In this document: in pieces, positions 1 through 64,000 of the stretch
How positions within the stretch are numbered: position 1 is the first letter of the stretch
Layout: every line of letters starts with the position of its first letter
Assembly (NCBI GenBank): GCA_048013815.1
Contig: CM106585.1
Coordinates: 11,532,001 to 11,596,000, forward strand
DNA from: Setoptus koraiensis
Lineage: Eukaryota; Animalia; Arthropoda
Reading direction: 5' to 3'
Length of the DNA: 64,000 nucleotides
Notes under the pieces: generated by a model
The model's input: the letters and a program-made list of their open reading frames with translations, nothing else
What the model was told of the DNA's origin: nothing
Database searches by the model: none
Made by a program: the position numbers and the translations under genes

Positions 1-60
1 TTGCACAGATTGCAAATAACGAATTGCGGATAAATAATTTGCAGATAAACAGACAAACGG

Positions 61-118
61 ATAAACTGGCTAACGGACAAACTGGCTAACGGGTAAACTG
101 GCTAACAGATAAACTGGC
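61..118. repeat. 16-bp tandem repeat (~3.7 copies, ATAAACTGGCTAACGG-like)
   Basis: ataaactggctaacgg / acaaactggctaacgg / gtaaactggctaacag / ataaactggcgg read directly. Confidence 0.85.
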
Positions 119-519
119 GGCCAGGCGGAGATGTCGGCAATGAATTAGAATAAAATGCGAGCCCTTCCTACCTGTTGTTGGGCCGACCACCGCCCGATCT
201 GATCATTCTGCACTCTGAATAACAACACTCTCGCTAATAACGCTCTCGCTAATAACACCGCGACCGACGACACTGCGAACGGCCGGCCGGCCGACTAATA
301 AATAAATAATAAATATTGTGTTACACTCGGCGCTCGATGTCAATCGTGGATTGTGTGGCCAGCCATATTGTGAAGAAAATATTGTGCGGCCGGCGAATAT
401 CCAGCAGCAATGCAAAGTGATATTGGCGCGTACCCGATCTGACAAATTGTGAGCAAATATCCGGCCAATTCTCGTGTTGTCGTGTCCGTCTGTCGGTCTG
501 TCATGCGCGGCCGCCGATT

Positions 520-570
520 CCGCTGAAATTGTTAGAGACTCCGCCGAAATTGTTAGAGACTCCGCTGAGA
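520..570. repeat. 21-bp tandem repeat (~2.4 copies)
   Basis: ccgctgaaattgttagagact followed by ccgccgaaattgttagagact and ccgctgaga; produces the SAESLTI repeats of the spurious ORF 203..595. Confidence 0.8.
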
Positions 571-885
571 TCGCTGAGGCTGGCCGGCTGGCCAAAATTA
601 CTATTATTAAAAATGACTAATGATGCTAATCTATTCAATTTTTGCATACGCTTTCCCCTATTTCTTCCTTGTTGTGCCGCCGTTGTTGTCGGTTGTGCTG
701 CCGTTGTGGTCGGCGATTGTTGGCAAACAGCGCACTGACAACTCTCAAACGGTTTACATCAATTTACATACAGGGCCGTCACTCGGGTCGTGATCATTAG
801 CGATTGACACAGCCGGCCAATAGCTGGCTTGTTGCTCGCTTGACGGGACAACAACAACAACAACAATCGATCGACAGTTGGCGTC

Positions 886-3800
886 ATGTTTTCGTCGTTG
901 CAGGGCGGCGGCCCGTTGCAACAGGCCAACGGCGTGCCGGGACACGCCGGCCAGACGGGCAACGGACAGCAACAATCGTCGTCGGGCGGTCTATTTAGCA
1001 AGTGGTCAAGCATATTCACGCTGGGCATGGCGAGCAGCAGCAGCAGCAGAGAATCCGATTGCGTCGCCGATTACGCAAACGACAACAACAACAACAACAA
1101 CAATGGCCGACAACAGTTTGCCGACGCCAACCAAGTCGCCGACCAGCACCACAAACTGGTCACCGAGCAGCGCCTCAGGTTGTTGCAACAACAGCAAGAC
1201 GAGCTCATCAGATGCCACCAGTTGCAATTGGAGGCCATGGCCATGGAGCACGACCAATTGATTCACCAGAAGGAACAATTAAAGCAGAGCTTGCAGGCCC
1301 AAAGTCAAGTCATACAGCAAGTGATACAACAATCAGCGAATCAGCAAGTCGCCCCCGCCGGCAAGCCCGTGGTCAAGGTGAGCCGCAGGAACAGCGCACA
1401 TTTTACAGCCAATTTCGTGCACAATGGTCAGTCGGGTCAGCAGTCGACAATCAGTCAACACCAGCAACACTATCAACCGCATCACGTGCAGGCGGCGGCC
1501 GCCGCATTGTCGCCCTCGTACCCGTGCCCGCCCATCGTCGACATAAAGTCGGGCATGGTGTTCAGCAGCAGCAGCAGTCAGCAATGGGGCCGCCATCAGC
1601 CAGCGGGCTACTCGACCACACTGGCCCATCCGCACAAATCCCGGCACAGAGTGCCCAGGCAAGTGGACGCACAATTCACTACAACAACAAGTTCCGCCAT
1701 GTTCGCCCTGGCATCGGGCACCGCGTCTGCCTACGGGAGCGCCGGCCCGTCCATGAGCGCCAGCCAAACGATAGGCCGCCGGCAGCGCAAGGGCTTCGCC
1801 GAGGCGGCACACGCAGCCGCCGCCGCCAGCTTCAACGATTGTCTGGCGGGCCGCGGCCGGCCCGTCAAAAATCAAACCCAACCGCAAAATTGCCTCGCCG
1901 GGGCGCCCGGAAACGACGGGCCGCATGCGCCCGCGGCGCAGGTCACAGGCAGACGATCCGTCAACAAGGTGTCGTCGTCGCGAACCATTAGCGCCAACTA
2001 CAATCCGCACGCGGTCACCCGGACAAACCACCGCCAGGCGGCGGCGGCCGCCGCAAACAACGGATTACAAGTGTCGTCGAGGCAGCACGTGGAGGCGATA
2101 TTTTCGCAGCCGACGACCGCGCTGTCGGACACCGCGGCCGCAATGGAGGGGCGTGACGGCGACGACAGCGAGCACGAGCACACGAACATGACCACAAATG
2201 GAGATTATTTGCACGTGCAAACTGGCGGCGATCGTGCCAACGGGATGTCGGGCAGCATGTCGGAATTTTCCGCCGATTCGCTGCGACGGTCACTGCTGGC
2301 GGGCGCCACAGGTACCGGCGGTAACAGCAAACACAAACAGCGAGCCAGCGGCAAGAGGACGCTGGACACGAACAACAACCACATCATGACAACAACTACC
2401 ACCACCACCACAGCCACCACCAAGTGTCAGTCGCTGCATTGCGTTGCGCAATTGGCGCCGGCGGCCCAGTGCGGCGTGTCCGCATCCGCGTGCGGTAAAT
2501 CGGCGCGACACCGGTACGGACAGTGCGATTATAACCAATTAATTGGCACGCGGAGCAGCGTCGACGTTGCGTCACTGTGCTCGGCAGGTGAGTTGCGCCA
2601 GGGCACAGGTGAGGTGGGTGCAAGTGACACCAGTGAGACGACAATCGCAGTGACTAACGAGCTCAGGCTGGCCTACAGAGCGGGCAGCCAGCGGATGCTC
2701 AGCAGCCAGCCCCGCCTTGCGGTGCCCGCGATGCCGCCCCATTATCTGACCATGGCGCCGCGCTCGGGCGCCGCCAGCAAGAAGCGCGCCCACCGGGCCG
2801 CCTCGACAGCCGACGAGCAGGCGACCGTCGATGCGCGGCCCACACTCGATCCCATAGTGGGGCCCATAGTGATCAAGAGCGGCAAGAAGAAAACCGTTAC
2901 GGGCACCATTGCGGCGAGCGCGGCGCTACCGGCCACGCGCCTGCCCAAGCGATCGTCGGTGTCGTCATGCGACGCGTCGTCCGCGTCCGCGTGCGCGTCT
3001 ATGTCGGCCGCAGCGGCGCCCGACTGCCCGGCCAAAAGGACCGCGAGCGTGTCGGCTGGCAAGGCGGCCAACAACCCGGGCACCGGCCCGGCTGCGCTGC
3101 CCCGGCTACCCAAGCCGGTGCCGCCGCCCGTGGTTCCACTGTACCGAGAGGTCGAGTTACAGGCGGCAGGGGGCGACCTTGTGGATGAGGGTGGCAGCAA
3201 TTATAAGGCGGCAGCTTATCAATCATGGGCGACCGACAAACAATTAAAGGTGTGCTTCGGCTCGCCCGAAACGCAGCCCGACGGCCGTTATAATAATAAC
3301 AACAACAACAACAACAGCGGAGATAATCGGGGCCAGTGTTGCTGTTGCGCCGAAACAACGACCGGCTCGGGTAAACAGGGCCAGCTTCCTGCTTGCAGCG
3401 CCGATTGTCGCCGCGCGCACGAAAACAGCACCAAGTCGGCCGGGCCGGTGGGCGCGCGGGAGCCCGCGCGCAAGGGCAGCGCGGGCGGCATATTGTCCTA
3501 CTTGAAGAGCCAGCTATTACCTAATCGGCTCATTAACATTAATACCGCCACTGGTAGCGGTAGTGGTAGTGGTAATATTGCAAATGACGATAACGATCAA
3601 TCTGTGATGTGCGATTATAATGAATTGAGTGCGTTAAATTGTGCACGCGACGACGCAAAATTGTTGTCGTCTATGCAAATTTTGTTGCCCGTGTCTAGCG
3701 GGCACACCGAACAACCGGCCAACGCCATCTATGATGTGCCCAGCGACAACTCTCAGTCAACGGGCACCGGCCCGACCAACGCGACTCCCGCTGGCGCCCG

Positions 3801-6303
3801 CAGTAATAATAGTAATAATACTACCAAGAATAACGGGCTAGTTGCGCAAAACAAACAGTCCGCCGACAGTAGGCAGTTGCGCAATTATGCGAGCTGCCAA
3901 CGGGCTCAACTGCCCTCGCCGCCGCTGCCGCCCGTCAGAGGGCCCGGCACAAAGTTAATTGGCTCTAATGACGCAAACGACCGGCACCAGAAGCAGCCCG
4001 CCAGACAACTCAAGAGCGCACTTAAATCGCCCAGCGAGCGAGCGAGAGCGCCGGCCCCCCACGGCACGCACGAACGCCAGCGGCAAACTGGGGCCCGGGC
4101 TCTAGGTCAAGGTTGCAGCGAGCCGGATAATTTGCGCCCTCGTGACGCGCCCGGTAGTGGGCGTACTTGTGGCTGGCCAACGGACGGCGACAGCAGCCAC
4201 CGAGACAACAACAACAACAACGACGACGACGACGACAACAACAACAGCGACGGCGACAACAACAACAACATCAACGGCGACAACAGCGTCGGCAGCAAGT
4301 CGACGGCGGCCGGCTCCGATGGCGCGCCAAGCTGCAACGGTGGCGGTAGGCGCACGGGCGCCACCAAAGTGGTGACGATCTGCTCGGTGCCCGAATACCT
4401 GCACGGGCCCGAGCGGCGCCTCACAGAGCGCACCGACGGGCCGCAGCGGAACCTCGCAGAGCGCACCGACGAGCGACTGGCCGGCCTGAAGTGCGGCCCG
4501 CTCCGATACTCGGGCGAGCTGGCGCTGAAAAACAAACTGACAGCGCTCACTTGCGCCAACAAATCAGCTGTTGCCAAAAAAACCATTGCTGGCGAGTGGC
4601 GCCACTACGCGGACGGCGCCGACGACGACTGGTTCGACGACGAGCACCTAGCGCCGTCGCCGCTGCACCTGAGCGCCCACTGCGACACCGACGACGACAG
4701 CGGCCAAATGTGCGAATCGCAGACAAAACAACAAAGTCAACAGCAGCCAAACAAACAGTATTGGCCAGCGAGCAAACAGCAGCACCAGCAACAACAACAA
4801 CAACAACAACAACGACGACAACAACAACAACAACAGCGCCAAAAAGATTGGCGAGATGACGCAATCGCGTATGCAGTTAGCGATCTAATTGACGCAAGCC
4901 ACTCTAGCGACAACTCTAGAGTCAACTGTCGGCTGGTCGCGGCACCGCTGGCCACATCGGTAAACAATAACAAGTTGCAAGTAAACAACAACAACAACAA
5001 CCTCGCTCGCTCCAGTGACGCCGGCGCCTCGACGCTGCTGCCGCCTGGCTGCGGGGCAGTCAGGTCGGCGCGAAGTGGGGCCCCGCGCCGTGACACGAAC
5101 GCGGACACGGGGCGCCAGAGCGGCCCGAGAAGCGATTGCGACGAGGCGGGCTGGTCGTCGTCGTCGTCGTCGCTGTTGGACGAGCACGTTTACGAGCGTA
5201 ACAAGCTGCTCATTGACGCACTGAAGAGCCTGCACAAACAAATGCTCTGCGACCAGCTCGACAGCGCCGCCGACAACAACAACGCCAACGACAGCAACAG
5301 CGACACCGACATTGACCATAACGGCAACAACAACAACAACAGCGCCAACAACAACAGCGCCAACAACAACAGTGCCAACAACAACAACAACAACAGCGGT
5401 AACAACAACAACAACAGCAGCGGCGGCGGCGGCAAGGTGCGATGTGACGGAAGGTGGCGCGGCGCTGACAGGCTGGCCAATGCGAGCGAGCGTCGTGACG
5501 GCGCAAGTGCAGCAAGTGGCGGTCTGGTCATGCCCGTTGGTTGCGCAACAACAACGGCGCCGGCCAACAACCACAGACAGACGGCGACAACATTGTCGAG
5601 TCGCAATTGGCCCATTGGCGCTCACTTGGACAACAACATCGACAGCAGCAACATCGACAACAACATCGACGGCGGCAACGGCAACAGTAACAGTAAACGC
5701 AACAGCGACAGCAACGGCAAACGCAACAGCGACAGCAACGCCAAACGCAACAACAACGGCAACATCGACGGCAAAAGCAACAGCCAAACAACGGCAGCCA
5801 AGAGCGACGGTATTGCACCGATGAGGCACAGTATTCATGTGAGGGCGTCGTCGTCGCATCATCAGGCATCAGCGCAATCGGACAATCGAGCAGAAACAGG
5901 CGAGCCGGCCCGAGCCAGTTTGTCAGCGAAACAGCAAAGCGCAACAACGAAGCAACACGAAACTGTAAATTTCAACAACAGCAAACAACAAACAGTCAGC
6001 GAGCAGTCGTTTTATCCAGTTGACAGTTGCCGAGCAGCGACACTCATTAGCAAGCCGTCAAAGATTGCGTCACAGTTGTCGGGCCAGTTGGCTGCACAAG
6101 GATCTTCGTGTGGTCACAGCAGCGTCAGCAACAGCAGCGACAGCAACAGCAGCGACAGCAGCAACAACAGCAGCAACAACAACAGCAACAACCACGAGAG
6201 CGGTCAAGCGGACCAGCGACAATCTTGCGGCGCCGCCAGGGACTTGAACGGGCCGAGGCCGCGCGACGACAGCGCCAATCCGGGCACCAACGGGGGTAAG
6301 TAG
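886..6303 (+). CDS. Unidentified large low-complexity (Q/N/S/A/G-rich) protein or giant coding exon, 1805 aa; N-terminal Q-rich coiled coil, proline-rich motifs
   Basis: 5.4-kb uninterrupted ORF. Heptad-like segment QRLRLLQQQQDELIRCHQLQLEAMAMEHDQLIHQKEQLKQSL; PxxP motifs (LPRLPKPVPPPVVP, LPSPPLPP); YDVP motif. A consensus donor GG|GTAAGT at 6296-6301 just before the stop suggests it may splice on. No domain recognised. Confidence 0.7.
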   Translation: MFSSLQGGGPLQQANGVPGHAGQTGNGQQQSSSGGLFSKWSSIFTLGMASSSSSRESDCVADYANDNNNNNNNGRQQFADANQVADQHHKLVTEQRLRLLQQQQDELIRCHQLQLEAMAMEHDQLIHQKEQLKQSLQAQSQVIQQVIQQSANQQVAPAGKPVVKVSRRNSAHFTANFVHNGQSGQQSTISQHQQHYQPHHVQAAAAALSPSYPCPPIVDIKSGMVFSSSSSQQWGRHQPAGYSTTLAHPHKSRHRVPRQVDAQFTTTTSSAMFALASGTASAYGSAGPSMSASQTIGRRQRKGFAEAAHAAAAASFNDCLAGRGRPVKNQTQPQNCLAGAPGNDGPHAPAAQVTGRRSVNKVSSSRTISANYNPHAVTRTNHRQAAAAAANNGLQVSSRQHVEAIFSQPTTALSDTAAAMEGRDGDDSEHEHTNMTTNGDYLHVQTGGDRANGMSGSMSEFSADSLRRSLLAGATGTGGNSKHKQRASGKRTLDTNNNHIMTTTTTTTTATTKCQSLHCVAQLAPAAQCGVSASACGKSARHRYGQCDYNQLIGTRSSVDVASLCSAGELRQGTGEVGASDTSETTIAVTNELRLAYRAGSQRMLSSQPRLAVPAMPPHYLTMAPRSGAASKKRAHRAASTADEQATVDARPTLDPIVGPIVIKSGKKKTVTGTIAASAALPATRLPKRSSVSSCDASSASACASMSAAAAPDCPAKRTASVSAGKAANNPGTGPAALPRLPKPVPPPVVPLYREVELQAAGGDLVDEGGSNYKAAAYQSWATDKQLKVCFGSPETQPDGRYNNNNNNNNSGDNRGQCCCCAETTTGSGKQGQLPACSADCRRAHENSTKSAGPVGAREPARKGSAGGILSYLKSQLLPNRLININTATGSGSGSGNIANDDNDQSVMCDYNELSALNCARDDAKLLSSMQILLPVSSGHTEQPANAIYDVPSDNSQSTGTGPTNATPAGARSNNSNNTTKNNGLVAQNKQSADSRQLRNYASCQRAQLPSPPLPPVRGPGTKLIGSNDANDRHQKQPARQLKSALKSPSERARAPAPHGTHERQRQTGARALGQGCSEPDNLRPRDAPGSGRTCGWPTDGDSSHRDNNNNNDDDDDNNNSDGDNNNNINGDNSVGSKSTAAGSDGAPSCNGGGRRTGATKVVTICSVPEYLHGPERRLTERTDGPQRNLAERTDERLAGLKCGPLRYSGELALKNKLTALTCANKSAVAKKTIAGEWRHYADGADDDWFDDEHLAPSPLHLSAHCDTDDDSGQMCESQTKQQSQQQPNKQYWPASKQQHQQQQQQQQQRRQQQQQQRQKDWRDDAIAYAVSDLIDASHSSDNSRVNCRLVAAPLATSVNNNKLQVNNNNNNLARSSDAGASTLLPPGCGAVRSARSGAPRRDTNADTGRQSGPRSDCDEAGWSSSSSSLLDEHVYERNKLLIDALKSLHKQMLCDQLDSAADNNNANDSNSDTDIDHNGNNNNNSANNNSANNNSANNNNNNSGNNNNNSSGGGGKVRCDGRWRGADRLANASERRDGASAASGGLVMPVGCATTTAPANNHRQTATTLSSRNWPIGAHLDNNIDSSNIDNNIDGGNGNSNSKRNSDSNGKRNSDSNAKRNNNGNIDGKSNSQTTAAKSDGIAPMRHSIHVRASSSHHQASAQSDNRAETGEPARASLSAKQQSATTKQHETVNFNNSKQQTVSEQSFYPVDSCRAATLISKPSKIASQLSGQLAAQGSSCGHSSVSNSSDSNSSDSSNNSSNNNSNNHESGQADQRQSCGAARDLNGPRPRDDSANPGTNGGK

Positions 6304-8430
6304 CCGCTCAAGTGTCCTCAATTTGATGGCATCCAATCCGTTGCCCAATATCCGACGCCATCCAATCCGTTGCCCAATGTCACCCAAGCCATGACAGCGA
6401 GCACACAATGGGCAATTTTGCGCTGGCGGCCAAATTATTGTGTCACATGACCGCCGGCCGTTATATTATCATGGCGCAATCAATGGTCACTGTATCATCG
6501 CGCAGCCATGAGCGATCATGCCGGGCACTTCCGGTTCTGCTAACACTGCTCATTGTCGTCTACGCACACACACACAAACTGACTAGTGGGCACAGTGAGA
6601 CTCACTGAGTGAGTGTACTCAGCATACCGAGTAGTAACTGCGTTGCTGCGTGTTTTGTTGCGTCACTCAATCAACTGCGACTAGCTAGCTAACGGTTGTT
6701 GCGAGCAGCAGTGGGGGCGCAGCAGCGTAATTAGTGGCGCTACTTACAAGTTGTTAGTTGCGTCATCGCTTGCTTTTTTGCTAGCTCGCCGTTGGCCCGT
6801 TGGCCCGCTCGCTCGCCGGCTGATTAAGATGGACGAGCTCGGGCCGGCGAGCCGGCCCGAGCGACTCCAGTGGCACCCATTGTCATGCCTGTCGTAGGTT
6901 GCAGTTGTAGCGGTGCGGCTATAAATTAACAAGTGCTCTCGTGTCGGCCCTAGGCCGGCCCGGCCCCAACAGCATCAATCATCGAGATTACACTGGGCCT
7001 GCCAGCGTTGAGGGCCCCAATTTGGGGCGCTTGCATTCGCACAGCGGAAAGCGCACAGCGGATGGGTTAATTTGGGCAACAGCGAAGCCACGTTAGTGTC
7101 AGTGCTGTGCGAATGGCAGCGCAATGTCGTTGCGTGCCGATATCGCACAACCACTTGTCGTCGTCGTCGTCGTCTGACATTGTGATCGCTGGCCACCTAT
7201 CGATAATCGCACACAACACAACACTCTACATACATACACGCCGCAATGATTATTATTAAATTATTTTCGGCCAGCGCCACTCACGGGGCCCCAATGTGAT
7301 TATCCGCGGCCTGTCGACAGCGAGCCAATCATGCCGAAACAACAAGCAACAACTTTAACTGTCGCGCACTGACACACTTACAGTTTAAACGCGCCACCCG
7401 CTAATCGGCGGCCTCACCTCAGGTGAGTCACCTGGCCAGTCATCAGCACGATGCTAGAATAACTGGCCAGTGATGGGCCCCCGTCTTTTCGCTGGCCCGC
7501 GCTGCCAAACACCAAGCCCGCTCACAAGCGTACATCTGCATACATCGAGATGTAAATATCGAGATGTCGAGTTGTTTCGCCAGGATTGCGTTTAAAACTC
7601 GCTAACAAGATCGCTTGCTGCGCGGGCCGCCAATTTGCCGCGCGAAAGCGGGGCCCCGCGCAAAAGCTGAAGCTTGTTGTGCGCCAGCGGAGGCCACTGA
7701 AAGCCAATATTACTATGTAATATTGCGACTGATTAGTAGCGCCACAACAAGCAACCGCGCATCCCGGTGTCGTTGATCATCAATCAACGACATTGCGTTT
7801 ATTGGCATGGTTGCGATAAAAAGTCGCCTCAAATATAATTCCGCGCATAATTCAAATTAATTTATTCGCATGGCTCCATGTCGCCAACAGTTAATGTCCC
7901 GTCGGCCGTCGACACACTTGCCGGTGCCATTGACGGGCCGCTGAGCCATTGGCTTGCCAATACGACAAAAGCAGACAAATGGCCGCGCCACATCATTTAT
8001 CACTCGCACCAGTTTTAACCGGGCAAATAACGGCAAATAATTTAACGGCTAGGCTCTTGCCGGGCGTGTGTGTGCGTACACAAACGGTCTCGGTATTGTT
8101 GTAAATCTGTCCCGAGGCGCACGACAGACACACTTGTGATGGCTTGAGCGAGCGAGCGGGCCCCATTATTACATTTCTCGTGGTACCATGCGTGCCTATT
8201 GCGTATGCGCCATTACCCGTACCCATACTATTACTCGGGCGTGATAGTATAAACAGGCTCGCTGGTAATGTTAGCTTGGTATGCAAACTGCTGCTGTATG
8301 CAAATTGGCACGTGCAAATTGCATTGTGCACGTATGGGCGCGCTAACAAAATTGTAAATGAATGATCATCATGTAATGATCACAGATTAAAAGGCGCCAT
8401 CTATCACCAATGGGCAAGCGATTTGATTAC

Positions 8431-8490
8431 GTCGTCGCGTCGTCGCGTCGTCGCGTCGTCACGTCGTCACGTCGTCACGTCGTCACGTCG
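8431..8490. repeat. 8-bp tandem repeat (GTCGTCGC)3(GTCGTCAC)4
   Basis: Read directly; the unit switches from G to A midway through the array. Confidence 0.9.
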
Positions 8491-8759
8491 AACTGGCAAC
8501 TGGCAGCTCGCAGCTCGACTGTCAAATGGTGCAAATAATATCTGTTGCAGCTTGTTTATTAACAATGACTCACTAATAAACAAACTGACAAATTTGGCCT
8601 CATGTTTATCATTTGCATCGCGCTCGACCATTTATAATCGCATGCGCGGCTCACGGGCACGACAGATGCAGCCAATAACTGCATTGGATGCATTCACCGA
8701 CACACCTGAGCCAGTGATTAGTTTTGTAGTGGACAGGTACGGTTGCAATGGCGACATGG

Positions 8760-8802
8760 CCATGTTGCGACGCTGCCATGTTGCGACGCTGCCATGTTGC
8801 GA
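8760..8802. repeat. 16-bp tandem repeat CCATGTTGCGACGCTG (~2.7 copies)
   Basis: ccatgttgcgacgctg ccatgttgcgacgctg ccatgttgcga. Confidence 0.85.
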
Positions 8803-11800
8803 TATCGCACCAACCGGCCGGCGGATAATTGACATTTATTAATTGTTGCGTCGCCGGCGGCGATCGTCGCAAGATCACTCTCGAGTCAAACCGTTGCGCC
8901 ACAATGGTCCAACTCGAAGCCGATCTCTCCCAAAAGCGACCGCTCCCAAAAGCGATCTCTCCCAAAGGCTCGCTGATCATAACTGATCATGACCGACGGT
9001 GGCGCCTCTGCGTCTCAATCGAGCATTACCGAATATCACCGTATTATATATCATTCGTGCGCCAATATTGTATTATCCGTCCGCTCATACAATATCCGCG
9101 CGGTATCAGATGTCCGTGCGGTGCAGCAAGTCGCCAAAAAATGCATTGGCGATGCATGGGCGCCAGTGGACCCCGGTGCACTTGTCGCTCACCGGGCGGA
9201 CACTGGCACGTCACTGGTGCATCGCTGGTGCGCATCGCTGGTGTGCACCAGTGATATACCGGTGGTCGGTGTCACCATCGGTGGTGTGTGAGTGGTGCTG
9301 GCGACAACAGCGAGCGATGAGGGGTCAAGGGGCCGAGCGTGGTCATCAATGGCCGGCGTCGTGTCGATGATTGGCCGCACAAAAATGAACTCGAGCGCGT
9401 GAACCTAATGAACTCGCTCTTTTGGGGGCCACTCTTTCGACGCTCTCTGGCGCGCTTTTGAGGCCCTTCTGAGGCCCGTTTGAGGCCCTTTTGACACTCT
9501 TTGATGACATTTTACAATGCCATCTGGCAGGCCAGTTGGTCGCCCACGACACCAGACAGGACACTTTGCGCTCACCTGATCGTGTCTTCTGGGAATTTGT
9601 CTCGCTGTGCTGGCTTCGCCCAGTTTGCTCGCCCCCACTAAAACGGGCGCCCGTTTTAACTGTTGCCAGATGCAAGAACCTCTGACAGAGCCAGCAACAA
9701 ACCGTCCATTATTGCCCTTGTTTGTTCTTCCAGACTCTGGCAAGCTCTGGCAAACTTGGGCAAACTCTGGCCATGACAGCGAGTTAACCATATCTGGCAA
9801 CACACACACACACACACACACGACGAGTTACCTGTGCCAGGTAACTGTGACAGGTAGCTCGCCGTGCGACTGCTGGCGGCGCTCCATTTGAGCTGGCGCT
9901 TATTTGAGAGCCATTTGAGGGCCAGCCGATACAGAGGCTGTGCCGCTTGCAACAACAATCGCCACTTGGCCCCTTTGTGTACCATTTGTGTGATATATGA
10001 TATATATGCGGGGCCTATGGGGGCAACCTGACACTGCAAGCGTACGTCAGAGCGGGGAGATTGATGGGTTGCGCTCATGTCGGCTGACCGTGACCATGCC
10101 CAATTGTTTCAATGCTATTCAATGCTTTTCAATGGTTGCCCCGGTGGATAATCTTTTAAATTCGGCATCGCAACCAAGGGCCTCCATTGGCCAAGCGCCG
10201 CTGCCAATCTGAACTTGGCAGTGGCATTTATCTTGCTCTTGTAACTGCATTTGTGCAGGCACATCATGGTCGTAGTTGCGGGCCTCTCTCTCTCTCATCG
10301 GCGGTAATTGATGGTGCCCGCTCCGTTGCTTGGGCCAACATTATCGCTGGTCTCGTCTCGTTCACACGTTCGGCCGGGCGCCCAAACGATGATGACCCCG
10401 ATGATACACGCAACGATGATACACACACAATCACAATATTCAATTATGATACTCCATGAGATCTCTGTCCGCCAGTGGCTAATCCCGGACACCGGCGGCC
10501 ACAATTGGAGGCCGTTGCACCCAAACTTTTCAAGTGTCCGAGCGGCTCGAGCCCGAGCGACTCGGCCCGAGCGACGGTGCGCCGCATAAACATCGCGGGC
10601 CCGCCGCGTATGTTTATAAACGCCAACTGTGAGCTTACGCAATAGTGAGCAAATACATTTACAGCATGCAGCAATAATAAACTTGCATTAACATTTGCAT
10701 GCCAACATACGCACAATTGCCAACAATTGCGTCATTCACTAGCTAGTGACACAATGATAGTGTTTATTGATGAGGGCCCTCTCTTGTCATCAATAAACTC
10801 GCGCCATCAGCGGCCACACTGACCAGTGCCCAAATGACTATGACCTCTTGTTACAGCCGACACAGCGACAACAGCGACGACAACACAAAATATGATTGCT
10901 CTTGTCCATAGGTCATTCGATGTAACTGCTGCCCGCCAGGTGAACCCAGGCTCAGTGGCCAGACACAGTGCACAGGTGAGCGGGGGGGGGGGGCAAGAAT
11001 AAAATAAACTTGACCCCGCATTTTGATTATTGTCAACAATGACATCGTCGGGTGACCGCAACACACACACACACACACACACACAATAACGTCATGTGAC
11101 AATATGACGACAATTGGTTGTGCCGGCCGCTGTTGACGCTGTTGACAGGCTGCGCCGGTACTAATTCAATAACGACACACTCACTATCTATTAGTTGGTA
11201 TCTAATAGACTGATGGACAGTATCTGCGTGTTTGTGTCGTTAGCCATACGCCACCAATGGCCCGTTGCGGCATTGCGGGCCCATCGCCAGCGTCGGCCAT
11301 CCGCATCGCCCGTCGGTGCTGGCCAGCTCGACGCTCGAGCGAGTTGGTTAGCTGGCCAGCGCCCATCTGACTTTATTGCCTGGCTGTGTGTATTTAAATT
11401 GGGCACAAGCAGCCGTCGGGCCATCTACCCATCGAGCCGGCAACACGCATTGCGGGGCTGGTCGCGTATATTAACGCATAAACCCATTTTGGGTTACCCG
11501 AGACAGTGCATCTCCTCTAGAGTATGCAAACTCGACAACTGTCTCGACAACTGTCTCGAGACTTGACAACTGTCGCGAGCCAACTAATCGATGATGTGAA
11601 CCACAACGACTCTCGCCGGCTCTCGTCCGTCCGACGCAACTCTCAACTGACAGCTTGCGAGCTGTTCGAGGCACTTGCCCCGACCACAAGATGCCTTATT
11701 TTTATTGCCGTTGTTGTTGTTGTTGTCGTTGTCGGCGTGCACTTGTTAAGCCCGGTGCACTCGCTCGCTCGTTTGCTTGCCGTACGCTCGTCGCTCACCT

Positions 11801-12059
11801 GTCCGATAGATGGGAGTAGGCCAGAGTAAATAGAGCAATAGATTAATTGCAGCAAGCTGCACGGCCGCACCGGTGCACTGTGACTCATTGACCCACGCAC
11901 CAGGTAAACAGCAACAATAACAACAACATGCCGTCCATTACTTGGCATGTGTGTATGTCGACATGTATACACTAATTCACAGTAATGCTGCATTTGGCTG
12001 GCAATTTTGTGTCTCCATACCGCACACAGACCATACGACACTGCGTAGGTGTTTGCCTC

Positions 12060-12132
12060 ACGAACCTCGCGAACCTCATAAACGTCGCGAACCTCACAAA
12101 TCTCGCAAACGCTGCGGACCTCGCGGACCTCG
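12060..12132. repeat. Degenerate 9-bp tandem repeat (CGAACCTCG/CGGACCTCG-like)
   Basis: cgaacctcg cgaacctca taaacgtcg cgaacctca caaatctcg caaacgctg cggacctcg cggacctcg. Confidence 0.7.
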
Positions 12133-12909
12133 GCAGCGGCCCGAGCGGCCGTGTAAGCGATACCAACTGCGCGGCCGGCCACAATTCAGCGACCGGTATT
12201 TACCGAGAAAGCCAAATCAATCTAATTTTAGTGGGGCGCTTTAGTGGAGATAAATAAAATCTCTCCTGGCCCGTAGGACACTTTTCTGTGTCGGCATGTT
12301 TGCCAGTTGGCGAGCCTGCGAATAGGGGACCCGTGAACCGCGGCACTGTCTACACTGTTTGGGGCGCTGTTTACTTTGGCTAGGTGTGGTGCCGTCTGCT
12401 TTTTCTGTCCGTCTTTTTTTTTTTTTTTGTTATTATTTTACCATTGGCTGGTAACTTCAGTTTCAGCACAACAAACGATAAATTTATGCGCGCCAATTCG
12501 CCGTTTACGAGCACCTAAAACTAAATAAGAATTGTCTCATTGATGGCCACAAATCAACAACAACACCAACGACTCCATTTATACTTACACGGCCCTATGC
12601 GCTTTATATGTTTATGGGGCCCCATTTTGGCTTGCGATATTGGCCCCTAATAAAGGCTAAAGTGTATGTATAACGTGGGTACAGTGTATAAGACAGCCTA
12701 TAAGACTATCCAGTCGGTGTGACTAGCCAGTGTGACAAGTCGCGCAATATCAATCAATTTCAGCCCGGCCAACTAACCCTATATGCTTGCGTCAGGATAT
12801 TCCAGGCCGACAGCCCGGCTGGCTGGTAGCCAGTGGGGCAATAATAAGCAGGGCAGGGGGAAAATAGGGCCAAAATAGACACTGTCGCGCATGTAACACG
12901 ACTAGGCAC

Positions 12910-12922
12910 TTGTTGTTGTCGT

Positions 12923-12955
<33 letters not shown>

Positions 12956-13008
12956 CGTTGTTGTTGTTGTCGCTGTTGTTGTTGTCGCTGTTGTTGTTGT
13001 TGTTGTTG
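12910..13008. repeat. Interrupted (GTT)n microsatellite
   Basis: About 100 bp of GTT with GTC/GCT interruptions; explains the poly-N ORF 12792..13070. Confidence 0.9.
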
Positions 13009-15023
13009 TAACTTTGTAATTGTGTAATTCCCTCAATTTCGGCTGCCTCTTTAATTGCCTGCCTATACAAACTGAGCGCTCAGAGTACAGTTAGCAATAA
13101 ACACCAATGACGTACGTCGCCGTGTGCCCATAAATAGAGGCCAGCCGGCAGACGTTATCGCTAGACACAGCCAGACATAGACACTCTATGACATAGAGTC
13201 TATGTCTGGCTCGTCACACTTGTTAGTGTGCGGTATTAGTTACGCACATTACGCAAATGAAGAATATCTCACGCTGCTTTGTGGCCTTGTTACGCAATAC
13301 ATCGCGTTGCATTACGAGGCCACATACGCGCACTATGCGCCGTTACGTAACTGCAAATGTAAATGCGCCCTATTCCGGTGCTCGCATTCGCAGTTACGCA
13401 ACGGCGCGGTATTGGCAGTTACGTAACGGCGCGGTATTGGCAGTTGCAGTCACATAACGGTGCATGCATGATTCAACCGGCACACTGACTGTTAAACTGT
13501 TGGCATCTCGAATGTTGAGACACACTGACAGACAGCCATGACACCGTCGAGACGTCAAATACGTCACACCCCCGTAACACGCGGCGGCGCTTGATTTTGA
13601 CTCACAACAATTTGTGCGATATATTGCGCGCCGCACCGACCATTGTGTGCCGACGGTGGGCGACGGCGGCGCCCCTGCCAACCGTTTGACCGTCATCCGC
13701 CAACCATTACTCATTTACTTGCACCAAAAAGGTCACAACTGGCACTGTGGTGAGACTGCTAAATAAATATGCTGCCACTGTGCCGCCGGTATCCAATTGA
13801 TGGGGCCGGCGAGCCGGGCCCCAGGCGATCCAGTATCAATAATATGTGCGGTGTGGGCACACGCCAGCTAGATACACTTGCTGGCGTCGAATGCGCCAAC
13901 AATATGTGCTACAATATGTACTCTTGACACGCGTTTGTGCGCGTGCAAACAGTTTCACCGCTGCACAAATTTCACTCAACTGTTCTTGACACTTTTATCT
14001 GGTATCTCCCACTAGTGTGATGCATTCGACAATGTTTGCGCCAATCACCACTGACTTACTTGACTGGCACCGGGGCTCAATTAAGTGCTTAGTCTGTCTT
14101 GTGTCATGTAGTGATTGTATTATGTAACAAGTGAGTCAGTCGTGTCAATTTTGCCATGCGCCATTGGCCACGCGTCTAGACGCCACTGCCAAGCTGGGCT
14201 TGTTAACACTTGTCGGCGGCGGCGACGGCGGCGGTTTTTGTCGCTTATTGACAATGACAACCGATTGGTATTGTGTGTGTGTGCTCGTGTTGGCAATCAC
14301 TTTTATTGGCCTTAATTTGTCGCCACTGAATCAGACGCTCGCTTGTCTGCCTCTGCACTGTTTACTTACCTGGCTGGGTAGCCAGGTGAGCCAGGTGAGC
14401 ACTGGGCTGCAAACAGTGGCGTTTCTATTCAATTTATGTAACATCATTTGGTGAACTTGACACTCGCACTAGAGACTCTATGAGGGTCAATCCAAGCATG
14501 CACCCTAAACGTACCTGTGCCGACGAACACTGTTGTCGCTGTTCGTGGCCCCATTGAGCATCGTTGTCACAGAATTAAATTTGCTTTCGCTTTGCCCAGC
14601 CAGCACCCAGATTCGATATCATCGTGTGTTCACTGGTGTTTGTACGCGTGTTTTGTGTGATATTGACCTAAAATGAAGTAGCTCGCCCGCGTTTATCCAC
14701 CCGCTGACAATTGCCAGTGACATATCGGTGGCAATCGGACGAGCGCTCACCTTGAAAAAACACGCCAGATATCGCCAAATGGCTTGCAGTTTTCTGTCGC
14801 CCCTTTCCATCTGCCTTGCCAATTGGAGAGCGTTACAGTTACACAGCGGTAAACAACCATGACAAATCTCTATGTTTACAAGGCTACATACACACACACA
14901 CACGTATGCACCGCTATTGTCGTTGCGTCATTTGTTGTTATTGCGCCGGTACAAGATCAATTATACCATAATACGATTTCGTGTACATGATATACAAGCG
15001 CAGTGTTATATTGCCAGGGACAA

Positions 15024-15027
<4 letters not shown>

Positions 15028-15055
<28 letters not shown>
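15028..15055. repeat. (GA)n microsatellite
   Basis: Read directly. Confidence 0.9.
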
Positions 15056-15058
<3 letters not shown>

Positions 15059-15769
15059 GCGATGGATTGCCTAGAAAAATAATTCCCTTTCAGTATAAAT
15101 GTCTAGTATATTAGACGACATGTTCAAGCTGTGAAGCTGTGACGTTGGTGCACTCCTGTCCATACATTACATAACACACATCCGCGAGTTAGCGAGCCCA
15201 CGAAACAGATCCAAATCCACGGTGAGTCGCCAGAGAACGTGCAACCCGCCAACGCCGTCTGCAAGCTATGTCTTGAAGAGGAACAAAACTCCGCGTTGTC
15301 AAAACGCTACTCTTATATTCATGTTACATGTATGCGAGTTAGCTAACACCAGCGATGCAGGTGCACCTGAAAAAGGTTGCATAATAATTTATACTTGTCA
15401 CTAAATAAATCCGTTGTGATATTCCGACAATAGCTGACCGACAGCACACGCGACAGCCAGTCACGCGAGCTGCGCCAAGTCAAACGCTAATCCCCGCCAG
15501 CCAAGAGGATTCAAAAAAAAAACTACTCGGTCTAGTTGGATACAAACAACCTTTTTGCGAATGAGTGAAATATCACAACTGAAAAATTTCACACACTCAT
15601 TGGATTCTCTCTCATGTAAAAAAGAATTGTTTTTTGTTTTTGAAAGATTTTATTCCGTCAACATGAGAGAGTTATAGGTAACACCACTAAATCAAGAAAT
15701 ACATGGCAAAGCTTTTATAACGGATAGCTGTAAGGATCTTACCCAGAAAACGACGACAACAACAAAACT

Positions 15770-18700
15770 TTATCTTATTGCTGCAACGTTCCCGTTCATG
15801 CTTCTAAGCTTTGCCTTCGAGGCTGATGTGGGCCGCATGAATGATGAGCCACAGCTAGCCTCACTACTCAACATACCAGAAAATCTCGCTTTCATGGAGG
15901 TTGCCCGCTTAAGTTTTGCTGCTGCTGCTGTGTCACGACTCTCCGGGACAGATTCCCTGCGCAAATTTCGACAGTCCTTTTGCTCCTCTTTGTTGGATTT
16001 GCATCTTTCATACTCCAAAAGCCGAGTGTGATTTGACTTCAAAAGTGATATCTTGTCAGTAGTAGCGATGCCATTTCCGTGGCCATTTGTACTTGATACG
16101 CGAGTTGACGCAATCCAAGGTGATTTATTGCTGGCACAACTTGAGGTGCTACCTGATTTTGATGACGATTGAGATGTTATAGAATGAGAGCGGGCCACTG
16201 TCTTTAATTTCTTCTCATTTTTCGATATGAATGCTTCGGGCAAAACCTTAACTCCATTCGTTATTGGACTTTTGTTTATCATTGATTTAGACCTCGGATA
16301 TTTACTCTTAGAAGTGTTCACGGGGTTACACTTCTTGGCGTCAGTTCTTTGAGAGATGGGACCTGACCCACCTATCTTCTTGTTGGTTTGACTGGTTGCG
16401 GATCTAACAGGATCCACGCGTCGACTGGTAGAACTATGTGGAGGCGCGCGGCTAGAAGTAGGGTTTTTGCTAGATGCTGCTACCTGGGATGATTTAGACG
16501 GACCAGAGATGTGCAATTGTTCGAGTTTATCCTCGCCAACAGTTTTACCTTCTCCTTTTGGTGAATCTCTTTCATCTATTATAACCACACTTTTGGCGGG
16601 TGCATGATATTGTTTGTTCTTGTTTTCATCAACCACATCCTCTTCCATCAAATCCTCTTTTTCCGGCTTAGTTGTGACTATCGCAGATATTGACCTAATA
16701 ACTTGTTCAGAGTCACGTTCCCTAGAGAAGTAAGTCTCTAACTTGGCGCTATCTCTGAGAAGCCTCTCGCTGCGTTTGAAATCGTTGGTTTCTTTCGTGC
16801 TATCACCATCACATGACTTAAAATAGGCTTGCACAGTGGATTTCAGCCCTCTCTTGGTTCTCTTGAAGGTTCCAAATGGGTCATGCCTATGGCTTGACTT
16901 GAAACTACCAATGTCATCCTTATTGAGTGATGGCATATCGAAATTTGTTGATTTCAGTAGCTCAATCAGATCGTTGTGAGTTTGAGCGCAATCCAAGACA
17001 TTGTCGTCCTGTAGATAAGATGTGGCCTTCGAAAGAGAACGCATACGATTTGTCGAACAGTGTTGTTGTTCTTCTTTATCACAGTTGGTTGATGATAGTT
17101 GCGACTTGGCGAGATCTCGCCCATCAGTAGATTCACTCCTCGAAGCATGATTCCTTCTTGCCTCGAGCCGTTTCTCTGACTCTTTTCGACGTCTGTTTTC
17201 GTCCATAGCCACCTTGAGGCGTTGATTAAAAGCTATTAGGGTGTTGAAACATTCGGAAAATTTGAATGAATCAACATCCTCGCACAAATAGTTAGATAAA
17301 TTGACCCGCACTTCTTCTAGTCCTTGAGTGACATCTCTTCTCAAGCCATCGACATTCAGTCTTATCTCGTCTAGAATCTTCTGAAGTTGATAAAAGAATA
17401 TCTCACTATTACTGTCGCTGTCAAGCTCGCACTCGTTCAGCAAATTGTTTATCGCTGCCAACTTGATTGTAATTGATTTAACATCGGCTCTCAGAGATTC
17501 CACGCAGACTTTTGATGCCTCTTCTATGTGTGGCATGTCCTCCTGAATGAAATTGGTCAATTTGAGTTTATCTGCAATATCTGCCACATAATGAATAAGG
17601 AGAACACCTTGCTTGTTCGATCTGACCTCCCACAGCCTGGCCAAGCAGTCAAGAGTGAATCCGACGGCGTCAGCTGCGTATCCGCCAGAGTTTAAAAAGT
17701 TACCAGTGACCAAGACGAGATTTAAAATGTCCCGAAATTGCTGACTGTTTTGTATTTCCATGGCAGCACTCTCTATCGCTTTGGCGGAGTTTTTCATATA
17801 GTCGAAGTTCGTTCTGTACTCTTCTTGTAAAAGCAACGACTCAAGTCGCAATCTATAGTTGGGCACCTTCGTGATGAGTCGCAATAGGAAGCTTTCGGCC
17901 AAAGGTAGCCGGCGTCTATCGGCTGCGGTACCGGCAACGTCTCTCAGAGATCTTTCCTCTTCGGTATCGGGCAGTATCTTGAGCAGATTATCTAGCTTCT
18001 CCTTGCCGATCTCAATAGAGTTGCCTTCATTAATTAGTCTGATGAGGCCTTCGTGCGACGAGCGACATTGTTTCAAGAAGATATTCACATTCAATGACTT
18101 CTTACTGTCCAATAAATTGAGCGGTACACATTTGGTGTGTTGATCTTGTGATTCGCCATATGAGATGCGGTCTTGGTCGTCGCAAGAGGAGAAGGCACCG
18201 TCACTGGAAGCGTTAGTTCTTACGCTGGCCCGTCTGATGAAGTTGGGCGAGTCTGTGCCCAAGCATAAATTGTTGTTGTGCTGTTGATTGAGTTGCTGCT
18301 GATGTTGTTGCTGTTGCGGCAAACAAAACAATGACTCCAGATCCTCAAAGTCAATGGCGGCTAAAATTTTCGACTGGTGCCCCCTTTGTTGTTCGGTTGT
18401 TTCCGCTGATTGAGTCTGAACGGAGGTTCTTCGTCTGCGAACAGAATTTAGAATTTCTCTGATTTTAGATGGCTTCATGGAGGTGGTCTGTGTGGCATTT
18501 GTCTGTTGTTTGTTGCTTGTTGGCGGTTGTATCTCCTTGAGGGCGTTGTTTGTCTTGGCAATCAAATACCAAATATTAGTGCTTGAGCCAGTGACATTAC
18601 CCTCGTTGACTGGAGAACTCACTGATGATAAGACTTTTCTTTTTGGTATTTTCTTCCAATTTAGCGATTTCATCTTAGCATTGGGTCGAATGGTGGCCAC

Positions 18701-18958
18701 ATTGACAAGATCCACGAGGTTCACGGTAGCGGGAACTTGGCACTGACCGGCGTTTGTAGGTACTGGGGGCGGTGGCGGTGCAGGGATGTTGCAAATATCC
18801 CTACGTTGACTTGTGGGTGCATTACATGTTGTAAAGTCGGGCATTGGTGGCGGTTGTCTGGCAGGCTGATGGGGATTTGTCGTTGCGGTTGCCTGGTCAG
18901 TTGTTGTTGCCGGCTGATAATTGTCGCTACTAATTGAAATGTCTAGCATTGTAGACAT
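15770..18958 (-). CDS. FHDC1: FH2-domain formin, INF1/FHDC1 (Form3)-type, apparently intronless CDS
   Basis: Short FH1 (PAPPPPPVP); FH2 motifs MKSLNWKKIP, IDFEDLESLF, LLDSKKSLNVNIFLKQ, GNFLNSGGYAADAVGFTL; no GBD/DID; long basic Ser-rich tail ending in FMRPTSASKAK. First ATG 18958 (ORF open from 18988). A possible acceptor (tttttaaccctattgccag) upstream suggests a further 5' exon. Formin is certain; the subfamily symbol is less so. Confidence 0.88.
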   Translation of the reverse strand: MSTMLDISISSDNYQPATTTDQATATTNPHQPARQPPPMPDFTTCNAPTSQRRDICNIPAPPPPPVPTNAGQCQVPATVNLVDLVNVATIRPNAKMKSLNWKKIPKRKVLSSVSSPVNEGNVTGSSTNIWYLIAKTNNALKEIQPPTSNKQQTNATQTTSMKPSKIREILNSVRRRRTSVQTQSAETTEQQRGHQSKILAAIDFEDLESLFCLPQQQQHQQQLNQQHNNNLCLGTDSPNFIRRASVRTNASSDGAFSSCDDQDRISYGESQDQHTKCVPLNLLDSKKSLNVNIFLKQCRSSHEGLIRLINEGNSIEIGKEKLDNLLKILPDTEEERSLRDVAGTAADRRRLPLAESFLLRLITKVPNYRLRLESLLLQEEYRTNFDYMKNSAKAIESAAMEIQNSQQFRDILNLVLVTGNFLNSGGYAADAVGFTLDCLARLWEVRSNKQGVLLIHYVADIADKLKLTNFIQEDMPHIEEASKVCVESLRADVKSITIKLAAINNLLNECELDSDSNSEIFFYQLQKILDEIRLNVDGLRRDVTQGLEEVRVNLSNYLCEDVDSFKFSECFNTLIAFNQRLKVAMDENRRRKESEKRLEARRNHASRSESTDGRDLAKSQLSSTNCDKEEQQHCSTNRMRSLSKATSYLQDDNVLDCAQTHNDLIELLKSTNFDMPSLNKDDIGSFKSSHRHDPFGTFKRTKRGLKSTVQAYFKSCDGDSTKETNDFKRSERLLRDSAKLETYFSRERDSEQVIRSISAIVTTKPEKEDLMEEDVVDENKNKQYHAPAKSVVIIDERDSPKGEGKTVGEDKLEQLHISGPSKSSQVAASSKNPTSSRAPPHSSTSRRVDPVRSATSQTNKKIGGSGPISQRTDAKKCNPVNTSKSKYPRSKSMINKSPITNGVKVLPEAFISKNEKKLKTVARSHSITSQSSSKSGSTSSCASNKSPWIASTRVSSTNGHGNGIATTDKISLLKSNHTRLLEYERCKSNKEEQKDCRNLRRESVPESRDTAAAAKLKRATSMKARFSGMLSSEASCGSSFMRPTSASKAKLRSMNGNVAAIR

Positions 18959-21900
18959 CGTAATAACAATTACTATTATCACTGGCAATAGGGTTAAAAA
19001 TAAAAATAATATTCTCTAATTCATCGGCGTTCATAAAATAATAATAATAATGATAAAAAAAAATAATAATAATAATGGTAGTATAGTCACTGGTGTAACA
19101 ATGATGATAATGTCGGTTGCGGTAGTACAATAGTCGACAACAGCCTATGCGACTGTGTGTAGTTTAGTTGCCGCTCAGACGTGCCAAACAGCACAACGCG
19201 CTCGAGCGTCAGCAATGCGCTTGTTGCTGCCGTCACAACAACAGGCATGACAGTCGGTGGTGAAACAGCTATTACATATTTATGTTTGTGTTTTTACGTG
19301 AATTTTGTTGTTCATATCGAGAATGAGATTGAGAGTGAAAGTGAGAGAAAGAAAAATAAAAATAACATCTTGTCAGTCGCGAGAGATCTTTTCTCTGTCT
19401 TTGCAAATGACGAACTGTTGCCGATTCGGCCACGACGAGAACAGTTTTTCCAGCACAGCTCGTCGAATGTCGAATCGAAGCGTTCAATTCGAACGAGTGG
19501 GTGCACTATATTTAGTGCCCTTTAAAACAACAAAGCAGCCGTATGTGATAATTAAAAATAAACACTTGCTATTGCTGGAAATTAATCAAAAGAAAAAGCA
19601 CATAACAACAAAAAACAACACCTTCTCATTGGTGGACTCAACGGAGCCCAAACAGAAATAAGCGTGGGCGATTTGCTAATAACGCGTTATAAATAGATAG
19701 CTATCTGATCCACCACCGTCCCCAATTACAGTAAGCCCATCCACAACTAAAGAACAACACGCGCTTAACCTTGATTTCTTTCAGGCTATCTATAGAACAG
19801 TTGCCAAGAGCTGTTGTCTCTTATTGAACGAAATCAATGATGAGTACCTGGTTTTTCTCCTATCTCACTTAGTTGGTAGCATTTTGTTTCCTTCGTTACA
19901 CTTGTTCCCACAACTATAGAAGCCTAGCAACAACAAACAGCTAACAAGGATTGTTCTTTAGGTGTGCCCTAGTTTGGTAAAAGCGTCAACGCGCGTCAAA
20001 CTTGCATTTTGAGTCATTCGCAGATTATTTGGGCTTGTTGTTGTTGATTCATCTCATACATAACACCATCTATCTAACTGATGTATGCTCTCGAAATACA
20101 TTAGCAGCTTGTTCACAGGCAACATGTAAGATCAGCTTCGCACATTGACAAATGTGTCACAAATCAAGCATATAATAAATTAAGAAGAGTACAGTTATTA
20201 TTAGTGCTGATTTGAATATGGTAAAGCTGGTTATTGGTTGATCACAAAATACAAGCATCAGTTTGCTCAGGTTACTCTACTATCAGTCCATACTATCTTG
20301 ATGATTCTTTCCTAATGGTCATATCGCTATTATCTATCGTGATTCTAGGACGGCAACTTTTGAATCGAAAGTTTTGATCGACAATAACCATTACATTTTA
20401 TTTTATGTTTGTTAAGTCAACAGAGAAATCAAACAATTTCTCAGCGCGGTCATTATCGACTATTGTTTTCATACACTCAGAAAACGGCATCTTGATAAGA
20501 GGATAAATCACCTGATATACACAGTTAGGTTTTTTTTTGTCTTGACTGTTGTATACAAGTGTAGTACTTTGACAAACACGGTTGACCACACATTATTATC
20601 GACCATACAACTATTTGTGTGTGATCCGCCCACGTGAATTTCAGTTTGAGTTCATGTGCAGGAATCTGATCGCGATCACATTCATTAACGTTATGTCATA
20701 GCAATAGCGCATTCCAGCAAAACTTGTTGAGTGTTTTGTTCACTTTCTTTCCTTTCACACGGACAGGTCACTGTTGTTTATTAGTTTGAGTATAAGATCA
20801 TTTCAAGGTCATATTGCTTATGTGCTCCATCTGATGCGCCGCTCGCCCCATGTGGTCGTCCTCAAGAGTCACCTGTCTAAATAGAGCTGGCACTCATTGG
20901 CCAGATATGATACTTGTGTCATCTATCAATATTTGATTGGTATGTCGATGAATTGACAGTTACTATTGCATCTCGTCACAGTTGTATGGTGACTAGAGAG
21001 CTTATGATGCTTGTAAATTTGCGAAGAGAAAAATCGTCAAACTGTTTGTGTAAGTTCACTCGCTCTCTTGGGGGGAGTCTATAAAAGATATTCAGCTCAG
21101 CCATTAGACACCTGAACTTAGTTTGTTTAACATTTGTTTATTTATTTTGCCAAGTTGTCGCTTATTTGTCCAATGTTGTGCCCGCTCTCCAGTCACTTTA
21201 TGGGTTTACGCACTCCGAAAGGTGTCCCTCCCAACGATCGACTATTAGCGTATGTTACATGACATGAGAAAATTGATGTATCAGTGTTTATTTTTCTGTG
21301 TATGTGTATTGACGAATTGATGTTAGGTCGTGAATAATAACACAATGTTCAAAGTAATTACAAGTGTTTATTGCTCTATTTATCTAGTTGTGCACACTAT
21401 TTATTGTCGGCCAACGCAGTGAGTGTGTGTGTGTGTAGTAAATCTCTAGATCGTTTAAATTTGAGCCGGTGCTGGTATCTCATGCGCAACGATGGCTATG
21501 TGTATTTTGGTTGCCATGATAGGTTGACCGAAATGCAAGTGGACCCTTTAGTTGTTTTATTGTTTGTTTGTGCCATTACCATTGTTTGGGCGCACACGGC
21601 TCACAATGCAAGTGCGAGTGTAACGACAACGATCTTGTACATCTTCTCACATAATCTCATACATAATGTGTGTGTCGAACAATTGAAACAAGCGGCCACA
21701 TGTGCAAACCAACCAGACCGAAAGTTCTATATATACACGTCGACGGCGAACGTGATTAGATGGCGCGCCTCACACATAATGGGTGACGCACTGGGCTGGC
21801 AACAGTTCGCCATCATGATGATGATGACGCGCCACCAGGGGCATGCCTATATGCGAGCACAAGCTTGTGTGGCGCAGACAGATACGCAAAGGACGAAACA

Positions 21901-22884
21901 AAGAGTGATGCGATGAGGCTCGCTCATCACCGGGTTTTGTTGTTTGTGTGTGGAGCAGGTACAAGACAATCCTATACTGCTGCCAATAATATACCCGCGA
22001 ACATGATTATCATAATGCCACGCCATCTCTAGCGCACTGGCGAACGTGCGCTCCAAACGACACAACACATAATAATAGAACACAACAGCGGCCACCATAT
22101 TGGCGCTGGCCATTGTTTCGCCTGCTCGCCATTGTATTGATCCTTGTGTGCATAAGCAAAATCGAATTAATGCGCAAACAGCGATGGAAAAAGTTAGTCG
22201 TGTGTGTGTGTGTGTGTGTGTCGAGTGCGCGCGCTAGAATTCGTCAACTATTCACGCGCGCTTGTAATCATGGAATTGCATTGAAATGCGATAAACTAAT
22301 TTGAGCCAAACTCACCAAGGGCTCACTGGCATCGTCAAAAATCGGCGCCCCTCAACTATGCATCTGATCTCCCATGTGTGTGTGTGTGTCTGACGGCCTG
22401 TGTAATGAAGTCAATGTCTGTCGAATTAGAATTTATGCTGGCCTCACTGCTGGACGTGGAACAGGGGCGCTCAATTGCGGGCAGCTCATTCGATTTTCGG
22501 CGTGGCGAGTTTGCGCCATCAGCCAGTCAAGCTCGCACCACTTGCCGCGAGTGACTTGCGCGCTCTCGGGCGGCCGACGCAGTCCGCTTGAGTTGGGCGC
22601 GCACGCACGCACGCACTTTGAACACTAGTGTTCTGTTTCGTCGAATTATAAGCAACTTTCAAATCGCGACACCAGTGCGCTAGTTCACCGGTAGTTCATA
22701 TCCACAGTGCCACAGTGCCCATAGCCGTTCCCTTATCTCCGATCGGCGCCCATCAGCGCCAATCACAACCAAATGTATCCTCTCTCATTACCATTTATTA
22801 ATTTCTTATTTGCGTCTCGCCACTTTTGTTTATCGCAAATGGACAGCCAAGGACACCGTCGAACAAAATCAATCGGGCGCCGTC

Positions 22885-25800
22885 ATGGGCCAAGTAAATG
22901 ATCACATATCTCAGCACTCGTTCAGCGGCAGCGCGCCCCCTCACGTTGACTTGACCGCAGCAGACTCGCCGAATTCGTTAAATTCAAGCTTGAATAGTTG
23001 CAAGAACAATCGCCAATTACTTAATCGACTCAACGGTGCATCGGTCAATGGTGAGCCCATCGTTGATGAGGGCACAATTCTAGTCACGAAAAGTGTTGTC
23101 TATCATGAAGATAACGTTGTCACAACAAACAAATGCAAGGCCATCACACAAACGGTGCTATCAACAACGTCTCTGGTAGCCGATGCTACCAGATCAAATT
23201 CAATTAATCTAACAGCAAAAAATAGTATAGCACGTACAAAATTGCCTGTGATTCCTCCAACAAAGCCTGAAACAGTTAACAATGAACACACCAAATTCAG
23301 TGTAACTCATAAAACGTCTAACAATAACAACCCAGTGTCTAGAATCAATATCCAAGAGACAATGGATACCAAACATGATATTATACAGTATAGCGCAACC
23401 AATACAATATCCAATATGTACAACGACACTATAGCTAGCAAAGGATTAGATGCCATGACGAGCAAAAATCACAAATATCTAGACTCTGTAGATAGTGAAC
23501 TCAAATCTAAGCGTAACTCAATCAGAACTAATCACGTGGCGCCTCCATCGGCTGAAGGTAACAACAGTTTAGATCAAATGAACATTACAATAGTAGATAA
23601 ATATACCAAATACATCAATAGAGATAGTGAAATAGAAAAAATCACCGACACAAATGAACAAGAACAGATGAGAAATGTTTGTATAGTTCGTGCCAAAGAG
23701 CTTGCCAATCTCAAAACTAGCCGAGACGATAGTGGCAAGCCGAATAAAATTATCGAAGCATCATTACTAGCCCGGCAAAAGCTTAAGAATTTGCGTGGAA
23801 CACACAGTCGATCTCTGGATAGCAATGGAGATGATGTTCTAGAGGACGAAGAAGAAGAGACTGCCTGTAATGAACGCGCTGGAGTCACCAACACAGCTCA
23901 TAATGTTCGATTTGTTGACACTCCAGATCCGACAACTGCATGTCTGGACGAAACAAATTCAATTGAAAAAACAAAAATATTTTCGTTACCTGACAAAAGC
24001 AGTAATGTAAATGATAATGGTTCAATTATTCCCGTTAACGGAGATAACTTTCATACTGGCAAAGTTCTGATCAAGTCCACATCATCAAATTTGGCCTCAG
24101 AGGTCAAATCTTGCCTTTATGATGAGGATCGCCACCAGACACGATCATCCCATTCTTTTAGCTGTGGTTCTACATCGAAAAGAAGCGAAATGTCCACTAA
24201 AAAGCACCTCGTTCAATCATCAAACGAATCTGATAATGGTAGATTGTCAAATCAATTCATTTTATCGAATCACCACAAGTATCGTCATCAATCCTCGTTC
24301 AACAGCAATTGCAGTAATGGTCAAGCTACTGATGACAGCAGCCAAAATGACGAAGGTCCACCCTCATCATCAGTTTCATCTAGAGTTTCGTTGAGCTCAT
24401 CATCATTTAATGATGATGAAAATTTAGGCTTTTATGAAGATGACGATTATGATGATTTAGTTAATAATAGTGACGACTTAACGAGCGCAAGAGGTAACCT
24501 CTCTTCATCTTCTTCTAATAATCAGCTACCCTTGATTGAATTGCTCAAGCATTCTCGCGCTAATAAATCTAACCTGAACAAGTCATTTATTCATCGTGAT
24601 CCAAACGGATCTTCAAGTGATATGACTAGCTTGTCTCAATCACCATCACCGAGTATCCAGGCTAGCTCGTCCAAGTTCGCATACAAGATTAGTATATCGA
24701 CAGCTAAGATTGATCAAGAGAGTAATCAATTAAAGATATCCCAGCCGAAAATCATAACAAGTGGCGGTGAGTTACTATCATCGACAAAATACGATAGGCT
24801 CAACATTTCATCGCCGATTGTTTTAGCTTCAGCAGCACCTGAGAAAATTAATTCTGTACAGCAGACAGTGGCAGCGTCTCCCAAGATCACTACGAGCGGT
24901 CTAAATTTACCACTATCCGACGAATCTCCAATAACCGGAGCCATTACAGCAATAAGCATTGGAAGTCCAATCAATACTGAAACAAGCTTGTTACCCATAC
25001 AATCCGAGTTGGCTGCTGCCATTGTCGAGCACTCTACGAATTCTTCGTTCAAAATTTCCGAATCTACTGTCGCCACTGTTCCTAGTGTTCCGTTTGACAC
25101 TGTATCACCTTCACCAGTTGAGAATACTGATTCCACAACATCGAATGAATCATACATCGACGATGTCACAACTTCAATACTCCCGATCGCTCAATTAACT
25201 TGCAGACTTGATGTTGGTGATACAATAAAAATTAGCAGCACAGTTTTGGATGTTCCTAATACTTCAACAACTACAGAATTGCCAAAATTGACTAATATCG
25301 AACAAGAATCGTGTAAGAATTTCGTCTGTAATAATAATAAGATTATTTTGGATGTTCCCGGAGATAAATATCCACTGGCAGACCGCTCCGATGAACATGA
25401 CGCTGCACATGGATGCCTCGCCAACGATAATGTCTATGGTTATTCGACAGTGTCATCAATATCCGTCAATAACATACCAAATAGTGAATATTCAACCGCC
25501 TTGCCAATGTGTAGACATATTAGTAGAACTAATTTAGTAGACTCAAAGAACAGTGTAAGAGGTGGAGCCACTCTGATGATTGACGATCACATATATGAAG
25601 ATTTGTTCGAATATCAAAGAATATCTGGTTCTCCTTCGATGGGTAATGATTTCGCAAGCTTGCCCGATGATGAAGTAAAGTCAAGCTATGACAGTCAATC
25701 CCAATTTATAATGAATTCGGCAGGGCCATTAAATGTTTTTGAATTTGAATCTCCTAAGAAATCAATTTTCGAAGGAGCCTCCAAGGATGAGATTCTTGAG

Positions 25801-28800
25801 TATTTGGAAGATGCGCGAGAGCGCGTTCCGGAAGTTTTGATGGCAGCGGATGACGTTATGATGATAGGTAATGGTGAGCTTATTGTGGTGAATCAGCTAG
25901 ATCCTGGTTCTCCAGCCACACCTATATCCATTGTTGAACCTTCGGAGGTTAATCACATCAACCAGGAACGTCTTCCGATGGAAAAACCTCACATGAATTG
26001 GCAGCAACGCATATACTCTCATAAAAATCGCTTCAGTCAGCGTCTACGACCGCAAAATCAGCCCTCGGTCTCGAATGATAATGAAATAGAGTTGACCGAG
26101 GTGCTCAACGAGTTACCAAATGAGAACCAGGTCTATCCTCAAGACATCGAAGTGGATTCGAAAAACGAGACCAACATTCGCGCACTGCTTCCGCCTCTTC
26201 CACCTCCACGGGGATCGTCTATGAATAGCAAATATCACTGTCCTTCAACTAAAAACGACGGATACCAAGGAGAATATCAATCTACAGTCAATGATCACTC
26301 GGATACTTCACCAGGATTGAAACCATCTTCCATTGATCTGTCTAGCACGCAAGATAATTATAATAATAATTCTAGATTAAGCATAACTAAGTTGTGCCCA
26401 ACTAATGATACACAGAATCTATCAAATCACAGTGCTAATCGAAGATATCGAACATCCAATGTTAGCAACTCCTCAACAGAATCGGCAACAACTACTGGAA
26501 CAAATTCTTCTTCTGGAGCATCGATGGATACTGACGATTCAGTCGACTTAGAAAACTATTATTTCAATAATAAATTGAATTTATTAGAGCCTACATTGGC
26601 TGTCATGGAAGCTTTGAGGTCATCTGAAACGAGTGGAAACAGCAGTGCTGCATCAACTCTATACGATACTTCACTATTATCGTGTTCTTCGTCAATCTTG
26701 AAAGCTAATTCTAGAGAAAATTCAGCGAGGCATCCAGCGCCTCCAGTTGTATTGACGAACACCAATCTAGGAAATTCTCTTACAGTTCTAGATAGTCAAA
26801 AAGATTCTGCAACTAAAATTGACAATATTGATGGTCAATCTATAGTTGCCTTAGAATCTATTGCTGCACCGCCTACAAAAGAGACCAAAGATAAGAGTAC
26901 AGATATCAGCGGAAGCATGACGGCTGAATCTGCTATAGCAGAACCAGTCTTATCAGATATTAATTCGAAAGTAGTTTCCAACGTGCAGCAGAAATCTGTT
27001 GAACTTCCTCGTCAAATCAAGACTTCTTGTATCAATTCAGTAACTAATTATCGACAACGCACCATGCCAACTACTAGCATAATCAACCATAGAAATCATA
27101 GAAGAGTGTTCTCATCATGTGACAGTTCGATTGAGCATCAATGTGCCGATTGTGATCAATTTATCGATATAGATCATTCGGTGGTCATAAGTGGCGCCCT
27201 AAAGTTACAAAAGCAAAGAATGGAGCAATTTGGTGATATCCCGAACGACGACATCGATCAGCAAACAAATCTTTTGAATTCCTATCTTTTAGTCCGTCCT
27301 ATTGTCTGCAAATCGTGCGAAAAGAAACGAGTGGAGCGCAAGGAAATAATATCAGAATTTGTAGACACAGAACTAAAGTATGGAAGAGATTTGAAGATAA
27401 TACACGATGAATTTTTTACACCTATGCAAATTGCTGGTCTATTGAGTAAGGATCAGATCAACGGTATATTTTTGAACTTACAAGAGTTGATGTTAGTTCA
27501 CAGTAGGTTTGCTGAAAAACTAAAAGACTCGGTAAATTATGCAAATGACCATGGTGACATTGATTACACCACGGTTAATATCGGTGAATTGTTTTTGAAG
27601 AGTGCCGAGATGCTTCATGCCTTCGAATCTTATTGTGTCAGGCAAGGGACTGCGGCATGTCTATTGGCTCGCCTGGCTAAGGAAAAAGAGTTACTAAGGA
27701 TATTTCTTCGTGTTTCACAAATGGAGAATACTCTTCTACGCAGGATGAATTTAGCTGCCTTTTTAATGGTGCCAGTACAACGTGTCACTAAATATCCCTT
27801 GTTACTCAACAGGCTATATAAAGTCACAGCTTACCATCATAAAGATCGTGAGGCTCTTAGGGACGCACAATTAAAAGTAGAGCTCCACCTAGAGCATATA
27901 AATCAACAGACGAAGGGAGTCGGAGCAACAACAAAAATTTGGCGTAGAATAAGCAATTTATCGGCTGCGTCTAATCGTCGCCTTACGAACGCAGAAGATA
28001 TAGGTCATATTAAAATTCGAAAGGTCTGTATAAATTCTTAGAAACGCAACATGCTGAGCTAAATTGATCTTATAACAAAATATTCATGCCTAACGTATCT
28101 CTTTCTTTATTACAGGCCGCTATTGATCTGCTTAAATGGGAACGAGATGAAACTCAATTCGTACACTCTGGTAAACTCCATTTTTCACAGATCACAGAAT
28201 TCGTATCAAAGCAAAGATCAGGAAGTAGACCACTCCGATATATGACAGCTCACGCTCTACTGGTTGTCTGCGGCAAGCCCAATCACAAGTATAGACCGGA
28301 TCTAGTCACATCATCAATTGACCATAAACTTATGTTTACATGCAACAACAATGGAATAGAAGAAGCTGCTCTATTATTGATGCGCGAAAAAAACGGCAGA
28401 TTCATCCCGTGCAGGGTGAGTTGAGAAGATCTAGAACTGTTTGTTATCTTGAATGCTTAATTTTCCACTTAATACTAATATTGATATTCTTCCTCCGTAT
28501 ATCGCTAAATCGTCTATTCTTAGGAGGCCCTGTTTCTCAGCAACTGTGTCTTGAGTAATGATTGCAGCACTTTCAATGACACATGTCAAGCTCTTTCTTC
28601 TTCACAATCAACAATGAATACCTCATCGCCTGTACCAATGATCTCAGCGTGTAATCAGACAAGTATTAAATTAACAAATGTTTCACCTTCGCAATTTCAA
28701 GAGTTTGCTTTCAAGTCGCCGAGTGAATTCAATACATCGGATAGCTCGGGAAAAAGTAACTCGGCTATCAAAACAAATACCACTATTCTAAATCAACTCA

Positions 28801-29240
28801 TACGCTCAAGTAAGAGCAATCAGCAGCATAGCTCCACGCCAGTAATTATGGACAGCGGGAAAACCCAGCAAGCTATCTGCCAGTCATCATCAGCGATCTC
28901 AAACTCGACTTCGAAAACCAAGCTTGGTGCTCACAAGCAATTATCCCCCAGCAACTCAAATTTTAATGCTTCGAACGGGCTCTGTATTAATGGATTATCG
29001 AACGGCAATCAAAACCATCTTCATCATTTGAATCATCACCATCAACCCTATGGAGATTACCAAGAATCTTTCGAATTACATGAGCGACTAACAAAAGAGT
29101 CAATTCTATTCAAGGCTGATACCCCATTGAAGACTAGATATTGGTTGCAGCTACTTAGGTACCATGCCAAGGATTTAGGTCAGTGGAGGCGCCGTAGAAA
29201 TGGACTTGCTAACATAATGATGATGAGACAGGATAATTGA
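22885..29240 (+). CDS. Dbl-family RhoGEF (DH-PH) with ~1500-aa low-complexity N-terminus; exons 22885-28023, 28116-28415, 28524-29240 (2051 aa)
   Basis: DH motifs ERKEIISEFVDTELKYGRDL and LMVPVQRVTKYPLLLNRL, preceded by CxxC...CxxC. Phase-0 introns 28024-28115 (GTCTGT..TACAG) and 28416-28523 (GTGAGT..CTTAG) join the three ORFs in frame. PH-like end ILFKADTPLKTRYWLQLLRYH. Confidence 0.88.
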
Positions 29241-29466
29241 TTAGATGTACATAGTTTACAAAGGAATAAAGATTTTACACAATACACTATTTTAATGAAT
29301 ATTGAATTTGACAACAGCTAGTTTTATATCTGTGAACCCGCTCTAACCTTCGTAATTAATGATCGGATGAACAAGGGTTTTTTTAAAACAATTTCAATCG
29401 TTCTGTTTGTTTCCATAATAATTACAATTTGTGTCATATAAGAACAACTTTTATTTAATCAATCGG

Positions 29467-31530
29467 CTACGTCCGTACTCCTTTCCTTTTGGTATTAGAG
29501 GCGGAATCTATGATGGCTTTCAGACACTTGCCATATTCTTCTAATAAAATATGTTCCAATTCTTGACCTGACAATTTGTTGGATTCAGCTCTTTCAGCTT
29601 GAGCCAATAAACATTGACATGTGGCTTGAATGACATCATTGTTGACAAAACTACAAGCTAAAATTCCATCATTTTGATTTGGCTGGATGGGGAGTTTGGG
29701 TTTGAAATCATTAGAAAACCAGTTAGACCGAATCGTGTTGGAAGTATGCGATGAATTTCGTGGTGGATCGGATGAGTCTGCAGCTAGGTGCATCAGCGTT
29801 TTTCTTTCGAAACTTTCTTCGTAATTTTTGCAACCACAACATTTGCATAGATTTGAACATAAGATTTTGGCCTCGTAGCATTCGCAATAATTCTTAAGGC
29901 AGCCTGATCTTTTGCAATTGCAACCTTTGGTGTGTCTTCTTTCGATGGCGTCAGCAGCCTCACCTGCTTGCATTCTGACTGCCTTTCCAATCTTTGGGTG
30001 GAAAGCTTGAGGGTTTCTCTCAAGGCACTGCCGGATGGCCTTTTGACGGTCTTCTTCGTGGGATAGATTATTGAAACAATTATTACAATTGCATCCGCTA
30101 CAGAATTCTCCATTTGCAAAACAATCACAATATAACTTTAAACACTGGGATTTAGTACAATTACATGGTTTACGCTTTTGTATCTCTGAACTATAACCGG
30201 AAACATTAGCTGCCTGAGTCTTCAAGCTTCCATTTGTAACACTCTTGAGCGAGATTGAAGATGACACAGAGGTCGATAGTTGTAAGTTACCAAGAACAGA
30301 TGTTATCCCAGACTTAGTGGGAGATCCAGTCGTCAGCATTAACTTTACACCCCCGGTACTACCAGAGAATGCGCTGGTTGGAGCTATGGGTATGTAACTA
30401 GTGGTTTTAGGTGCAATCATAGGTGTACCAGGTTGAGTTATTTGTACAATTTGTTTGTTGCCACTGCTTAGGAAGGTTGTGCCGGCTTTCGTTTGTAAGA
30501 AGCCGGCAGGCAGCATAAATAGTTGACCTGTGGTTGCACCAGACTTTGATGGTGAAGTGCCGGGTAAACTGGTTGTAAAAACAAGTTGCTGCTTCGGAGA
30601 GGACGAATTGCCGTTTGCTTGAGCTCCTCTTAATGTCCTTTGAACTAAAGGTGTGCTCGATGAAGTTCCTGCCTTGCAGAATGTAGTACCAGGAGGAAGA
30701 ACAAAAACTTGAGGAGTGGTCCCGGATGAGCCAGGAACCAGTGTGGGACCTTTGGATGTTGATGAAGTACCTCTCATTCCTTGGGAGGTTGAGACGGGCT
30801 TTGCATAGCTCAGGACTGCTTGGCCCGATTTCAATCTAGGATCACTGTATGTGACATGACCAGAGTCTCCAAGTATGATCTGCCTGATTGGACTTTTGTG
30901 AACTTTGTATTTATCCTTGCTAAAATTTGCAGAACCTCGTGCATGCTTATTAGAAGCATCGCCCTTGCCGACTTGGGATCCTGTTGGATGCACGATAATT
31001 TTGTGCGGTATGCTGATTTGTTGTTGTTGTTCTTGGGGGAGTTGTTGTTGCTGTTGTTGGTCTTGTTGCTGCTGCTGCTGCTCGTCATGTTTTTGTTGCT
31101 CTTCATTGTCTAGAGATTTTTCAACAACAGGCTCATCGATACTAGTGATTTCTTGCAACGTGATAGCAGTGGTCCCACATGACGAAGATGGTTGCTGATG
31201 TAAGATTATTTGAGCGTGTTCACCTTCAGAAGTTGTTACAATTGTGGTTGGTACTGAGGCATTGCCACCAATTAGGGGTAAGGATGAAGTCGAAATGGAA
31301 ACTTCATTAGCAACATTTTCGAAAGCAGCTACGTCTACATCGGATAGGTCAAAATGTGTCAAGTCAAAATAGTCTAAACCAGTGGCCTGGATGTCCTCGT
31401 CTTGTTGTTGTTGTTGGTGCTGTTGCTGTTGGTCCTGTTGTTGTTGGTGATGCTGATGTTGTTGTTGCTCTTGGTCTTCTTGGTGTTGCTGTTGCAATTC
31501 AAGCTGTTGCTCTTGTCTATCCTCATCCAT
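29467..31530 (-). CDS. lin-54: LIN-54/Mip120 tesmin-family CRC-domain protein (DREAM/MuvB subunit), intronless, 687 aa
   Basis: Two CXC domains KPCNCTKSQCLKLYCDCFANGEFC and KGCNCKRSGCLKNYCECYEAKILC with hinge RNPQAFHPKI; C-terminal EEYGKCLKAII; poly-Q N-terminus. Confidence 0.95.
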   Translation of the reverse strand: MDEDRQEQQLELQQQHQEDQEQQQHQHHQQQQDQQQQHQQQQQDEDIQATGLDYFDLTHFDLSDVDVAAFENVANEVSISTSSLPLIGGNASVPTTIVTTSEGEHAQIILHQQPSSSCGTTAITLQEITSIDEPVVEKSLDNEEQQKHDEQQQQQQDQQQQQQLPQEQQQQISIPHKIIVHPTGSQVGKGDASNKHARGSANFSKDKYKVHKSPIRQIILGDSGHVTYSDPRLKSGQAVLSYAKPVSTSQGMRGTSSTSKGPTLVPGSSGTTPQVFVLPPGTTFCKAGTSSSTPLVQRTLRGAQANGNSSSPKQQLVFTTSLPGTSPSKSGATTGQLFMLPAGFLQTKAGTTFLSSGNKQIVQITQPGTPMIAPKTTSYIPIAPTSAFSGSTGGVKLMLTTGSPTKSGITSVLGNLQLSTSVSSSISLKSVTNGSLKTQAANVSGYSSEIQKRKPCNCTKSQCLKLYCDCFANGEFCSGCNCNNCFNNLSHEEDRQKAIRQCLERNPQAFHPKIGKAVRMQAGEAADAIERRHTKGCNCKRSGCLKNYCECYEAKILCSNLCKCCGCKNYEESFERKTLMHLAADSSDPPRNSSHTSNTIRSNWFSNDFKPKLPIQPNQNDGILACSFVNNDVIQATCQCLLAQAERAESNKLSGQELEHILLEEYGKCLKAIIDSASNTKRKGVRT

Positions 31531-31612
31531 GTTTTGAAATTGTACCTTTGTTTAATCGAATAATAAGTAGGTAAATGAAGACAGATAATAATAAAAGTCT
31601 TTCGTATCTAAT

Positions 31613-31633
31613 TTCAAATTTTGAAAATTTGAA
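31613..31633. promoter_or_regulatory. Cluster of three CHR-like TTYRAA motifs upstream of lin-54
   Basis: TTCAAA 31613-31618, TTTGAA 31620-31625 and 31628-31633, about 85-100 bp upstream of the ATG. The context is AT-rich, so chance is possible. Confidence 0.3.
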
Positions 31634-32007
31634 TTTTTACGCTAGAGTGCATGTGTACATGTCGCTCTAGAGTGTGCAATGCACACACGAACAAAGAACT
31701 GGCGATACTCGCAAATAGTCGAAGGGGATGACACATAATGGAAATAGCCTGAATAATGGGGAAAAGAACCTCGGTTTTGCAGCTGCTGTTCAGTTTGTGC
31801 AAACGTACACAAGCGCATGTACACAAGCGCAGTGCGCGTTATTTTAACGGTGTGCTTTATAGATGTCCACATCCGGAACATACAAATTTACACAGTTTGC
31901 GCGGCACAGTGAAGATAGCAATATAGCATGGGATTCAATACGGTTCACAAGTTACTCACTGGCACGCTGTGCCCAGCAAAGTACGAACTGTGCTGACAAA
32001 ATCTGTC

Positions 32008-32015
32008 GCGCCAAA
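32008..32015 (-). promoter_or_regulatory. E2F-like site TTTGGCGC upstream of lin-54
   Basis: gcgccaaa on the + strand, about 480 bp upstream of the lin-54 ATG. Confidence 0.25.
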
Positions 32016-32739
32016 AATCCAAGCATTGAGAATTGAAAGAGAGCTCAGGTGCTGCCACCCAGAATAATCGGAGTGCTTGCACAGGGCGCTTTGATTGGCT
32101 GCTCTCCCTTATTCAGAACAACGGTGCAAAAGAAAGCCGCTAGGCGCGCTTGCGAGCCCTTGAATTACACACAGAAGCCTGAAGGGTGTCGTCAAATGTT
32201 TCTATTTTTTATTGCTATGCGCCACATGGAGTAGCTATGCCGGGCCCATCATGTATTGCAGAAATTCGTTTAATCTGAACGAACTGCACTTTTAGCGCAC
32301 CGCATGAAGAAAGCATAGCAGCGCCGCCCTCGCGACAGATTTTTGTATCTATTTGCTTCGGAAAGCAATCGCGCAACGCACTTAGCCGGCTTCCATAGCA
32401 TTCGAAAGCGATGCATTGAAGAGGTTGCGCATGAAGTCGTGTTACCATCGTGTCCCACTCCAAGCAAAGCGCAGAACGAAACGCAGACACGACCAGTCGC
32501 GTGAAGGAGGCCGCCAATTTTTCTCATCATCAAGTTGGATATTACTCCGTAGAAGGAGATAATTGGCGACGAAATGTTCATGACACGAGGCGAGAGATTA
32601 TACTACATTTGTAGGTGCTCTTGACCACAGAAAAGGCTTCCAGAAATTTTGGTGTTTAATTTATTTGATTATCAGGATATACTACAAAAATAATACTTGT
32701 ATTTATCGAACTGCTAGGACGTCATGATGCGTGACACGT

Positions 32740-35700
32740 TTAGAAATAATTGGTAGCCTCGTGAATTTGTTGTAGATCAGATAATATACGATCTGTGGTT
32801 GTACCAATCTTTTTTGTTATCTCACTCTTTTCTGAAACCGATAAGCTCAAAAATCTGTATATAAGATCTCCATCGAGGATATTCCTACATGGGTTACTTA
32901 GTTCTCTTCGGGCCTGCTTAATGGCTCGCCAAGCTCGTGGATTGAGGCCTGCGTTATGAGGTAGCGCATTGGTCATGTCGTTTTGTAACATCAGCAATCG
33001 TCGATAAACTTTCTCCGACACTGGTAATAAAAATCCTATACCGCCATCAAGTGTGCAAAACATAGTTACATGCTTGTTGCGACTTATCTCTGACTGAATT
33101 GGATCATTTGTCAACGAGCGCGGTATCCTCGCCCTCAGTCTGCAAAAACTATTGATGTGAGAGCCCAAGTGATAGTCTGCAACTCGTAGTAATTTCGTAC
33201 CACCTAGACTCTCTCTCATCTCAGGCTTGTGGGCATAAATGATGATGTTCTGATCGGCGTCCGACAAGACAAAATTCAAAATTGAGTTATCTATAGCAAA
33301 GTCGCAGCTATAAACTTCCAGAGGCCTTGTATCTCGACTAACTAGGGATAGAGTTCTAGTCTCTTGCTGATATCTTAGCAAGGATACAGATTTACATATA
33401 TCGCCAACCACTATTAGGTTTTTAACACTAATTGCGCAATTAGTATATATTTGGGTGTCAATAAATGCTATGCCTACCAATTGATCTTCTTTCAATTGCC
33501 ACAAGTATATTTTTTGACCTACAGCACTCAATAGAAGCCCACATACTTGACACAACGTTGATACCGGTCCTTTCTGCTCTTGACAATAAACTTTTTTGAT
33601 TTTGTTCTTAGTCAATGGTTTGTCTGGCTCTGGCACAACTTCAATCAAATCCAGTATCCAAATTCGTCCGCGATTAGAGACATCTTCACCATAACAACAG
33701 ATTGTACTCATGGCAATGTAACCTTTCAATCCGCTCGAAGTACCTTCAGAAGCTAACATGACGTTCTTTAGTGAAGTCACATGCTCCCATTCATCCAACT
33801 CTATATCAGCGTCTGCATTTTTATAGCGGAGAAAATAAAATCATTAATATCTACGATTAAATTCAAGACTAGACACAAAAGATACTTGTTAGATAATATG
33901 ATAACTAAGATAACTAACCTGGTACAATATCCCAATCTTCTGAATCAAAAAGTTGCAACTTGAATTTTTCTTTAGTCGGAGGTATGTAACCTTTCTCTCT
34001 ACGCAAAGGTTCGATCTGTTTGCTATCAGGATCTCCACCAGTCTTGACAAGTTTCTTGCATGGCTCTGGCTCACTCGTGACAACACAAAAAACTTTTCTC
34101 TCCACATGATAATTTATGAAATGAACAGTCTTTTTGATATTGATTTTACGCATCGGCCAATCTGTATCGTAGTTAAGTTTGGGATCAAGTCGAGATACCC
34201 TCAACTCGTCGTTTTCGTTATAATAAATGAATCCTTGAGGGCATTTCAGATCATTGTAGGGAGTGAAGCAATATACTGCTCCATCGGCGGGCATTTCATG
34301 AGATCTCAACTGTCCTCTGTGAGTCATTATGAACCAATGCGGCCTAGGTCCACAGAGGAATACACCATCAAAACCATTTATATTTCGGAATGACTTCAAC
34401 CAATGTTTTCTCCTACTCCATCTGTTACGATCAGAACTAGATCTATCTTGCACTGACCTCTGCTCGTGGATGTATTTCTGTTGCTTTCGTCCAGACTTAT
34501 CATTGGTTATGGATGGCTTAATTATATTCGATCCCAAACGAATGTCAGTTGCCTGTATTGTACTCAGAAGTAGTGTCTGTATTTTTCTAAATCTGATAGA
34601 TAGATGACCTTCGATGAAAGTGTCGTGGTACTCGAACGCTTCATACACAACCAGCTCGGTTTCGAATCTAGCGAACAGAGTTGGTCTACTGTTGAATAAA
34701 CCCATACCATCTACCAAGATTTCTTTTGTAGCTGGAAGTTTCGCATCAGTGTGAATACTAGGATCATTAGCGAACACTTGCACATTGTCAATCAATACAT
34801 TGGCAGCATTGGGAAAATTTTTGATTAAATAGACCAGTTTAAAATCAGGGACGCTGTAAATTTCGAGTATCCCACGTTCATCCACTATGAACAACCAGTA
34901 TCTTATATTGGTTTGTTTAGCATCATGAAGAGTATTATATATTTTATCGTCGACCGAAGTTGAATTGATATCATCAATATCACCTTGATCAACATTGTCA
35001 CCGGTTTCATCATCTGTTTGTGCTCGTTCAGTTTCTAGATGTTGTTCAGAGGGCTTTGTTTCAGTTCCATATAATAGCTCGTCTTCATCTTCATTCAATT
35101 GGCCAGAGATAAGTGCAGAAAGCGCATCACTTGCAGATGTTTTTGTTTGCTCTCTTCTAGGAGAATTTTGAAGATTATCACTGTTCGTTTCAGGCGCTGC
35201 CATCGTTGGAACATTTTCATCACAGCCGTATATATCAAAGTCGTCTAAATTTGAACCCTTGTTGAATGGATCATCGAACACTATACGTTGATTGTCATTC
35301 TCCACTTTTTGTGAGCTACTCTTCCTTTCACCAGAAAATTTGAAAAGTCCACTTGTGTCTCGGTATAGACACATAGCGACTATTCTGGGCCTACCGGAGT
35401 TTTCTACTTGTTTAGATAATTTAAGTATGGCTTTACTTTTGGATGTAGGAAGAGCTGGTGTTTTGCGCAATTGATCCCCCTCTAGTAATTCAAGATAGTA
35501 GATGGAACCGTTCCTTGATAGCAAAACTATATGCGGGTCAGCCAGAGATGCCAGATACAGCTCAGATTTATCAACTCCTTCCAGTCTTATGAATTGTAGC
35601 TGGGTGAGCCCGTCTAACAGTCGAACTCCAGAGGGGCACACTTGTATAGTTAAATTATCTTTACCAATGTTTCCTGCCAGTATAGTGGGAGTTTTAGAGT

Positions 35701-38380
35701 CGAAGCCGCTAGAACCCAACTCTTTAATTTCTTCGCCTAGTTGATATATCATTGTAGAATTTTCTCGACTAAGTATTAAATGCGCATGTGGATTGTAGCG
35801 ATAACGAAGTTGCTTGATGGATGACAGATCAGCTTGATCAGTGTGTTTGAGAGGTTTACCCCCATCCTCAACTGCGATACAATTTTGAGCGTCTTCAGAA
35901 TATGAATCCGTGGTGATATCAACAAATTGCTCAGTCATGCTAGTCTTGGACGAACAAACTGTCCACATATCATAGCAGCCATGCAAATCAAAAGTATCTA
36001 AAATCTTAGGTTTTATAGTCCTTTGATAGACGCATATTGAACCATCTTTATCGTGTCCAGCGGTTGTGATCAATTCAACGTATGGATCTTTAGCATCATG
36101 CGGCAACGTCTCTGAAATTTTCGGTGCTTCAGCATAACACATTCTACCGGCTGGGCTTGTACAGGTAATTTTATCACAATAGTCTAGATGATAATAAGTT
36201 GATGGCTTATTCCTATCATCATTGGCATCGTTCGCATTTGGATCCCAGCCAAATGTTTTCAATATTTTAGTTTGGCTTCCTGGTTCATCGTCTTTATGGT
36301 TTTCGCCAAGCGCTAGATGATTGTCATGGCATTTCTCATTTTCTAGTTCATCACCTTCTTTATTGAATCCGTTGATGTTACTAAACAAATTTTGATCTAT
36401 ATTCTGATTTTCTTGGTCGGAGTCGATTAAAATCTTCTGTTTCTTCGTGGGCGGACCATAAAGTTCGAATTCTTCATCTTCAAGAGGCTGTTCCTTTTCT
36501 TGAGTTTGCAAGTCACCAAAGTTGTGCTCATCGGATTCGTTTGGAACAATTGATTTGTCCTGTATCGATCCGGATATGTCACTTGTTTCGTCTATTATCT
36601 GAGCATCCATCTTAGGTAGTCCGTTATCTGCATTCAGATTCATTTGTTTTTCTCCATCCATGGAATCAGTAACGGATTCTTGTTTATTCAGGCTGTTGAC
36701 CTGTGATGGAGAGCTCTCATCGGAGGAGATCTTTGACACTTCATCATGTTTGAGGATAGGTCTCTTAGATATAGGTCTCTCGGTGAATTTTAATAACACT
36801 GAGTCGCCGAGGTTCGATCCAAGAAACAAGAAACTATCTTCGCATATAGTAACACAGCTTGTTTGGACACATGATGCGACCTTATCAAAATGAAAACTTC
36901 TTATACAACGCATACCATCATTGAACAATGTTACGATATATATGTCACCATCTTTCAACAAGATCGCGATCCTATTAGAGCTAATGAAAGTGGCTTGACT
37001 AACATCTAAACTTATATTAACATAATCTTGTTCTTTTAAAGGAAAGGCTGTACTATCTTTTGTAAAATTATTTAATGATACACCATAAGCTGGAACGGAT
37101 TGGTTAAGGTAGATAAGCTCATTTACTCCCAGTATTACAACACCGCCTATAGGTTTAGGTACAGGTAAGATCCTTTGACAATCATAGGGTAAATTATTAA
37201 CAGTCCATATTATAGGTTGTAAACGCTGTTGAACATTTAAAGATAATGCTACCATTGAAAATGTGTCCTGGCGAACGGCTACACGTCCAGGCCATGTCCT
37301 AATCGGTTCATATAATATAACAAGAGTGGGTTCGTAATAGTTGTGCAAGAATTGAATATCGACTATATTATCGATCTTTTCACCACATAATTCTTCACTA
37401 AGATCAATTTTATAGCTGGCCATGACAGGCGACCTGAAAGCATTTGGCTTAGTGGGCGTTAGAGCAACAGCTTGTTTAGTTTGCAATTCGGGTTGAGCAA
37501 CATCAATATTTGAGGTAGGCAAATTATTAAGGTTACTTCCCGGTTCAGATTTGATGAATCCTGGGATTGTTGTTGGATTGTCCACGCCAATGGGCTCTGG
37601 AATGGTTACACTCCTATCTTCTAAGTCGGCTGCATTATCTGCTGCTGAGTTATTATTGTCGGAATTATCAAGAGATTGTTTTTGCCCTAAAGTTTGAGAG
37701 GAGTCAAGATCGGCTACTTCTTGGATGCTATCTTTATAGAAAGGGATTACAACGACATGCCTCCCATATACCAACATTGCCGCACATCTATCTTCTGGAT
37801 CTATTCTTACGAGTGGGTCATTGGTATAATTGGTTGTATAGCCATCTTTCATGGATTCATCATCTTCAAAATATTGTAATGAAAGTGTTTTGAGATCGTG
37901 TGTGGTAGAATCGTATTGTACAATAGATAATTTTGCATCATGAAAGCTTATTACCAGTGAATCACGCTTAGAATCACTACCCAATTTAACGCTTCGCAAT
38001 GAGCCAACATTTCCATAAAGCTCAAAAGATTGGAGCGACTCTAATCGCACTTGTTGTTTCAATGGTTTGGCAGATTTTCTTTTGTTAATTGTCGGTGTTG
38101 ATGTTTGCGGTCTTGAATGTTTAGAATTAGCCTCATCATTGTAATTATCGTTTTTAATTTTCTGTTGAGTGTCGTCATCTTTAAGATTAACAAATTTTTG
38201 GCCATCCACAAGGGCTTCATCATCGTCGTCGTCATAACCTAAATATTTGACTATCCTATAAACTTGCAATCTATTCGCACCGGCCACAACTAAATTTGAT
38301 TCTTTATGGTTGTAGAAATTACAATAAATACTATGATTAATGCATGTTGATGGATGAGTGGTCCTACAAATGGAATACAT
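32740..38380 (-). CDS. CPSF1: Cleavage and polyadenylation specificity factor subunit 1 (CPSF160); exons 38380-33919 and 33812-32740 (1844 aa)
   Basis: N-terminus MYSICRTTHPSTCINHSIYCNF; motifs HDLKTLSLQYFE, RIDPEDRCAAMLVYG, GVFLCGPRPHW, KGPVSTLCQV, GLNPRAWR, LDGDLIYRF. Phase-1 intron 33918-33813 (GTTAGT..TGCAG, 106 nt) joins DIVP-D-ADIELDEWEHV in frame. Confidence 0.97.
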
Positions 38381-39455
38381 GACGGCGTCTAAATATCGCT
38401 GATAAAGTAAATTATCTCATGCATAAATTTGTTGGAAACCACAAACAAATAATAATAATAATATCAATAGTGGTAGTAGAAATAATAAATTAAACGAAAC
38501 AGATAGATAGAATTCATTTCATTTCATTTGTGCTATGTATATTTAAGGCTCCTCCGTATGATCTATCAATGTGCTTCTAGCTGACACCCCTAGAATACCC
38601 TTATAGTACCCGCACAATACCCTCTGCGTCGTGCATGTGCACTGTGTTGGTGCGCTGCCCGCTAGATCAAGGATGCGCGGAGTGTTATTAGTTTATTCAA
38701 CTATTGCTAACAGAATTGTAGCGCGCATTTCTAACCCCTCGCTTTCTTTCAAAAGAATCAACATGGAGCATGGTTGTGGGGGGGAGGGGAGGGAGAGATC
38801 TCGTGTGCATTGGCCAACAGTGGCTTGTAATAGATTCATCTGTGAATTTTCCCTGTATTGATTCACCAGCCGGCATGAAAATCAAGTAAACACGTGCATT
38901 TCAAGCACCACGGTGCCGGTACATCGCTGCCTGGCTAAAGCCTTGATTTTTACTTTTGAACTAAAATCTCTACGCCAGCCTTTCATTCCCCCACAGTTTA
39001 TTGATCTATATTCAAATATTTGGGAGGCGTAATTATTCGGATCATCACAAAACACATTATAGACCGTCCAATATCTAGCATTAGAGGGCATTGCATAACA
39101 ATAGAGGCGAGTTACTTCAGTTCTTCCTTATGCAACAATGAGGACAATTTGGACTTGGATCTACTATTCTACACATTTGATATTTTTTACAAGGCCGGAA
39201 TGAAGCCTGTAGCATTAGGCACCATCTTGAACTTTTCGAATGTTAAAATTCCTGTAAACAATGCGAACGAACAGCAAAGGGAATCTTCTCGAACAATTAC
39301 AGCCAAATCTGAGACTGACTCGAACGCTCGTGAGTGATTGCGAATCTATAGATTTTATGACAGACAGATTTATTGAGCTTTTGTCTGCTATCGATGCGTC
39401 GGATAACTTGCTGTGTCTTCCATCCTAGTATAAAGCTTGAGTCAGTTCGACGCGT

Positions 39456-40482
39456 TCATTGGGAAAAATTTTGTGTTTGTACCGCTTTGAAATTGATATC
39501 CGTCTCAATCGAGTTGAATTTTTTGAGGTACTCATTGCGCTCAATGACAACCAAATTGGCTAAAGATTCATTCTGATGACTCAAGGCCAACTTGAGCGCC
39601 TCTTGAAATCTAAAGAATTCCGAGTACAAGTTTACTGCGGCTTCTAAGTTGCTATTTTGTTGCATCAGTAACATAGCAGATTGTCGCGGGTTGCCATTCG
39701 CAGGACTGATTAAGAGGGAGATTTCGGCATATCGATTAGAGTCGTTCTCTTATGCTAGCTGACCTATGAGGGCGTCCAATTGATCAATCATGTCCACTCT
39801 GCCTAGTTCAGCGAAGCACTCTCCAGCCACTTCCAGAGAGCCCCTTCTCAGGTCCATTGCCATGTATGCGAGCATCTACCATATTGCGATGGATTCATTA
39901 TCGTTGAGAGCCTACTTGAATTCAACAACCTGTTGGCCAAAGCTTTATCTATTAAGTTATCACCATACAACTCGTGAATAATCTCAATGATGGGATTCAC
40001 TGTAATAGTGAACTTATTCAAACAATCCGTCTCTATATTGATGAAACTGCCAAGAAAGTTTGTGATCTTGCTATAGACAATCTTCTCCATATTTTGGGCA
40101 TGTTTTGGAGAATTCTTCAAGAGGATATTATTCTGTTCTCATGGTTTACTTGAGTATAAATCCACACGTATCAAGCAATTGTTCTCCATGGAATTGCCTC
40201 TGAATGCCTCATCGAGATTAATGTACAAATGAATAGTGTGATTGTTCTTGAGAGCAGCCAGAATCTTTCTAGAATTGTTCCAGAGTATAGATTTGCAATT
40301 CGTGTCTATTCTGATTGGCTCCAAATGATCGAGATTGCTCATGTTTTGATTTTTGCCAAAACCTATAATGTGTAGTTATCGTTGTTCACATCTATGAAGG
40401 CTAATATCTTATAATTGTCATCAATTGTTTGATTGTGAAAGACAACAAATTGAACCATGCGTAGACTGTGATATTGAGTCAT
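39456..40482 (-). pseudogene. IFT80: Decayed C-terminal half of an IFT80/CHE-2/Oseg5-like intraflagellar transport gene
   Basis: Colinear segments resembling IFT80: KILAFIDVNND (cf. KIAFIDKNRD), SILWNNSRKILAALK (cf. LAWNDTCNILCGL), ITVNPIIEIIHELY (cf. ISITPYPAILHEY), IAIW*MLAYMAM..AGECFAELGRVD (cf. MWACLAAMA..AEIAYAAIGEID), FQEALKLAL..ERNEYLKKFNSIETD (cf. WERALELAV..YRQKFLETFGKQETN). Stops at 40139-41, 39876-78 and 39750-52, plus two frameshifts. Reference motifs are recalled from memory of the human protein. Confidence 0.75.
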
Positions 40483-40484
40483 AC

Positions 40485-40680
40485 TAGTTCCCTTGATCGT
40501 ATCGATTGTCATTTTGGCCTCGGAAGCCATTGATGTCGATACCGAGCTTGGCATATCCTCTATTGTCAAGGATCTGCTCAGAAAGCAGTAATTGGAATGG
40601 ATTTTCCGTTTTTGTTAGCACATTTTTTTTTGTTGATAAGACGAAGGAATCTGGTCCCATTCAATAAATCATGAACTGCT
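40485..40680 (+). pseudogene. Degenerate copy of the Frizzled TM4-TM5/ICL3 segment (source ~45057-45285)
   Basis: 40485-40535 matches 45057-45107 at 50/51 nt; similarity resumes after an internal deletion (ttgataagacgaaggaatctg..tcaataaatcat). Confidence 0.92.
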
Positions 40681-40724
40681 CCAAGTACCAGCAGCACTAC
40701 TGTTATAAACTCACCATTGTAGAT

Positions 40725-41170
40725 GCAAGATTTGTGGTTGCGCAATTATATTTTGTTATTTTATTATTCTCTTGGGTGGACAACCTCAAAAATCTGTCTA
40801 CATGATCTCCATTGATTATACATGTATTCATAGATGCTTGCTTGATGGCCTGCAAAACTCGTGAACTCCGACGGATCGCATGAGTCATGTCGTTTTGTAA
40901 CATCAGCGATCGTCTATTAACTTTTTTCAATACCGCTAATGAGAATCCTATGTCTCGGCAGCGAAAGTGAGCGAAACATAGTTGCATGTTTATCGCGACT
41001 TTTCTTTGACTGTACATGAGATCATTGTTGAACGAGCGCGGTTTCGTTGCGCCTAGTCTACGAAAACTATTGGTGTGAGTTCCCCAAACTGATAGTCTGC
41101 AATTCATAGTAATTTTGCACCACCTAGACTCTCTTTCACATCTCAGATTTGCTGGCCACCAATGATGCGA
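40725..41170 (-). pseudogene. Degenerate copy of the CPSF1 3' coding region (source ~32780-33250)
   Basis: Shared blocks such as gtcatgtcgttttgtaacatcagc, ctcaaaaatctgt and tgatagtctgcaa..gtaatt..caccacctagactctct. ORF 40703..41107 keeps LMLQNDMT and DRFLRLS but is otherwise scrambled. Confidence 0.92.
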
Positions 41171-41184
41171 TCTGTTGTGATAAT

Positions 41185-41360
41185 AACTAGATCTATCTTA
41201 CACTGACCTCTGCTCGCGCATGTATTTATGTTGCGTTCGTGCAAACTTTTCATCAATTATGGATGACTTGATTATATTTGATCTCGAGCGAATGTCAGTT
41301 GCGTGTATATTCTACATCTGACAGATCGATGACACTTGACGAAAGTGTCCCGGCACAGCA
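41185..41360 (-). pseudogene. Degenerate copy of an internal CPSF1 segment (source ~34435-34630)
   Basis: 41185-41216 matches 34435-34466 at 31/32 nt; continues through cgaatgtcagttgc and gaaagtgtc. It abuts the previous fragment, so ~1.2 kb of source sequence is missing between them. Confidence 0.9.
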
Positions 41361-41499
41361 ATTAATTTCGAGCCGGCTTCGTTCATTCACTAGGAGGCAC
41401 CAGTTTCTCATTTTGTGTGTGCTCTGGACATACCAAACTAATGTAAAGCATCAAGTTGTAGCTTGTGTGAGTTGAGCATCCGGTCAACTTTGACCAATG

Positions 41500-41905
41500 A
41501 TGAATGAAATGAAAATATCGAACGCACTTTAAGCAGCTAGTGATTGGCGCTGCAACTTGAGTAAGCCAGTGGCCCAAAGTTATACGAGTTGTATATTCAA
41601 GAGTTTGGCCGAGTGCAATTGAGGCATCGTCCAGCATAACACATGAGTGAGTTAGTGAGCATGCACATTTAATAGGACATGTATGACGCACCATCGACGG
41701 TTGTTCCGTCGAGCACAAACATTGATCATGAATTAGGGAACAAGGAACAAGCCAGTTATTGGGGGTTCCAATGAGCAGCATACTTATCAAACGCATGCCA
41801 TCTCAGCCCCACGGTGCGAGTGTCTATGCCATCGGTGGTTGGCTGTGTCGGCAACAGTCTCAAGTTGGATATATTAGTGAGCGTCAGCTTATGTTTTCGA
41901 AATTC
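41500..41905 (-). pseudogene. Probable decayed N-terminal WD40 region of the IFT80-like gene
   Basis: Frameshifted WD-like text VGLRWHAFD / MLLIGTPNNWL, then HTCPIKCA and LTQVAAPITSC, at spacing similar to IFT80 IDFHWFPK / FVLTSSDGKF / HCGAVLAG / LAQQGTPVYSV. The similarity is weak and judged by eye. Confidence 0.4.
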
Positions 41906-43477
41906 GAATTGTTGTCTGTCGGGCATTCTAGCCCAGCGCGTGTTTCTGTGTGTGTGTGTGCTCAGGCTGCGTCAGGTTCAATAAACGAACGCCTCTCGTA
42001 TATACACTTGATTCGATTTTATCGAATGCGCACAACACATAGAGAGAACAACGAAGATAATCCGCGTTTATAACAAAAACATGTAAGCAACAAAGGCGTA
42101 GCAAGTGCATCGCGTCCCGCAAACTCGGGCCCGCTGTTGTTTGCGGGCCGCTGCAACACATCGAACAATATATAAGAATATAAGAATAATACCATTGGCA
42201 CAATTTCAAGCGACAGCTCGTGCGCCTCGTCACTATATATCGTATGGTGTATCGATGCATGCGTGGACGGACCAATGCGCAAGCGCGCACTTTGTGTGTG
42301 CGTGTGCTTGTGTGTGGTTCGGTTGTTCGGTCGTTGGGTTGTTCGGCTGTTCGGCTGCCTGGTCTGGTCTGGTGTGACCCTAGTGACTCACAACTGGTGA
42401 GAGAGGCTGGGAGCTGGCCAACGCGCGGCGTGTACGCGCATTCTCTGGTGATTAAAATGATGTGCCGCCGATGATGAACGACAACAACAATTTTGTTCGA
42501 TCGTCGATTTGATTCGCACGTTCACTATAAACAAATTCTACTTTCTCTCAGCAAGCAGCGAATAGCGCATTAACAGGCAAGAGCGTTAAATCGTCGCCTT
42601 GTTCTCTCAACCTGACGACTGTCCCATCTCTATATTAAACATTAAATGTAAAATATTTCATTCTATTCCATGTGCTCAGTGAAAATCTCATCATCGTTAT
42701 TATTATCATTATTATTATTCTAATCACCATCATCTTTATTGTTGTCATTGCTGTTAATACCATTTATTATTATTATTATCTATATTCTCATCTTGGCATC
42801 GTGGAAGAGAATATCTGGCCGCTAAATAGTAATCCAAGACACAGGCTTTCCATCCACGCACATTCATGCATTGTTGGCCGACAATAGCGGATAAGCGAAC
42901 ATACACATACACACACACACACAGCTAATTATCATCAAGTGACCATGATCGAACCAGCATCTATACATCAATAGAATAGATTCGAACATCTCTCTATTGA
43001 TTATAATAGCTCAACCACAAACAACCTGACACGACACACTTGGCCGCCACAACAAGCGTGCCAATACTCTAACAACAGCCATAGGTACGACGGCCACAGA
43101 TTGACCAGCTAGTCAATCAGTGTCACTGTTATGATCAACCGCCACCATCCTTAACTAGTGTCATCTTGCCAACAGTGACCAGATATTTTTATATCCATCA
43201 CATGTCATCAGCAGCTTTTGTCATCATACACGCACCATTTTCTACCAATTTTCTACAAATTTTCTACCAATCAACCATTTTCTACGATTGACACGCACAC
43301 ATATATATACATTATATTTACACAACTATATTTGCAACAAATATTTACACATACATATATTTCTATAGTATGATATCAATATTGCTACAAGATTTCATCC
43401 ACATCCAAACAATTTGATAATAATATAATTATTCATATATTTGCACGATACTTGCAACACTTCTTCAAGACAGAATC

Positions 43478-46231
43478 ATGCGGCAATCAATCAGTATTCC
43501 GACCTTATTTCAGGACAAAACATCACATTCGAAAGCAATAATACTACTACTACTATTATCCATAGTCCAACTTAGTCATGCGGTCCAGTCGTCAGACGAC
43601 GATCCATTCAGTGATCCCGATTACCAATGTGAAACTCTCACCTTCGTAGAATGCAGAAATTTTGGCTATAACACAACTAGAATGCCAAATGTTTTTGGCC
43701 ACCAAAATCAAGAGGAAGCCAAAACTGTTGCCATTCAATTGCTTTTACTAAACGAAACAAAATGCAGCGACGAGTATGTATTTTATATATGCCAAATGCT
43801 GTTTCCTGTTTGCCTAACTGAAGGCGCTAGCAAATATGAAAAAGCTGTCCTACCATGCAGATCTATGTGTAATCGTGTATATGATAGCTGCAAACAATCC
43901 ATCAATGAGGCTAAGAAATTTGTTAAAAATGAATGGCCTCAACAGTTAGAGTGTGATAAGCTAGAAGTTGATAATCCAGATTCTGGTGTCTGTCATGATC
44001 CAAATTATAATAGAATGAGACAGCAGCCAACAAGCAATCAACAGCCATCAAAATTAAATAATCATCAGCGCTCTCAAAATAAAACGAAGCCAATCAAACA
44101 AACCCCTGACGAATACCAAAACAATCATAACGGGGAGTGGAAAACTGTTCTGGCGCCTTTTGAACCACCTAAACATCCTGTAGATATCTCTATCGATAGA
44201 TCTCCTTTAGATATTTCAAAATTTATTAGTCCTCAAACGATCCATACTGGTCCGAGCAATACATTTCTGGATCATCGGCCTTCGCCTCGGCCAATTGCGA
44301 ATACCGATACCTTCGAAAATATTGATCATCCTTATAATCGTCAATCGATCCAAGAAAAGCACTGTGGTTGTTTCTGCCGTCCACCATTGGTGCCGATCGT
44401 GGATGCTGTAGATCGGAGATCCCACTATCGAGTAAGAGTAGGCTCTTTGAATAACTGCGCCTACCCGTGCTCCCTGAAATATAGAAAACCAGCTCAACCT
44501 TTGAAGTCGATTGAGCAATCAAACTCATTATTCTTAACTGGGCAAGAACAGCAAAAAGTGAATGACGTGGTGTCTTTCCTTGCATGGACTTGTCTAGTTT
44601 TGACTGGATTTACCATAGTTACTTTTTTGAGTGACATTCACCGATTCAAGTATCCAACCCGATGCATTGTGTTTCTTTGCGCTTGTTATTTGCTAGTCTC
44701 ATCAGGATATCTATTAAGATCACCAATCGACACGTCAGGTGATGCTTCTGACAGTGTTGAAGAACTAACCACATCTTCGTCGAGCCTATCACCAACCATG
44801 TCACCTTTGCAAACAGTTTTAGAACAACAGCAACAACAACAAAGACCCTTCTACTGTTATCAGAATCTGGCAAGATATCCTGTCAGCGGAACTATACAGA
44901 TACAATGTCTCGCTACGTTTTTCTTGACCTACACCTTCATGATGGCGGCGAATGTATGGTGGATGATATTTGCCATAGTCTCTTTCATGTCGAGTTTAGG
45001 TTGGGCCCAAGAATCACTATCAAGTTACTCACAATGTTTTCATCTCACAGCTTGGTTAGTTCCCTTGATCGTATCGATTGTCATTTTGGCCTCAGAAGCC
45101 ATTGATGGCGATATCGAACTTGGTATGTGCTCTGTTGGCAACTTAGATCTAGGGAATCTACAAGGATTTATTATCATACCTCAAATAGCAGCAATAGGGA
45201 TAGGTTTCCTGTTTTTGTCAACACAATTTATTTTGCTGATAAGACGAAGGAATCTGATCCGACTCAATAAATCATCAACTATAGCCAGTGTCAGTAACAG
45301 TCCACCTTCATCAACTCAGATATCACCCACTGATCACATGCATGATGAGAACTATCAAGCCAATGCGTCCATCAGCAAGCAGACATTAACAGTTAATGTG
45401 GGAAAATCTGGCGGATTCATAACTTCAGCAGCGGATAATTGTCAGCTAAGATATTTGGAAAAATTGGATGGATCAATTTTGAGAATTGTACTCTTTGGTC
45501 TGTTATATTTTATACCTATGCTCACGTTAGTGACCACTCTTCTATATGACCAATACTCTAGACCCATCCGTGAACGTCAATATGTTTGTCCTTGCTCACA
45601 GTCAAATCAATCAGCAGCATCGACCACATCCTCGTCATCGTTTAGTCAGTTTTTACTCTCTAATATCAGTTATTATGACACGCTATTGGCGAGGCACATT
45701 TCAATATTGAGCGTAGGTATTGCAGCATCACTGTGGTTGTGTTTCAATATGAAAACTTTCAGGCAATGGAGGAAGCTGGTGAGAAGGATATTCCGTTGCT
45801 GTAGTGATACGACTGACAATTACGACTATATATTAAGATACGATGCTGACGCAATCTGCAATCATAACAATCTCGTAAATCAAAATCAACAAGAACATTT
45901 GAGACAGCAACATTTGCTCCAGCAACAGTCGATCACAATCAATCAATACGATGAAATAAACACATTGGGCCGTTCCAACATGACGCCGAACAAGTTACCA
46001 CCTTATAATTATCGTTTACCTCCTGCCTCAACAGCGTCCACTTCTAGAGTTGACGGCCTGACCCATACAACTAATTTACACCGGCAATATCCCTGGATGG
46101 GATCAGGACCATCTCATAAACACAATAATTCAAGTTCGCAGTCTTCATCTGGGCGAAGTCGTGCCCAGAGTTACATAAATAGGGACTTATCTGGCCACAA
46201 CTCTCGTCGAGATCAACAACTCTGTCTGTGA
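43478..46231 (+). CDS. Frizzled-family Wnt receptor, divergent, intronless, 917 aa (possibly Fz2/FZD5/8-like)
   Basis: Signal peptide; CRD CETLTFVECRNFGYNTTRMPN..LPCRSMC..WPQQLEC; linker CGCFCRPPLV; 7TM with RFKYP, WW, FHLTAW, DGD..GMCSVGN; KTxxxW motif (KTFRQW). Confidence 0.95.
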   Translation: MRQSISIPTLFQDKTSHSKAIILLLLLSIVQLSHAVQSSDDDPFSDPDYQCETLTFVECRNFGYNTTRMPNVFGHQNQEEAKTVAIQLLLLNETKCSDEYVFYICQMLFPVCLTEGASKYEKAVLPCRSMCNRVYDSCKQSINEAKKFVKNEWPQQLECDKLEVDNPDSGVCHDPNYNRMRQQPTSNQQPSKLNNHQRSQNKTKPIKQTPDEYQNNHNGEWKTVLAPFEPPKHPVDISIDRSPLDISKFISPQTIHTGPSNTFLDHRPSPRPIANTDTFENIDHPYNRQSIQEKHCGCFCRPPLVPIVDAVDRRSHYRVRVGSLNNCAYPCSLKYRKPAQPLKSIEQSNSLFLTGQEQQKVNDVVSFLAWTCLVLTGFTIVTFLSDIHRFKYPTRCIVFLCACYLLVSSGYLLRSPIDTSGDASDSVEELTTSSSSLSPTMSPLQTVLEQQQQQQRPFYCYQNLARYPVSGTIQIQCLATFFLTYTFMMAANVWWMIFAIVSFMSSLGWAQESLSSYSQCFHLTAWLVPLIVSIVILASEAIDGDIELGMCSVGNLDLGNLQGFIIIPQIAAIGIGFLFLSTQFILLIRRRNLIRLNKSSTIASVSNSPPSSTQISPTDHMHDENYQANASISKQTLTVNVGKSGGFITSAADNCQLRYLEKLDGSILRIVLFGLLYFIPMLTLVTTLLYDQYSRPIRERQYVCPCSQSNQSAASTTSSSSFSQFLLSNISYYDTLLARHISILSVGIAASLWLCFNMKTFRQWRKLVRRIFRCCSDTTDNYDYILRYDADAICNHNNLVNQNQQEHLRQQHLLQQQSITINQYDEINTLGRSNMTPNKLPPYNYRLPPASTASTSRVDGLTHTTNLHRQYPWMGSGPSHKHNNSSSQSSSGRSRAQSYINRDLSGHNSRRDQQLCL

Positions 46232-46484
46232 AATTGCCCATTTGTATCTGATATATAAAGCGGTATCGTTATAGAGATTGTGTATATACCATCAGTAGGC
46301 CACACGAGGTCACTTTTGGACATGTACATGTTGTCGTATTTTCGGTGCGACCACCCAATAAAAAATGTATATTAAACATCAAATCTAAAATCTTTGTATT
46401 TCAAGTGCTGATAGCTATGTTCGAGTTTTCAAGTTGAATTGCAATCATTAGTATCGCTTGGAGAATTGATTTGCCTTGTGGAGA

Positions 46485-46885
46485 TTCCGACAAGATGTCC
46501 CACAAGCTCTCAAGGTGTAGTTATCGTTTACCTGCTTGCCATACAGCGTCTACGTCATGAGTTGACGGTCTAAACCATGCAAGTGATTTACACAGACAGT
46601 ATCCATGGTAAGGATAAGGGTGGTCTCATGATCAGCATTATTACCATAATATTTCAAGCTTGCAATCTTCATCTGAGGGAAGTCATGCGCCTAGCTACAT
46701 AAATAGCGATTTATCTGGTCGTAACTCTCGTCGAGATCAACAACTTTGTTTGTGAAATTGCCCATTTGTATTGAATAGATAAAGCGGTGTCGCCCCCAAG
46801 CCAGTGGTGTAGCCTATTTGTAGGCCAAATGAGGTTGCTCTTTGGCTTGCACTGTACGTCGTCGGGTTTTCGGTGCCAGCAGCCA
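46485..46885 (+). pseudogene. Decayed tandem duplicate of the Frizzled 3' CDS and 3' UTR (source ~45970-46370)
   Basis: aactctcgtcgagatcaacaact..tgtgaaattgcccatttgtat at 46199 and 46723 (offset 524); tatcgtttacct and gagttgacgg are also duplicated; the copy has an in-frame TGA. Confidence 0.9.
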
Positions 46886-47397
46886 ATAATGATAATATAT
46901 TAGGCAATAATGGTGACAGTAACAGCAAGGGACTAGCTTTTTCTAGGGCAACAACACATAGACAATGCCTATTTATATAAGCTTTTATTTAGCGCAGCCA
47001 TTTCATTATATGTGTTGCACTTCTAATCATCATGTTTTTTTTTCTAATCTCACACTGGTTACATAGTGGTTATAGTGCCCAAATAAACAAGCTCGTATTC
47101 GCGTATCGTTCATATAAACAAGACAAAAAAGCGTCTTGTCGTCGAAAAACAGACACTAACACGCACACACATAGTTACGCGAACGCTACTGCATTAGAGA
47201 AAACTAGAGGCCCCTCTTGATAATACAACTGTGGCAATATATAAGAATTGTATTATTGGTTTTGTGTCTATCTTAAACGGCCCAACCACCAGTATTCTAT
47301 TCTACAATTGTCGCTGTTATCTATCTAGCTAGCTCGCCAGTTAGCGGAACTTTGAGCGTATGCCGCCCAATAGATGGAACGACCTTAGGCACGCGAG

Positions 47398-47398
<1 letters not shown>

Positions 47399-47427
<29 letters not shown>
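47399..47427. repeat. (TA)n microsatellite
   Basis: Read directly. Confidence 0.9.
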
Positions 47428-47429
<2 letters not shown>

Positions 47430-50400
47430 GGCACGAGTGATCTATGATGGTAGAGATTGGGGTCTGTCTGCCGTATGAAGTTTGCAGGCTACGCCGACAA
47501 ACGGATAAACGGGGTTGTTAACCTCCCTATCAGCAGTTGCTTATTGACAGCATTTCAAGAGTTAGATAGGCAGTTGTTGAGTATTTTACAATTGGCGGCG
47601 CTAGTGCCCCAGATATCAGCAGCGACCCGTCGGGTCTGAACGTAGGGAGAGAGAGAACGCCAAATCATAGTTGATAATGTTTAAGTGAATTCTCGTGTTC
47701 ATCTGATATATGACATTTTGAGTTGTCACACGAACGCCAACAAAAAGAGAGCGGCCGAGAGGGACAGAGAGAGATTGGGGGAGAGAGAAAGGAAAAAAAC
47801 GACAAAGCCAAGAACACGCGATATCTGATCCCTGTTCATTCCGATGATTCATGCTGATAAAATGATGAAATGGACCGGCCAGTGGAAATCTCTTTGCCAG
47901 CCCAACTAGACGGGCCACACACACACACACACACACACACATACGCACACAGGAAGAGGCCATCAACTCACGTGAAATGTGACACTAGAGTAAAGCGGTT
48001 GGCTATCGCGACAGGGCCCCAATGGCAATGGTTGGATTGGGGCCAGCTGTAGGCGAGAAGAGAAACCGTTTGGTTGCGGTTGCTTTCGGACGCTTGGGCA
48101 ATATTGGCCGCTTTGATTCTATTGTGTGGCGCTCATAAATTGCACCCAATTCAACTAAAAGTAGGCTGTCGTTGTGCCATTACCATCAGGGGATCCAATC
48201 TACTGGCACAACGGACAATAATCAGCGTTGCTGCCACCAGTAGTGCGCGCCAGTTATAATTGCTTGTGACAGAAGCTAGATTGCGTAATAGTGAAAATTG
48301 TTTAGTGAGCGTTAGGTGCTGCTGCCTACATTAATATATATGCAAATCGAAGTTCTTTTTTGCTCGATATATCCATCTCTGGGCGCTTACATTCGCGCAT
48401 AATATTACAGAGTGTGTATGTATGTTTGTGTGTATGTGTTCACTTTCAAAACCAAACTAAACTTGCTATGAGATCGCAGCTAAATATGACACGAGTACAT
48501 GAGTATGAGAGATAGATAGAGGCATTAATATCATGTGCAGATTATTATTAGTGGGCCCGCAAGTGTATGCCGGCGCCTGATGTGTCTGGCGGTGCCGATG
48601 GTGACAGGCCGAGGGCCCAATTTAGAGCGACCATGGCGGCGGGCCCCCTGGCGGAATTGCAACAATTACCGTTACGTTGTGTGTGCAGCTTGGAGTTCAT
48701 TGTCCTCTCACGCTAATCCTCTTTTGTGAGCACTATACCAACTAACAAAACACAAATTGCTAACTGTCAATAGCGTGTTTCGTCATCAAAAACGAGCTCT
48801 GAATAGATAGCTTGCGAAGCGAGATAGCGACCAAGTTGGGGCCGAGAGTGCTCACTTACACGAAAGTGTCCCCTTTTTGGTTACAATGTTGTTGTTGTTG
48901 TTGTTGTTGTTTCGTACACAACTCACTGGCGATATAGAGAACTAGAGAGATAGAAAGATGGACGCACGCAATTCAGACGGTCGCCGAGGCGCGCTGATCG
49001 CGATCGATCTAGGCAATCGAAGCGCCTAAGCGGCAGTCATATGACATATATCCTATGCCCAAGAGACTCTATTATGGATGCTCTTGGGCATTGGCCAGGG
49101 CTGATTTTTGGCAGCGCACGAGGCCCATTTGCGCTCATCCGCTAGGCGCAAACAACAAACTGGTGGCCAGATAAAAACTAACACGGCTAAATCCATTCAT
49201 TGCTTAGTTGTTGATGATGCTTGACACATAATAAAAGTAAGCACAAATCGTTGTCTACCTGGACACAGACTATACTACTATGGGTACCACTACCAGCACC
49301 ATTACTACTACTATTACCACTGGTGCTGGTGCTGGTGGTAGTGGTAATATGGGCACCAAATAGCATGGGCATGTTGTCGCTAGTTGCTATTTAATAGCCT
49401 CAGACTTGCGAGCCAGATTGAATACCTTATAAGGTTTGCTTCTGGTTCAGGTCTCTCGGGGGTAGTGCCACTGGTCGCGGGTGACGACGACAACGTAAAC
49501 ACTGTGCCACCATAGGAAGAGGAAGTGATTATTTGGGTTGCATTAGCCTCAAAGTACCCGGAGCACGGGCGAATCTGTTGTGTGTCTATTTTATTTTGCT
49601 GTTGTTGGTGGTGCTGTTGCTTGTGCCTCAAAAGTAATTACGTAAGTCTCATATAGAGCCGATGTACACACATTGCTTTTATGCCAATAAAAACACACGT
49701 TCCCTTTATTCGTGATCGCACCAGTAAACCAGTGAACAAAATGAAGCGAAACATGTAGAAATTGATGAGCCTCTCTCTCCCTTTTTCTCTTGCTGCCACT
49801 ACTGCTTCTTGATCTAGAATATCCATTAGTGTATTCCGAGGGAGTGTGCATAATTCTTGTTCTTGTTCATTTACTACAGCATGAGAGTCCAATTGCATTC
49901 GGAGAATAAGTTTGCTGCGCCGGGAGAACCGAAAGTCAGGTATCATCAGCATAAACTCCCGCTCACTGCTCTATTCATGCCAAATTTGAACATGAGATTC
50001 AATTACATCATCTGGCTTCTACTTATCTCTCTAAAAGCATTCCTAGAAACCCTAGCTGGTAATGGCTTCACCTGACAACGGGCACACTGTTAGGTGTGGG
50101 CACGGGGCCAATTATATATATTTGATAAGCATGCGTTCTTGTTGATGCCCAATATATACAATACACAATATGGATATAGAATGGGAACGCATCATGCCAA
50201 ATCGATTGCATAGGCCTGATACTGGTCGCACGTGCCTTTTATCACGTGCTCATTCAGTCGTCGCAATTTCTCTTTCTATACTGTCCTGTTTTATGGATCA
50301 AAATAGTTGTGTATATTGACAAGTTGGTTTATAAATGCAATATCCCAACTCCCCCAAAGGAAATTAGACAAACACTTATAGCGTAGTGTATATACAGGCG

Positions 50401-51462
50401 AACGGCGTTCGGTGAGAGCTTGCAATGCGACTGACTAACAACAGCCAGTTTACCAATGTTGAAAAGCAAACAAAATCGCTGGCCTGTCATGTGATCAATT
50501 CATCAATGCTCGATCATCTTTTCCCTCCACTGAACAATTCTTGTCCGCTTCATCCAGCACACTCTCACACTGACGCATCTATGAAACAACATCGAGTTCC
50601 ACATAGAGCCAACCCGATAATAATGAGAATAATGATGTAACTGTGTTCCATAGTCCGACATACAACAATATAGCACACGTCAGTATGACTGTTGTGCACT
50701 GAAGTTGTTCATCATTTGATCTGCAAAAGCGACGTTTACTCGCCATGTACCATCAGCAAATCCCTTTAAATTGCTCAAGACCAAGCGATAGTGATGATGA
50801 TACACATCCTCTTTGATATGATCTAGCTGGAGTGAGCACGGATATGATTCAATGCACTCTACCCTATGAGGATTGACAGATGTTGTCTAGTTGGGGCTCC
50901 CACTTAGATAGTTTACAGTAGGCAACAAAAGCAACGAAAGCTGGAGGGATAAAAGAACGTCTATTTCTATATGCTATTTAATGACCTTTATCCCTGTCAG
51001 AACTAGTTGTTGGCAGTACAATAGATGAAGCGGAAAACACTCTTTTGGAAACAGTTTGATCACTATCAACAATTCATTCGAATATCTGCTTGATTTGATC
51101 TTTGCTTCATGGTATGATTCCAAATAAATTGATAAACTCTCTTGTTTCTGCTAAAATTCTGTAATCTCTGGTGAACAGCACATATCTGTCCAATCGAATT
51201 TGAATATCACACAAATTGAATAATACATACATGATTATACATAGTTGAGATTGAATAATTTTGAATATCACATGGTTCCACATCTATGTATATATCCGCA
51301 GAAGTAAATTAATTTTTTGTTTTCGTTACGACGTTGATTGAGCAAATATCGATAAACTCAGTATCTTAAGCGCGAATATACATTAGCATATATATTCAGA
51401 TGTACAAACGATATTTAGAGGCTTTTTACAGGTATGTCACGAGATAGTTTTTCAATCAACTG

Positions 51463-54400
51463 TTATTGACCGTCGTCTCGATTCAATGAATTGTTTTCAT
51501 TGTTATGCTTCGATGCCACCGAAGCCTCTTCTGTCTTTTGTGTAGACGAGCTCTTGCTTTTAGGAGTATCCACTCGATATGAGTCGCTTGTTCGTCTCTT
51601 GAATAAGAATTTGTAGACACCCAATCTCTGTAACATGGGTTCTAAGATTGACAATTTTGATCTTTTGCACCCAAAAGCTATGAATATAAATAAACCTTGT
51701 AGTGTATTCAATATAACAAATAGATACCACAATATGTCACTATCTGCAAATGATGCAACAACTCCGGTCAGCCACGTTAGGCCCATCATAGTTGAGAGAC
51801 GCCAATAGAGACGATAGTCCTTAGATACCGAGGCCAACACGATGCTCAACTGCTGCTGAATCGGCCTATTGCACGCGTTCCCTGCTTGCCTTGATCTTTC
51901 TTTCTTGGTTTCGTCTTGTTTTTCCAATACTAAAGGCAAGGTAGACGAATTTGATATAGTTATTGAAACTCGCTTCGTCGTACCATCGTACTGATCAGAC
52001 TCATTGTTTTTTGCTCGATCCCCGCTCTTCGAGGTGGTATCGGGTGCGCTGGTGATAGCATTTGAATTGTTGGTTGCCATTTCTTGCTGAACATTATGTA
52101 GCTTGTTGTTCGAATCCAAATCTTTGTCTCGCATGTCTCTCCAATGAGCCAAATCGGTAATTGTACTTTGTATTGTAAGATTATTGTCATATACATTGGA
52201 TTTATTCTCTATTGCACAATTTTTCTCGTTTCCCTTGTTAGGCTCAGTGTGATTTGGTGAATCGATCGACGCGATTTGATGTGATCTTCTGAAAATTTGT
52301 CTCAGAAGGCGTTTTAGCTTGTCGGCAAAAGTAGATTTAATCTCATCTACGCTTGTTGATTCGGAACTTTCATTACTCTCTATTACGACAGTCGGCATAT
52401 CTCTCGAACCTGCAGGTATGCCTCTCAACCGCTCCCCAGGAATATTGTATTCGAGAGTCGTTGTAGATGACGAGGATTGTAATGAATACGATGAAATAGT
52501 ACGGTTCTTTTTCATGTCATACCGTTTGTTTGAAGAGCCTGCTTTCTTGCTTGGACTATCAATCGATGAGATTAAGTCGCCCTTTTTGGCGTATGGTTGT
52601 CCTCTAGAAGACTTTGTTGAGGTCATTATCACCATAGCACTACTATGAATGAAGAATAATAAATTGAACACCATTATGAGGGTAACAGGCAAACCAAAGA
52701 ACAATGCTAGACCGCGTCTATTTGTGAACCAACACGATCCCTGGCGCTGTCCAAATCTCGGTTTGTAGTCATTAATAATAGTATCAATGATGGTGAGATA
52801 GAGCTGCTTCGGTTTGGTATCACTGAAAGTATCCGTGCCATCTGTTAGTTGCTGCGAACTGCTAATATTACCCTGATTAGGCTGATGGTCACCAGATAAC
52901 GATTGTGGTAGGAAATCCACATATGTAGCTGTTGCAACAACAGCGCCGGATATAGCTAATGAGTAAATCATGTAAATTAGGAACCTTTTAGATTGTGCAT
53001 GTATTACTGGGCCGCGCAAATGACATGTAGCCAAACGAAGCGTACGCCAAACATCGAAGGATAATAAGAACATCCAATTGAATGCCATGAGAAAACAAAA
53101 ATAAGTGCCGATAGCAACGAATACACAAGCATCGTAGTTTTGATTGATTGTGTCCAATTGCTGACTACTGAGAAAAAGAACGTAGGCCCCTAGCAGCGAG
53201 GTAGATAAACAAGCTACCCCTCTTGATGATAATGAATTGTGGCCCGCGGAGTCCATGGATCCTTTTCGATTTCTACCAGTGCACCAGACACAGGTTGATG
53301 ATATATACAACAATAGGAAAAGTGTCAGGCTTGTTATAGAGATGACAAGTCCCATAGTGGTTATCATGGCCATGATCGGCTTGAATTTGGGAGCCAAATC
53401 TGTCTTAAACGGAGTGCATATCAATAGTTTGCCACCTTTATCTGAATCTAACTCATAATGGCCTGGCTCCAAAGTCAAATTGTATAGTTCCACGTGCGCC
53501 ATCGTTGTATTGCCCTCTGGTGTCGTTCGATTGATCAATTTAAATTGCGACTTATCAATATAGATTTTACCACATTCGTTGAATGATAGGTTCGCACTAA
53601 CAAAAGGTTGAGTAGCTGATGTTAGATTTTTCGTACCATCATTCAGCCGCTGGTCTGATCCAACAGTTTTTTGTGGCGATAACGTAATAGCTGTACTATC
53701 TGGATTACTGTTTACTACGATTGGTATCTTCGATTCATCGATAGAACGCGCTGTATTTCCTTTGTTATTTGTTAGGCTACGATTGGCGATACTTGATGCA
53801 GAATTAGCTGATTTTTTTTGCGTATCTCTTTCAACGGTAAGAAAAGGCTTTTGATTACTAATAAATTCAGAGGAGTCACTCGCTAAAATAGAACTCGCGG
53901 TCGTAGAAGTAATGTCATGTGTATCATCGAGTGTTGGAGTCATTCCTGTACTGGAATCACTGAATTCTGATTCTTCATCGAAATCGGTGGATGTATACTT
54001 GGACATCGGAGGTGATTTAGTAAAACCAAATTGATCTGTTGAGGGGTCGATACGTACATTTTGGCCGTCGTTAAGGTTTGTTTCGCTAGAGCGAGTCTTA
54101 TATATGTTGTCGGCTTTCCCAGTCGAGTTTACCTCTGCTTTTACCGTATCATCGGATGGTGAATTAATTAAACGATTTTCCTCCAATCCGAGTTGATTCG
54201 CTACACATTTTCCTTCTTGGAAGCGTTGATTCAAACCACAAACAACGTGACGACATGTCATGAAGATCGGATCATAAATTTGGTCGGCGCTCTCGCACTG
54301 ATGCACTATTCCTACTTGTTGGTCATCATGCGAAGAGCCGTAAAGATCAAATAAGACGCTGAAGGAACCTTGTAAATTGGTTGAAAACGGATTCAAATCG

Positions 54401-55889
54401 GGTGATAAACGCCGGCCCTGGTTATCATCGGGTAATGTTTTGCGCATTTTAGGCTCGCAATGTACACTGAACTCGTTATTGCAATGAGCACACGCCAGGT
54501 TTCTGTAGGCAATATCGCTAGTCTGGCTGTAGACCAATGCTTGATACCCCATGTGACATTCATCAGCCAGAGTCTGATTGATCTGACTCGATAAATTCCT
54601 AGATGACGTTTGATTATTCTGTAGAGTTGATGGATCTAACTGAGCCACATGGCATCTATCTATCACATTCGCCCGACAGAATCTTATCATATGCTCAACT
54701 GAGTTCGGTATCACAGGCTCAAACTTACAAATACGATCATTTATGCTATGCTTTTTGGGATCGATAACAGTTTCATTGTTGCTATCTGATCCTGTGTCGG
54801 TTGATAAAGTCATATTCGAAGAATGATTTGGCTGTGAATGTGGACTGTCGGAGCTGGTATTCTGTTCCGTTCTGTTGCTGATTGGTATGTCTAGGAACCA
54901 ACTTTGCAGAGATTCTGAATATTTCAATATTTTTCCCTTGCTCAAGTGTAACAAATCGAGCAAGGCATTTCTATCATCTTTCGTAACATCGTAGTTGCAA
55001 TCGAGCACAGGGGACCAGTATATTAATTTGGAATGGTTTAGATTGATAGGGTTGCACTGTAAACAATAGGAATTAGCGTAGGTTATGCCACTCACAATGT
55101 CTGTGATGTGCATCATAAGTCCAAGAGGGTCTTGAAGCTGGGGTACTGTATCAGATTGGATTTGAACTACATCCTCTGTATCATGTCTACCAGTGGCAAA
55201 TGATTTTTCCTTAACCATTTTGATGTGTTCACAGTTCTCCTTGATAATTTTAGCATCTTGATTAGCTCTGCTAGGATGGCTAATGTTTAGTAAATTTTTA
55301 CTCAGCCATTCGGCTGAGCATGAAGCCTTAATGTAGACATCGCCGAAGAGACCAGTTTGGTGACAAAACCATTGAGATCTAATTCGCCTCAGATCGAATT
55401 CATTTTTCCTCTCCGTTGATGATATTGCGAATTTAGAATCAGCGCAGCAATCGTCGCTGAATAATGTAAGAAAAAATTAAAAAATTTTTGGTAACATGTT
55501 GGGATTCAAAGACAGAGCAAGTTTCCAAATTTGCATACTTACTAAACTCTACATGCTTGATCACAAGTGCACGATTGTTTTTTGGGTTCCGATTCTAATA
55601 GTCTGCTTCTGATGGTGGCACGACACGAGCGCCTCTGATGACATTTATCGGTATAAACTTGTTCCGAGTTAGTAGTGATACGGGGTGGGCCTGATCTTTC
55701 TGTGTTATTTTTACTTATTGATATATCACGAAGTTTTGCAGGTTGAGTATTATTCAAATCGTTCAGTGGCATAGCCATAATAGCACAAATTATGATATTC
55801 ATGGTGGCGATTATTATGCACAGTTTACCAGAAGAGTTTTTGCCTTCAAAAGGCCTAATTAGGTACAGTCGTTTAGTGTAATAGTCCAT
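51463..55889 (-). CDS. Family-B/Methuselah-like GPCR with N-terminal somatomedin-B-like domain; exons 55889-55543 and 55456-51463 (1446 aa)
   Basis: Phase-2 intron 55542-55457 (GTAAGT..TTCAG, 86 nt) reconstitutes SCTCDQACRV-Y-DDCCAD (SMB-like). Cys-rich ectodomain SGITYANSYCLQCN and YRNLACAHCN; 7TM motifs FNWMFLLSFDVWRTL, CWF, GLTW, LNTLQGLFIF. The exact start codon is uncertain. Confidence 0.88.
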
Positions 55890-58099
55890 CCTGGTTTATT
55901 TCATGCTATCTATAGGGTTTATGATTATAAAATAAATTAATATTTGACAATAATGCTTACTACTACTATCTATCTATTATGTTTCGTGGGTCTATCCGGT
56001 TGGTTGTCCTATATGGTGACTTTGGTTTGGTACGATTGGGTCGATTATTACCTATAAAATGTGTATTGCGATGTGAACAATGAGCGCGCAAATTCTTCTA
56101 GAAAGAATTCGTGGCCCGCGTGTTGTGACCTCGGCTCAGCGACAACAAATAACTCGTCTAGTTGGTAATATATTCTGGTTGGCAACACTTTCAATTATAA
56201 TTAGATGGTTTCGTTGAGCAATTCCATAGATTGATGAGTATGGTTTGGACATGGTTGTATCGCTTGCAGCCGGCAGTATGTATATCATGGGCTGTATATC
56301 ATCATATTCAATCCAGTTTTGTATCATTATTGTCATAGATGTAACCTTGAAAAAACTAGTCAGCGCCAAAAAGAACAGTTCATTCAATTTGGCTGATGAT
56401 GATATCTGATTTGTTTGGCACTAGATGATTTTGCAGAAGTGTGTGTTGTATACGAGCAAAGGTTGCCGTTGTTTTTGTTGTTGTTGTTGTTATTGTCATT
56501 GTTTTGTTTTGATTGTATCGGTATTTATGCGCATGTTGGTAGTTATTATGAGATCGGGTTAAAATAGTCCATGTTATTAAATATCCGGACAGGCCAATCG
56601 ATTGATTCAACGAAAACAGTTGCTGTGATTGCAATATTATAAATGAACTTTCGCCGTTTTCTGTTCGATTGAGAAAATTCGCTGTGTCGTTGTGCTGTTG
56701 ATTGTTGATGATCATCAATTTCGGATAGAATTGTTGCGCACGGCTTCTGTTAACACTCCTCATAGTTGCTCGATAATATGATCAACATGCAGACTGCAGA
56801 TGCGCCCAGTTTATAGAGTGTAACATGGCGGCTAGACACATTCGCTGTGGTGCAAAACTGGAAATACCAGTCTTGAAGAATGTGTGCGTAAGTGTTTATT
56901 TTGATCAAAAATTCATGCTTGTGCGCACAAATTCGCTTATCGCATCTATATGCTGGCTTTATATTGTGGCTGCAGTAACATTGGCTAGATAAAATATAAA
57001 TAAATAATCATTACATAACTACACTAGCACAGATTCGATAGTTGAAACAACAAAAAGAAGCCAAGCGCCAACACTTGTTAGACAATCAATTCAACTTCAT
57101 TATGCAAGATGATAAATGATTGGATAATTGGTTGATTGCATTTTGCGCATTTATTTTCACTTGCGAGCCCATGATGATAAAATTAAAATGCCAAATTAAA
57201 ATGTTTGCTGCCTACTATGAACAACTTAAGTCCATGTAGAGGTGGCACTAAGCAAAAGAACAGATCGAATCAGTAGAATGAACTCTATACCCTCTCAATG
57301 GAAATCCACTCGTTATGCTAACACCACTTGAAAGCGGCAGTGAAAAAAGATCTCGCCTCGCGTCACTTGTTGACATGTCTAGCCAGCCAGCATAACATCA
57401 ATCTGATACGACAACAGCTAGATTCTGGCTAAGACGAGAATTCGAGCCTTGCGTTTTACCATTATGCCACTGCTATCGTCATTAGTGATTGTAGTGGAGT
57501 GACACTATCCTATTCGGAAGAGTAGTTAGATCTCATTAGTTTTTATCATAACTCTAATAACAAAACAATATCCGCAAAAAATGGATGCAGTTGCAGTTTG
57601 CCAGTGCACACACACTTACAGCCACTATCAGACAGGAAAGGTTACATAAGATTTGCTTAGAAATCACATTCGACTTACCGCAAACTGACTGAAAAATTAT
57701 CTGCTCATTCGCACTAGCATAAATCTACCTTTTCTGAGAATTAAGCGTCAATTTACTAAGGCACACGATGCTAGTGCACCTCTGCTAAGAGTGCAGTAGT
57801 TTCCAAGTTCTTACATGGAGTGTAGCTTGCAAGAATATTTCATCTGAATATTTCATCTTTGATGACGTTGAAGATGCTATTCATGGGACAGCATTACTTT
57901 GGTTAGAATAAAAGGAATCACAACAAGCACCTTAATGGTGGAACAACTTCGATGCTCACAAGGCGAACTAGTTGAGAAGCTGCCCATAAATAAACTTGAA
58001 TGGCCTGTAACGAACTCGAAAAATTGTAACAGAAATTTAACAAGAAATACGATCGAGATTCTATGATGAGATACAATATTATTAGGACTTTTTAATTAA

Positions 58100-58555
58100 T
58101 CATTTGGTTTTGATTGACTGAGCGAATCTCTCAGCTCTTTTCCTCAAGATCTCTGAATCCACAGCAGCTACTGCTGGCCCAAAGGTTTGTTTAGCTTCAG
58201 GTAAGATCCCGCCAAATTTTTTCGCTCGTAGAGTCAATTTGGCGCTATTTGACACGGGGGTCTTGAATTTGCTTGTTCTCAATGCCAATCTTTCCGCAGG
58301 GGATAACTTGCCAACCTTGGCCAGCTCAATCTTAGCGCCAAGTCCCTTAGTAAATGTGGTCACAGTCTTGACTTTTTTCTTTGGTTGACCCTCAATCGTT
58401 GAGCCATCGTTTGCGTTAGTTTTTGTTGTTGTTTCTGCTTCCAGTGTCTTTTCTGGGGGTGTAGGATCCACGCTGATCTCTTCTACAGCTTGGGCTGGCT
58501 CTTCTTGTTGGGTCTGCTCGGTTGCCATTTCTTTTTTTGCACGTGTGGATACCAT
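58100..58555 (-). CDS. SARNP: SARNP/CIP29/Tho1-like mRNA export factor without SAP domain, 151 aa
   Basis: Three R-x-x-x-F-type motifs: ERLALRTSKF, KLTLRAKKFG, EILRKRAERF (cf. ERMQKRAERF, KKAARAARFG, KLKERAQRFG), preceded by an acidic linker. Confidence 0.72.
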   Translation of the reverse strand: MVSTRAKKEMATEQTQQEEPAQAVEEISVDPTPPEKTLEAETTTKTNANDGSTIEGQPKKKVKTVTTFTKGLGAKIELAKVGKLSPAERLALRTSKFKTPVSNSAKLTLRAKKFGGILPEAKQTFGPAVAAVDSEILRKRAERFAQSIKTK

Positions 58556-58734
58556 TTGAAATATTTTTGTGTATTGATGAAAACGTTATGTTGAAAATAT
58601 TAATACAATAATGCATCTATCGAGTAGAAGACACTAGTAAACATTTATTTAATCACATGCCATGGTGACGCTGGGTGCAATGCAAAAATTTCAGCCTTTC
58701 GTATTTGCGGGAAATTTGAATGAGAATGGACATT

Positions 58735-59141
58735 TAGTGTTGCGAAGCGAACGCTCGCTCCGAGCGAGATCTTTCGCTCCGAACGGGAACTTTTCGCTCC
58801 GAGCGAAAAATTTGCTCCAAGATCAATCCGACTGTGACTTATGGCACCTGTAAAATTTGATGAGAGGTCAAATAAGATCATTTCATTTGAAAAAAGCTTG
58901 TATTAAAAACACTAATTGATCGTTTGTTTTCATTGATTGATCTAATGTGACAACTTCATCAAACTTTACAGGTGCCACAAGTCACAGTCGGAACGATCTT
59001 GGAGCAAATTTTTCGCTCGGAGCGAAAGATCTCGCTCGAAGCGAAAGATCTCGCTCGAAGCGAAAGATCTCGTTCGAAACGAAAAATTTCGCTCAGAGCG
59101 AAACTGCGCCGCTCGGAGCGAGCGTTCGCCCCGCAACACTA
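58735..59141. mobile_element. Non-autonomous foldback/MITE-like element with long modular inverted arms
   Basis: Left arm 58735-58863 is the reverse complement of right arm 58956-59141 (tagtgttgcg..cgcaacacta; ggcacctgtaaa..tttacaggtgcc). 19-bp subrepeat agcgaaagatctcgctcga, with more copies in the right arm; 92-nt AT-rich spacer. No coding capacity and no clear target-site duplication beyond a possible TA. Confidence 0.7.
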
Positions 59142-59389
59142 ACGGGTACGTGATTTTCAAATCTCGCTCCTGACTGACGCAACAAAAATCACAGTTAAAT
59201 CATGTGTTTGGGCATCAGTGACGAACAAAAGGCGTCGTTATTTGCAAATTCATTACCCGTAACCCATGCCAAACAACAACAACGACATCAGCAGCACGCA
59301 AAAACATTTATTCATTTTACATATACATACATTGTTTGATTACAGCTCGTCGCATTTGCATACAACACACTATACACGCACTGGACACA

Positions 59390-60967
59390 ATGCCGAGAGA
59401 AATGATAATGCTTCAATTGGGCCAGTGTGGCAATCAAGTGGGCAACGCTTTCTGGAAGACCCTTTGCGCCGAACACGGAATCAGCCCGGAGGGAGTGCTA
59501 GAGGACTTCGCCACCGAGGGCACAGACAGAAAGGACGTCTTCTTCTATCAGGCTGACGACAATCACTACATACCCAGGGCCCTGTTGCTAGACCTGGAGC
59601 CGCGTGTCATCAACAATATCATGAGTTCCCCTTATGCCAAATTGTACAATCCGGAGAACATTTACCTGCACAAGGAGGGCGGTGGAGCGGGCAACATCTG
59701 GGCCACAGGATATTCGCAAGGCGGCGAAATTGAAGAGGACATATTCGACATAATAGAACGCGAGGCCGAGGGCAGTGACTCTCTAGAAGGTTTCATATTG
59801 TGCCACTCAATTGCCGGCGGTACCGGCTCCGGCCTGGGCTCCTATTTGTTGGAAAAATTATCGGAACGCTTCCCAAATAAACTTGTACAGACATGTTCAG
59901 TATTTCCAAATCAAGACCAAACTAGTGACGTTGTTGTCCAACCCTACAATTCCATTTTAACCCTCAAGAGACTTGTGCTAAACTCAGATTGTGTCATTGT
60001 ACTGGACAATTCCGCTTTAGATCGTATTGCCACAGAACGGTTGGCCGTTAGGGATTACCCGAAAGAAGAAGACCTTGTTGGCGATAGGAAAAATGTTTCG
60101 TTCACTCAAATTAATTCACTAATCTCAACAATTATGTCTGTATCTACTGCCACGTTACGTTATCCAAGTTACATGAACAATTATCTAGTGGGATTGATTG
60201 CGCCATTGATACCGACACCAAGATTGCATTTTTTGATGACGGGTTACACACCATTAACCACAGATCGTGATCATACAGCAGTGAGAAGAACAACAGTTTT
60301 AGATGTTATGAGACGATTGTTACAGCCAGCCAATATGATGGTGTCGACACCTATGCACGATCACAGCCATTGTTACATTAGTATTCTAAACATTATACAA
60401 GGTGAAGTGGACCCAACTCAAGTCCACAAATCGTTACAGAGAATTCGCGAGAGAAAACTAGCACAATTTGTCCCCTGGGGCCCGGCAGGCATTCAGGTTG
60501 CTTTATCAAAGAAATCCCCCTACATACAGACAACCCATCGCGTATCGGGTCTTATGTTGGCCAATCATACATCTATAGCTCATGTAAGTATACATACGGA
60601 AGAAAAGCAAAATTATTCACTTTCTTCTACACACAGAGAGGTGTTTGTGAATAATCTGACTGACACTTGTTTAATGCATTTATAAGCTGCTTCGATATGT
60701 TTACTAATTGGAATATTTATCATCTTAATCATGTTAAAAATCTTCTTTTATATACAAACACGCTTACATTAGTTATTTGAAAAGACCATCCTCAATTACG
60801 ACAAGCTCATCAAGAAGGGAGCCTTTTTAGACAAATTCATGGCTGAAGATAAATATAAAGAGGAAATCAAAGATGAACTCAAATCCGCGCGTGCAGTTGT
60901 GCAAGATGTTGTAAATGAATACCATGCCTCTAAGGGGGTCAACTATTTGAACAGTGGCTGTAATTAA
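59390..60967 (+). CDS. TUBG1: Gamma-tubulin; exons 59390-60583 and 60773-60967 (462 aa)
   Basis: [46 protein letters not shown]. Phase-0 intron 60584-60772 (GTAAGT..ATTAG) joins NHTSIAH to [19 protein letters not shown]. Confidence 0.97.
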
Positions 60968-60977
60968 ATATTTATTG

Positions 60978-61241
60978 TCATTTTTGACAATCTTTCAGTT
61001 TTAACAGAATGTCTCGCATCCTTGACTTATTTTTGATGCTATTCATATTATCTAGATCACACATTTGTACAACTTGGTCCCAATTGAATGGTTCATCGTC
61101 CGATACTGATTTTGTTTTTCTGTTCTCCTCTTTAATTTTAGCTATTTTTTCATGGTATTTCTTAAACCAATCTTCTAGGCTCTTCTCAGCTTCAGCCTTC
61201 ATAATCTTGTGATCGTCGTCACCTCCGGTAGGAGCCTCCAT
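60978..61241 (-). CDS. Clc: Clathrin light chain-like protein, C-terminal portion only, 87 aa
   Basis: AEKSLEDWFKKYHEKIAKIKEENR, WDQVVQMCD and SRMRDILLKLK match the clathrin light chain C-terminus (AKKELEEWY.., WERVARLCD, SRMRSVLISLK). An in-frame acceptor cag|gctacaATG lies just upstream. Confidence 0.8.
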   Translation of the reverse strand: MEAPTGGDDDHKIMKAEAEKSLEDWFKKYHEKIAKIKEENRKTKSVSDDEPFNWDQVVQMCDLDNMNSIKNKSRMRDILLKLKDCQK

Positions 61242-61504
61242 TGTAGCCTGATGTGAATGTTGTTGTATGAGGATAATAAATTAATACTATGTTTTGTTGT
61301 AGGTATCAAATGAACGGTACGGTGGACTAATGGGACCTATGTTGGGTTGTTGGTAGTTGTAAAAGTGGTATATGTTTTTAAACAGAATAATTGAGTTGTT
61401 GTGTAATGGTTGCAAAGGTATTTAGGTGGTGGTGTCGGTGATGCCGATGCTGACGAAAAAATACACCCACAGCGGGTGACCCGCTTCATGAGTTTGAGTG
61501 AGGA

Positions 61505-61516
61505 TGCGCATGCGCA
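61505..61516. promoter_or_regulatory. Perfect NRF1/Erect-wing palindrome TGCGCATGCGCA
   Basis: Exact 12-bp consensus about 265 bp upstream of the clathrin light chain ATG. Confidence 0.5.
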
Positions 61517-63870
61517 TCAAGTTTTCGGGGGGAATTTCGAAATGGGTAAGAATTTATTTGTTGATGGTATGTTTGTTTGGATTACATGTAGTGAAGTTGG
61601 TGTTGTTGTGTGGGATTAGCAGCGCAACAGCGGCAGCCTAACTGAAACCGATTTGCAAACAAAACAAACAAGCAAGCAAGCGAGCGAGCAAGCAAGCAAA
61701 GAAGCAAAAACTGTTCTTATTCACAAGGGCTTATTATGTCTGGGGAATTGTTCGATTTTGTAGCCGTAGATGTGGTTGTTGTTGTTGGCGTTGTTACGTA
61801 AATATTGTTGTTTGCAATGAGTAATATAATAATTGTGTGTGTGTGTGTTAGTGAACATCTTCCTGGCCACAATGGAGCTGCTAAACTTTAGCAGCTAAAC
61901 TGTAGCTGCTAAAGTACAAAGGGTTCCTTAGCACACACACACAAATAGATCGCTGCAAGACGTTTGACTCAAACAGTTTGAGTGTGAGTGTGAGTGTGTG
62001 TGTGTTGTGACGCAAATCAATTGATGATGTAGGTGCGCTGTTGGCGCCCTTACCACGGCTGCGCGATTCCCCCATCTATCGAGCGATTCCCCCGTCCATC
62101 AAGCGACTCCCCCGTGTATGAAGCGAACGGCAACTCTCACCAAGGCTGCTTTGGTCCCCCCCTTCTTGGCCCCGTCTTTTCCCCCGTCTGGCAGCGTCTG
62201 CTAGCGTTCGTTAGTGGTTTGGTGTGCGCGACAATGCAGCGCGCTGAGCGGCGTGTCGCGAATTTAGATAGCAGCTAGAGCGAGATCATTCGATAACGAT
62301 CGTTCAATTAGTTCGCTACTACTCGAGCCAGTGCGCCAACAGATCGCAATTGATGCCAAACAAGATGCGCGTGCAAATATTCTATCATCGTTGTTACATT
62401 GTCGCACACAATTCAATCAATTGTTGTTGTTGCTGCTACTGCCATTACACCAATTGCATCACATTAATTTAAATTAATTAATTAACAATTCAACAGCACA
62501 CACACACACACACCAACAAGCAGTCAGCAATTTATGCAAATTACGCCTGTTGTCAGGATCATCAAGTTGCCGGCGGCGCCAAGATGCGGATAAAATAAAG
62601 GAATTTATTAGTGATGATTACAATATGATCGCAGCACAAATTGGACCGACCCACTGCTATGCACCGCAACACGCCTGTTCAATTGTTCACTTTTAGGCCG
62701 GCGCAACAACCACTACCGACACACAACAATCACCACAAAAACTCAACAATCATCTCAAAAACACAATAATCACCACCAACACACAACAGTCATTGGCAGC
62801 AGCCACTGTGCGACCGATGCCGGCGTCGCGCAACAACCAGATAAACTAATTCATACCGTACACTCGCCAGCATCAAACGATCGAGTAAGCAGACGCCGGA
62901 ATCCATTACAGAGGAACGAATCAATCAAGACAGTTAATTGTATTCATACATCACACTCGCTGATTGTCTATGTGTGTGGGTCACACAACAGCTAACGCAC
63001 GACCAAATCGATGATTATCCTATCGGGCCCCGCGCGCATCATGTCATCTAGATCCAATTATCAAGCCCAATCATCACTCGTTACGCGGACGACATCACAC
63101 ACAAACGCAAACACACAGCTGTCATTGCCGCCAGTGCTATTTGCCGAATGTTAACAAGCTAATAACATAACGACGACGACATAATGAACAACGACATCGA
63201 CATTAATTCAATCTTTGCACTATCCTACATAAACTACTCAACTTGACGAAAAACTCTACCACTCACCTGTGCTAGCGCCTTTTTGCAACAACCAACTATT
63301 ATAAGTAACACACACACAAACAATAGTAGTAATAGTAACAGCAGCAGCAGCAGCAGCAGTAATCCCTCACTAACACAAATGTCTAATAAACAAACATACA
63401 CACACATCAGCCATGGTGAATAGTAATTGATTGCAACAATAGAATAATCTCCCCCTCTTACATACATATTTAGTATATGTATTCATTGTTTACAACACTT
63501 CCAAAAGAATCACATTTTGCGCGATCGCTGCGCTCGCAAACAGCCTACAACAGCAACAAATTCAGTTAGTTCATCATTACTAGTTAGTCAGCGAATAATA
63601 ATATTAGTAATAGTAGTAATAATAATAATATAACGCAATACTGGCAAAAGTAACTTCAATATATATTGGTGCTGGTGATACAGCAGAGCAAACAACCAAA
63701 AAAATCCGCGCGCGCGCAATTTGTCACGAGAATCAATCTTCCCTTAGAATCAATTTACGGCAATTTACAATTATTTATGTTATATCAAGATAAGTTCACC
63801 ATAACTATAGCATATCATCACTGCTACAACTGACATTGGTCATTTATTTCAAGCGAACAAAAAGACAGCC

Positions 63871-64000
63871 ATGGACAAGCAGCAAGAGGGTACCTCCACA
63901 GCGCCTGGCCAAAATAGCGTCGATGATGTCAAAATTGATGAGGCTCAAAGTCAGCACGAACAAGAAGAATTGCTACGAGCAGCCTCTTCAGGGGCCGATA
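63871..64000 (+). CDS. 5' end of an unidentified ORF running off the window (MDKQQEGTSTAPGQNSVDDVKIDEAQSQHEQEELLRAASSGAD...)
   Basis: gccATGG Kozak context; open for 43 codons to the window end; sequence shifts from repetitive flank to coding-like composition. Confidence 0.55.
   Translation, partial: MDKQQEGTSTAPGQNSVDDVKIDEAQSQHEQEELLRAASSGAD

Follow-up and report, generated by a model that had tools for sequence, protein, structure and literature searches.

Between the divergent CPSF1 and Frizzled genes of this eriophyoid gall mite, a host with a tiny genome, lies a mosaic of dead, incomplete gene copies that measures about 2.6 kb. Its core spans positions 38861–41421 and its full extent is at most 38751–41484 of the window, by which we mean the whole stretch of 64,000 nt of DNA that was analysed. 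We read the block, with modest confidence, as a two-layer patchwork that arose in the mite's own lineage inside the CPSF1-Frizzled spacer: pieces of Frizzled and CPSF1 would form the older layer, and the decayed 3′ half of an IFT80-type gene, together with DNA from downstream of its source, the younger one. The patch from 38751 to 41484 appears to be dead DNA. Nothing in this stretch indicates an ongoing loss of IFT80 or of the machinery for ciliary transport, and a false lead is removed in this way.

Architecture of the CPSF1-Frizzled Spacer

The features of the region are collected in Table 1. Both flanking genes are intact, as an earlier note on this DNA had stated on the basis of its sequence. 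For CPSF1 this is seen from the RSE1/CPSF1 propellers and the CPSF_A domain (Pfam) and from the splice sites, which were read in the sequence; for Frizzled it follows from the open reading frame and its Pfam domains. When the window is compared to the sister species, the CPSF1 protein is 89–98% identical and the Frizzled protein 67%. Pieces C, D and E derive from the CPSF1 gene and piece B from the Frizzled gene.

Table 1. Features of the CPSF1-Frizzled region in window coordinates, with the basis of each assignment where applicable.
Feature	Position	Strand	Description
Intact CPSF1	32740–38380	−	exon 1 ~33919–38380, GT-AG intron ~33814–33918, exon 2 32740–33813
Ancestral spacer, left part (CPSF1 promoter side)	38381–38750		76% identical to positions 1–358 of the sister spacer
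Block left edge, G-rich run included	38751–38860		no source match
DNA downstream of source IFT80, copied	38861–39455	−	~0.6 kb; presumably non-coding
IFT80-type 3′ half, decayed copy	39456–40470	−	end of second beta-propeller and TPR tail; truncated at 40470
Filler at the IFT80/Frizzled joint	40471–40483		13 nt; second IFT80 copy matches to 40470, Frizzled likeness from 40484/5
Frizzled piece B	40484–40719	+	codons ~527–609, inside 7TM region; internal deletions; blastn, tblastn, three-way alignment with own and sister gene
CPSF1 piece C	40729–41167	−	exon 2 codons 193–336, end 16 codons short of stop; blastn, tblastn
CPSF1 piece D	41170–41356	−	exon 1 codons 1256–1327; blastn, tblastn, alignment
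CPSF1 piece E	41364–41421	−	source 34859–34915, codons ~1159–1174; tblastn and tblastx hints, local alignment
Block right edge	41422–41484		63 bp, no source match
Ancestral spacer, right part (Frizzled upstream side)	41485–43477		common to sister species; blastn blocks to 43425
Intact Frizzled	43478–46231	+	917-aa ORF, Pfam Fz and Frizzled domains

The earlier note had reported five gene fragments between the two genes, and four of them were confirmed. The Frizzled fragment on the plus strand and the CPSF1 fragments on the minus strand were recovered by self-blastn and tblastn where the note had placed them, and the IFT80-type 3′ half on the minus strand is supported by a match to the Pfam family TPR_IFT80_172 above the cut-off. 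The fifth, a supposed 5′ fragment of IFT80 at ~41383–41905, had to be given up: it showed no Pfam match, and from position 41485 onward it aligns with the spacer of the sister species (z = 14 in a local alignment of 41485–41700).

For the 110-bp stretch at the left edge of the block (38751–38860), comparison with the sister spacer, CPSF1 and Frizzled gave no significant match, the 63-bp stretch at the right edge (41422–41484) showed none in a sensitive local alignment, and searches of the CPSF1-Frizzled spacer against Rfam and for tandem repeats returned nothing relevant. These edges also bear on gene-fragment capture by a mobile element inserted between the genes (a Helitron, a Pack-MULE-like element or retro-element transduction), which would account for a mosaic built from several genes, one of them at a distant locus. 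We consider such a capture very unlikely. Terminal inverted repeats, a target-site duplication and poly-A are all lacking at the edges: inverted and direct repeats there were limited to matches of chance size, and a poly-A was not found at 38861. No other copy of the mosaic with a likeness of at least 85% was present in any run. Moreover, the block is flanked directly by two of its three source genes, and a mobile element that came in from another site would leave this unexplained.

The Block Is Absent from Relatives and Its Junctions Are Real

In the sister species CPSF1 and Frizzled lie head to head, separated by a spacer of 2598 bp (joined from contigs L002 and L001, which overlap by 28 nt) that contains no IFT80. 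This spacer aligns to 38381–38750 and to 41485–43477 of the window and to nothing between, and the whole block from ~38751 to 41484 is absent. Without the core block, the spacer of the window measures 2536 bp versus the 2598 bp of the sister species; alignment to the sister spacer fails over some 250 bp around the point of insertion. In L004 and L005, both more distant relatives, a gene with an Fz domain lies directly upstream of CPSF1, at a distance of 2.0–2.6 kb, and no IFT80-like sequence was found between the two genes.

Error-free contigs from samples of three studies cover positions 38381–40275, 40246–40514 and 40492–42686; the assembly itself may have been made from one of these samples. 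On one side of the joint between the IFT80 and Frizzled pieces, the bridging contig reaches no further than about 31 nt. Among the sequencing runs searched for the block, none of RNA was shown to contain it. Since the contigs of the three studies agree on the junctions, an assembly artefact was ruled out.

A Tail-to-Tail Joint between Frizzled and CPSF1 Pieces

The layer from 40484 to 41421 consists of one piece of Frizzled and three pieces of CPSF1. In a self-blastn of the window, 40485–40677 matched Frizzled (45057–45280) on the same strand with 73% identity (E 3e-38), 40729–41167 matched CPSF1 (32790–33244) with 72% identity (E 2e-61), and 41170–41308 matched CPSF1 (34420–34558) with 84% identity (E 3e-38). 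Piece B is joined tail to tail to the piece from the 3′ part of CPSF1. As the earlier note had observed, each piece keeps the orientation of its source, and the Frizzled piece lies to the left of the CPSF1 pieces. Neighbouring pieces abut with 0–14 nt of filler.

Along 2126 bp of the CPSF1 source, pieces E, D and C follow one another in colinear order; 227 bp of the source are absent between E and D and 1175 bp between D and C. Small indels inside the pieces comprise 85 bp of deleted versus 13 bp of inserted sequence. Colinearity and the excess of deletions together fit one longer CPSF1 copy that was eroded by deletion. Searches by blastn, tblastn and sensitive local alignment revealed no remains of a duplicate spacer and no additional segments of the inner genes. 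The sole intron of CPSF1 falls within the deleted part of the copy.

The IFT80-Type Piece Has a Second Copy at Another Locus

IFT80 is a subunit of intraflagellar-transport complex B and consists of two beta-propellers and a short TPR tail. With about 200 residues beyond the propellers, this C-terminal tail sets it apart from IFT172, WDR19, WDR35 and IFT122. The piece in the window resembles IFT80 in two respects. It has a TPR domain above the threshold (TPR_IFT80_172, PF23387, on 39459–39749, with 34.5 bits versus a cut-off of 25.6 and E 2e-8) and a tail of about 200 codons from the projected propeller end (~40055) to the stop codon at 39456–39458. Upstream of the TPR domain, a colinear match to the second propeller is weak and stays under the cut-off (Beta-prop_IFT80_2nd, PF23335, with 15.6 bits versus 27, and E 0.007). 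The identification as IFT80 is given by one Pfam domain above threshold and by the architecture, and an Atlas feature search of the piece pointed only to the general class of coatomer/IFT proteins with propeller plus solenoid. A phmmer search with a 97-aa part of the piece, which is short and diverged, gave no match among 1.8 billion representative proteins, and three IFT80 pieces searched by phmmer against the PDB sequences gave nothing meaningful.

Unlike an IFT80 gene, the window piece represents the 3′ half only; the first propeller and a complete open gene are absent from it, and two frameshifts and four in-frame stops interrupt its reading frame. Because of these frameshifts and stops we regard it as a secondary copy and not as the gene. 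The adjoining stretch 38861–39455, copied from downstream of the source gene, showed no Pfam match in the ORFs of both strands.

Contigs from sequencing runs of the window's own species contain a second IFT80 copy. One contig of 508 nt aligns to 39758–40258 with 47 substitutions in 501 nt, a coding divergence of about 9%. Relative to the window, the second copy has 10 additional nt at 39935/6 and 4 additional nt at 40375/6, and these are the positions of the two frameshifts of the window piece; it also lacks 12 and 3 nt, neither of which disturbs the frame. When the indels of the second copy alone are applied to the window sequence, all IFT80 pieces fall into one frame. Beyond 40470, where the window piece is truncated, the second copy continues with sequence that the window does not share. 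The existence elsewhere of this longer copy, which judged by its indels keeps the frame, identifies the window piece as a truncated secondary copy. A further contig of 13.7 kb from the same species is 85% alike over 38861–39233, and the likeness ends at 38861. Since this contig has no match to 38381–38860, the second copy lies at another locus, and an allele of the window piece was ruled out.

The distance from source to window amounts to 0.085–0.10 for the coding part versus 0.17 for the flank (Fisher p = 0.002–0.008). The lower coding distance suggests that the coding sequence of the source IFT80 is under constraint, and the source gene is probably functional.

Age and Lineage of the Pieces

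At sites where the mite's own gene and the gene of the sister species differ, all three pieces that were compared agree more often with the own gene (26 versus 18 sites for piece C, 20 versus 2 for piece D, and 25 versus 9 for piece B), which argues for their origin in the lineage of the window. Jukes-Cantor branches were 0.25 (0.19–0.30) for C, 0.19 (0.13–0.27) for D and 0.18 (0.12–0.25) for B; the intervals overlap, and the branches are close to the neutral half-distance to the sister species (0.12–0.20). Against one common age, pieces C and D join the path between own and sister gene at different points (p = 0.01 by Fisher's test, and p = 0.025 in a chi-square test of all three pieces). As the branches reach or exceed the neutral half-distance, a duplication could also predate the split of the two species and have been lost in the sister species.

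The half-distance of the IFT80 flank is 0.085 ± 0.012, which is under the lower bounds of the branches of B, C and D, and the filter of 85% likeness used in the contig search pushes the IFT80 distances downward. Judged by these distances, the IFT80 piece appears to be younger than the Frizzled and CPSF1 pieces.

These ages, together with the relatives, bear on the history that the earlier note had proposed, in which an ancestral CPSF1-IFT80-Frizzled block was duplicated and reciprocal deletions then cut both IFT80 copies, so that a gene loss became visible. The order and orientation of the pieces agree with this proposal, as does the broken state of the IFT80 piece. However, neither the sister species nor the two more distant relatives have IFT80 between CPSF1 and Frizzled, a finding that the note itself had named as refuting its proposal. 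Another IFT80 copy, whose indels keep the frame, lies elsewhere in this genome, the IFT80 piece seems younger than its CPSF1 and Frizzled neighbours, and the supposed 5′ fragment is conserved spacer. Taken together, these observations speak against a CPSF1-IFT80-Frizzled block, a reciprocal cutting of two IFT80 copies and a gene loss, and we regard the proposal as highly improbable. What can be kept of it is a tandem duplication of the CPSF1-Frizzled pair, which is viable by the order and orientation of the pieces; IFT80 as a part of the duplicated block was dropped.

Tandem Duplication or Templated Repair

Partial or chimeric duplicates that are "dead on arrival", generated by tandem duplications with intragenic breakpoints, have been described in Caenorhabditis and Drosophila. 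The mite patch is like them in that pieces of neighbouring genes lie tail to tail between the intact originals and in that the inner copies are incomplete and decaying. In a first step, a tandem duplication of about 10 kb would have had one end in Frizzled, near codon 609, and the other in CPSF1, 16 codons short of the stop. These breakpoints would have truncated both inner copies from the outset, and of each gene the outer copy alone would ever have been complete. Later deletions would have taken most of the inner copies, reducing about 10 kb to 0.9 kb. In a second step, the ectopic IFT80-type 3′ half with about 0.6 kb of its downstream flank would have been added, probably pasted in during break repair in DNA that was already dead. 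This two-step order of the layers is suggested by the ages given above. The patch differs from the known dead-on-arrival duplicates in the extent of this presumed reduction, in the lack of a second spacer and in the addition of a piece from a foreign gene.

Since no second spacer copy was found, the case for the duplication is made by the order and orientation of the pieces, and the arrangement seen would be a coincidence of 1 in 8 if order and orientation were random. The duplication model also needs two deletion ends within the same stretch of about 250 bp, and a spacer that is almost whole around a single point is what the insertion of a simple patch predicts. We hold the duplication step tentatively, with a confidence that stays slightly short of even.

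Its close rival is repair by template switching. Here a broken spacer, or a replication fork that collapsed within it, would have been mended by copying of low processivity that left a patch at one point, either in the manner of MMBIR/FoSTeS or by capture of several fragments at the break. Copying would have visited Frizzled, 4.5 kb to the right, and then three spots in CPSF1, 6–8 kb to the left, and the distant IFT80 locus would have contributed in the same or in a later event. Complex templated insertions at repaired breaks are known from MMBIR/FoSTeS and from the capture of multiple fragments at double-strand breaks. Like these, the mite pieces are short, stem from near and distant loci, have few filler bases between them and sit at one insertion point in host sequence that is otherwise kept. 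The conserved length of the spacer around the block, the close abutment of the pieces, the three source loci with one of them distant, and the lack of remains of a second spacer copy all favour such a patch. On the other hand, order and orientation of the pieces are exactly those of a tandem-duplication junction, and the three colinear CPSF1 pieces together with the deletion excess explain the gaps without extra switches. The younger age that the IFT80 piece appears to have makes a single event unlikely. The sequences at the junctions are 16–26% diverged, and microhomology is unreadable at this level. Unlike known templated insertions, the mite pieces are 10–30% diverged, are seemingly of at least two ages, and the local pieces are all in the orientation of their source. 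We regard template switching as possible rather than probable.

Implications for a Streamlined Genome

On the reading by tandem duplication and a later addition, the patch records sloppy duplication followed by slow deletion, and, within a genome that ranks among the smallest of arthropods, it provides a dated stretch of neutral sequence. Small events in it have deleted more bases than they inserted, and two larger losses lie within the CPSF1 copy; together these give direct support, on a small scale, for streamlining driven by deletion.

In the eriophyoid genome papers that were searched, we found nothing relevant on cilia, IFT or pseudogene mosaics. It is conceivable, though in our view doubtful, that the block reflects an active repair habit of the streamlined mite genome, in which breaks in dispensable DNA are patched with gene pieces from near and far and mosaic pseudogenes recur. 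If such patching is recurrent, the mosaics could serve as neutral clocks for the rate at which the genome shrinks by deletion.

Fragments of Frizzled and CPSF1 in the intergenic spacer

The window carries animal, intron-poor DNA, and the closest named relative of its CPSF1 is that of the eriophyoid gall mite Fragariocoptes setiger. CPSF1 and Frizzled are divergently transcribed, and the 5097-bp spacer between them contains the whole mosaic; no known RNA family was found in this spacer. Comparison of the window with itself bore out the Frizzled fragment and the 3' and internal CPSF1 fragments described in an earlier note, with matches far above chance. All pieces keep the strand of their source genes.

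Flanking genes and the pieces derived from them (identities and E values from window self-comparison)
Feature	Position	Strand	Source	Match or structure
CPSF1	32740-38380	-		two exons, canonical GT-AG intron of ~100 nt
Frizzled	43478-46231	+		917 aa
Frizzled piece	40485-40677	+	Frizzled 45057-45280	73%, E 3e-38
CPSF1 piece C	40729-41167	-	CPSF1 32790-33244	72%, E 2e-61
CPSF1 piece D	41170-41308	-	CPSF1 34420-34558	84%, E 3e-38
CPSF1 piece E	41364-41421	-	CPSF1 34859-34915	local alignment

By tblastn, the Frizzled piece was placed at codons 527-609, piece C at codons 193-336 of CPSF1 exon 2, and pieces D and E at codons 1256-1327 and ~1159-1174 of exon 1. The three CPSF1 pieces are colinear with their source across 2126 bp and are separated by source gaps of 227 bp and 1175 bp; within the pieces, six deletions (85 bp) compare with six insertions (13 bp).

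The junctions proposed in the earlier note are supported by contigs from the runs of three studies of the same species, which showed zero differences over 38381-40275, 40246-40514 and 40492-42686; the assembly itself may derive from one of the three samples. The Frizzled/CPSF1 joint and the CPSF1-CPSF1 joints each fall within a single contig, and a 269-nt contig spans the IFT80/Frizzled joint, reaching ~31 nt beyond it. At AAT/GAT-type simple repeats and low-complexity tracts (38448-38490 and 42687-42931), the contigs of every run are interrupted and many loose ends accumulate; both sister-species contigs likewise terminate in the first tract.

The spacer in related species

A sister species was found in a public run, with CPSF1 89-98% and Frizzled 67% identical to the window proteins. 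Its CPSF1 and Frizzled contigs overlap by 28 nt, so that the two genes stand head to head, separated by a 2598-bp spacer. Positions 1-358 of this spacer align to window 38381-38750 and positions 615-2598 to 41485-43477, while window 38751-41484 has no counterpart in the sister species, which instead has ~256 non-alignable bp. Without the core block (38861-41421) the window spacer measures 2536 bp, close to the sister's length. The sister Frizzled (L001:2517-5714) has 1065 aa compared with 917 aa; judged by the protein identities, Frizzled is evolving much faster than its neighbour CPSF1.

On contigs of two further relatives, L004 and L005 (CPSF1 50-53% identical), an Fz-domain gene lies directly upstream of CPSF1, 2.0-2.6 kb off, and nothing IFT80-like was found between the two genes or elsewhere on these contigs. 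The neighbourhood in Fragariocoptes and in another relative (L006) differs from that of the window. The ancestral order CPSF1-IFT80-Frizzled assumed in the earlier note is thus contradicted, since IFT80 is not between the genes in the sister species, L004 or L005.

The head-to-head Fz-domain genes (L004:5622-7436 and L005:1187-2488, both on the minus strand) encode the cysteine-rich domain; neither Pfam nor tblastn detected the Frizzled 7TM region in them, and on L004 an Ig-domain gene comes next in its place. Because only the Fz domain was detected, orthology to the window Frizzled is probable, not certain: the gene may be a receptor that has lost its membrane region, or another gene with an Fz domain.

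A decaying IFT80-type copy and its counterpart elsewhere

The piece at 39456-40470 (-) had been described as the 3' half of IFT80. This identity is supported by an above-threshold match to Pfam TPR_IFT80_172 (39459-39749 (-), 34.5 bits, threshold 25.6) and a colinear, weak match to Beta-prop_IFT80_2nd (40142-40375 (-), 15.6 bits, threshold 27) in the correct order. Only ~200 codons separate the propeller end from the stop codon, so that IFT80 fits better than IFT172, WDR19 or WDR35, whose tails are long. Single-sequence searches with the piece did not confirm the identity, and an Atlas search returned the general propeller-plus-solenoid class only. A supposed IFT80 5' fragment at ~41383-41905 matched no family; it is ordinary spacer, which from 41485 onward aligns to that of the sister species.

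A diverged second IFT80 version is present in the same runs that contain the window. It is represented by a 508-nt contig on 39758-40258 (47 substitutions), by further contigs on 40246-40470 (18/225 differing) and 39487-39554 (9/68), and by a 13.7-kb contig 85% alike to the window over 38861-39233 only. The latter has no match to 38381-38860, which places the second version at another locus and led us to reject an allele. Past 40470 the second copy departs from the window, precisely at the point of the window's change to the Frizzled piece.

Compared with the window, the second copy is longer by 10 nt at 39935/6 and by 4 nt at 40375/6, and shorter by 12 nt at 39700 and by 3 nt at 40121. Only the first two of these indels change the frame, and they coincide with the window's two IFT80 frameshifts; the four indels alone bring all IFT80 pieces into one frame, with the window's four stops remaining. 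Jukes-Cantor distance is 0.085-0.10 in coding sequence versus 0.17 in the downstream flank (Fisher p = 0.002-0.008), as expected if the coding sequence of the other copy is under purifying selection. From these comparisons we conclude that the window piece is probably a truncated, decaying secondary copy whose parent, an IFT80-type gene, still exists elsewhere. Ongoing loss of ciliary transport, as a reading of this stretch, is contradicted by the second copy.

Ages of the pieces

Where the window gene and its sister differ, piece C sides with them 26:18 (own:sister), piece D 20:2 and the Frizzled piece 25:9. The pieces thus mostly follow the window's own genes, pointing to copies made on its lineage. 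Branch lengths are 0.25 (C), 0.19 (D) and 0.18 (Frizzled), with overlapping intervals, about equal to half the neutral distance that separates the two species over aligned spacer (0.12-0.20); this makes the copying event roughly the age of the species split. Attachment points of C and D differ somewhat (p = 0.01), so one age for C, D and the Frizzled piece is not secure. For IFT80, the flank distance of 0.17 over two neutral branches gives ~0.085 ± 0.012 each, less than the lower limit for any other piece, an estimate biased downward by the 85% likeness filter on contig matches. By these distances, the IFT80 piece appears to be the younger.

Origin of the mosaic

The earlier note proposed tandem duplication of a CPSF1-IFT80-Frizzled block followed by reciprocal loss. 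This needs an ancestral IFT80 between the genes, remains of two IFT80 copies and equal ages, and all three fail. Very probably, the block is a patchwork of dead, partial duplicates specific to this lineage, and the IFT80 piece is a later ectopic copy. It represents a new instance of well-known kinds of sequence, namely partial or chimeric duplicates and complex templated insertions; none of the eriophyoid genome papers searched mentioned IFT genes or such mosaics.

A tandem duplication that took in both CPSF1 and Frizzled is a serious possibility for the Frizzled/CPSF1 layer, slightly short of an even chance. Its breakpoints would fall within Frizzled, at about codon 609, and within CPSF1, 16 codons short of the stop, and the inner gene copies would be dead on arrival. 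The tail-to-tail joint, the order and the orientation are just as this model predicts and would otherwise be a 1 in 8 coincidence, and later erosion would fit the colinear CPSF1 pieces and the excess of deleted sequence inside the pieces. Two points speak against the duplication: a second copy of the spacer is nowhere preserved, and two large deletions would both have to end in the same ~250-bp spacer stretch, a coincidence that selection could account for by preserving the promoter side of CPSF1 and the conserved upstream side of Frizzled. A templated patch made purely by template switching in repair, which we consider somewhat less likely, explains why there is one insertion point and why the joints are so tight (0-14 unassigned nt), and is the natural account of the IFT80 piece with its distant-locus origin, but it makes no prediction about piece order. 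A mobile-element origin is unlikely, as terminal repeats, a target-site duplication, poly-A and a further copy of the mosaic (at 85% likeness or more in the runs) were all looked for and none was found.

Other features of the window

G+C content is 55-62% in window 1-8000 and ~40% elsewhere, with strong AT skew (0.48 at 4001-6000). This G+C-rich part holds a 1805-aa ORF (886-6303 (+)) with no Pfam match. The sole Pfam match of a 1251-aa ORF at 51463-55218 (-) is a short one to the secretin-family 7TM domain (PF00002, 33 bits), and this ORF may encode an adhesion-type GPCR.
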